32,000 nucleotides of DNA, taken from Geobacter metallireducens GS-15. GTDB lineage: Bacteria > Desulfobacterota > Desulfuromonadia > Geobacterales > Geobacteraceae. The DNA is taken from the NCBI RefSeq assembly GCF_000012925.1, contig NC_007517.1, forward strand, positions 3,720,001 to 3,752,000, given 5' to 3'. A model generated the notes under the pieces. That model did no database searches. It saw nothing but the letters and a program-made list of their open reading frames with translations, and had not been told where the DNA came from. Each line of letters opens with the position of its first letter. Within the stretch, counting starts at the first letter, position 1. A program made the position numbers and the translations under genes. Shown here piece after piece: positions 1 to 32,000 of this stretch.

Positions 1-298
1 TTGTCGCCAACGCCGGTGAAGACCACGGCATTCACCTCGCGATCGACGGAGGCGCGACGGAAGGCAAGGATGGTGGCCTTGACCATCTCGGTCGTGTAGG
101 AGTTGTACTGCCTGGGGTTGTTGAAGATGATCCAGGCGTTGTAGAGCCCTTCCGCCACCGACCCGTCACGGCGCCTGGCCGGCCGTTTCTCGTACCGGAC
201 CATGCCGTTGCAGAGGCTCTCCACCTCACAGTCGATCAGGTTGTGGTCGACCAGATATTCCGGAAAGGTCTCGGCGATCATCACATTTGTCCTAGCCA
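1..298 (-). CDS. Crotonase-superfamily enzyme, N-terminal part (gene runs off the window); 6-oxocyclohex-1-ene-1-carbonyl-CoA hydrolase (Oah/BamA)-like
   Basis: Own minus-strand translation from ATG at 298 is open to position 1: MARTNVMIAETFPEYLVDHNLIDCEVESLCNGMVRYEKRPARRRDGSVAEGLYNAWIIFNNPRQYNSYTTEMVKATILAFRRASVDREVNAVVFTGVGDK. GGAG lies about 8 nt upstream. The NNPxxYNSYT...VVFTGxGD stretch resembles the start of the crotonase fold in ring-hydrolysing Oah/BamA enzymes. Absent from the ORF track because it has no stop in the window. Confidence 0.6.
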
Positions 299-360
299 TT
301 CTCTTTCTCCGCTCTTAAGGCTATCTGCCTGATGTCACGATACATTCCTGTTGTTACCCT

Positions 361-1503
361 TTACGGGAACAACAGGGCCCTCCCCGTCACCATGCGGGTT
401 ATCTGATTGGTGCCGGTGTAGATCTGGGTCAGCTTGGCGTCCCGCATCATCCGCTCCACGCCGTTTTCCTTCATGTAGCCGGAGCCGCCGAGCACCTGCA
501 CGGCATCGGTGGTCACCCGCATGGCAGTGTCGCTCGCCATAGTCTTGGCCATGCTGCCGTAGAGCACCGCCTTCTTATCCCCATCATCGAGCAGTTCCGC
601 CGCCTTCCGGGTCAACAGCCGCGAGGCTTCCACGGCCGTCGCCATGTCGGCGACCATGAACTGAACCGGCGCGAGGTGGGCGATGGGCTTGCCGAACTGC
701 ACCCGGTCCTGGGTGTGTCTGACGGCTATGTCCAGCGCACCCTGGGCGATGCCGACGGCCTGGGCCGCGCAGAAGACTCGGTTGGTGGAGAGGGTCTGCA
801 TGAGGTTGGCAAAGCCGGTCCCTTCAGCGCCGATGATGTTTTCCGCCGGGACCTCCATGTTCTCGAAAAAGAGCTCGGAGTTGATGGAGCCGCGCATCCC
901 CATCTTCGATTCGTTGCGGCCGTAGACGAGTCCCGGGGTCCCCTTCTCCACGACAAAGGCGCTGATACCCTTGGACCCCTTCTCCGGATCGGTGTAGGCA
1001 TACACGACGATGACGTCAGCCACCGAGCCGTTGGTGATGAAGCACTTCTGGCCGTTGATGACATACTTGTCGCCTTGGCGCACCGCCCGGGTTTTCATGG
1101 CAAGGAGGTCGGAACCGGCGGCCGGCTCGGTGGCGGCCAGGGCCGTCAGCAGAGTGGATTCACCCGCAAACCGGCGCAGGTAGCGCTCCTTCAGCTCCGG
1201 ACTCCCCCCGTGGATGATCGGCAGCATGCCATCGGTCTGGGCGATGAGGAGGAGAGCGGTGGAGGCGCAGACGCGGCCCAGCTCCTCGAGAATCAGGGCC
1301 AGGGTCAGGACCCCCATCTCCGTGCCCCCGTATGCAGCGGGGAGGAGCGGGTTGAGGAGACCCAGCTTGGCAAAGAGGTCACGGGCGTACTCCGGAAAGA
1401 GCGATTTCTCGTCGAGTTCCAGCGCCCGGGGCGCGATCTCGCGGGTCGCCACGTCGCGCACCATGTCCAGCGTCAGTTTCTGTTCTTCGGTAAGATGTTT
1501 CAT
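361..1503 (-). CDS. FAD acyl-CoA dehydrogenase, non-canonical base arrangement (cyclohex-1-ene-1-carboxyl-CoA dehydrogenase-like)
   Basis: 380-aa ORF with full-length ACAD architecture (TEPAAGSD, QKCFITNG, GGSGYM). AAGGAG lies 8 nt upstream of the ATG. The usual catalytic Glu of the C-terminal YEGT motif is Thr (QIYTGTNQI), and residue 91 is Asp (IAQTD91G). Confidence 0.9.
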   Translation of the reverse strand: MKHLTEEQKLTLDMVRDVATREIAPRALELDEKSLFPEYARDLFAKLGLLNPLLPAAYGGTEMGVLTLALILEELGRVCASTALLLIAQTDGMLPIIHGGSPELKERYLRRFAGESTLLTALAATEPAAGSDLLAMKTRAVRQGDKYVINGQKCFITNGSVADVIVVYAYTDPEKGSKGISAFVVEKGTPGLVYGRNESKMGMRGSINSELFFENMEVPAENIIGAEGTGFANLMQTLSTNRVFCAAQAVGIAQGALDIAVRHTQDRVQFGKPIAHLAPVQFMVADMATAVEASRLLTRKAAELLDDGDKKAVLYGSMAKTMASDTAMRVTTDAVQVLGGSGYMKENGVERMMRDAKLTQIYTGTNQITRMVTGRALLFP

Positions 1504-1549
1504 GGGGATATCTCCTTTTATCAGTGCGAAAATTCACGCTTTCCGGGAT

Positions 1550-2692
1550 TCAAGCGGCCTCTTTCAGGATCTCCCGGGCGATGACCAGCCGCTGGATCTG
1601 GTTGGCCCCCTCGAATATCTGGGTCAGCTTGGCGTCCCGGAACATCCGCTCCACCGGGTAGTCCTGCATGTAACCATAGCCGCCGAAGACCTGGATGGCG
1701 TCGGTGGTGATCTGCATGGCGGCGTCGGAGGCGAAGAGCTTCCCCATGGAGGCGAGCTTGGTGTTGCGCTTGCCCTGGTCGTAGAGGGCCGCGGCCCGGT
1801 AGATGAGGCCGCGCGCCGCTTCTATCTTGGTGGCGCTGTCGGCGATGATCTGCTGGATCATCTGGTGCTCGCAGAGCGGTTGCCCGAAGGTCTTCCGCTC
1901 CCGGGAATGCTTCAGCATCTGATCGAAGGCCCCTTCGGCAATGCCGAGGGCCTGGGCGCCGATGGCGGGGCGGGACATGTCGAAGTCCTTCATGGCGAGG
2001 AGGAACCCCTTGTTCTCTTCGCCGAGAAGGTTACCGGCCGGAACCCGCACTTCGTCGAGATACATCTCGGAGGTCTTGGACCCGCGCTGGCCCAGCTTCT
2101 TCTCGATCTTCCCCACCTTGAGCCCCGGCGCATCGCCATCCACCAGGAAAAAGCTGAGGCCGTTACGCCCGTTCTCGGAGGTGCGCGCCAGGACGGTGTA
2201 GTAGGATGCCACCGGTCCGTTGGTGGAGAAGCATTTGGTGCCGGAGATGACGTACTCGTTGCCATCCCTGACCGCCGTGGTGCGGATAGAGCCGACATCG
2301 GACCCGGCACCCGGCTCGGAGACCAGATAGGCGGCCAACTCCCGCCTTTCCACAATCCGGGGGAGCACCCGCTCCAGGAGTTCCCGGCTGCCGCCGTGCA
2401 GCAGCGGAAAACTGCCCACAGCCTGGATGATCAGCATCAAGGATGATGAGGCGCAGTGGCGCGCGATCTCTTCCACTGCCGTACAGAGCAGCGTCCCCTG
2501 GCTCTGTTCCGCGCCGCCGAACTCCGGCGGGAACACCAGGGTCATGAGCCCCAGATCCCACAGCAGCGACAACACCTCGCCGTCGAGCTCACCGGTCGCG
2601 TCGACGGATGCAGCCGCCGGTGCAATCCGTTCCCGTGCCGCCTGGCGTATGGTTTCAGTCACAATGCGTACTTCTTCGCTGGTATTAAACAT
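1550..2692 (-). CDS. FAD acyl-CoA dehydrogenase, canonical (possible cyclohexanecarboxyl-CoA dehydrogenase)
   Basis: 380-aa ORF with ACAD architecture ([22 protein letters not shown]). It retains the catalytic Glu ([11 protein letters not shown]). GAGGAGG lies 5 nt upstream of the ATG. First gene of the minus-strand operon. Confidence 0.9.
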
Positions 2693-2744
2693 TCGTCCCT
2701 CCTCATGCCGACACAGGCATATTTATTTTTTATAACGCCTTTAT

Positions 2745-2762
2745 ATCCAACACCCGTGCCAA
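2745..2762 (-). promoter_or_regulatory. Candidate sigma-54 (-24/-12) promoter for the acyl-CoA dehydrogenase operon
   Basis: The minus strand reads TTGGCACGGGTGTTGGAT. The -24 TGGCACG element is perfect and the -12 element is TTGG instead of TTGC, with correct spacing. It sits about 55-70 nt upstream of the ATG at 2692. A sigma-54 activator is encoded divergently. Confidence 0.35.
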
Positions 2763-2857
2763 CAAAGGCAACAACTGCAACAACATCGTAAAACACTAAT
2801 ATGTAATGATATTTTTAATGTATACATCTAGAAAACGATTTGTTATATTTTAACGCG

Positions 2858-2875
2858 TGTAGACATATGGATACA
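2858..2875. promoter_or_regulatory. Imperfect palindrome TGTAgaCATATGgaTACA (candidate activator/operator site)
   Basis: 14 of 18 positions are dyad-symmetric. It lies about 100 bp upstream of the candidate sigma-54 promoter, in the divergent intergenic region. A related 10-bp perfect palindrome ATGTATACAT is at 2818-2827. Confidence 0.3.
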
Positions 2876-2945
2876 CACATCGCCCACCACCTCCGAAGAG
2901 ATGGCGGTTTTGCAGCTATGAACCCAAAAGGAGACATGTCGACTG

Positions 2946-4592
2946 ATGGATACACATACCCCCGCTTCGCTGTTCCTTAAAGCAGACTATTGCAGATGCG
3001 GTATTGTCCTCCTCGACGAATCAGGCCGCGTTACCGCCCTGAACCGGCAGTTTTTCGACACGACAGGCCTGGAGTTCAGAGAGGGTGATCTCCCTCCCGA
3101 CGAGTTGCGGGGGCTGAAGAAAGGAGAGTGGATTTTCTGGGGGAGGAAGTGGTTCGTGCAAGCGGAGGGGCGGCACGGGGTGGAGCTGCTGGCAATCCGG
3201 CGCGTTCGGGCTGCGGACCATATACTGGGGCCGTACGGAGAGAACTGCCTGAATGAAGAGATGGTGAAAATGGTCCTCGACAACCCCTACGAGGGACTGA
3301 CGGTCGTCGACGCTACGGGGAAGGTCACCCTGCTCAGCCCGTCCAACGAGCAGTGGCTGGGGCTGGAAGTCGGAGGGGGACGGGGCCTCGACCTGTCGGC
3401 CATTGCGCCGGCCAGCCATTTGTCGGAGGTGGCCCGCACCGGCGTGGCCGAACACGCCCAGGTTGTCGACCTGCACGGCAAGACCAAGGTCACGGTGAAC
3501 CTTCCCATCCGGCGGGACAACAAGGTGATGGGCGCTTTCGGGAGAATCCTCTTCAAGAGCACGGAACAAGTGGAGAAGCTGGTGACCAAGGTGCGGACCA
3601 TGGAACTCCAGGTGGAGCGTTTCGAGACCCTGCTGGATGAAATGCGGGGGAAACGCTACTCCTTCCGTAACATCCTCACCAAAAACAAAGAAATGCTGAT
3701 GCTCATCGAACAGGCACGACGCGTGGCCGACTCCGGCGCGACCGTGCTCATCCTGGGAGAAAGCGGGACTGGCAAGGAGTTGTTCGCCCAGGCGCTCCAC
3801 GAAGCTTCGAGGAGGAACAAGGGGCCTTTCATTGCAGTAAACTGCGGCGCAATCCCCCGCGACCTGATCGAATCGGAACTGTTCGGCTACGAAGAAGGGG
3901 CCTTCAGCGGCGCCAGGAAAAAGGGGAAGCCCGGCAAGTTCGAACTGGCGTGCGGCGGAACGCTCTTTCTGGATGAGATCGGTGAACTCCCCCTCGAAAG
4001 TCAGGCAAAGCTGCTGCGGGTGCTTGAGGAGCGTAAGATAGACCGCCTGGGAGGCACGGCGCCGCTCCCCGTCGATTTTCGCCTGGTGGCCGCCACGAAC
4101 CGCGATCTCATGACGAACGTCAACAAAGGGAGATTCCGCGCCGATCTCTATTACCGCATCAACGAGTTCCCCCTCGAGATTCCCCCCCTCAGGTCCAGAC
4201 CGGAAGACATCCCCCTGCTGGCGAAGCATTTTCTGACGGAAGTGTCACGCCGGGAAGAACTGCCGATGCTCAAGATTTCCGCAGGAGCCACGGAGGCGTT
4301 GATATCGCACGACTGGCCCGGCAATGTACGGGAACTGCGCGGGGTCATGCGTCAGATGGCCTGGAAATCCCAGGGATTAACCATAGAGCCCCACCACCTG
4401 CCGCCGGCGCTCAACAAGGGACAGACCGTCGGGGTCTCCGGTACGCTGGAGGAACAGACAGCCAGGACGGAGCGGGCCGCCATCGAATCGGCCCTGCAGG
4501 CTGCGGGTGGGAACCGGGCGCTGACCGCACGCATGCTTGGAATCCATCGCACCGCCTTATACAAAAAGATGCACCGACTGGGGATGGAATAG
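2946..4592 (+). CDS. Sigma-54-dependent transcriptional activator (PAS-like sensor, AAA+ domain, Fis-type HTH)
   Basis: 548 aa. Walker [22 protein letters not shown] loop (GAFTGA type). Arg-finger region RADLYYRI. C-terminal [24 protein letters not shown]-terminal PAS-like segments. Confidence 0.92.
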
Positions 4593-4595
4593 CGA

Positions 4596-5057
4596 CTATG
4601 GCTCCCCCAAACTTCCCAAAAGCTTGTATGGATTGGTTGCGTACGAGAAACAGGCAACGGTTCCCGAATAGTCAAGAAGCGCCCTGAGCCGGTCCCGGGT
4701 CACGGGATGAGCAACCAGCTCCACCCCTTCGCGCTCGCTAAACCACCCCAGCTCCGGCGTTTCATCGCTGGGAGCCAGTTCACCCTCCGCATAGTCCGCC
4801 AGAAACGTGAGGATTAGCGACGCAGGGGGTGAAACCTTGGACCAGACGGCAGTAAGGGGTCCCGGTTTGATCTCGACCCCCGTCTCCTCTCTCACCTCCC
4901 GGCGAAGCGCGTCGACAATCCCCTCCCCTGCCTCGACACGCCCCTGCGGGATTTCCCAGCCACGTTTATGGTGCCGGATCAACAGGATCTCGCCGAGCCC
5001 GTTTCGAATCAAACACCCTACGACAACGATGTGAACAGGGGAATCATGGGTACTCAT
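4596..5057 (-). CDS. Nudix hydrolase
   Basis: Nudix box GRVEAGEGIVDALRREVREETGV. I prefer ATG at 5057 (GGAGAG 6 nt upstream) over the GTG at 5063 used by the ORF track. Confidence 0.85.
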   Translation of the reverse strand: MSTHDSPVHIVVVGCLIRNGLGEILLIRHHKRGWEIPQGRVEAGEGIVDALRREVREETGVEIKPGPLTAVWSKVSPPASLILTFLADYAEGELAPSDETPELGWFSEREGVELVAHPVTRDRLRALLDYSGTVACFSYATNPYKLLGSLGEP

Positions 5058-5230
5058 GGCCACCTCTCCGGCATCAAATAGATACGCCTGTCAACTTTAG
5101 CAAAGTCTCTACTTCTTTTCTCGCCGTCAGATCACAATTCTGCCCCTTGGCCTTCGCTGCGCCGTCAGCAATGACACAGCAGTGCTCCGTACCTTCTCTC
5201 AGTGCCTTGCCACACCTCGACGCAAGCTGA

Positions 5231-5258
5231 TTGACATACATACATGAAAAATGATAAT
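5231..5258 (+). promoter_or_regulatory. Candidate sigma-70 promoter upstream of tssJ
   Basis: TTGACA (5231-5236), a 16-nt spacer, then GATAAT (5253-5258), inside an AT-rich island about 100 nt upstream of the tssJ ATG. Confidence 0.3.
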
Positions 5259-5356
5259 AAGAATTTTTTTATTTTTGGCAAACTTAGGAATATTTCATTT
5301 CCCCCCACCCGTCTGTCCTATCTCTTGCCGACGACACCATCCATAGGGAGAAGCCC

Positions 5357-5911
5357 ATGAAGCGTCGAGCCGCTTTGCTGCTCTATGTATCCGCCATAGC
5401 ATCGCTTTGTTCCTGCACCTCCACTCCGAAGGCAACGCCTCCGCTGGATTGGGGCTACGAAAAGGAGGCGATCTCCGTCACCCTGAAGGGGGACCCGCAG
5501 CTGAATCTCTTCCAGAAGAGTCCCCACGCTCTCGTGGCCTGCCTCTACCAGCTCCGGGACCCCAATGCCTTCAACCAGTTCCGCACCGAGCCCGACGGCC
5601 TGACCAAGCTTCTGGAGTGCGGCCGCTTCGATCCGGGAGTGGCGACCGCCAAGCGGATGGTGATCCAGCCGGGACAAGAGGTGAACGAGTCCCTGGACCG
5701 AGCCGAAGGGGCCCGCTACGTGGGGTTCGTTGCCGGCTACTACCGCCTTGACAAGGATCGCTCGGCACGGCTCTACACCATCCCCTCAGTGGAAGAGACC
5801 AAGGGTTTCCTCAGCCGGACCAAACTCGTGAAACCGGGACGGCTTGACATGAAACTCCTCCTAGGTCCCCAGGAGATCCAGGACGTGACTGAGGAGACCG
5901 AAAAACCATGA
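5357..5911 (+). CDS. tssJ: Type VI secretion lipoprotein TssJ (VasD/SciN family)
   Basis: 184 aa. Signal peptide with lipobox-like SLCSC. TssJ-like pattern LYQLRDPNAFN...VIQPGQ...ARYVGFVAGYYR. ATGA overlap with tssK. Confidence 0.78.
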   Translation: MKRRAALLLYVSAIASLCSCTSTPKATPPLDWGYEKEAISVTLKGDPQLNLFQKSPHALVACLYQLRDPNAFNQFRTEPDGLTKLLECGRFDPGVATAKRMVIQPGQEVNESLDRAEGARYVGFVAGYYRLDKDRSARLYTIPSVEETKGFLSRTKLVKPGRLDMKLLLGPQEIQDVTEETEKP

Positions 5912-7299
5912 CCGCCCACCCCCCAGTCCACTGGCACCAGGGGCTCTTTCTCCAGCCCCAGCATTTCCAGCTTCTTGACCTGTCAATCCAGGGGCGCCTC
6001 GCCCCCCTCTTCAGCTATCTCCACCCCCATTTCTGGGGGGCCGGGGAGTTGGAGATCGAGGAGAGCGCCCTCGGCACCGGGATCTTCAGCATCCTCTCGG
6101 GAGAATTTCTCTTCCCCGACGGCACCTGGGCGGTCCTGGGCGAAAACGCCCTATGCGAGCCCCGCTCCTTCGACAGTGCCTGGCTTGAGGGGGATAAACC
6201 CCTCATGGTCTCCGTCGGTATCCGCAAATGGCAGGAAGCGGGGGAAAACGTGACGACGGTGGAGCGTCTGGAGGGGCTTTCGGCCGTCTCCACCCGTTTT
6301 GCGGCCCCCATGGACCCGGAGGAGGCACGGGATCTCCACGCCGGTGGTCCCCCGGGGCAGGTAAAGCGGCTGCGGCATATGATCAAGATCTTCTGGGACA
6401 GCGAGCGAGAGCAGCTGGGGGACTGGCACCTAATTCCCGTGGCCCGGCTGGAGCGCTTCGGGGCCGAGGTGCGCCTCTCCCGGCGATTCATCCCCCCTTC
6501 CCTGGCCCTGGAAGCCAGCGAACCACTCTTCCGCATCATCCGGGAAATCCGGGACCAGGTGGCGGCCCGGGGGCGGCAGCTGGAGGAGCACAAGAAGCAG
6601 CGGGGGATCCAGAACGCCGAGTTCGGCTCCCGGGACCTGGTCTACCTCCTGGCGCTCCGCTCCCTGAACCGCCATGTACCGTACCTCTTCCACCTGACCG
6701 AGGCCAGGCGGGTCCACCCCTGGGACGCCTACGGTGCCCTGCGTCAGCTCATCGGCGAGCTGGCCTCCTTCTCGGAGCGGGTTTCGGCCCTGGGAGAGCT
6801 GGACGACGGGGTCCGCCTCCTTCCCCCCTACGACCACCGGGCCCTGGGAGAGTGCTTCGCCGGGGCCCGGGACCTGATCGCCCAGCTCCTGGACGAGATC
6901 ACCGCCGGTCCCAACTACGTGATCCGCCTCCTCCACGACGGCACTTTCTTCAGCGCCGAGCTGAAACCTGCGGTATTCGACGGCGGCAGCCGCTACTACC
7001 TGGCCCTGCGCACCAAGGAAGAGCCAACCACCTTCCTCCCCTCCCTGGAAACCTCCGCCAAGCTCAGCGCCCGGGAGCACCTGCCGGTCCTGGCGTCACG
7101 GGCACTCCCCGGCATCGAATTGGCCCACATGCCGGTTCCGCCCCAGGAGCTGCCGCGCCGTTCCGACACCCACTACTTCGCCGTGGACGCCGCCGGCGAC
7201 CAGTGGCCCCTGGTGGAGCGGGAGCACACACTGGCCCTCTACTGGACCAGCGCCCCCGCCGACCTGGAGGTGGAGCTGATGGTGGTGGCGCGAGACTAA
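5908..7299 (+). CDS. tssK: Type VI secretion baseplate protein TssK (ImpJ/VasE)
   Basis: 463 aa. Hallmark N-terminus VHWHQGLFLQPQHFQ. Confidence 0.9.
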   Translation: MTAHPPVHWHQGLFLQPQHFQLLDLSIQGRLAPLFSYLHPHFWGAGELEIEESALGTGIFSILSGEFLFPDGTWAVLGENALCEPRSFDSAWLEGDKPLMVSVGIRKWQEAGENVTTVERLEGLSAVSTRFAAPMDPEEARDLHAGGPPGQVKRLRHMIKIFWDSEREQLGDWHLIPVARLERFGAEVRLSRRFIPPSLALEASEPLFRIIREIRDQVAARGRQLEEHKKQRGIQNAEFGSRDLVYLLALRSLNRHVPYLFHLTEARRVHPWDAYGALRQLIGELASFSERVSALGELDDGVRLLPPYDHRALGECFAGARDLIAQLLDEITAGPNYVIRLLHDGTFFSAELKPAVFDGGSRYYLALRTKEEPTTFLPSLETSAKLSAREHLPVLASRALPGIELAHMPVPPQELPRRSDTHYFAVDAAGDQWPLVEREHTLALYWTSAPADLEVELMVVARD

Positions 7300-7302
7300 C
7301 CC

Positions 7303-7713
7303 ATGCGCGACGAACGTCTTCTGGAACGGATCCGCTCCTTCGAGCGGGACCCGGCCCGGCGCGGCCGCCCCGACCACGGGCGGCTGGTGGAGTCGGTCCT
7401 GGCTCACCTGCGCCAGATTCTCAACACTCGCCAGGGGAGCGCCCCCATTGCCCCCGACTACGGGGTCCCCGATTTTCTCGACTTCCTCCAGACCTACCCC
7501 GACTCGGTGCGGGAGATCGAGCGGAGCATCCGCGTCGCCATCCAGACCTACGAGCCCCGCCTCGACGGGGTGCGGGTCGCCTTCATCCCCCAGGAAGACG
7601 ACGTCCTGGCGCTCCGGTTCCAGATCACCGCCCGGATCACCGATGACGATGGGGGTACGGTCCGCTTCGAGACCGTGGTGGACACCGACGGCAAGATCGC
7701 AGTCAAACGCTGA
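7303..7713 (+). CDS. tssE: Type VI secretion baseplate protein TssE (gp25-like)
   Basis: 136 aa. Pattern LLERI...SVLAHLRQILNTRQGS...PDYGVPDF is typical of TssE/GPW-gp25. Starts 3 nt after the tssK stop. Confidence 0.85.
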   Translation: MRDERLLERIRSFERDPARRGRPDHGRLVESVLAHLRQILNTRQGSAPIAPDYGVPDFLDFLQTYPDSVREIERSIRVAIQTYEPRLDGVRVAFIPQEDDVLALRFQITARITDDDGGTVRFETVVDTDGKIAVKR

Positions 7714-7742
7714 CCGATTCCAGATAAGAGAGCACCCACGCA

Positions 7743-9473
7743 ATGATCACCCGCCACTATCAGGAAGAACTGGCCCGCCTCAAGGAGCTGGGGAGTGAGT
7801 TCGCCCAACGGCACCCGGCCCTGGCGCCGATGCTCGGGGGCACCTCGACCGACCCTGACGTGGAACGGCTTCTGGAGGGAGTAGCCTTCCAGACGGCGCT
7901 CCTGCGCCGGAAGCTGGATGACGATTTCCCCGAATTGGTCCACGACATGGTGCGGCTTGTGGCCCCCCACTACCTGCGACCCATCCCCGCCACCACCATC
8001 GTCGCCTTCGAACCGAAGCCCTCCCTGGTCCAGCCCCAGACGGTGCCGGCCGGGATGCAGCTCGCCTCGGTGCCGGTGGAGGGGACCCGCTGCCACTTCC
8101 GGACTACGAGCCCCGTGGAGGTGCACCCCCTCACCCTCCAAGACGCCTCCTTTGACCAGCCGGCCGGCCGCCCCCCGGCCGTGACCCTCCGACTGGCCCT
8201 CACGGGGCTCACCCTCGGCCAGTGGGCGCCCCAATCCCTGCGGCTCTTCCTGGCGGCCGGGGAGGCCGAGGCGGCGGAGCTCTACCTCCTCCTCGCCCGC
8301 TCCGTTTCCCGCATCGTCATCGCCCCAGCCGAGGGGGGAACGGGGACCGTCCTGCCGGCCAACTGCCTCAGACCCGCGGGGCTCAACGGAAATGAGCCCC
8401 TCATCCCCTACCCCCCCAACGCCTTCCCCGGCTACCGGCTCCTCCAGGAGTACCTGACGGCCCCCCGCCGCTTCTTCTTCCTGGAGCTGACCGGCTGGGA
8501 CCAGTGGCGGGGACGGGGCAACGGCACCCGGTTCAGCGTCACCTTCGAACTGCTAAACGCGCCGGCCCAAGCGCCCCGAGTCAGCCGGGAGAGCATCGCC
8601 CTCTTCGCCACCCCGGCCGTCAACCTCTTCTCCCACGATGCCGACCCGATCCCCCTGGACCACCGGAAGGAGCGCCACCTCCTGCGGCCAGCCGAACTGC
8701 CCCCCGGTCACGCCGAGGTCTTTTCCGTGGACCGGGTCACCGCCTTCGAGCGGGGCACTTCCCGGGAGTACCACCTAGACCCCTTCGAGGCATTCCGGAC
8801 CCCGGCCGACGGCCGCCCCAGCTACCACACGTCCATCGCGCAATCCCCCTTCAAGGACGGCTGCGACGTCCGCCTCGCCCTCGCCTATCCGCCGGGCACG
8901 GTACCCCCAGAGGGGACGACCCTGTCGGTGGGGCTCACCTGCACCAACGGGCGACTCCCCGAAAGCCTCCGGGTCGGCGACGTGGCGGAACCCACCCGGG
9001 ATGCGCCGACCTTTGCCTCGTTCCGGAACATCACCCCCGTCACCCCATCGTCCCCTCCCCCCCTGGGGCCGAACCTCCTCTGGCGGCTCCTCTCGGCCAT
9101 TCCCCTGAGCCGCCTCTCCGTGGCCCACGCCGACAACCTGCGGGAGTGCCTCGGCCTCTACCTCTTCCCCGGCTTCGACCGGACCCTCCTTGCGGCCAAC
9201 CGGCGCCGGATCGAGGGGATCGAACGGGTCGCGACCCGGCAGACGGACCGCATCGTGCGCGGCGCCCCCATGCGGGGGGTGGAGATCGCCATTGATATCC
9301 GGGGCGACCACTTCGCGGGACCGGGGGACCTCTTCCTCTTCGGGTCGGTCCTCGATGAATTCATGGCGGGGAGCGCCACCCTCAACACCTTCACGCGCTT
9401 GACCATCCGCGAAACCGTGCGGGGAGAGGAGTTCCAGTGGCCGCCGCGAGCCGGATACCAGCCGCTCCTCTAG
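7743..9473 (+). CDS. tssF: Type VI secretion baseplate protein TssF (ImpG/VasA)
   Basis: 576 aa. N-terminus YQEELARLKELGSEFAQRHPALAPML...DPDVERLLEGVAFQTALLRRKLDDDFPE...APHYLRPIP is the classic TssF signature. Confidence 0.92.
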   Translation: MITRHYQEELARLKELGSEFAQRHPALAPMLGGTSTDPDVERLLEGVAFQTALLRRKLDDDFPELVHDMVRLVAPHYLRPIPATTIVAFEPKPSLVQPQTVPAGMQLASVPVEGTRCHFRTTSPVEVHPLTLQDASFDQPAGRPPAVTLRLALTGLTLGQWAPQSLRLFLAAGEAEAAELYLLLARSVSRIVIAPAEGGTGTVLPANCLRPAGLNGNEPLIPYPPNAFPGYRLLQEYLTAPRRFFFLELTGWDQWRGRGNGTRFSVTFELLNAPAQAPRVSRESIALFATPAVNLFSHDADPIPLDHRKERHLLRPAELPPGHAEVFSVDRVTAFERGTSREYHLDPFEAFRTPADGRPSYHTSIAQSPFKDGCDVRLALAYPPGTVPPEGTTLSVGLTCTNGRLPESLRVGDVAEPTRDAPTFASFRNITPVTPSSPPPLGPNLLWRLLSAIPLSRLSVAHADNLRECLGLYLFPGFDRTLLAANRRRIEGIERVATRQTDRIVRGAPMRGVEIAIDIRGDHFAGPGDLFLFGSVLDEFMAGSATLNTFTRLTIRETVRGEEFQWPPRAGYQPLL

Positions 9474-10426
9474 AGCAGGAACTCCTCCACCGGGGGCACG
9501 AATTCTCATTCCTCCAGGTGCTCCGGATCCTGGAGCTTCTCGGAGAACGGGACGGGACCAAACGGCCCGTGGAGGTGATCCCCCGGCTCTCCCTGGGCTT
9601 TCCGGCCGCGGACGTAGCCGGGGTGGAGCGGGTCGGCGACGGCTATCGGGTCATTGCCACGTTCCTGGGGCTCTACGGCCAGGCGACCCCGCTTCCCGCC
9701 TTCTACACCGAGGAACTTCTCGACGAGGAAGCCACCGACAGCAGCGCCGGCCGGGATTTCCTCGACATCGTCAACCGGCACATCTACGGCATCTTCGCGA
9801 ATGTTGCCCGGAAATACCGGCTCTTTCTCCAGGTGGACGAGCAGCGCAGCGACGCCGTCACGGAGCGGCTCCACGCCCTCGGGGGGTACGGCGAAGAAAC
9901 GCTTCGGGCCCAACTCCCCGATCCCCGGTCGCTCCTGCGCTACACGGGGCTCTTCGCCCAACACCCCCGCTCGGCCCTGGGGTTGCGGACGCTGCTGACC
10001 GATGCCCTCGACGCGCCGGTGGAGGTAATCTCCGCCGTCCCCCGCATCGTGACGGTACCGCCGGAGGAGCGCTCACGCCTCGGCACCATCGGCACCCTCG
10101 GCGAGGACGCCTTTGTGGGCTCCGAGATCCCCGACCGCTCCGGCATGTTCCGCATTGAGGTGGGTCCCTTGCGCCGCGACCGGTTCGCCGAACTCCTCCC
10201 CGGCACCCCGGAGCGCAAGCGCCTCGACCTCCTCGTCGCCCTCTACATCACCGACCCCCTCGCCTACGAAATCGAGCTGATCCTCGCCCCCGGCGAGGCC
10301 CCGCCGGCCATGCTCGGCAGCGGCATTCGGCTCGGATGGGATGTGTGGATGACGTCAGGGGCGGATGTGGGGCGGGTGTCGGTGAGCTTTCCCGGCGGAG
10401 GGGAGCCCCTCGCGGCACCTCGTTAA
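9437..10426 (+). CDS. tssG: Type VI secretion baseplate protein TssG (ImpH/VasB)
   Basis: 329 aa. EFSFLQVLRILE motif near the N-terminus. GTG start with GAGAGGAG 5 nt upstream. 37-nt overlap with tssF. Confidence 0.87.
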   Translation: MAAASRIPAAPLEQELLHRGHEFSFLQVLRILELLGERDGTKRPVEVIPRLSLGFPAADVAGVERVGDGYRVIATFLGLYGQATPLPAFYTEELLDEEATDSSAGRDFLDIVNRHIYGIFANVARKYRLFLQVDEQRSDAVTERLHALGGYGEETLRAQLPDPRSLLRYTGLFAQHPRSALGLRTLLTDALDAPVEVISAVPRIVTVPPEERSRLGTIGTLGEDAFVGSEIPDRSGMFRIEVGPLRRDRFAELLPGTPERKRLDLLVALYITDPLAYEIELILAPGEAPPAMLGSGIRLGWDVWMTSGADVGRVSVSFPGGGEPLAAPR

Positions 10427-10456
10427 CCGAACAAACCCAAGGAGAATCAACCATTC

Positions 10457-13093
10457 ATGCTGACCGTTGACCTTAAAGCCCTCATATCCCGCCTCAATCC
10501 CCACTGTTCCGGCGCCCTGGAAGGGGCGGCGGGGCTTTGCGTGGCCCGGGGCCACTACGAGGTGACCGTGGAGCACCTCTTGGCGCGGCTTCTGGACGAG
10601 CCGGGGGGTGACCTCCCCCTCATCCTCCGGGCCTTCGAGGTGGATGCCGCATCCGTGAAGGCCGGGATCACCAGGGTCCTCGACGAGCTTCCCTCCGGGA
10701 ACTCGGGGAAGCCGGTCTTCTCGCCGGTGCTTCTGGAGTGGCTCCAGGCAGCGTGGCTCATCACCTCCCTCGACCTCAACGAAGAGCGGATCCGCTCCGG
10801 CGCGCTGCTGCTGGCGCTCCTGGCCCGGCCGCTCCAGCTCACGGCGGGCCGCTACGTGGACCTTCTAATGGCCGTGGGGAGGGAGACGCTCCTCTCCCGC
10901 TTCGGCACGGCCACGGCCGGTTCGGTGGAGCATGCACCGACCAGTGTCCGCTCCGCAACCAGCGACGAGGCACCCAAGGGAACCACCTCTCTCGACCGCT
11001 TCTGCACCGATTTCACCCGCCAGGCGGCGGAAGGTAATATCGACCCGGTCTTCGGCCGGGACCGGGAGATCGGCCAGATGGTCGACATCCTGGCCCGGCG
11101 CCGGAAGAACAACCCCATCATCGTCGGCGAGGCGGGGGTCGGGAAGACCGCCGTAGCCGAAGGGCTTGCACTTCGGATTGTGGAGGGGGACGTGCCGGAG
11201 GCCCTCCGGGAGGTACGGCTCCTGGGGCTCGATCTGGGGCTTCTCCAGGCGGGGGCCGGAGTGAAGGGTGAGTTCGAGAACCGCTTGAAAAGCGTCATCG
11301 AGGAGGTGAAGGGGTCGCCGCGCCCCATCATCCTCTTCATCGACGAGGCCCATACCATCATCGGCGCCGGGGGGCAGACCGGCGGAGGTGACGCCGCTAA
11401 CCTCCTGAAACCGGCCCTGGCCCGAGGGGAACTGCGGACCATCGCCGCCACCACCTGGAGCGAGTACAAGAAATATTTCGAAAAGGACGCGGCCCTGGCC
11501 CGGCGCTTCCAGCCGGTGAAGCTGGACGAGCCGGACGTCGAGACCGCCGTCCTGATCCTGCGGGGTCTCAAGGAGAAGTACGAGGCGGCCCACGGGGTCA
11601 CCATCCGGGACGACGGCATCCGGGCGGCGGCGGAGCTTTCTTCCCGCTACCTGTCGGGGCGCCAGCTCCCGGACAAGGCAGTGGACCTCCTGGATACGGC
11701 GGCGGCCCGGGTGAAGCTCCTTCTCACCGGGAAGCCGGGGGCCGTGGAGGAGAAAGAGCGCCGCATCCAGGCTCTGGAGAGGGAAGAGGCGGCCATGGCC
11801 CGGGACCAGCTCCACGGCCGCCCCGTTGACGACGAGCGACTGGATCTCCTGAAGGCGGAATTGTTAACCCTGCGGGAGGAGTTGGCCGCCGTCACGGCGC
11901 GGTGGCACCGGGAACAGGAGCTGGCCGCGGAAGTGATGGCCCTTCGCAAGGAACTGTCGACGGAAGCGGAAGAAAACGAAGATCGGCGAGGACTGAAACG
12001 GCAGGTGACCGAGGCCACGGCTCGCCTAGCGGAGTTCCAGGGTGACGCCCCATTGGTACGGATCGAGGTGGAGCCGGAGGTGGTGGCCCGGGTGGTGGCC
12101 GACTGGACAGGCATCCCCCTGGGGAGCCTCCAGAAGGACCGGGCCGCCGGGGTCCTCACCCTGGAGGGCGACCTGCGCCGCCGCATCAAGGGGCAGGAGC
12201 CGGCCCTCTCCGCCGTGGCCGAGGTGCTCCGCTCCTCGGCGGCAGGGCTCAAGGACCCACGCCAGCCCCTGGGAGTTTTTCTCCTGGTGGGGCCGTCGGG
12301 GGTCGGGAAGACCGAGACGGCCCTGGCCGTGGCCGACCTCCTCTTCGGGGGGGAGCGGTTCCTCACGGTCATCAACATGAGCGAGTTCCAGGAGCGCCAC
12401 ACCACGAGCCGCCTCATCGGCTCGCCGCCGGGGTACGTGGGGTACGGCGAGGGGGGGGTCCTCACGGAGGCGGTCCGGCGCCAGCCCTACTCGGTGGTCC
12501 TCCTGGACGAAGTGGAGAAGGCCCACCCCGACGTCATGAACCTCTTCTACCAGGTCTTCGACAAGGGGATGCTGGCCGACGGCGAGGGGCGGGTCATCGA
12601 CTTCGCCAACACAGTCATCTTCCTCACGAGTAACCTGGCCTCGGATGTCATCACCTCCCTCTGTTGCGGGGATCAAGCACCGACGGCGGAGGGGCTGACC
12701 TCCGCCATCCGCCCCCACCTCTCCCGACACTTCAAGCCGGCGCTCCTGGCCCGGATGTCGGTGGTCCCCTACCTGACCCTGGCCCCCGAGTACCTGGGGG
12801 AGATCGTTACCCTGAAGCTGGGGCGGGTGGCGGAGCGGCTCCGGGAGAACAGCCGAACGGCGCTTTCTTGGACCCCGGCGGTCACGGAACGGATCGCGGC
12901 CCGCTGCACCGAGGTGGAGAGCGGCGCCCGGACCATCGACCATATCCTACGGAGCACGCTGCTGCCGCTTCTCTCCCGGGAAATTCTCCCCCGGCTCGGC
13001 ACCGGCGAGACGCCGGAGGCTATCAGGCTCGACACGACGGCCGACGGCGACTTTGCCGTCACCTTTGATACCAGTGGAGGCATGGAACAATGA
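10457..13093 (+). CDS. tssH: Type VI secretion AAA+ ATPase ClpV/TssH
   Basis: 878 aa. Clp N-domain. Two AAA+ modules with Walker A GEAGVGKTA and GPSGVGKTE. Coiled-coil middle region. Sits directly after tssG. Confidence 0.93.
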   Translation: MLTVDLKALISRLNPHCSGALEGAAGLCVARGHYEVTVEHLLARLLDEPGGDLPLILRAFEVDAASVKAGITRVLDELPSGNSGKPVFSPVLLEWLQAAWLITSLDLNEERIRSGALLLALLARPLQLTAGRYVDLLMAVGRETLLSRFGTATAGSVEHAPTSVRSATSDEAPKGTTSLDRFCTDFTRQAAEGNIDPVFGRDREIGQMVDILARRRKNNPIIVGEAGVGKTAVAEGLALRIVEGDVPEALREVRLLGLDLGLLQAGAGVKGEFENRLKSVIEEVKGSPRPIILFIDEAHTIIGAGGQTGGGDAANLLKPALARGELRTIAATTWSEYKKYFEKDAALARRFQPVKLDEPDVETAVLILRGLKEKYEAAHGVTIRDDGIRAAAELSSRYLSGRQLPDKAVDLLDTAAARVKLLLTGKPGAVEEKERRIQALEREEAAMARDQLHGRPVDDERLDLLKAELLTLREELAAVTARWHREQELAAEVMALRKELSTEAEENEDRRGLKRQVTEATARLAEFQGDAPLVRIEVEPEVVARVVADWTGIPLGSLQKDRAAGVLTLEGDLRRRIKGQEPALSAVAEVLRSSAAGLKDPRQPLGVFLLVGPSGVGKTETALAVADLLFGGERFLTVINMSEFQERHTTSRLIGSPPGYVGYGEGGVLTEAVRRQPYSVVLLDEVEKAHPDVMNLFYQVFDKGMLADGEGRVIDFANTVIFLTSNLASDVITSLCCGDQAPTAEGLTSAIRPHLSRHFKPALLARMSVVPYLTLAPEYLGEIVTLKLGRVAERLRENSRTALSWTPAVTERIAARCTEVESGARTIDHILRSTLLPLLSREILPRLGTGETPEAIRLDTTADGDFAVTFDTSGGMEQ

Positions 13094-13536
13094 ACCAGCA
13101 TCAAACAGCAATGGGTATCGCCAGGATGGCGTTTCTCCTCTCCCTTTCGCTCACGGCAGCGTGTGCCACCGTGAATACCGCTCCCGTCGAGGAGCAGGCC
13201 GGCCCCCAGGCGCCGGAGACAGGGCTGGAAGCCGAGCCACCCGCTCCCGTACCGGCACCGGCCGCCCCCCCGGCAGTGGCGCCGGTGACCCCTCAGGCAT
13301 CGGTCACCGTAACAACGATCCCTCTGGTCCCCGGGAAAATAACTCCCCGGCAGAAGTACGTGAACGTCCGCCCGGAGCCCTCCACCGGCAAGAAACCTGT
13401 CGCCGTGCTCTCGGGAGGAAAGTACGTGGAGGTGCTCGGCCGGGAGGGGACATGGGTGAAGATTCGCTGGACCCGGGGAAAGAAGGCCCATGAAGGATGG
13501 GTGGCCGGGAAATTTGTGGACACCGTTACTCCCTGA
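13090..13536 (+). CDS. Lipoprotein with Pro/Ala-rich linker and C-terminal bacterial SH3 (SH3b) domain
   Basis: 148 aa. Lipobox LTAAC. The linker is rich in P/A/E. The C-terminus KYVNVRPEPSTGKKPVAVLSGGKYVEVLGREGTWVKIRW...EGWVAGKFV is SH3b-like. ATGA overlap with the clpV stop. GGAGG lies 9 nt upstream. Confidence 0.7.
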   Translation: MNQHQTAMGIARMAFLLSLSLTAACATVNTAPVEEQAGPQAPETGLEAEPPAPVPAPAAPPAVAPVTPQASVTVTTIPLVPGKITPRQKYVNVRPEPSTGKKPVAVLSGGKYVEVLGREGTWVKIRWTRGKKAHEGWVAGKFVDTVTP

Positions 13537-13547
13537 ACCCTCGCCAC

Positions 13548-13577
13548 GGGGGCCGACCGTCGGCCCCCTCCCTTTTT
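13548..13577 (+). terminator. Intrinsic terminator after the T6SS/SH3b genes
   Basis: 8-bp GC stem GGGGGCCG / CGGCCCCC (13548-13555 and 13561-13568) with a 5-nt loop, followed by tcccTTTTT. Confidence 0.55.
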
Positions 13578-13669
13578 CCCTTACGGCTCGCCCTCTCCTC
13601 TCCTCAACCGCGGTTTCCTTCTCCCCGCTCCATATGTTCTCATTTATTTATTATTTCTCAAAAAACGCC

Positions 13670-13696
13670 TAAAGTTTCCCCATTCCCTACCGATAA
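13670..13696 (+). promoter_or_regulatory. Sigma-28 (FliA)-type promoter
   Basis: TAAAGTTT (13670-13677), an 11-nt spacer, then ACCGATAA (13689-13696). The enterobacterial consensus is TAAAGTTT-N11-GCCGATAA, so this matches 15/16 positions with exact spacing. An AT-rich tract lies upstream. It is 144 nt before the cheW ATG. Confidence 0.6.
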
Positions 13697-13839
13697 ACTA
13701 TACTACCTGCCCGGCAATTTCACCGCCCTGACACACGAAGTCAAACTGCATTGCAGATGCGTTGCCGTACCCGGCTTACACCAAAAGACGTTTTACGAAG
13801 CCCCACGCACACAAAAACCGAGGAGTAAAAGGCCGACCC

Positions 13840-14340
13840 ATGACATCGTTGCCAACCCTTGCCAAGGGGAGATCCGCTGCAGGGAAGCCCCTCCACCTGG
13901 TCGGCTTCCGGGTGGGGAATGAGGAATACTGCTTCGAGATCCTCACGGTGCAGGAGATCATCCGGATAGTACCCATCACTGCCGTTCCCGACGCTCCCGA
14001 GCATGTGGAGGGGATCATCAACCTCCGCGGCAGGATCGTCCCCATCATCGACTTCCGCCGGCGGTTCCGCATAACCGGCGAACGCACCGTCGACGAGGCG
14101 GACAGGGTCATCGTCGTGACCGGCACGGGGAACGCGACCGTCGGTTTCATCGTCGATGGCGTGAGCCAGGTCATGAAGCTGCCTGCCGAGGATCTGTCGC
14201 CTGCGCCGGCGGGAGGCGCGGGGTGCGACGCCGAGGCCATCCGGGGGGTAGGCAACGTGGGCGACCGGCTCGTCATCGTTCTCGATCTGGACAAGATGTT
14301 TTCCGCCGATGAACTAACCACTTTGACAGGAGTGAGCTGA
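13840..14340 (+). CDS. cheW: Chemotaxis coupling protein CheW
   Basis: 166 aa from ATG 13840 (the ORF track starts earlier, at 13762). CheW-like domain: LVGFRVGNEEYCFEILTVQEIIRIVPITAVPDAPEHVEGIINLRGRIVPIIDFRRRF...VGFIVDGVSQV. Confidence 0.9.
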   Translation: MTSLPTLAKGRSAAGKPLHLVGFRVGNEEYCFEILTVQEIIRIVPITAVPDAPEHVEGIINLRGRIVPIIDFRRRFRITGERTVDEADRVIVVTGTGNATVGFIVDGVSQVMKLPAEDLSPAPAGGAGCDAEAIRGVGNVGDRLVIVLDLDKMFSADELTTLTGVS

Positions 14341-14342
14341 CC

Positions 14343-14855
14343 ATGTCCGATCTCATGACCACCCGCGCGGCTCTCCAGGAGACCATGACCTTCCTCGGCG
14401 CCATCGCCAGCGGCATCGAAGAGGCCATCGGCGAATCCGCCAACAGCATCACCTACCTGGCTGGCAAACGGCTCGGCATGCAGCTTTCCGCCAATATCCG
14501 TAAGACCGACGACGTGGAGGAGGCCCTGGAAGCCGTTCACCAAGTGCTCCTCGACAACAACTGCCTCTGGCACTTCGAGCCGTTCAAGGCCCACGACCGG
14601 CCGGCCCTGGTCCAGACCACTGACAGCGGCGACGAGGATCTCCAGCTCGTTTTCCGGGACTGCATGATCCGCCAGTCCCTCTTTCGCTTCGGTCACCACC
14701 AGAAGGGGTCCCTCTGCACCATGATGTTCGGCTTCTTCTCCGGGGCGCTCCTGAACGTCATGGGGGTCGATTCCACCCTGGAGATCCTCCATGCGGGAGA
14801 AAACGCCTGCCTCAAGCGGCTGGTGATCCACAGGAAGAAGGGGGAAGACCAGTGA
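14343..14855 (+). CDS. V4R (4-vinyl-reductase-like, hydrocarbon-binding-protein family) domain protein
   Basis: 170 aa. N-terminal YLAGKRLG segment. C-terminal pattern LVFRDCMIRQ...GSLCTMMFGFFSGALLNVMG...ILHAGENACLKRLVI fits the V4R consensus (xFxC...C..xxGfxxGal...E..C...G...C.f). Starts 3 nt after cheW. Confidence 0.68.
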   Translation: MSDLMTTRAALQETMTFLGAIASGIEEAIGESANSITYLAGKRLGMQLSANIRKTDDVEEALEAVHQVLLDNNCLWHFEPFKAHDRPALVQTTDSGDEDLQLVFRDCMIRQSLFRFGHHQKGSLCTMMFGFFSGALLNVMGVDSTLEILHAGENACLKRLVIHRKKGEDQ

Positions 14856-15802
14856 GCACCGTACCCATAAATCTGGAATGGCTGAGCGACTGCTCGGGCT
14901 GCCATGTGGCCATCGTCGACCTGCACGAGAAAATCCTCGCGGTCCTGGAATCCGTCACCATCCAGCGCTGCCCGGTACTGACTGATGTGAAGGACTACCC
15001 GAAGGCGAAGCTGGGGCTCGTCTCCGGCGCCATCCGGACCGAGCACGACCGCCACGCGGCCATTGAGATGCGCAAGAGCTGCGACCTGATCATCGCCTGG
15101 GGCTCCTGCGCGGTGTACGGGGGGATCGCCGGTGCCGGCAATGTCCATTCCCGCCAGGAGATCATCGATGCAGTCTACATCGGCAACAAGACCACCGCTA
15201 CCCACGCTCCGCCAACGAAGGAGGTTTCGGCCCTGGAGCCGTCCGTCTCCCCCCTGGACAGCGTCATCGACGTGGACCTCTACCTCCCTGGCTGCGCACC
15301 GCACCCGGCCTTTGTATTCGATGCCCTCCTGGCGCTGCTGGAAGGGCGTTCCCCCCGCACCGCCACCGGTGAATCGGTCTGCGCCCGGTGCCGGAGGAAG
15401 ATGGAGAAGACGGAGGTTGACCGGATCAGGAAGAATTCGGAGGGGGTCCCCGACCCGGACCGCTGCTTCCTGAGCCAGGGATACCTCTGCATGGGATCGG
15501 TGACCCTGGACCGCTGCATGTCCCCCTGCCCCCTGAACGGGATACCGTGCAGCGGCTGCGCCGGCGCCACCATGCAGGTGCTGGCCGAGCCCAACCGCGA
15601 CATCCGCACCGAGATCGCCGAGCGGATGTCGCGCCTGACCGAGATCCCCCGGGAAGCCATCGTCCGGGAAATCGAGAGGACATCCAAGACCCACTACTCC
15701 TACACCATGGCGACCCCCATGATCGGCGAGAAGCCCACCTTTCTGATTAAAAAATGGACCGATGAGGAACGAGACGACTATGAACAAGACCATAACCATT
15801 GA
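14852..15802 (+). CDS. [NiFe]-hydrogenase small subunit, cytoplasmic group-3 type (MvhG-like size and Cys pattern)
   Basis: 316 aa with no Tat signal. Proximal-cluster motifs CSGCHVAIVD, GSCAVYGG, LPGCAPHP. C-terminal Cys-rich part CARCRR...CFLSQGYLCMG...CMSPCP...CSGCAG for further FeS clusters. GTGA overlap with the upstream gene. Confidence 0.88.
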   Translation: MSTVPINLEWLSDCSGCHVAIVDLHEKILAVLESVTIQRCPVLTDVKDYPKAKLGLVSGAIRTEHDRHAAIEMRKSCDLIIAWGSCAVYGGIAGAGNVHSRQEIIDAVYIGNKTTATHAPPTKEVSALEPSVSPLDSVIDVDLYLPGCAPHPAFVFDALLALLEGRSPRTATGESVCARCRRKMEKTEVDRIRKNSEGVPDPDRCFLSQGYLCMGSVTLDRCMSPCPLNGIPCSGCAGATMQVLAEPNRDIRTEIAERMSRLTEIPREAIVREIERTSKTHYSYTMATPMIGEKPTFLIKKWTDEERDDYEQDHNH

Positions 15803-17201
15803 TCCCGTCACCCGCATCGAAGGGCATGCGCGGGTCTTCATCGACCTGGACGATGGGGGAGCGCTCAAAGCGGCGGGGCTCGTGGTGAACGAGCTGCGGG
15901 GATTCGAGAAGATCCTGACCGGCATGGACGCGGACCGGATGCCGCTGGTCACGGCCCGCATCTGCGGGGTCTGTCCCACGGCCCACCATCTGGCCGCCAC
16001 CAACGCCCTGGACAACGCCGCGGGCGTTGAGCCCCCAACCGCCGCGAAACTCCTGCGGGAGCTCATGTACATGGGGCACCTGATCCACTCCCATTGCCTC
16101 TCCCTCTTCGTGCTCCAGGGGCCGGACCTGGTCCTGGGGCTCGACGCCGACCCCGCCATCCGCAACGTGGTGGGGGTGGTGCAGGCGGTCCCCGACATCG
16201 CCAGAAAGGCCCTCCAGTGCCGCTCCATCGGCCAGAAGATCAACGAGCTGGTGGGGGGACGGGGAACCCACCCCGTCACCTCGGTGGCCGGGGGGATCGC
16301 CTTTGTGCTCGACGCCGACCGTGAGCGCCAGCTGAACGCCTGGATCCAGGAAGCCCACGGGCTCGTGCTGGAACTGGCGCCGGTGGTGAAGCAACTCCTC
16401 ATGAAGATGCTCGACGCCAACCCGGCGATGCTGGAACAGTGGGTCATCCCGGCCTGGAGTGTGGGCACCGTCAAGGGCGACGGCACCATCGCCCTGGTGA
16501 ACGGAGAGATACGGGCCATTGACGAAAGCGGAGCCCGGAAGGCCCAGTTCCCCACCGCCGGCTACGACACCCACCTCTCCGAAGCGGCGGTGGATTTCTC
16601 CTACATGAAGCAGGTCTCCTTTGTGGAGGGCGAGACCCGCCACGACTACCGGGTCGGCCCCCTGGCGCGGCTGAACATCTCCGACCGGTACGGCACCCCC
16701 CTGGCGGACCGTGAGCGGGAGGAATTCATCCGGACCGTGGGCCGCCCCTGCCATGCCAATGCCCTCCAGCCCTGGGCCCGTCTGATCGAGCTTCTCTACT
16801 GCACAGAGCGGGCGCAGGAAATCATGGCCTCCCCGGAGATCCACGGCGAGACGCGGGTGCCGGTGAAATTCTCCGGCGGACGGGGGGTGGGGCACGTGGA
16901 GGCCCCCCGGGGAACCCTGATCCACGACTACGAGATCGACGAGAACGGCATCGTCCGGGCCGCGAACCTCATCGTGGCGACCCAGCAGAACTATGCCCTG
17001 ATCAACACCATGATCGCCCAGGCCGCCACGTCCCATGTCATCAACCGCCCCGACGACCAGGCCCTGCTCAACGCGGTGGAGTTCGGCATCCGCTGCTACG
17101 ACCCCTGCCTTTCCTGCGCCACCCATGCCTTGGGGGCCATGCCGCTGGAAATCGTCGTGAACCGTGCCGACAGGCCCCATCTCATCAGGAGGAACTGCTG
17201 A
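15780..17201 (+). CDS. [NiFe]-hydrogenase large subunit, group-3 type, with cleavable C-terminal extension
   Basis: 473 aa from ATG 15780 (GAGGAA 10 nt upstream). ITIDPVTRIEGH. N-terminal Ni-binding motif RICGVCPTAHH. C-terminal DPCLSCATH followed by a 24-aa extension. Confidence 0.92.
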   Translation: MNKTITIDPVTRIEGHARVFIDLDDGGALKAAGLVVNELRGFEKILTGMDADRMPLVTARICGVCPTAHHLAATNALDNAAGVEPPTAAKLLRELMYMGHLIHSHCLSLFVLQGPDLVLGLDADPAIRNVVGVVQAVPDIARKALQCRSIGQKINELVGGRGTHPVTSVAGGIAFVLDADRERQLNAWIQEAHGLVLELAPVVKQLLMKMLDANPAMLEQWVIPAWSVGTVKGDGTIALVNGEIRAIDESGARKAQFPTAGYDTHLSEAAVDFSYMKQVSFVEGETRHDYRVGPLARLNISDRYGTPLADREREEFIRTVGRPCHANALQPWARLIELLYCTERAQEIMASPEIHGETRVPVKFSGGRGVGHVEAPRGTLIHDYEIDENGIVRAANLIVATQQNYALINTMIAQAATSHVINRPDDQALLNAVEFGIRCYDPCLSCATHALGAMPLEIVVNRADRPHLIRRNC

Positions 17202-17452
17202 TGGTCGAGATCAAGCTCCATGAAGAGGCGTGCCGCGGCTGCAGGATGTGCGTGGACATCTGCCCCACCAAGGTCTTTGCCTTCGACGAGGAGAAGCGGC
17301 TCTGCGCGGTGGAGCACCGGGACGACTGTATCGCCTGCCTGAGCTGCGCCTACCTCTGCCCCTCCGGGGCGCTGCGCCACGAGGATTATCACGTTGTGAA
17401 AAACTTCTACCGGGACCTGGCTTTCTGCGCCAAGATGGAGAAATTCATATGA
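17201..17452 (+). CDS. 2x[4Fe-4S] ferredoxin
   Basis: 83 aa. CRGCRMCVDICP and CIACLSCAYLCP motifs. TGATG overlap with the large subunit. Confidence 0.85.
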   Translation: MVEIKLHEEACRGCRMCVDICPTKVFAFDEEKRLCAVEHRDDCIACLSCAYLCPSGALRHEDYHVVKNFYRDLAFCAKMEKFI

Positions 17453-17907
17453 GCACCACGACCACGGAACAGGTCACCCTTGAGGACCATGTAAACGCCG
17501 CGACCGAGGTTGCCTTTCTGCTGGACATCTTCGCCGCCACCGTCGACACCATCATGGGGGGGGCAACGGCGTCGGTGGGGAGGATCGCCGGGCGGGAAAT
17601 GGCGCGCAAGCTCCCGATCCACCTGACAAACCCGACCCTGGACGAGATCGTCGCGCTCCTCAATTCCCGCATGAAGGCCGGGTACCAGTTCCGGCTGGAG
17701 GGGGAAGGGACGGAGCGCGTCCTCCTGTTCGACCACTGCGTTCTGCAGGAGGTCTGCGCCAAGCGGGGGCTCACCCTGGGGACGGCCCTCTGCCGCCTCT
17801 TCCATGCCTACCTGGACGGAATCCTGAACGAACTCATCTGCCGCCCGGTGAAATCGGAGGTTGTCTCATGCGGGGACCAGTGCCGCCTGAGTCTCAGGAC
17901 TCAGTAG
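17449..17907 (+). CDS. Second V4R-domain protein
   Basis: 152 aa from ATG 17449 (GGAG 8 nt upstream, ATGA overlap with the ferredoxin). The ORF track frame starts further upstream. RIAGREMA segment. C-terminal LLFDHCVLQEVC...ALCRLFHAYLDGILNELI...VVSCGDQCRLSL is V4R-like. Confidence 0.65.
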   Translation: MSTTTTEQVTLEDHVNAATEVAFLLDIFAATVDTIMGGATASVGRIAGREMARKLPIHLTNPTLDEIVALLNSRMKAGYQFRLEGEGTERVLLFDHCVLQEVCAKRGLTLGTALCRLFHAYLDGILNELICRPVKSEVVSCGDQCRLSLRTQ

Positions 17908-18389
17908 CTTTCCGCAGAATCGTTGTGGTCTGCGTGGGCAACGACCTGGTGGCCGACGACGCCGCGGGGTTCGAGGTCTACCGGAAGCTGGCCGGCTCGT
18001 CCCTACCGCCGGGGGTCACGCTCCACTACGCGGCCGTGGGGGGGATTGACCTCCTTGACTACCTGACCGGCGATGAGTCGGCCATGATCGTCGTGGACGC
18101 GGTCCAGTTCGGCGCGCCAACGGGAACCATCCACAACCTCGGCTGGAATGAGCTCCCCGATTTCGGCGCCGGGGCCATATCGGCCCATTTCATCGGCCTG
18201 AAGGAAACCATCGACATCGGGAGATGCCTCTACCCGGAGCTGATCCCGTCAACGGTGTTGCTGGTGGGGATCGAGGGACGCCGCTTCGACCAGACCCGCG
18301 ACGCCATGTCGCCGGAGGTGGCCGCCGCCATCGAGCCCGCCACCGCCTCCATCCGGGAACATCTTCACACTCTCCGCCAAGGAACCTGA
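17868..18389 (+). CDS. Hydrogenase maturation endopeptidase
   Basis: 173 aa. RIVVVCVGNDLVADDAAGFEVYRKL resembles the HycI/HybD-family N-terminus. GGAGG lies 7 nt upstream. Confidence 0.85.
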   Translation: MRGPVPPESQDSVAFRRIVVVCVGNDLVADDAAGFEVYRKLAGSSLPPGVTLHYAAVGGIDLLDYLTGDESAMIVVDAVQFGAPTGTIHNLGWNELPDFGAGAISAHFIGLKETIDIGRCLYPELIPSTVLLVGIEGRRFDQTRDAMSPEVAAAIEPATASIREHLHTLRQGT

Positions 18390-18390
18390 C

Positions 18391-19995
18391 ATGAAGACAT
18401 CCACCGCCAAAGAGACAAAACCGACTCTGCACAGCGAGATACAGAGGCTCGCCGAAGCCATGATGAACGGCAGGCTCGACGAGCGGGGAAACCCCGCCCA
18501 GTTCACCGGTGACGACGCCGCCCTGGTCCTCACGGTCAACCGGATGCTGGACACCCTCGTGACCCCGCTGCGCCTGGCCGCCGGCGCCATCGACGAGATC
18601 GCCCACGGCAGGATCCCACCCTTCGTCATCGACGACTATGCCGGGGAATACAACACCCTCAAGCGCAACCTCAACACCCTCCTGGCAACGCTGTACGGCC
18701 TCGACAGCGAGACCCGGCACCTCATCGGCAACATCGGCGAGGGACGACTCCAGACCCGGGGCAACGACTGGGATTTCGAGGGGATCTGGCGGGACCTCAT
18801 CAGGGGGGTGAACGGCACCCTCGACGCGGTAATCGACCCGGTGAACGAAGCCGGGACCGTCCTGCAGCGCCTGGCCCAATACGATCTGAGCGCCCGGATG
18901 CGGGGGAAGTACCACGGTGAGCATGCCGCCATCAAGAAGGCCATGAACGCCACGGCGGAATCCCTCCACTCCGCCGTGACCCAGATGGCGGAGACGGTGG
19001 ACCTGGTCTCCGCCGTCGGCGAGCAGATTGCCGCCAGCAGCCAGACCGTCACCGCGGGTACCCGGGAGCAGGAGACGCAACTCACCGAGGCGGCCAGCGT
19101 CCTCAATCACATCGCCGACACCTCCCAGAAGAGCGCCAAAAACACCGCCGACGCCCGGCAGGTGGCCCAGCAGGCCGCCGAGTCCATCGGCACCGCCAAG
19201 ACCGTCATGGACCAGATGCTCCACGCCATGGGGGAGATCCGCGGCTCCGCCGACAACACCGTCGGCATCGTCCAGCAGATCGACGCCATCGCCAAGGAGA
19301 CCGACAAGCTCTCCTCCAACGCCACCAGCAAGGCGGCCCTGATCCGCTCCTCGGCCAGCGGCTTCAGCGTGGTCGCCTCCGAGGTGCGGAACCTGTCGAA
19401 GCGGTGCGAGGAGGCAGTCTCCCGGCTCCACGACTTCCGGCGCCGGGTCACTTTCACCCCCAATGCCGGCACCGACAGCACCACCGATCAGCTGGTGAGC
19501 GAGTATCTCGACCTCATCCACGACCTGAAGAGCGTCGCCTCCAACTCCGGGCTCCTGGGAGTGAACGCGGCCATTTCGGCGGCCCACGTGGAGGGGGCCG
19601 GCAACGACTTCCAGGTCCTCACCGAAGAGATCCGTGAACTGGCCAAGCGCTCCACCGACGCGGCCAAGCAGACCGACACCCTCATCAGGACATCGGTGGA
19701 GCAGGCCCGCAAGGGAGAGGACCTTTCCCAGGCAATCGACGGCCACCTCACCACGGCGGTGACCGGGGCATCCACCATCAGCTCCCTCACCGACGAGATC
19801 TCCCAGAGCAGCCAGGAACAGGCCAGCGCCATCGAGGAGATCAGCTGCTCCGTCACCCACATCAACGAGGTCACCCGGCAGAACGCCGCCTGCGCCCTCT
19901 CGTCGTCCGAAGTGGCCCAGGGGCTGGGGCAGCAGGTGACGAAGTTGTCGAAGATGGTGAGCAAGTTCCGGCTGGCGAGGGCGGCGGGGCAATAA
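18391..19995 (+). CDS. Soluble methyl-accepting chemotaxis protein, poly-HAMP N-terminus, duplicated degenerate signalling tip
   Basis: 534 aa with no hydrophobic segment long enough for a TM helix. About four HAMP-like units in residues 14-195. MCP signalling-domain helices are present (SSQEQASAIEEIS...VTRQNAA). Two tip-like motifs are described in the findings. Confidence 0.9.
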   Translation: MKTSTAKETKPTLHSEIQRLAEAMMNGRLDERGNPAQFTGDDAALVLTVNRMLDTLVTPLRLAAGAIDEIAHGRIPPFVIDDYAGEYNTLKRNLNTLLATLYGLDSETRHLIGNIGEGRLQTRGNDWDFEGIWRDLIRGVNGTLDAVIDPVNEAGTVLQRLAQYDLSARMRGKYHGEHAAIKKAMNATAESLHSAVTQMAETVDLVSAVGEQIAASSQTVTAGTREQETQLTEAASVLNHIADTSQKSAKNTADARQVAQQAAESIGTAKTVMDQMLHAMGEIRGSADNTVGIVQQIDAIAKETDKLSSNATSKAALIRSSASGFSVVASEVRNLSKRCEEAVSRLHDFRRRVTFTPNAGTDSTTDQLVSEYLDLIHDLKSVASNSGLLGVNAAISAAHVEGAGNDFQVLTEEIRELAKRSTDAAKQTDTLIRTSVEQARKGEDLSQAIDGHLTTAVTGASTISSLTDEISQSSQEQASAIEEISCSVTHINEVTRQNAACALSSSEVAQGLGQQVTKLSKMVSKFRLARAAGQ

Positions 19996-20014
19996 AAGCA
20001 GCCAATGCGGGACA

Positions 20015-20051
20015 AAAAAAGGGGGAGCCGGCAGTCAGCTCCCCCTTTTTC
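20015..20051. terminator. Bidirectional intrinsic terminator between the MCP and aminotransferase genes
   Basis: An A-run, stem GGGGGAGC (20022-20029) / GCTCCCCC (20039-20046) with a 9-nt loop, then a T-run. It is flanked by converging stop codons at 19995 and 20078. Confidence 0.7.
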
Positions 20052-20077
20052 ATCACCACTCCCTGAAGAACCCTGTG

Positions 20078-21382
20078 TCAGGACTTCAGATACTCCGCAA
20101 TCTTCTTCGCCAGGGTCTGGTAGATCCGAAGGCATTCGGCCTCGTCCTTCTCCAGGAGGGTCACCCGGAACCCCTGCAGCGGCGTATTGAAGGAGGAGAG
20201 CGGCACGATGCAGATGCCGGTGCTGGCCAGGAGGTAGTAGACGAACCGCTTGTCCGGGGAGACGCCGGGGGCGTTCACGAGCCCTTCCACCAGCTCCCGC
20301 ACCTCGGCGTTCTCGATGGGGAGGGACTGGCCGTTGGTGAGAAGGCCATCCCGGAAGGCCACGGACATGTAGAAGGCGCCGTTAGTCCGGTTCACCATGA
20401 GTTCGGGAACTTCCCTGAGGCAGTCGAAGGTGATGGTGCTCATCTTCTCATAGCGCCTGATCCGCTCCTGGAGGTAGGTCTGGTATTCCGGGTGTTTCAT
20501 GATAGCCGGGATGCACTTCTGCGGCAGGGTGGTGGAGCAGACCTCGTTCATCTTGGCGGAGAGGATGGAGTTGATGTACTTGCGGAACTGGTCATCCTTA
20601 GCGCCGTTGTAGACCTCGATCCAGCCGCAGCGGGAGCCGGGCCAGGGTATCTCCTTGGAGATCCCCTTCATGGCGATGGCCGGCACGTCGCCGATAACGT
20701 CGGAGATGGGGACGGTGGTCTGGCCGTTGTAGGTGATGTTGTTGTAGACCTCGTCGGCGATGATGAAGAGCTCGTATTTCCGGGCGATAGCGACGATCTT
20801 CTCCAGGGTCTCCCTGGAGAAGACCATGCCGGTGGGGTTGTCGGGGTTGATGAGGAGGATGCCGGAAATCTGGGGATTGTACCGGACATGGTTCTCCATG
20901 TCCTCCAGGTCGGGGAACCAGTTGTTGGCCGGGTCAAGCCGGTAGCAGACCGGCGAGGCCTGGGCGTGGGCCGCCTCGCCGATGGAGTGGGTGGTGTAGG
21001 TAGGGGACGGCATGAGGATGCGGCTTTCGTGGCGGAGGTTGCCGTAGACCGTGGAGATGGCGTCGCCGAGGCCGTTGAAGAAGATGATGTCGTCGGGGGT
21101 GATCCGGGCACCGCCGCGGTTGTTGGTGAGGCCGCAGATGAACTCCCGGGTCTCCAGGACCCCCCGGGTGTGGCAGTAGCCCCAGGTGTCATTCTCCATC
21201 ACCTCATTGGCCACGATCTCCTTCATCCAGCGGGGAATCTCCTCCCCCTTGACGATCGGGTCGCCAATGTTCTCCCAGTTGATCTTCACCCCGTGCTTCT
21301 GGAGCTTCTCCGCCACGTTGACGATGTTGCGGATCTCGTAGGTCAGTTCGCCCGCTCCGGGCGTCACCAGTTCGTTTCTCAC
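20078..21382 (-). CDS. PLP-dependent aminotransferase class I/II (alanine-transaminase-like)
   Basis: 434 aa from GTG 21382 (AGGGAG about 7 nt upstream); the ORF track extends to 21490. Fold-type I features: LLINPDNPTG, IADEVY, and PLP-lysine region GISKEIPWPGSRCGW. Confidence 0.88.
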   Translation of the reverse strand: MRNELVTPGAGELTYEIRNIVNVAEKLQKHGVKINWENIGDPIVKGEEIPRWMKEIVANEVMENDTWGYCHTRGVLETREFICGLTNNRGGARITPDDIIFFNGLGDAISTVYGNLRHESRILMPSPTYTTHSIGEAAHAQASPVCYRLDPANNWFPDLEDMENHVRYNPQISGILLINPDNPTGMVFSRETLEKIVAIARKYELFIIADEVYNNITYNGQTTVPISDVIGDVPAIAMKGISKEIPWPGSRCGWIEVYNGAKDDQFRKYINSILSAKMNEVCSTTLPQKCIPAIMKHPEYQTYLQERIRRYEKMSTITFDCLREVPELMVNRTNGAFYMSVAFRDGLLTNGQSLPIENAEVRELVEGLVNAPGVSPDKRFVYYLLASTGICIVPLSSFNTPLQGFRVTLLEKDEAECLRIYQTLAKKIAEYLKS

Positions 21383-21428
21383 GTCATCTCCCTCTTTTCT
21401 CTCTGTTGGTGATGGTCCTGAAAATGGT

Positions 21429-21457
21429 AAAGGCCGTGGGAGGTACCCACGGCCTTT
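21429..21457 (-). promoter_or_regulatory. Strong hairpin plus U-tract in the aminotransferase 5' leader (terminator/attenuator-like)
   Basis: Perfect 12-bp stem AAAGGCCGTGGG / CCCACGGCCTTT with a 5-nt loop. On the minus strand it is followed by ACCAUUUUC. It lies only about 45 nt upstream of the GTG start. Confidence 0.4.
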
Positions 21458-21634
21458 GATGATACACGAAGCGTTACGACGCCTCCTCACACGGCAGCGG
21501 GTTCCCCTGCGGCGACGGACGCCGCGGCGATGATAGCTCGTGCTGCGATGGCGATGGAAACGGTGTTTTTCTTCATAGGGGTCTCGAATAACACAGAAAG
21601 TCGCGGGGCGTCAACGATTTTTTGCCGCCCCCCG

Positions 21635-22225
21635 TCACTCCAGAGCGATGAGGAGCCGGCCATCCTCGTCCCGCCACCGCAGCCATCCCACGACAGCCAG
21701 ATCCAGAAGCACCTGGATCCGATCCCCGTCCACGGAGATGATCCTGAAGCTCCGCTCGGGGGTGAGAGGTTCCAGATCCGGCACCGTATCCCCCCCGCTT
21801 CCCCAGAGAAGGTACAAGGGTTTCTTGAGTCCCCGCAAGAGCCGCGCCTCCCTCCCCTTGAGCAGCTCATCCCATAAAACGAAGGGCCACGCCCGACGCG
21901 GCTTCAGCCATGCCGCGCGCCCGGCGTCATCATAAATGACCTTCAGCCACCCTCCCTTGCGGGCGGTGACCACAAGGGGAAACTCACCGGGCGGAATCTT
22001 GTGGGGAATTGCCAGATGGGGCAACGACGCAGCGCTCTTTTCGGCGATCCGGCCGATCCCCGGCTCCCCGTAGAGGATGAGCTGAGGGGGAGCCGGCTCG
22101 CCGGGGACGGCACCAACCAGAAGAACGCCTATCCCCGTGTCGGGGCGGGGAGGAGGCGCCGCACCGGATACCGCTACGAAGAGAGCAACACAGATGACCG
22201 GCACGATCGTACGGATGAAGGCCAT
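21635..22225 (-). CDS. Exported hypothetical protein (possible SH3b-like repeats)
   Basis: 196 aa from ATG 22225 (TGAccATG junction with the cupin gene). N-terminal signal peptide MAFIRTIVPVICVALFVAVSGA. GWLKVIYDDAGRAAWLK and VVGWLRWRDEDG resemble SH3b strands. No confident family call. Confidence 0.55.
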   Translation of the reverse strand: MAFIRTIVPVICVALFVAVSGAAPPPRPDTGIGVLLVGAVPGEPAPPQLILYGEPGIGRIAEKSAASLPHLAIPHKIPPGEFPLVVTARKGGWLKVIYDDAGRAAWLKPRRAWPFVLWDELLKGREARLLRGLKKPLYLLWGSGGDTVPDLEPLTPERSFRIISVDGDRIQVLLDLAVVGWLRWRDEDGRLLIALE

Positions 22226-22227
22226 GG

Positions 22228-22692
22228 TCAGCAAAAGAGTGCCACAAGTGACGCGTGGTAGGTACCGGCTCCCCCGTCCCCCTCGGCAGGAGCCCAGGAG
22301 GCCTTTTCCTCCCCGGCAAGGGGGAGGTACGGTCCGGCCTTGGCCTCGAAAAAAACCGTGCCGGGCTCAAGGCTCACGACGGTGTGAAACTCCCCGTGGG
22401 GGATGTCGACAGCCACCGCATCGCCGGGTTGGAGGAGACGAGTGCCGGTCACCGCCCCCGCCCCGTCGAAGGAGACGACGCCGAGCCGCCCCCGCAGGAT
22501 CACCATCGACTCGTCCTTGTTGGGGTCGAGATGCCGGTGAGGCTGGATGTAGGAGCCGGGCTCCATGGCGTTCAGGAGCCGGTGGCAGCAGAAATCGTCG
22601 CTGGGGTGGAGGTTGTGGTTCTTCCGGAGGCGGGCGCTGCCACGGGCCTCACCGGTAACCTGATCGAGAAGCTCCCGGGTGATGATCTTCAC
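22228..22692 (-). CDS. Cupin-fold metalloprotein (WbuC-like)
   Basis: 154 aa from GTG 22692. RKNHNLHPSDDFCCHRLLNAMEPGSYIQPHRH...ESMVILRG...IPHGEFH resembles the cupin His motif. The longer track ORF would overlap the upstream gene. Confidence 0.72.
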   Translation of the reverse strand: MKIITRELLDQVTGEARGSARLRKNHNLHPSDDFCCHRLLNAMEPGSYIQPHRHLDPNKDESMVILRGRLGVVSFDGAGAVTGTRLLQPGDAVAVDIPHGEFHTVVSLEPGTVFFEAKAGPYLPLAGEEKASWAPAEGDGGAGTYHASLVALFC

Positions 22693-22699
22693 GGGAGGC

Positions 22700-23050
22700 C
22701 TACCGGTCCGCGAGGGCAAAAAGGTTGCCGTCGGGATCGGCCACCACCGCCATCTTTCCCCAGGGGCTCTGCTCCAGGGGCTGATCAAATCGGACGCCCG
22801 TATCGGTCAGCTCGCGGCAGAAGTCGTCGATATCCTTCACCCGCAGGGTGATGCCGGTGTGGCGCCCCGCCAGGGCCGCGGCCTCGTCGGTGAGGGCCAT
22901 GGCCACCCCGAGGGTCGCGCCGCCGGAGAAAAACTCCATCATCGTCACCCCCTCCTGGGTCAGGGGGAGCTTCAACTGCTCCTTGTAGAACCGTTTCGCC
23001 GCCTCGAAATCGCGGACAAAGACCACCACGTTCTTCATCGCTTCAACCAT
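22700..23050 (-). CDS. VOC/glyoxalase-family protein
   Basis: 116 aa from ATG 23050 (AGAGAGG upstream). VVFVRDFEAAKRFYKEQLKL...WGKMAVVADPDGNLFAL is typical of the glyoxalase/bleomycin-resistance fold. Confidence 0.8.
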   Translation of the reverse strand: MVEAMKNVVVFVRDFEAAKRFYKEQLKLPLTQEGVTMMEFFSGGATLGVAMALTDEAAALAGRHTGITLRVKDIDDFCRELTDTGVRFDQPLEQSPWGKMAVVADPDGNLFALADR

Positions 23051-23209
23051 GGAAGACCTCTCTGAATGATGTTTCGCGTACCGTCCGAACATAGCAGAGA
23101 GGGGCGTTCGCGGCAAGGGGGAACCGCCGGGCCCCCAACGGGAAGGGGCGCCCGCACCTGCAACGGTCCGGACGCCCCTTCACCTCATGAAAACGTCAGC
23201 ATGAATAAC

Positions 23210-23278
23210 ACAGAGCAACTGAGAATTTATCAAAAACAGTCTGAAAGGTTTTTCCCAGATTTTGCTCAGTTGCTCTGT
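23210..23278. repeat. 14-bp perfect inverted repeat spanning the stop codon of the hydrogenase protease gene
   Basis: ACAGAGCAACTGAG (23210-23223) and CTCAGTTGCTCTGT (23265-23278) are separated by a 41-nt AT-rich spacer. The right arm encodes the last codons and the stop codon. Confidence 0.6.
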
Positions 23279-23784
23279 TGCTCAGTGTTTCGAGTGCATT
23301 TTTCAGGATCAAGCGGCTCGGGAACCACTCCCCACAGGGCAAGCTCCGCGAGGACCTTCTCCACAAGATGGTCCACCTGCGCCGCCACCGCCGGCGTGAG
23401 CTCCATCCCCAGTTCCACCGACTCCGGCTGCACCCCCCACAGGACCATCTCGACGGGACAGCTCCCCTGGAACTCGGCCACGGCCAAAAGATCCTGGAGC
23501 CCCATCTGGTGGGGAGAGAGCTTGGTCCGGAAGGCCACCGGAATCTCCTCCCCCGCCAGCCGCACCACCGTCCCCGGTGGTCCGCCGGTCTCCACGGCAT
23601 CCACCAGGAGGAGCCGCTCCACGCCGTCCAGGTAAGGGAGCAGGTCGAGGCCGAGGGTGCCGCCGTCCATGACCGTCACTCCTTCGGGGAAGCGGCACCC
23701 GTCCATGAGCCGCTGCGCCACCCGTACGCCGGCGCCGTCGTCGGTCATGATCAGGTTCCCGATGCCGAGCACGAGAATCGACAT
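23266..23784 (-). CDS. hyaD: Hydrogenase maturation protease (HyaD/HybD family)
   Basis: 172 aa. MSILVLGIGNLIMTDDGAGVRVAQRL. Last gene of the uptake hydrogenase operon. Confidence 0.9.
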   Translation of the reverse strand: MSILVLGIGNLIMTDDGAGVRVAQRLMDGCRFPEGVTVMDGGTLGLDLLPYLDGVERLLLVDAVETGGPPGTVVRLAGEEIPVAFRTKLSPHQMGLQDLLAVAEFQGSCPVEMVLWGVQPESVELGMELTPAVAAQVDHLVEKVLAELALWGVVPEPLDPEKCTRNTEQQSN

Positions 23785-23785
23785 T

Positions 23786-24454
23786 CTACTCCCCCCGCTT
23801 CACCGGCTTGTAGCCGCCGAAGATGCTCGACATGACCCCGCCCCGTTCCTTCACGTCCATGAGCCAAGCGCTGTAGATGTGATGGATGGCAAAGGCGATG
23901 AGAAGCCACATGCCCATGTGGTGGGTGAGCCGCATCCCCTGGTTGCTGAAGAGAGCGTAGAGCGGCGTGAGGAGAACATGCGCCAAACCGCCTGGCGCGT
24001 GCTCGGCATCGAGGGCGAAGCCGGTGCCGGCCATCACCAGATAGAGGACAAAGACGAGAAGGTACGTGGCTCCGGCCAGGGCGTTGTGGCCGGTGGGGTG
24101 GGGAACCTTCCGGGAGAGGAAGACGTAGTAGAGGAACATCCGCCCCATGTCGCGCCGCCCTTCGGGATAGATGAACGGGACAAACTCCCGCCACCCGGCG
24201 TAGCGGTTCCCCGCGAAGGCCCACCAGATGCGGCTCACGATACTCACGGCAAAGGCATACCCTGCCGTAAGATGCACCACCCGCACCCAACCCATGACAA
24301 AGTCGGCGGGAACGAGCCCCAGGGTCCTGGGGGAGCCGATGTAGAAGCCGGTGACCGAGAGGACGATGATGGCGATCACGTTGACCCAGTGGGTCAGCCG
24401 CACCGGGACCTCCCAGACGTACTTTTCGTAAAGACAGCTCCGGTTCCGTGCCAT
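23786..24454 (-). CDS. hyaC: Ni/Fe-hydrogenase b-type cytochrome subunit
   Basis: 222 aa. Four predicted TM helices with conserved His residues (RLTHWVN..., HLTAGYAF, THHMGMW, AIHHIY). Confidence 0.9.
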   Translation of the reverse strand: MARNRSCLYEKYVWEVPVRLTHWVNVIAIIVLSVTGFYIGSPRTLGLVPADFVMGWVRVVHLTAGYAFAVSIVSRIWWAFAGNRYAGWREFVPFIYPEGRRDMGRMFLYYVFLSRKVPHPTGHNALAGATYLLVFVLYLVMAGTGFALDAEHAPGGLAHVLLTPLYALFSNQGMRLTHHMGMWLLIAFAIHHIYSAWLMDVKERGGVMSSIFGGYKPVKRGE

Positions 24455-24463
24455 GGCGACCTC

Positions 24464-26164
24464 CTACAGGACCTTGACGCTCACCAGCTCGCCGCCGCGG
24501 GGATCGACCACGTGGACGGCGCAGGCGAGGCACGGATCGAAGGAGTGGATGGTGCGGAGGATCTCCAGGGGCTTGTTGGGGTCGGCCATGGGGGTGCCGA
24601 CCAGGGCCGCCTCGTAGGGGCCCCGCTGCCCCTTCTCATCCCGGGGTGACGCGTTCCAGGTGGAGGGGACCACCGCCTGGTAATTCTCGATTTTCTGGTC
24701 CCTGATCCTGATCCAGTGACCGAGAGCACCCCGGGGAGCGTTGTGCCAGCCGTACCCCGCCGTCTCCCGGGGCCAGGTGGCGGGGTCCCACTTCTCGCCG
24801 TTATGAATCGCCAGATCGCCGCCGGCCACGTTGGCCACGAGCATGTCGAGCCACTTGGGAAGTTCCTGAGCCACCAACAGGGTCTCGATCCCCCGGGCCG
24901 CGGTCCGACCGAGCGTCGAGAAGAGCGCCTCCGGGCCGACCCCCAGCTTGCCGAGGACCAGCTCCACCGCCCCTTTCGTCCCCTGGTGCCCCGCGGCGTA
25001 GGCCACGAGGATGGTGGCCAGGGGGCCGGTCTCCATCGGCTTGCCGTCGTAGCGGGGGGATTTCACCCAGGAGTACTTCTTGTCCGTGTCGATCATGTCG
25101 TAGGGGGGCGTGGGGCCAGTGTACCGTACCTCGGTCTGCTCTTCCCACGGATGGACCCCGGCATCACCCCCCTCGTACCAGGAGTGGGCCACGCTCTCGG
25201 TGATCTTTTGCTGGTCGATGGGATAGACCCGGGAGAGGTCCTTGCCCACGATGATCCCCTGGGGAAACCAGAGCTTTTCCGGCTTGCCGCTGTTGTCCAG
25301 CGGGTATTCGCCGTAGGAGATGTAGTTCCCCACCCCTCCGCCGATTCCGGCCCACTCCTTGTAGAAGGAGGCCACCGCCAGGAGATCGGGAATGTAGACC
25401 TTCTCCACGAACGCCTTGGCCTTTTTGAGGAGCTGGGCAATCTCGGCGATCTTGTCGGCGTTGAGGGCGTTCTGGGAGTTGGGATCCACGGGGATCGCCA
25501 TGCCACCGACGAGGAAGGTCTGGGGGTGGGGGTTTTTGGAGCCGAGGATGGCGTGGATCTTGATGACCTCCCGTTGCCAGTCCAGGGCCTCCAGGTAGTG
25601 GGCCGTGGCCATGAGGTTCGCCTCGGGCGGCAGCTTGTAGGCCGGGTGTCCCCAGTAGGCGTTGCCGAAGGGGCCAAGGCGCCCTTTTTTCACGAAGGCG
25701 GCCACCTTGTCCTGTACCGACTTGAAGTAGGTGGGGGAGTTGAGGGGCCAGTCGGAAAGGGAGGCAGCCAAGGCTGCGGTCTTTGTGGGGTCGGCCTTGA
25801 GAGCTGAGACCACGTCCACCCAGTCGAGGGCGTGGAGGTGGTAGAAGTGGATCACGTGGTCCTGCACCACCTGGATGCCGATGATGAGGTTCCTGATCAA
25901 CTCCGCGTTCAGGGGGACGCGGATGTTCAGGGCGTTCTCCACGGCCCGGATGGAGGCTATGGAGTGGACCGTGGTGCAGACGCCGCAGAAGCGCTGGGTG
26001 AAGTACCAGGCGTCCCGGGGATCGCGCCCTTTGAGGATCTTCTCGATCCCCCGGAACATGGTGCTGGAGCTCCAGGCATCGGTTATCTGGCCCCCGTTCA
26101 CCTCGGCCTGGATACGGAGGTGCCCCTCTATTCTCGTAATCGGGTCAACGACGATCCTGGCCAT
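24464..26164 (-). CDS. hyaB: Group-1 uptake [NiFe]-hydrogenase large subunit
   Basis: 566 aa. VVDPITRIEGH, RFCGVCTTVH, and C-terminal DPCLACAVHVV plus an extension. GGAAGGAGGGG lies 6 nt upstream. Confidence 0.95.
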   Translation of the reverse strand: MARIVVDPITRIEGHLRIQAEVNGGQITDAWSSSTMFRGIEKILKGRDPRDAWYFTQRFCGVCTTVHSIASIRAVENALNIRVPLNAELIRNLIIGIQVVQDHVIHFYHLHALDWVDVVSALKADPTKTAALAASLSDWPLNSPTYFKSVQDKVAAFVKKGRLGPFGNAYWGHPAYKLPPEANLMATAHYLEALDWQREVIKIHAILGSKNPHPQTFLVGGMAIPVDPNSQNALNADKIAEIAQLLKKAKAFVEKVYIPDLLAVASFYKEWAGIGGGVGNYISYGEYPLDNSGKPEKLWFPQGIIVGKDLSRVYPIDQQKITESVAHSWYEGGDAGVHPWEEQTEVRYTGPTPPYDMIDTDKKYSWVKSPRYDGKPMETGPLATILVAYAAGHQGTKGAVELVLGKLGVGPEALFSTLGRTAARGIETLLVAQELPKWLDMLVANVAGGDLAIHNGEKWDPATWPRETAGYGWHNAPRGALGHWIRIRDQKIENYQAVVPSTWNASPRDEKGQRGPYEAALVGTPMADPNKPLEILRTIHSFDPCLACAVHVVDPRGGELVSVKVL

Positions 26165-27290
26165 GGTCTACCCCTCCTTCCCCGTCGGATTCATCTCCCT
26201 TGCGCAGCGCGCTCACCACGCCGTGGATGCCGAAGACCGCCGCCGTGGCCGCAGCGACGCCAAGGCCGATCTTGTCGGCCGTGGCCTCGATCCCGAAACC
26301 GGGAACGCTGGGAAGCCGCCGGTAGAAGGGGGTCATGGTGTCCCAGAAGTGGGGCTCGGAGCAGCCGGCACAGCCGTGGCCTGATCCCACTGGCCAGCTC
26401 GTCTTCTCGTTGTAGCGCTGGGTCGGGCAGTTGTGGAAGGTTTCGGGCCCCTTGCACCCCATCTTGTAGAGGCAGTGGCCGGCACGGTGGGCCTGGTCGC
26501 CCCATTGCTCCACGTACTGGCCGGCGTCGAAGTGGGGGCGGCGTTCGCAGTTGTCGTGAATCCGCTTGCCGTAGGCGAAAAGGGGGCGTCCCTTGCTGTC
26601 GGTGGCCGGGAGCTTGCCGAAGGTGAGGATATGGACCACGGTGGCCACCAGATTGTCGGTGTTGACGGGGCAGCCGGGAAGGTTGATGACCGTGGCGCCG
26701 GGGACCGCGTCCTTGACCCCCACGGCGCCGGTGGGGTTGGGGGATGCAGCCGGGATGCCGCCGTAGGAGGCGCAGGTGCCGACGGTGATGGTGGCCATGG
26801 CGCCGCCGCAGACCTCCCGGGCGATATCCACGGCCGATCTCCCGCCGACGCAGCAGTAGACGCCGTTGTCCTTCATGGGGATCGCCCCCTCGACGACGGC
26901 GATGTACTTGCCACTTCGCTCTTTCAGGGTCTTCAGCCGCGCCTCCTCGGCCTGGTGGCCGGCGGCGGCCATGATGGTCTCGGCATAATCAATGGAGAGG
27001 ACGTCGAGGACGATCTCACCCACCGTGGGGTTAGCGGCCCGCAGGAGCGCCTCGGTGTCGCCGGTGCAACTCTGGAATTCGAGCCAGATCACCGACGGCC
27101 GACTGTCGCTCTCCAGCGCCTCGGCAATGCGTGGCGCCAGGGAGACCGGCAGGGCCAAGGCCGCCGACATGGCGGTGCAGAACTTCAGGAAGTCGCGCCG
27201 GGATACCCCCCGCTCCTCCCAGGGCCCCGACGTGCCGGAACAATGCTGCTTCATCTCGTCATGCTCATCACCATTCTTCGCCATGGACAT
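26145..27290 (-). CDS. hyaA: Group-1 uptake [NiFe]-hydrogenase small subunit (Tat-exported, C-terminal anchor)
   Basis: 381 aa. Twin-arginine signal SRRDFLKFCTAMSAALALP. FeS Cys ligands are present. C-terminal hydrophobic helix IGLGVAAATAAVFGIHGVVSAL. Confidence 0.95.
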   Translation of the reverse strand: MSMAKNGDEHDEMKQHCSGTSGPWEERGVSRRDFLKFCTAMSAALALPVSLAPRIAEALESDSRPSVIWLEFQSCTGDTEALLRAANPTVGEIVLDVLSIDYAETIMAAAGHQAEEARLKTLKERSGKYIAVVEGAIPMKDNGVYCCVGGRSAVDIAREVCGGAMATITVGTCASYGGIPAASPNPTGAVGVKDAVPGATVINLPGCPVNTDNLVATVVHILTFGKLPATDSKGRPLFAYGKRIHDNCERRPHFDAGQYVEQWGDQAHRAGHCLYKMGCKGPETFHNCPTQRYNEKTSWPVGSGHGCAGCSEPHFWDTMTPFYRRLPSVPGFGIEATADKIGLGVAAATAAVFGIHGVVSALRKGDESDGEGGVDHGQDRR

Positions 27291-27354
27291 TCCTCCCCGG
27301 ACAGAATACAGCGTGACATCACCACAACGAACGGCAGACTGCCTACATCGACTT

Positions 27355-27476
27355 TATAACGATATTCTCTTATGTCAAATCGCTCCAACCACCATATTTG
27401 TCAAGTTAGTTTTATATAATACTCCGCAATCCAAGTAGGTTTATGCGAAGACCATTCGCGATACTATAACGATATT
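27355..27476. promoter_or_regulatory. Two copies of TATAACGATATT(n)C(n)CTTA, 110 bp apart, in the hya promoter region; candidate sigma-70 promoter overlaps the proximal copy
   Basis: 12/12 identical cores at 27355-27366 and 27465-27476 (16/18 over the extended motif). The minus strand reads TTGACA (27378-27373), a 16-nt spacer, then TAAAGT, overlapping the proximal repeat about 60-90 nt upstream of the hyaA ATG. Confidence 0.35.
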
Positions 27477-27515
27477 TCCTTAACTGCGGACATGCCTCTT
27501 CTTGCGGCCGTCGAT

Positions 27516-28244
27516 CTAGCGCCCCGGCGGAGCCAGCGCAACCGTGATGACGAATACAGCCGAGGCGCCGGCATCCTTGAGCACCCGGGCGCACTCCGCC
27601 ACTGTGCTACCGGTGGTGACAACGTCATCCATGAGGAGGACACGCCTTCCCGCGATGCCGGCGGGACCGGAAACGGCGAAGGCCCCCCGGACGTTGGCCC
27701 GGCGCTCCCGGGCGGAAAGGGTCACCTGGGCAACGGTGGGACGGACACGACGGAGGGTGTGCCGCAGGAGCGGCAGGCGCCACTCGCGGGACAGGACGGC
27801 ACCCACGAGAACCGCCTGGTTGAACCCCCGCTCCCGCAGACGCGAACGGTGGAGAGGGACGGGAATGATTACATCGGGGGCGACGGATTGGACAAAGGGG
27901 GTGAGATGCCGAATGGCAAGGAGGGCCAGGGGGCGGCGCAGGTGGACCTTGTGGCCGTACTTGTGACGGTGGATCAACTCCTGGAGAGGGCCGTCGAAGA
28001 GGAGCGCCCCCCGGACCCCGTCGAAGGGAGGCGGGGTGAGCATACAGGAACCGCAAAGGTGGTCGATCCCCCCCTCGGTCCGGTGAGGTACGCCGCAGAC
28101 CGGGCAGAGGGGGGAGGTGATGGGGGTCATGGCCCCAAGGCAGGCATCGCAGAGATGGAGCGGGCCGGCCCCGGGCACCGGCGCCTTGCACAGGTGGCAG
28201 AGGGGCGGGAAGAGGACGTCGAGAAACGCCCGGAGGAGTTCCAC
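27516..28244 (-). CDS. comF: ComF-family phosphoribosyltransferase-domain protein
   Basis: 242 aa from GTG 28244. N-terminal Zn-ribbon Cys pairs (CHLCKA...CDAC, CPVCG...CGSC). C-terminal PRTase motif VLLMDDVVTTGST. The start overlaps the upstream stop (TAGTG). Confidence 0.85.
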   Translation of the reverse strand: MELLRAFLDVLFPPLCHLCKAPVPGAGPLHLCDACLGAMTPITSPLCPVCGVPHRTEGGIDHLCGSCMLTPPPFDGVRGALLFDGPLQELIHRHKYGHKVHLRRPLALLAIRHLTPFVQSVAPDVIIPVPLHRSRLRERGFNQAVLVGAVLSREWRLPLLRHTLRRVRPTVAQVTLSARERRANVRGAFAVSGPAGIAGRRVLLMDDVVTTGSTVAECARVLKDAGASAVFVITVALAPPGR

Positions 28245-28897
28245 TAGAACCCCATCTCCTCGTTCACCACCAGCACCCGCAGGTCGGTGAGGCGGGGCTT
28301 GCGGTCGATGACTGTGGTGATGCGGCAGATCCGGTCGGGGGAGTTGCAGTCGGAGCAGAAGCCGGTTGTGCCGCAGGGGGTCTTGTAGTTGAGACGCCGG
28401 GCATTGGGAGGAGAGGCCCACTCCTTGATCCGGTCGATGGCCTCCTGGACGCCTCCGTCCACAATCTTGTTCCGGCCAGCCACGACGATCACCTTCCTGG
28501 GCCCGAAGAACATGGAGCCGACCCGGTTGCCGGTGGCGTCGATGTTCACGAGCCACCCGGAGAGGGTAAGGGCGTTGGTGCCAGCAAGGAAGAGGTCGCA
28601 GGTGAGTTGGCGCCGCATGATGGTCACCCGCTCCTCCAGGGAGAGCCCCGGCGCCCCGTGAATGAGGAGTTCCTTTCCCATCTCCCGGATTCGTTCGATC
28701 ACCTTCAGGTCGTCAACCGACATGGAGCCGCCAAAGCCGACGCTTTCCGCCTCGGCCGCCTCGGCCACGATGTATTCGAGGGCCTCCTGACCGGTGCCGC
28801 AGTAGACGGCGGTAAAGCCGTTCTTTTCCAGGGACGCCACCGCCTTGCGGCATTTCTGCTCATGGGTCCAGTCAACGAGTTCGGTCGTGAGTGACAT
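28244..28897 (-). CDS. LUD-domain (lactate-utilisation LutB/C-like, DUF162) protein
   Basis: 217 aa from ATG 28897 (AAGGAG upstream). VGFGGSMSV...LAGTNALTLSGWLVNIDATGNRV...PRKVIVVAGRNKIV is the LUD fold. Extra C-terminal Cys cluster CGTTGFCSDCNSPDRIC. Confidence 0.78.
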   Translation of the reverse strand: MSLTTELVDWTHEQKCRKAVASLEKNGFTAVYCGTGQEALEYIVAEAAEAESVGFGGSMSVDDLKVIERIREMGKELLIHGAPGLSLEERVTIMRRQLTCDLFLAGTNALTLSGWLVNIDATGNRVGSMFFGPRKVIVVAGRNKIVDGGVQEAIDRIKEWASPPNARRLNYKTPCGTTGFCSDCNSPDRICRITTVIDRKPRLTDLRVLVVNEEMGF

Positions 28898-29010
28898 GGG
28901 TAATACTCCTTTCTTGTCAATGAGCGAAGTAGCGAGATAGCAAGTAGTGAAGTAGTAAAATCTCAGTTCTTGACTAGCTCGCTCCCTCGCTATTTCGCAA
29001 TCTCGCTTAG

Positions 29011-29991
29011 TTACCGCAGCCCCAGAAGCCGCATGTACTCGGCATAGGGAATCCGGGATTTCCAGTTCTCCGTGGCGCGCCCCACCAGCGATCCGCCCGC
29101 AACAATGAGCACCACGAGGGCGGCAAAGAGGATGGCGTTCACCGCCACCTTCCGGCCGGCCAGCTTCATCTCCAGGGCCCCCATGGCCCGGCAGTGGCTC
29201 ACGCAGCGCCAGCAGCCGACGCACTCCTCGGACATGACCCGCTCCTTGCTCATCACCGGGATGTAGGAGGGGCAGACCTGGGTGCAGACCCCGCAGGAGA
29301 CGCAGGTCTTTTTCTCCCGGGTCACCTTCACCGGCGAGAGGACCGACACAAGCCCCAACAGCGCCCCGTAGGGGCAGAGGTAGCGGCAGAAGGGATTCCG
29401 CACCGGGAGCGACAGGACCAGAAGCACCGCGATCACCGCGAGGGGGATGCCCGACAGGTGCAGGAAGAAGTCCAGGAGCCGCACGTCGGCCACCGCGTTG
29501 TAGTCGGAATGGATGAAGGCCGTGGCCGCCTCCGGCGTCATGGCCCAAAGGATGGAGTAGAGGAAGAAGAGGAGGAGCAGGTACTTGATCCCCCGTAGCG
29601 CCACGTCCAGCCACCGGGGGGGGCGGATATTGCGTTTAAAGAGCACGAATCCCCGCTTCCAGAAAAGCTCCGACAGGGTCCCCACCGGGCAGATCCAGGA
29701 GCAGAAGGAGCGCTTGAGCAGCAGCGACACTGCCACCACGGTGACGAAGATCACCACCGACGCCGGATGGATCGGATTGATGACGCCGCTCTCGACCCAG
29801 TCCTTCACCCCCAGGAGCCCGGCGATGGGGAGGAACCCCTCGACCCCGTCGGCCCGGGGAACGAAGGGGGCAGCCCCGCCGGTGCGAAAGTGGCTCACGA
29901 AGAGGAAAAGCCTGACGCCCAGATAGACCATGAAGAGGAGAAATCCCCACTGGATGGCAATCCTGAGGGGCTGCACGTAGCGCTTGCTCAC
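29011..29991 (-). CDS. Membrane-bound 4Fe-4S polyferredoxin (NapH/MauN-like)
   Basis: Multiple TM helices with CxxxCP motifs (CSWICPVG, CRYLCPYG), plus CVSCGVCTQVCP and CVGCWRCVSHC. I prefer GTG 29991 (AAGGAG 7 nt upstream); the track start at 30075 is the alternative. Confidence 0.8.
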   Translation of the reverse strand: MSKRYVQPLRIAIQWGFLLFMVYLGVRLFLFVSHFRTGGAAPFVPRADGVEGFLPIAGLLGVKDWVESGVINPIHPASVVIFVTVVAVSLLLKRSFCSWICPVGTLSELFWKRGFVLFKRNIRPPRWLDVALRGIKYLLLLFFLYSILWAMTPEAATAFIHSDYNAVADVRLLDFFLHLSGIPLAVIAVLLVLSLPVRNPFCRYLCPYGALLGLVSVLSPVKVTREKKTCVSCGVCTQVCPSYIPVMSKERVMSEECVGCWRCVSHCRAMGALEMKLAGRKVAVNAILFAALVVLIVAGGSLVGRATENWKSRIPYAEYMRLLGLR

Positions 29992-30064
29992 GCCGTTGCT
30001 CCTTGAGACATATTGTGTCGCATGACTGCGGTATCCTGTCACCATCGAACCAAAGGAGGATACC

Positions 30065-30283
30065 ATGGAACCCATCGTTGTCTTCGGCGTCGGCCTCGTG
30101 GCCTGGGGCGCCTATATCTGCATCATGGACATGATCCGGGACCGGGCACCGGCCCGCAGCGCCAAGCGGGAGACGGCCCGGGCAAAGGCTGTCGTCAGGG
30201 GACCTCGCAGACCCGCTGCAGCTCCCGGTCGAGGAGGTGCCGCGGCTGCACGTTGGCCAATGCCCGCAGAAGGCTCCGCTTGA
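30065..30283 (+). CDS. Possible small membrane protein (72 aa), hypothetical
   Basis: AAGGAGG lies 6 nt upstream of ATG 30065. N-terminal hydrophobic helix EPIVVFGVGLVAWGAYICIM followed by a basic tail. GC3-rich codons. The last 89 nt are antisense to the ttcA 3' end. No family recognised. Confidence 0.25.
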   Translation: MEPIVVFGVGLVAWGAYICIMDMIRDRAPARSAKRETARAKAVVRGPRRPAAAPGRGGAAAARWPMPAEGSA

Positions 30284-30989
30284 CAGCGGGATTCTCCCGC
30301 TCCAACTCCTTCAGAAGCTCCTTCATCCGCTTGCGCTGGATGTCAGCCTTGCCGCAGACCGGGCAGCAGCAGCAGACCACGGGAAAGCTGTTCTCCCGGG
30401 CAAAGGGGATGATCTCCCGCTCCTCAACGTAGACCAGGGGACGGATCACCGTGGTCGCGCCGTTGTCGGCCAGCATCCGCGGCGCCATGGCCTTGAGGGT
30501 CCCCACGAAGAACTGGTTGAGGAGGAGGGTCTCCACGAAGTCGTCCAGATGGTGCCCCAGGGCCAGCTTGTTGCAGCCGTGCTGCTGAGCCAGGGTGTAG
30601 AGGACGCCCCGCTTGAGCCGGGCGCAGATGGAACAGTAGGAGGAGCCGGGGCGCCGCTTTTCCTTGATGATGTCGTAGTGGGTGGTGGCCTCCACGTGGT
30701 GGCTGAAGCCATGCTCCTTGAGATGGGCAGCGATGACGTCGCTGCGGAAGCCGGGGTACCCAGAGTCGATGGTAAACGCCACCAGATCATACTTCACCGG
30801 CGCCCGGCGCCGGAGCGCCTCCAGGATATGGAGGAGAGTGTAGGAATCCTTCCCCCCCGAGACCGCCACCGCAATCCGGTCCCCTTCCTCGATGAGGTTG
30901 AAGTCGGCGACGGCCCGGCCGACCCCGTTCTTTATTTTCCGATACCGCTTTTCGTCCACAAACTCCACGGATTCCTTCTCCTTCCACAA
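30195..30989 (-). CDS. ttcA: tRNA 2-thiocytidine biosynthesis protein TtcA family (PP-loop ATPase)
   Basis: 264 aa. PP-loop SGGKDS. Cys motifs CSIC and CCCCPVC. LALGHHLDD. Confidence 0.87.
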   Translation of the reverse strand: MWKEKESVEFVDEKRYRKIKNGVGRAVADFNLIEEGDRIAVAVSGGKDSYTLLHILEALRRRAPVKYDLVAFTIDSGYPGFRSDVIAAHLKEHGFSHHVEATTHYDIIKEKRRPGSSYCSICARLKRGVLYTLAQQHGCNKLALGHHLDDFVETLLLNQFFVGTLKAMAPRMLADNGATTVIRPLVYVEEREIIPFARENSFPVVCCCCPVCGKADIQRKRMKELLKELERENPAVKRSLLRALANVQPRHLLDRELQRVCEVP

Positions 30990-31106
30990 TTCGACTACGG
31001 TACCCCACCGGTCTTGCCCAAGTCAAGACAGTGTGCCCCTCCCTTTCCCTTGTTCCCCCGGGACCGTCCTGCTATTATTCCCGTAACGCCATCAGCATCG
31101 GATCCC

Positions 31107-32000
<894 letters not shown>

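Follow-up and report, generated by a model that had tools for sequence, protein, structure and literature searches.

A conserved gene block in Geobacter metallireducens that probably couples a group-3 [NiFe]-hydrogenase to a sensor-less chemoreceptor

Group 2b hydrogenases are cytoplasmic two-subunit [NiFe] enzymes whose action is relayed in trans by a signal-transduction protein (PMC6978683). The cassette described here, from Geobacter metallireducens GS-15, resembles the group 2b systems HoxBC-HoxJ of Cupriavidus necator and HupUV-HupT of Rhodobacter in that a two-subunit cytoplasmic enzyme is encoded together with a signalling protein. The C-terminal extension of HoxB is needed for its complex with the kinase, and the cassette small subunit likewise carries a C-terminal extension. 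However, the cassette enzyme belongs to group 3, retains a large-subunit C-terminal extension and an endopeptidase, both of which are missing from group 2b, has a methyl-accepting chemotaxis protein (MCP) or a PilZ protein rather than a histidine kinase as its output, and adds a ferredoxin and two V4R-like proteins. A genetic tie between hydrogenase and MCPs is also found in the [FeFe]-hydrogenases of group C2, which are listed as 'chemotactic (putative)' in HydDB, are linked to methyl-accepting chemotaxis proteins and have been proposed as H2 sensors (PMC5037454); in the consulted part of the HydDB class table, this is the only class named as chemotaxis-linked. Group C2, itself uncharacterised, nevertheless relies on an H-cluster, whereas the cassette has a Ni-Fe site, and it occurs in different taxa with different accessory proteins. 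A search of the accessible literature found neither a description of such a hydrogenase-chemoreceptor module nor a report of a V4R-type protein associated with a hydrogenase and a ferredoxin.

The window analysed, a 32,000-nucleotide stretch of the G. metallireducens chromosome, contains eight plus-strand genes at 13840-19995 that overlap or nearly abut, in the order CheW, V4Ra, hydrogenase small and large subunits, ferredoxin, V4Rb, HybD-type protease and soluble poly-HAMP MCP. The tight packing claimed in a preliminary description of this DNA is borne out by the ORF list at every junction. The cheW stop at 14340 is followed by the V4Ra ATG at 14343, and V4Ra and the small subunit meet in GTGA at 14852-14855. 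The small-subunit gene ends at 15802, overlapping the large-subunit gene, which starts at ATG 15780 (its orthologues begin MNKTITI, and an alternative ATG lies upstream at 15762). Large subunit and ferredoxin are joined by TGATG at 17199-17203, ferredoxin and V4Rb by ATGA at 17449-17452, and protease and MCP by TGA-c-ATG at 18387-18393, while V4Rb ends at 17907, overlapping the protease gene that begins at ATG 17868. The terminators placed on both sides of the block also fold stably. Upstream, a plus-strand intrinsic terminator detected by the terminator scan at 13548-13577 (-20.2 kcal/mol, z -3.6) closes a T6SS/SH3-lipoprotein transcription unit and forms the 5' boundary. Downstream, a bidirectional intrinsic terminator recognised from the sequence at 20014-20051, with a hairpin at 20016-20050 between an A-run and a T-run (plus strand -22.3 kcal/mol, z -4.4; minus strand -28.2 kcal/mol, z -6.4), is common to the block and a convergent aminotransferase gene and forms the 3' boundary; the terminator scan missed it because of its loop. 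An uptake hydrogenase operon lies 3 kb from the cassette within the window.

Among the families named in the preliminary description, CheW, Oxidored_q6, NiFeSe_Hases, Fer4, HycI and MCPsignal were all matched in Pfam/NCBIfam searches, as was HAMP_2, and the Ni and FeS ligand motifs attributed to the hydrogenase are complete. The small subunit (14852-15802, plus strand, 316 aa; Oxidored_q6, 95.1 bits) has no Tat signal, contains the 12 Cys of three FeS clusters and ends in an extension of about 70 aa that is conserved in the clade; its best NCBIfam model is VhuG (residues 6-246, 232.6 bits, below the cut-off of 450). The large subunit (15780-17201, plus strand, 473 aa, group-3 type; NiFeSe_Hases, 115.9 bits) carries RIEGH, RICGVCPTAHH and DPCLSCATH motifs that are invariant across the clade, together with a 24-aa C-terminal extension; it scores 355 bits against NCBIfam VhuA, below the cut-off of 800, and its top PDB sequence match is MvhA (5ODC_F, 3.6e-97). 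The HybD/HycI-type maturation endopeptidase (17868-18389, plus strand, 173 aa; HycI, 49.5 bits; TIGR00072, 112.2 bits), when aligned to Escherichia coli HybD (1CFZ), keeps the metal-ligand positions D31, D of VVDAV and H of SAHF, which correspond to HybD 16, 62 and 93. Because the RIEGH glutamate, three FeS clusters, the C-terminal extension and a dedicated, active-looking protease are all present, the enzyme looks fully catalytic, competent by both its catalytic and its maturation motifs. Mvh and Vhu (group 3c) and Hox (group 3d) are the top sequence and HMM matches and share the Ni-Fe and FeS motifs, the cytoplasmic location and endopeptidase maturation; yet their identity to the cassette is only about 36-48%, the NCBIfam equivalog cut-offs are missed widely, and the cassette dispenses with MvhD/HdrABC or a HoxFU diaphorase, its constant partners being the ferredoxin, the V4R-like proteins and the MCP. 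Pfam and NCBIfam searches found no Hdr or MvhD partner genes of the group 3c kind in the window block; a HoxF/U-sized diaphorase is absent from the recurring gene families of cassette loci, and such diaphorases do adjoin relatives at 36-41% identity.

The 2x[4Fe-4S] ferredoxin (17201-17452, plus strand, 83 aa; Fer4, 44.4 bits, and Fer4_7) has a C-terminal KNFYRD tail conserved in the clade. The two V4R proteins of the preliminary description stand by fold and by profile-profile similarity, but neither reaches the Pfam V4R threshold (best orthologue 15.6 bits, cut-off 31). V4Ra (14343-14855, plus strand, 170 aa), which has no Pfam match above threshold, is predicted to adopt a V4R/Bet3/H-NOX fold: the top Foldseek matches of its AF2 model (pLDDT 79) are the phenol-sensor domains of MopR, PoxR and DmpR, TRAPP Bet3, the V4R protein MJ1460 and H-NOX. 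V4Rb (17449-17907, plus strand, 152 aa) falls into the ATC-hydrolase/MetOD1/V4R superfamily, scoring 26.2 bits against ATC_hydrolase, under the cut-off of 28.1, with an orthologue (locus L030) at 28.3 bits. The profiles of the two proteins align over 140 columns (hhalign, probability 82.6%, E 1e-5); V4Rb is, on this comparison, a distant paralogue of V4Ra, and the V4R assignment follows from the V4Ra fold together with this similarity. Besides sharing its fold with MopR/PoxR/DmpR, H-NOX and REC-MetOD1, V4Ra has a Cys/His cluster where MopR has its zinc site (C107, H118, C125, H150 and C156, invariant in the 43-sequence alignment A1). The invariant residues of V4Rb (C97, C103, C115, H119 and C145, alignment A3) include four Cys, unlike the Cys/Glu zinc site. 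As free-standing sensors, H-NOX proteins control kinases or cyclases in trans. The V4R, H-NOX (HNOB), ATC-hydrolase and MetOD1 domains belong to one superfamily, in which fusions to receiver domains are found in methanogens (PMC5847659).

The MCP (18391-19995, plus strand, 534 aa; HAMP_2, 123.9 bits; MCPsignal, 102.8 bits) opens with a poly-HAMP array and continues into a Tsr-like methyl-accepting domain. It has no TM segment and no ligand-binding domain, and searches with the full protein and with sub-sequences gave no further Pfam domain, in keeping with the receptor having been described as devoid of a TM helix and a sensor. The array (aa 14-192, 18430-18966, plus strand; Pfam on sub-sequences) was also anticipated, and two HAMP_2 units, at about aa 38-102 and 129-192, are supported by HMM, but the two HAMP-like segments between them are pattern-level only. 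It is the most conserved region of the protein (0.77-0.80, with 41 of 136 residues invariant and an invariant RGN-WD--G-W motif at aa 123-133), compared with 0.73-0.74 in the signalling tips and 0.61 in the arms, as would be expected of a docking surface for conserved partners. The soluble layout, with HAMP_2-type domains in tandem and a methyl-accepting domain, is shared with Aer2 of Pseudomonas aeruginosa and Vibrio, which is also the best NCBIfam model, under cut-off. In Aer2 a haem-PAS sensor sits amid the HAMP domains, whereas the cassette MCP has neither PAS nor another sensor, and its tip is doubled. In phmmer alignments to the Tsr fragment (1QU7), MCP residues 224-343 match residues 2-121 and residues 372-529 match residues 68-225, placing a first tip segment at aa 291-343 (19261-19419, plus strand), kept in all orthologues, and a second at aa 372-425 (19504-19665, plus strand), with a variable 28-aa linker between them (19420-19503, conservation 0.32). 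The signalling tip is duplicated and in this respect atypical.

Linkage confined to this strain, the main objection foreseen in the preliminary description, was not what the neighbourhood check found: about 40 loci, belonging to several Desulfobacterota orders or to unbinned metagenomes, carry the seven-gene core from V4Ra to the MCP as one block, and their flanks are unrelated. The order V4Ra, small subunit, large subunit, ferredoxin, V4Rb, protease, MCP is kept in about 33 of 47 genome loci, among which large-subunit identity ranges from 65 to 97%, and the hydrogenase genes are the best conserved of the cassette. The flanking gene families recur in 9 loci at most, the commonest being hyp maturation genes; such a conserved block amid changing flanks indicates that the cassette travels and is maintained as a whole. 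A neighbour-joining tree of 187 group-3 sequences, computed without support values, unites all 40 cassette large subunits in one monophyletic clade. In a representative library of 1.84 billion proteins the clade forms one 50% cluster, with the next clusters 43-48% identical, and the cassette hydrogenases share at most 48% identity with any other hydrogenase. Protease and MCP are fused in frame in two separate 90%-identity clusters (P0298 and P0313/L048). At a sister-clade locus (L056), the ferredoxin is fused to a V4Rb-like domain with the Cys pattern kept, next to a Roadblock/LC7 protein, and in Desulfofustis a cNMP-binding and PilZ protein occupies the MCP position. The protease-MCP fusions, the ferredoxin-V4R fusion and the MCP swap suggest that hydrogenase, ferredoxin, V4R proteins and signalling output are coupled functionally and physically, and speak for their forming a physical sensory unit.

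Judged by sequence comparison, the block probably represents a self-contained sensory module in which a catalytically competent group-3 hydrogenase feeds a sensor-less soluble chemoreceptor (probability about 0.6), and it is best read as a chemotaxis input driven by H2 or by H2/ferredoxin redox state. The conserved linkage, the fusions, the swap and sigma-28 matches in relatives lend partial support to the trans-acting input module suggested in the preliminary description, but cheW falls outside the core. The conservation in dozens of anaerobes of a complete hydrogenase with a sensor-less receptor makes H2-responsive swimming probable, and the operon is probably an undescribed route by which hydrogen gas guides bacterial swimming. 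The large subunit would split H2 at its Ni-Fe site, and the small subunit, with its three FeS clusters, would hand the electrons to the 2x[4Fe-4S] ferredoxin of the cassette, from which they would go on to the Cys-rich site of V4Rb. The poly-HAMP array would then sense, in trans, which redox state or conformation the V4R proteins, or the entire hydrogenase complex, have adopted, and the MCP, via CheW, would tune a CheA kinase and with it the flagellar motor. A sigma-28 promoter would have the G. metallireducens operon expressed alongside the flagellar regulon; the signalling direction, the H2 stimulus, docking at the HAMP array and the behavioural output are, we infer, parts of the same scheme. 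Against an H2-taxis module, the enzyme looks fully catalytic, whereas group 2b sensors lack the C-terminal extension and the protease, most cassettes are without cheW, and the equivalent Cys site of MopR binds structural zinc. Nor is G. metallireducens known to grow on H2.

This last point, that the organism is not recognised as an H2 oxidiser, would suit energy or redox taxis, a rather unlikely alternative in which the V4R proteins and the MCP would read the redox state of ferredoxin and report on the low-potential ferredoxin pool, with the hydrogenase equilibrating that pool with H+/H2 or serving as a reference electrode. Group-3 hydrogenases are typically reversible, the dedicated ferredoxin is invariant in the cassette and fused to a V4R-like domain at L056, and an Aer2-like poly-HAMP architecture is typical of internal-state receptors. 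Nevertheless, reading ferredoxin through an entire Ni-Fe enzyme reserved for the purpose, protease included, would be costly, the hydrogenase genes are better conserved than the rest of the cassette, and the hyp genes often found beside it, together with the nearby uptake hydrogenase operon, point to H2 physiology.

The link between the favoured H2-driven chemotaxis input and swimming involves the sigma-28 (FliA)-type promoter at 13670-13696 (plus strand, TAAAGTTT-N11-ACCGATAA). The near-consensus site reported earlier was recovered by consensus match with one mismatch in 16 specified bases and is unique within the window (shuffles: 0 expected); the promoter scan found no sigma-70-like sites inside the block. 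Matches of 11-12 of 12 bases precede cheW in close relatives (L001, L002 and L033), and matches of 10 of 12 precede V4Ra in 5 cheW-less loci, compared with 4% of random windows, a weak hint of such a promoter beyond the close relatives. The cheW gene (13840-14340, plus strand, 166 aa; Pfam CheW, 126.6 bits) precedes the cassette in no more than about 10 related loci and is outside its conserved core. Between two groups of loci, the adjacent CheW proteins are 32-36% identical and the rest of the cassette 62-72%, and this much greater divergence suggests repeated recruitment of cheW. The ORF is open from TTG 13762, but ATG 13840 is the most likely start.

A sensory module with a non-swimming output, in which the MCP would feed a chemotaxis-like pathway controlling biofilm, pili or gene expression, or a separate cytoplasmic array, is quite unlikely. 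The near-consensus flagellar promoter in the window and the closest relatives speaks against it, and the PilZ/cNMP or Roadblock outputs of relatives, which count in its favour, must be set beside the frequent role of PilZ proteins as flagellar-motor regulators. The atypical duplicated tip and the lack of cheW in most cassettes do favour it. Of the 6-7 che clusters in Geobacter genomes, several are predicted to serve purposes other than motility, and che-like pathways in this genus often run non-swimming functions (PMC2577667), which supports a non-swimming output and counts against the H2-taxis module. An ordinary metabolic ferredoxin-linked hydrogenase, in which MCP and cheW would be passengers under shared regulation, or a receptor in its own right, and the V4R-like proteins assembly or accessory subunits, would fit the intact catalytic and maturation features, the catalytic Mvh, Vhu and Hox as closest sequences and the hyp genes adjoining several cassettes, but it is very unlikely given an MCP position constant over about 40 loci with variable flanks, the in-frame protease-MCP fusions, a Desulfofustis MCP exchanged for another signalling protein and not simply lost, Roadblock/LC7 in the sister clade, an MCP devoid of its own sensor domain and a cassette encoding no known group-3 physiological partner.

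Existing annotations of the V4R-like proteins are varied: V4Ra bears the JGI label 'predicted hydrocarbon binding protein', and V4Rb is 100% identical to a protein of G. metallireducens RCH3 with the UniRef name 'Metanogen output domain-containing'.

The eight-gene block that runs from cheW to the soluble MCP is probably (at roughly 60%), on sequence comparison, a sensory hydrogenase module feeding a chemosensory pathway. Its genes all lie on the plus strand, namely cheW (13840-14340, the ATG at 13840 being most plausibly the start), V4Ra (14343-14855, 170 aa), the hydrogenase small (14852-15802) and large (15780-17201) subunits, a ferredoxin (17201-17452), V4Rb (17449-17907, 152 aa), a protease (17868-18389) and the MCP (18391-19995). 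The ORF list gives the same close packing that a preliminary description had reported: the cheW stop at 14340 is followed by the V4Ra ATG at 14343, V4Ra meets the small subunit at GTGA (14852-14855), the two subunit genes overlap at 15780-15802, the large subunit and ferredoxin are joined at TGATG (17199-17203), the ferredoxin and V4Rb at ATGA (17449-17452), V4Rb and the protease overlap at 17868-17907, and protease and MCP meet at TGA-c-ATG (18387-18393). The terminators proposed to insulate the block were likewise recovered, with an upstream intrinsic hairpin at 13548-13577 (-20.2 kcal/mol) found by a terminator scan and a downstream bidirectional one at about 20016-20050, which has an A-run on its 5' side and a T-run on its 3' side and folds at -22.3 and -28.2 kcal/mol on the two strands, no shuffle being equal. 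A crude scan for sigma-70 promoters over 13000-20500 returned no site, hence none inside the block and no evidence for internal promoters, and the window has no Rfam match over its full length, hence no riboswitch in the leader of about 140 nt.

The near-consensus sigma-28 (FliA) promoter described upstream of the first gene also stands as a prediction, reading TAAAGTTT-N11-ACCGATAA at 13670-13696 and matching 15 of the 16 specified bases of TAAA(GTTT)-N11/15-GCCGATAA (one mismatch); it is the sole such site in the window, where chance would give 0. Matches of 11-12 of 12 positions precede cheW in the window and in three close relatives (L001, L002 and L033), and five loci that lack cheW have 10 of 12 upstream of V4Ra, a score reached by 4% of random 350-nt windows. 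For the G. metallireducens group at least, the predicted promoter places the operon in the flagellar regulon. Upstream of it, at 5357-13536, a type VI secretion cluster (TssJ, TssK/VasE, TssE/gp25, TssF, TssG and ClpV) is followed by a gene for an SH3-domain lipoprotein and ends at the terminator just before the sigma-28 site.

Searches with Pfam and NCBIfam models bear out CheW (PF01584, 126.6 bits over 2-137 of 138 model positions), both hydrogenase subunits, a ferredoxin of the 2x[4Fe-4S] type, a HybD/HycI endopeptidase and an MCP with HAMP_2 and MCPsignal domains, and for the hydrogenase these matches agree with the complete Ni and FeS ligand motifs claimed earlier. The large subunit (PF00374 NiFeSe_Hases, 115.9 bits against a cut-off of 25.8) carries the Ni-Fe ligand motifs RxCGxCxxxH and DPCxxCxxH as RICGVCPTAHH and DPCLSCATH, invariant in 37 clade members; RIEGH is likewise invariant in the clade, and a C-terminal extension of 24 aa follows DPCLSCATH. 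The small subunit (PF01058, Oxidored_q6, 95.1 bits) has 12 conserved cysteines (C14, C17, C86, C148 and eight between residues 167 and 227), the ligands of the proximal and further FeS clusters, whose types we infer. The protease belongs to the family of HybD/HycI hydrogenase maturation endopeptidases (TIGR00072, 112.2 bits against 47.45) and, in an alignment to E. coli HybD (1CFZ), has Asp, Asp and His where that enzyme has its three metal ligands, Glu16, Asp62 and His93. Because these positions are kept, the idea that the protease is a dead docking domain, which arose from its fusions to the MCP, was rejected; with the ligand motifs and the C-terminal extension, they make the hydrogenase look catalytic and conventionally matured.

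The best solved relative of the large subunit is MvhA (5ODC_F, 3.6e-97), other cytoplasmic group-3 enzymes coming next, and the N-terminus of the small subunit, MSTVPINLEWLSDCSGCH, has no twin-arginine (Tat) motif. With MvhA, VhuA, NAD-reducing and sulfhydrogenase enzymes as its best PDB and NCBIfam matches and no Tat signal, the hydrogenase can be placed by sequence in the cytoplasmic group 3. It is not a group 3c Mvh/Vhu orthologue, since the best NCBIfam models, VhuA for the large subunit (355.2 bits against 800) and VhuG for the small (232.6 against 450), miss their equivalog cut-offs by a wide margin; the bifurcating partners MvhD and HdrABC are absent among the eight genes and form no conserved neighbour family in the cassette loci. 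About 70 residues of the small subunit past the VhuG model (aa 247-316, 15590-15802) show strong conservation across the clade, with the stretches AEPNRDIRTEI... and KPTFLIKKW. They recall the C-terminal extension of the regulatory hydrogenase HoxB, which is needed for that enzyme's signalling complex.

The two small proteins were called V4R proteins in the preliminary description, a call that is right at the level of fold and superfamily and that neither protein sustains at the Pfam V4R threshold. Neither has a Pfam or NCBIfam match above threshold, so the assignment comes from structure and profile comparison: for V4R itself (PF02830), the window V4Ra has no match above the gathering threshold and its best orthologue reaches 15.6 bits against 31, some orthologues matching weakly, while V4Rb scores 26.2 bits against 28.1 for ATC_hydrolase, its family lying at or just below that cut-off. 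An AlphaFold model of V4Ra (43-sequence alignment, pLDDT 79) matches in Foldseek the phenol-sensor domains of MopR, PoxR and DmpR (E 5e-5, TM 0.58), TRAPP Bet3, the V4R protein MJ1460 and H-NOX. V4Rb found no match among PDB sequences with its profile, even at E 10, and hhalign aligns it colinearly with V4Ra over 140 columns (probability 82.6%, E 1e-5), which shows it, at the profile level, to be a distant paralogue. Each family has an invariant set of Cys and His residues, C107, H118, C125, H150 and C156 in V4Ra and C97, C103, C115, H119 and C145 in V4Rb. UniRef labels the window V4Rb, which is 100% identical to a protein of G. metallireducens RCH3, as a methanogen output domain protein, and the V4R, HNOB, ATC hydrolase and methanogen output (MetOD1) domains are related, MetOD1 being found fused to receiver domains (Galperin et al., PMC5847659). 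The fold match of V4Ra, the profile kinship of V4Rb and this superfamily relation together carry the V4R call.

The receptor has no transmembrane segment, and no PAS or other sensor domain was detected in it with Pfam at E up to 1, in keeping with the earlier claim that it lacks a membrane anchor and a ligand-binding domain. The poly-HAMP array proposed for it is upheld in part: HMMs support two units of HAMP_2, at about aa 38-102 and 129-192 (score 123.9-127.6 bits), and the two segments between them are only HAMP-like. The signalling domain (PF00015, 102.8 bits against 34.6) aligns to the Tsr fragment 1QU7 over both arms, with EQ/QE pairs (REQETQ, SQEQAS) at Tsr-equivalent positions. Measured against 40 orthologues, the HAMP region (aa 57-192) is the most conserved part of the protein, at 0.77-0.80 with 41 invariant residues including RGN-WD--G-W, compared with 0.73-0.74 for the signalling tips and 0.61 for the arms, and we infer that it is a conserved docking surface. 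Nowhere in the receptor are invariant residues packed more densely than in R-G-N-x-W-D-x-x-G-x-W, a motif of a HAMP connector (aa 123-133, 18757-18789) that is a candidate partner-docking site.

Two overlapping alignments, of aa 224-343 to Tsr fragment positions 2-121 and of aa 372-529 to 68-225, indicate that about 54 residues around the hairpin (Tsr fragment 68-121) are present twice. Both copies of the duplicated tip (aa 291-425, 19261-19665), which a variable 28-aa linker joins, are conserved in all orthologues; copy 1 is best preserved in its post-tip helix and copy 2 in its pre-tip helix, and the pair could form a single-chain four-helix tip. The AlphaFold monomer (pLDDT 74.6, pTM 0.34) conflicts with taking the two copies as two hairpins, as it shows two continuous helices of 175 residues, i.e. 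one long hairpin that turns in the variable linker. The receptor is not Gmet_1078, the lone 36H receptor of G. metallireducens, which has a DWKEF pentapeptide and lies in che cluster 1 (PMC2577667); the window MCP has no C-terminal pentapeptide.

The linkage is not peculiar to strain GS-15. When the large subunit was searched in one genome per species and gene order was read by tblastn with the eight window proteins, 47 loci were found, about 33 of which have the order V4Ra, small subunit, large subunit, ferredoxin, V4Rb, protease, MCP, with identities of 65-97% for the large subunit and 49-97% for the MCP; the closest is that of G. hydrogenophilus (large subunit 97%). By record titles, which for MAGs may carry a wrong taxon, the cassette occurs in Geobacter, Geomonas, Trichlorobacter, Pelobacter, Desulfuromonadaceae, Desulforapulum, Desulfocicer, Desulfobacteraceae, Syntrophobacterales and some oddly labelled MAGs, the roughly 40 sampled loci spanning Desulfuromonadia, Desulfobacteria, Syntrophia and Desulfobulbia. 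Metagenomes and contig look-ups added further copies (L048, L053, L060, L129 and L130). The metagenome scan was seeded with sister clusters and used patterns that were too general, so that most of what it returned was generic group-3 enzymes (38-45% identity), with L053, L056 and L060 as the only informative loci. Clustering of the flanking ORFs gave no neighbour family in more than nine loci, which means that the block stays together in changing surroundings. The commonest neighbours are hypF, hypB, hypC, hypD and hypE; these maturation genes, the sole recurrent flanking ones, immediately precede the cassette in about nine loci (upstream of V4Ra in L010, L011, L016, L029, L031 and L037).

The family is abundant: V4Ra comprises 752 clusters at 90% identity (E <= 0.001), and the best 120 MCP matches are all 50-98% identical and of the same architecture. 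Among 1.84 billion representatives, the large subunit finds a single 50%-identity cluster, 79% identical to it, and those ranked after that are at 43-48%. In a neighbour-joining tree of 187 large subunits, which carries no support values, all 40 cassette-bearing sequences fall in one clade, with L056 plus P0363, then P0366, then P0362 as its apparent successive sisters. Relatives at 36-41% identity adjoin the same three recurring neighbour gene families, whose sizes and order suggest Hox diaphorase subunits plus a protease.

CheW stands outside this seven-gene core, preceding it in only about ten loci. The cassette CheW proteins form two groups that are 32-36% identical to each other, as against 62-72% for the other cassette proteins, which suggests that cheW was recruited more than once, independently; the loci compared with the window are L018, L019, L021, L023, L026, L047 and L129. 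The gap between cheW and V4Ra is 2 nt in the window and about 125-185 nt in L001, L002 and L033. In two Desulfuromonadales loci, a second, conventional MCP (844 aa, HAMP and MCPsignal) lies immediately 3' of the cassette MCP (L023 12410-14944, L047 12571-15021).

Gene fusions and a substitution bear on how the parts might work together. In two separate 90%-identity clusters (P0298 and P0313), the HycI domain is fused in frame to the MCP, and in L048 (8001-10082) the protease frame runs through the MCP's ATG without a stop codon; from these fusions, the HybD-like protein may also be a tether. In L056 (1328-3927), which belongs to the sister clade (large subunit 47% identical), one protein combines the 2x[4Fe-4S] ferredoxin with a V4Rb-like domain in which the cysteine pattern is retained; next come a Roadblock/LC7 protein and a coiled-coil protein of 491 aa, and the contig has no MCP. 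The Desulfofustis sp. PB-SRB1 locus (L030) has an intact cassette in which the MCP's place is taken by a 327-aa cNMP-binding and PilZ protein (10664-11647), its start overlapping the protease stop. These arrangements fit a hydrogenase, ferredoxin and V4R input, such as the preliminary description had proposed for the sensor-less MCP, coupled to an exchangeable signalling output.

The comparison shows joint inheritance of a cytoplasmic hydrogenase that is complete and maturable, its dedicated ferredoxin, the two V4R-fold proteins, whose Cys/His clusters are invariant, and a sensor-less poly-HAMP MCP. A specific electron or signal relay, in which we have much less confidence than in the sensory module, can be outlined as follows. 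H2 oxidation would reduce the FeS chain, then the ferredoxin and then the Cys site of V4Rb, the contact between ferredoxin and V4R being supported by the L056 fusion; the HAMP array of the MCP would read the V4R proteins, or the complex in its entirety, for their state, and the MCP would control CheA through CheW. The chief competitor is a sensor of ferredoxin redox state (energy taxis); it shares the dedicated ferredoxin and the ferredoxin-V4R fusion with H2 sensing. A sensory module with a non-motility output comes next, with the PilZ and Roadblock loci on its side and the predicted sigma-28 promoter of the window on the other. A metabolic enzyme with a passenger MCP is the weakest of the three; the fusions and the swap are hard to explain if the MCP is a chance neighbour. 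G. metallireducens is not known to use H2, which fits a sensing role and equally some metabolic role.

The sensory hydrogenase module would work like the group 2b HoxBC-HoxJ sensor (PMC6978683), from which it differs in several respects: group 2b enzymes lack the C-terminal extension and need no endopeptidase, whereas the present large subunit has the extension and the cassette a HybD-type protease, and the partner is not a HoxJ/HupT histidine kinase but an MCP or, in L030, the cNMP-binding/PilZ protein. A group 2b regulatory hydrogenase was therefore rejected, the present enzyme falling in group 3. The putatively MCP-linked [FeFe] group C2 of HydDB (PMC5037454) is a parallel in concept, although the enzyme is unrelated. 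Aer2 resembles the MCP as a soluble receptor with concatenated HAMP_2 domains, but has a haem-binding PAS within its HAMP array, whereas the window MCP has none and scores 215.9 bits against 1200 for the NCBIfam Aer2 model.

A literature search, within its limits, found no account of this cassette; hydrogenases are never mentioned in the G. metallireducens genome paper or in a survey of Geobacter chemotaxis, and a 2025 neighbourhood study names an MCP cluster only in its list of what lies near [NiFe]-hydrogenase genes. H2 taxis has been observed or suspected in Methanococcus maripaludis (PMC3817446), and for a sulfate reducer 'potential hydrogen chemotaxis' has been noted (PMC12004927); the literature searched gave no report of a receptor behind such taxis. 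The cassette is a concrete candidate H2 receptor. H2 is a central currency of anaerobic communities, and G. metallireducens is a well-studied, chemotactic organism with reported genetic tools. The fullest proposal is put forward tentatively, as possible and, taken whole, somewhat improbable: a new sensory class of [NiFe]-hydrogenase would have arisen from catalytic group-3 enzymes, in which a matured hydrogenase, a ferredoxin and two V4R-fold adaptors assemble on the poly-HAMP array of a soluble chemoreceptor to give direct H2 chemotaxis, the duplicated tip forming a pseudo-dimer within one chain that has a CheW requirement of its own and the same input serving MCP, cNMP/PilZ and Roadblock outputs. 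If true, the group-3 [NiFe]-hydrogenases, now regarded as metabolic, would gain a sensory branch, the way in which a poly-HAMP receptor without a sensor is driven in trans would become clear, and V4R/MetOD1-type domains would acquire a definite part in signalling. The reading of metagenomic hydrogenases would be affected too, as genes of this clade would be counted there towards H2 metabolism of the Mvh or Hox kind.

On its 3' side, the block is followed by a convergent aminotransferase gene and then by a minus-strand operon for a group-1 uptake hydrogenase. This membrane-bound [NiFe]-hydrogenase operon (23266-27290), 3 kb downstream of the chemotaxis-linked enzyme, is complete, comprising a small subunit with its C-terminal domain, a large subunit (804 bits), a cytochrome b and its own protease. 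Between it and the aminotransferase gene lie two small overlapping genes without functional annotation (21635-22788, minus strand), one lacking a Pfam match and the other matching DUF6016.

Follow-up and report, generated by a model that had tools for sequence, protein, structure and literature searches.

A soluble chemoreceptor gene at the end of a NiFe hydrogenase module

The stretch of Geobacter metallireducens GS-15 DNA analyzed here (32,000 nucleotides, hereafter the window) carries a series of forward-strand genes whose last member, Gmet_3324 (18391..19995), was assigned from its open reading frame and from Pfam and phmmer searches as encoding a soluble chemoreceptor of 534 amino acids. 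The series opens with a gene for a single-domain CheW protein (13762..14340, found by domain search) and continues with a 170-amino-acid protein (14343..14855; weak, sub-threshold DUF2507 match), the small (14852..15802) and large (15762..17201) subunits of a NiFe hydrogenase, a ferredoxin with two 4Fe-4S motifs (17201..17452), a 152-amino-acid paralogue of the 170-residue protein (17449..17907; weak, sub-threshold ATC_hydrolase match) and a HycI-type hydrogenase maturation protease (17868..18389). The ATG of Gmet_3324 lies 1 nucleotide past the stop codon of HycI, and AAGGAA precedes this ATG by 7 nucleotides. Both small proteins are labelled V4R-like here, on what we presume to be their Pfam clan membership, and four cysteines and one histidine of the 152-residue protein are invariant in eight homologues. 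The hydrogenase large subunit contains RICGVC and DPCLSC motifs; its solved relatives are MvhA (5odc, the closest, at 3.7e-97), an unnamed NiFe large subunit (7t2r), and then F420-reducing and NAD-reducing hydrogenases, all of which are group-3 types. Because of this affinity, we tentatively assign the enzyme to the cytoplasm.

The gene order putative V4R-like protein, NiFe small subunit, NiFe large subunit, ferredoxin, putative V4R-like protein, HycI and MCP is conserved in seven genome loci as well as in loci L081 and L082, with the MCP as the terminal gene in the loci examined and CheW often placed first. CheW takes this first position in Geobacter-type loci and is co-encoded in two major clades; it is missing from the module in some lineages, and in some lineages the HycI and MCP genes are fused. 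The first-pass annotation had named the adjacent CheW and the CheA paralogues as proteins whose binding to each tip should be tested; the CheW gene is indeed present, but the window holds no CheA gene, and no gene for CheA, CheY, CheR or CheB stands beside the module in any locus examined. The conserved association of a hydrogenase module with an MCP suggests that the Gmet_3324 family acts as a hydrogen or redox chemosensor. Judging from this gene context, the hydrogenase, the ferredoxin and the cysteine-rich small proteins would act on the receptor through protein contacts with its HAMP array, and the receptor would report H2 or the redox state of the hydrogenase to a chemosensory pathway.

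Two kinds of hydrogenase-linked signaling offer points of comparison. The HoxBC/HupUV hydrogenases ([NiFe] group 2b) and their HoxJ/HupT kinase likewise pair a hydrogenase with a co-encoded and co-conserved signal-transduction protein; here, however, an MCP takes the place of the histidine kinase as output, whether or not CheW accompanies it, and the large subunit, judged by its closest solved relatives, is not of the group 2b (HoxC/HupV) type. The available portion of the HydDB paper (PMC5037454) describes putative 'chemotactic' [FeFe] group C2 hydrogenases that are linked to MCPs and proposed to sense H2, and lists no MCP-linked [NiFe] class; the enzyme linked to Gmet_3324, in contrast, is a [NiFe] hydrogenase with group-3-type relatives.

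The receptor itself, whose orthologue in G. sulfurreducens is GSU2423, begins with a poly-HAMP region (residues ~13-192; 18427..18966, + strand) that was recognized by HAMP_2 (123.9 bits against a cut-off of 24.3, 2.4e-36, in two stretches, the best at 129-192) and by predicted helices, which span residues 13-25, 41-71, 86-116 and 129-163 in a full-length AlphaFold2 model. No PAS domain, Cache domain or transmembrane segment was detected in this N-terminal region. The signaling domain follows, with an N-arm methylation and flexible-bundle helix that bears an EQ/TE motif (18967..19254, +) and a C-arm helix that runs to the C-terminus (19699..19980, +), both of which align without gaps to Tsr; an REQETQLTE segment, in which Q227 is invariant, and an SSQEQASAIEE segment match the Tsr methylation helices, and the C-terminal end bears no NWETF-type pentapeptide. 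Pfam matches MCPsignal (PF00015) at 102.8 bits against a cut-off of 34.6, with the match broken into two stretches. By sequence, Gmet_3324 is thus a soluble, poly-HAMP chemoreceptor of the Tsr/Aer2 type with 36H-spaced arms. The Aer2-type family NF041847, its best NCBIfam match, resembles it in placing a HAMP_2 array ahead of the signaling domain and in having both arms ungapped against 36H Tsr; Gmet_3324 nonetheless lacks the PAS-haem domain, has a duplicated tip and has lost the glycine triad, and its NF041847 score (215.9 bits against a cut-off of 1200) places it outside that family.

Two copies of the signaling tip

No part of a bacterial chemoreceptor is more conserved than its hairpin tip, which is the site of kinase control, trimer formation and array assembly. 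Nucleotides 19267-19686 of the window, which encode residues 293-432 of Gmet_3324, had been read by the first-pass annotation as two degenerate tips arising from an insert of about 82 residues at the tip of a 36-heptad receptor. A phmmer search of the PDB bears this reading out, in that the cytoplasmic fragment of Tsr (1qu7) is matched twice, both times without gaps: residues 224-343 correspond to 1qu7 2-121 (i-E 1.9e-9), and residues 372-529 to 1qu7 68-225 (i-E 7.9e-17). Two segments of the protein, set off from each other by precisely 82 residues, consequently correspond to the tip of Tsr (1qu7 68-121). A profile of the tip, with Tsr 358-425 as its seed, likewise finds residues 289-349 (E 1.2e-25) and 374-436 (E 3.1e-28), and together with the Tsr alignments delimits copy 1 (19255..19437, +) and copy 2 (19510..19698, +), whose sequences had been quoted correctly. 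Compared directly, the copies share 26% identity over 53 amino acids, at an E of 8e-9 that refers to a search space of those two fragments alone.

Outside the insertion, spacing is canonical. From the methylation helix to tip 1 (residues 224-343), and again from tip 2 to the C-terminus (residues 372-529), the protein is collinear with Tsr and free of indels, as the earlier residue counts had indicated, and residues 147-338 differ by one residue in length from the matching residues 4-196 of 3zx6. Gmet_3324 does not conform to a 36-heptad receptor with a single tip; 82 additional amino acids (~12 heptads) lie between its arms. In the family alignment and the AlphaFold2 models, as had been proposed, these begin with a piece of C-arm and end with a piece of N-arm, and between the two lies a variable linker (residues 353-361, VTFTPNAGT; 19447..19473, +; placed by the alignment and by a break in the AlphaFold2 helices). 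The HMM alignment, too, shows a duplicated segment.

The doubled tip extends across the family. Both motifs occur in 175 of the 291 collected homologues that have a tip match, separated by 71-88 amino acids, and all of the length variation between relatives resides in the linker. Each of the 120 closest homologues (50-98% identity) retains both motifs, with indels confined to the linker, and representatives at only 36-44% identity also have both. Among the metagenome operons, 42 extend far enough to cover the tip, and all of these encode a double tip and none a single one; a receptor of pre-duplication, single-tip form was accordingly not found among these 42 testable loci. The taxonomic range covers at least Geobacter, the Desulfuromonadales and related uncultured lineages. 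The single-tip relatives that were found are long poly-HAMP proteins, and the tips of those collected contain neither insertions nor deletions. In one protein of 1314 amino acids (P0145), an apparent second tip 137 amino acids away proved to be a false match to C-arm repeats.

This distribution bears on whether the doubling could stem from misassembly, be peculiar to one strain or mark a decaying pseudogene, an explanation to which we attach almost no probability. The identical protein is present on a 3,997,420-bp contig and on 33 others, the double tip is found in every orthologue examined and every testable metagenome operon, and the reading frame is intact. No repeat at a spacing of 246 nucleotides was found in the DNA of the gene, which indicates that the duplication is old rather than produced during assembly; on these grounds we reject this explanation. 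The protein sequences indicate that a segment of ~82 amino acids centered on the signaling hairpin tip was tandemly duplicated long ago and has been retained family-wide.

The first-pass annotation had also raised the prospect that insert-bearing classes were already noted in Geobacter. A '40+24H' class is named, without a definition, among Geobacter receptors in PMC3543383; we found nothing that ties it to Gmet_3324, and neither Tran 2008, in text or supplements, nor the supplements of the paper on the G. metallireducens genome use this label. Gmet3324/GSU2423 does figure in a supplementary alignment by Tran et al. (2008), where tip 2 is taken as the tip; we found no comment there on a double tip, and no description of the tip duplication in the searchable literature.

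Complementary divergence of the two copies

Inspection of the copies shows that each has kept a different part of the canonical tip. Copy 1 retains the equivalents of Tsr 364-375 and the near-turn C-helix (G395, F396, V398, V399, A400, E402, R404 and L406), while the CheW- and P5-contact positions of its N-helix have been changed to K, S or K. Copy 2 retains the near-turn N-helix (equivalents of L377, L378, N381, A382, A383, E385, A386 and A387), together with the G393 equivalent and the far C-helix (406-425 equivalents). We quantified this pattern across the family as the fraction of sequences matching the canonical, Tsr-numbered residue in copy 1 versus copy 2. Retention on the N-helix is 0.31 versus 0.99 for N381, 0.21 versus 0.99 for A387 and 0.03 versus 0.74 for L377; on the C-helix the bias reverses, to 0.97 versus 0.31 for V398, 0.98 versus 0.01 for A400 and 0.96 versus 0.63 for R404.

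The turns themselves have been altered in both copies, as first reported. Former turn 1 (residues 318-324, IRSSASG; 19342..19362, +) has lost the G390 and G393 equivalents and keeps only that of G395 (G324), and former turn 2 (residues 400-406, VEGAGND; 19588..19608, +) has lost those of G390 and G395. Across the family, G390, G393 and G395 are retained at 0.05, 0.06 and 0.99 in copy 1 and at 0.06, 0.96 and 0.09 in copy 2, as against 0.99-1.00 for the same three glycines in 116 single-tip relatives. The family therefore departs from the MCP rule of one tip per chain with an invariant G390/G393/G395. A389 is replaced by I or V in both copies, and R388, F373, Q374 and the glycine triad are canonical in neither.

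Comparison with the tip interface residues (CheW and CheA-P5 contacts) listed in PMC13098124 Table 1 indicates, at the level of sequence, that the copies are complementary: the copy 2 N-helix keeps the residues that in Tsr contact CheW, CheA-P5 and neighboring dimers, the copy 1 C-helix keeps the canonical near-turn face, and one of three turn glycines is left per copy. To call the tips 'degenerate' undersells this pattern, since retention is complementary between them.

An altered tip of this kind might have given up kinase control, binding only CheW or nothing at all, and the receptor might then serve as a CheW sink, as a scaffold for the hydrogenase, or as a methylation-dependent regulator outside arrays. 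The non-canonical R388, F373, Q374 and glycine-triad positions of both copies would fit such a loss, as would a module that lacks CheA, CheY, CheR and CheB in the loci examined and, in some lineages, CheW as well. Strong purifying selection on one full set of CheW- and P5-contact residues (N381 at 0.99, A387 at 0.99, A383 at 0.88 and R404 at 0.96, each in one copy) argues against it, however, as do the retained methylation-helix motif with its invariant Q227 and the co-encoding of CheW in two major clades. We consider this loss improbable.

Arrangement of the duplicated tip

The first-pass annotation predicted a forked or an extended tip. AlphaFold2 models, which are of monomers and draw on a shallow family alignment of 112 sequences (a comparable MAFFT alignment has an effective depth of ~50), favor the extended alternative and not the forked one. 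In the full-length model, unbroken helices run from 177 to 352 and from 362 to 533, with a pLDDT of 85-89 over both motifs; a separate run on the fragment 290-435 gives helices 291-355 and 362-434, with a mean pLDDT of 86.3 and no dip at either motif. Both former turns are helical in the models, and the linker, as the only predicted helix break in the signaling domain, is predicted to form the true U-turn. A Foldseek search of the PDB with the fragment model returned generic long two-helix hairpins only, none of them significant.

These models would imply that the former turns have been straightened, with the N-arm helix continuing through copy 1, the C-arm helix through copy 2, and the chain reversing at residues 353-361. 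The four-helix bundle of the homodimer would be ~6 heptads longer per arm, growing from 36H to ~48H, and an N-arm residue i would pair with a C-arm residue j at i+j = 721 (781 in Tsr), a relation that would place both former tips at the same level of the bundle. Below that level, the copy 1 C-helix would pair with the copy 2 N-helix in canonical fashion but upside-down with respect to the shaft, and this distal module would form the docking site for CheW and for a CheA encoded elsewhere. The replacement of A389 by I or V suits, on sequence grounds, a core layer that continues through the former turn. Several observations count against the extended models. Inversion of the docking module would mean that conformational signals enter it from the 'wrong' end. 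Both former turns remain glycine-rich (family consensus SAGGFG and EGAGND), AlphaFold2 can err on coiled coils, and receptors are dimers. Distant relatives have a near-canonical VGxSGRGF in copy 1, which fits a real turn or a hinge.

Both motifs might instead still be genuine U-turns, the chain passing down the N-arm, up four heptads, through the linker, down five heptads and up the C-arm. Such a fold could give each subunit a four-helix 'pseudo-dimer' tip and hence a forked homodimer, or could pack a short hairpin against the main bundle; only the face made by the copy 1 C-helix and copy 2 N-helix would be canonical, leaving one CheW/CheA docking face per chain in its normal orientation with respect to the shaft. 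It is the fold that would be expected immediately after tandem duplication of a canonical tip, and would account for the persistence of glycines at both motifs and for the near-canonical GxxGRGF of distant copy 1 sequences; with the copy 1 C-helix and copy 2 N-helix again neighbors at canonical levels, it would explain the complementary conservation equally well. Yet both AlphaFold2 runs predict straight helices at the two motifs (pLDDT 86-89), one of them on a 146-residue fragment for which closure into a four-helix bundle would have been easy, and each copy has lost two of three invariant turn glycines and carries I or V at A389. A pseudo-dimer would moreover contain a single canonical N-helix, and its tip would be unable both to trimerize and to bind CheW and P5 as Tsr does; we also know of no precedent for a forked receptor dimer. 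Retention of the two turns thus strikes us as a serious but rather unlikely alternative.

Because every contact of the extended model is also present in the closed one, conservation and covariation cannot discriminate between them. The a/d heptad register runs continuously across the tip of Tsr, which makes register equally useless for telling a turn from a straight helix. We computed covariation as mutual information with APC over residues 262-462, using 121 sequences (~50 effective), where pairs at i+j ~639 or ~803 would be close only if the former turns exist. Several top pairs lie near i+j = 721, as both models allow. At this depth, which affords no discriminating power, no convincing pairs fall near 639; those near 803 come from a group of clade-specific positions that covary with one another, the distant residue 460 among them.

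Among characterized receptors, DosM (VC1403) of the F9 cytoplasmic arrays of Vibrio cholerae is also soluble, carries two signaling-motif copies per chain and lacks a ligand-binding domain of its own (PMC7534058, PMC9321776). By analogy with this known receptor with two signaling domains, Gmet_3324, being soluble and having two tip motifs, might form a rod that has one tip at either end and connects the two CheA/CheW baseplates in a cytoplasmic array. DosM, however, has two complete tandem signaling domains, whereas Gmet_3324 duplicates only ~82 amino acids around the tip, and Pfam finds in it one MCPsignal domain in two stretches rather than two domains. A helix joining opposite ends of such a rod would have to equal both arms summed, at ~18 heptads (~126 amino acids) each, so that tips 71-88 amino acids apart rule this geometry out. 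Gene context points the same way: DosM is encoded with a triple CheW in F9 clusters, Gmet_3324 resides in a hydrogenase operon with a single-domain CheW, and no F9 or che gene cluster lies in the window or the related loci. We reject the rod, whose probability we judge to be very low.

Alexander and Zhulin are said to have described, in 2007, receptor length classes set apart by symmetric gains or losses of heptads in the arms, each with a single canonical tip at its distal end. If the AlphaFold2 models are right, Gmet_3324 would resemble the long classes catalogued in MiST (48H, 52H, 58H and 64H; PMC6943060) in reaching ~48 heptads by a symmetric insertion, but would differ in that its added length comes from a copy of the tip itself, with a non-conserved loop as the distal turn and the conserved motif internal.

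Taken as a whole, an extended bundle with its U-turn in the linker, joined to a hydrogenase-linked H2 or redox input, is the explanation toward which we incline, by a slight balance of probability; that CheW does not belong to the module in every lineage counts against it. A bolder reading, which we hold doubtful, is that of a new architecture in which the glycine-rich former turns, lying at the same level, act as a hinge above an inverted but canonical CheW/CheA-docking module, giving rise to an array of unprecedented polarity or to a kinase switch that alternates between extended and folded-back states, and in which a cytoplasmic group-3-type NiFe hydrogenase is coupled directly to chemotaxis; were it true, Geobacter and related organisms would be capable of hydrogen or redox taxis.

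Gmet_3324 looks like an undescribed receptor variant, possibly one for hydrogen sensing. A large, conserved family in which the tip is duplicated and its conserved surfaces are split between the copies constitutes a natural experiment on which tip features are needed for what and, should the AlphaFold2 model prove correct, a U-turn is not required where CheW and CheA bind. Both G. sulfurreducens (GSU2423; hydrogenase genes GSU2417-2420) and G. metallireducens allow the system to be studied genetically. The strict linkage of the receptor to NiFe hydrogenase operons, and its fusions, point to a hydrogen or redox chemosensory input in at least Geobacter, the Desulfuromonadales and related uncultured lineages, for which H2 serves as a key electron donor and syntrophic currency.

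A duplicated signalling tip in Gmet_3324

Gmet_3324 (18391-19995, + strand; ORF call, 534 aa) encodes a soluble poly-HAMP chemoreceptor (MCP). Tran et al. (2008) label it Gmet3324 in a supplementary alignment, which gives GSU2423 as its G. sulfurreducens orthologue. The Pfam matches are a HAMP_2 array and MCPsignal, the latter split over two stretches, and none is to a sensor domain; the top NCBIfam match is Aer2, well under the Aer2 cut-off. Antisense to the gene lies a 600-aa ORF (18190-19992, - strand), and similar long antisense ORFs occur throughout the window; these were rejected as genes, being by-products of the 64-66% G+C content.

The first-pass annotation had proposed that the hairpin tip of this receptor is tandemly duplicated, at a distance of about 82 residues, between two arms of 36H spacing. 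Comparison with solved structures (phmmer) bears out both points. Gmet_3324 matches the cytoplasmic fragment of Tsr (1qu7) twice, each time without gaps (residues 224-343 to 1qu7 2-121, and residues 372-529 to 1qu7 68-225), indicating that a 54-residue Tsr tip segment occurs twice, 82 residues apart; outside this segment, the 36H spacing of Tsr is exact in each arm. With Tsr 358-425 as seed, a tip profile likewise finds the segment at residues 289-349 (copy 1, E 1.2e-25) and again at 374-436 (copy 2, E 3.1e-28), rather than a single continuous hairpin with no duplicated part. The copies share 26% identity, and a DNA-level search found no 246-nt repeat left in the gene; judged by its sequence, the duplication is old.

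Both motifs are present in all 120 of the closest homologues (50-98% identity; from Geobacter, Geomonas, Geoanaerobacter and Desulfuromonadales MAGs), the length of which varies only in the linker between the motifs. The duplication is real, ancient and conserved, not a strain-specific event or an assembly artefact, and its initial reading was correct. Cluster representatives at 36-44% identity also carry both, one of them being from a Myxococcales MAG (cluster member MEI7892269.1). Two tips occur in 175 of the 291 tip-matching proteins collected, at a tip-to-tip spacing of 82 (n=93), 78 (n=24), 71 (n=24) or 75 (n=15) residues, with a few at 73-88, and 116 have one; all 116 are long poly-HAMP receptors. 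One further two-tip candidate, the 1314-aa poly-HAMP receptor P0145, was discarded as a false match; tandem 'GANEVSKNVQ'-like C-arm repeats at its residues 1190-1290 mimic a weak second tip. The spacings form discrete classes (71, 75, 78 and 82 aa) in steps of 3-4 residues, approximately one helical turn, and track clades (loci L090-L140 for spacing 71; L106 and L125-L130 for spacing 78).

Divergence and arrangement of the two copies

Scoring each copy, position by position, against the 116 single-tip relatives revealed that the two retain different parts of the canonical tip (Tsr numbering). In copy 1 these are positions 364-375 and the C-helix near the turn (G395, F396, V398, V399, A400, E402, R404 and L406, at 0.94-1.00); in copy 2 they are the N-helix near the turn (L377 0.74, L378 0.99, N381 0.99, A382 1.00, A383 0.88, E385 0.58, A386 0.98, A387 0.99), together with G393 and the far C-helix (406-425). 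The Tsr residues lying within 4 Å of CheA-P5 and CheW are Q374, I377, L380, N381, V384 and R388, with A383, A387, F373, L378 and E385 as further contacts and R404 for CheW (2026 review, PMC13098124). This surface is kept once per chain, in copy 2, with the substitutions L380 to V, V384 to I and R388 to H; the corresponding positions in copy 1 of Gmet_3324 are mostly polar (K, S, N, S, L). The turn glycines G390/G393/G395, each at 0.99-1.00 in single-tip receptors, stand at 0.05/0.06/0.99 in copy 1 and 0.06/0.96/0.09 in copy 2, and each copy has I or V in place of A389.

A full-length AlphaFold2 monomer model, computed from a family alignment of 112 sequences, places each former turn within an unbroken helix (177-352 and 362-533; pLDDT 85-89 over both motifs), with the sole break at 353-361 in the linker. 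The 146-residue fragment 290-435 could readily have closed into a four-helix bundle, yet AlphaFold2 again returned a single hairpin (helices 291-355 and 362-434, loop 356-361, mean pLDDT 86.3), the Foldseek neighbours of which are generic long two-helix hairpins. These models suggest, at about even odds or slightly better, an extended tip in which the former turns are straight and the chain reverses in the linker. Its N- and C-arms would pair at i+j = 721 (781 in Tsr numbering), which would set the two former tips side by side; beneath them, the copy 1 C-helix would pair with the copy 2 N-helix at exact canonical layers, forming a canonical tip module upside-down. The homodimer would be a continuous bundle some six heptads longer per arm (36H to ~48H), with the variable loop as its distal end.

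Alternatively, both turns may persist, the four segments forming an intramolecular four-helix tip, closed or forked. We regard this as the less likely of the two arrangements, although both former turns are still glycine-rich, VGxSGRGF is kept in copy 1 of distant relatives, and the models of the extended form are monomers only. Heptad register, conservation pattern and covariation do not separate the two arrangements, since every contact of the extended form also exists with the turns kept.

In its arms Gmet_3324 resembles 36H/Aer2 receptors, but it differs from them in total length and tip. The receptor known to have two signalling domains is V. cholerae DosM, in which both domains are complete, a tip lies at either end of a rod, and a triple-CheW accompanies the receptor in F9 clusters (PMC7534058, PMC9321776); geometry, CheW type and gene context rule out a DosM-like identity. 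MiST holds long heptad classes (48H-64H), and a '40+24H' class has been named for Geobacter MCPs; our literature search found no definition of either that involves tip duplication. Tran et al. (2008) align Gmet3324 with copy 2 as the tip, and a term search of their main text and supplements found no discussion of it.

A hydrogenase module ending in the receptor

The receptor is the last gene of a conserved + strand module, its start codon lying 1 nt past the HycI protease stop. The module begins with CheW (13762-14340), a 170-aa protein with no assigned function (14343-14855) and the NiFe hydrogenase small (14852-15802) and large (15762-17201; RICGVC and DPCLSC motifs intact) subunits, and continues with a 2x[4Fe-4S] ferredoxin directly after the large subunit, a 152-aa protein paralogous to the 170-aa one (17449-17907) and, seventh, HycI. 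The subunit ORF calls overlap by 41 nt (15762-15802); a later ATG (MNKTITIDP...) is probably the true large-subunit start. The paralogues, which flank the hydrogenase genes, match only DUF2507 and ATC_hydrolase, both weakly; going by the clan membership of these families, they may be V4R-like. Four Cys and one His are invariant in the 152-aa protein (8 homologues), which, on this sequence pattern, may be a metal- or cluster-binding relay of signal to the receptor. Among solved structures, the large subunit is closest to MvhA; next come 7t2r, an NiFe large subunit without a name, and enzymes that reduce F420 or NAD, and each of these is of a group-3 type. The G. sulfurreducens literature names this hydrogenase GSU2417-2420 (PMC2669807).

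From the 170-aa protein through to the MCP, the genes follow an identical order in seven genome loci among the matches listed (one binned Ignavibacteriae), in two further contigs (L081, L082) and in metagenome loci. The module spans at least Geobacterales, Desulfuromonadaceae, one Desulfobacteraceae-type MAG and one 'Ignavibacteriae' MAG. Metagenomes were scanned with the small protein whose gene lies two places upstream of the MCP, which gave 64 operons; in all 42 that reach far enough, a double-tip MCP directly follows HycI, and none of these 42 has a single-tip MCP. HycI and the double-tip MCP are fused (~690 aa) in several lineages, a Myxococcales MAG among them (P0058; P0073, L081 9001-11082; P0218/P0304); one source labels the fusion merely 'hydrogenase maturation protease'. 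A CheW gene stands ahead of the module in the clades of spacing 82 and 71 but is absent there from the spacing-78 clade, L081 and L082; CheA, CheY, CheR and CheB were found beside the module at none of the loci examined.

Directly upstream lie type VI secretion genes (tssJ, tssK, tssE, tssF, tssG and clpV; 5357-13093, +) and an SH3-domain protein (13090-13536), a neighbourhood not conserved at related loci. A second, uptake-type NiFe hydrogenase operon (23266-27290, -) encodes a small subunit with an NiFe_hyd_SSU_C domain (26145-27290), a large subunit (24464-26164), cytochrome b (23786-24454) and a HycI of its own (23266-23784).

Proposed signalling and significance

Contact with the Cys-rich small proteins or the hydrogenase complex would probably supply input to the receptor, which has no sensor domain of its own. 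The signal would then pass through the HAMP array and along the 36H-type shaft, and CheA encoded elsewhere would be controlled via CheW on the copy 2 N-helix surface. Its conservation makes the module a candidate chemosensor for hydrogen or redox state, based on a [NiFe] hydrogenase of group-3 type. In the HydDB text covered here, MCP-linked sensing is proposed for [FeFe] group C2 enzymes only.
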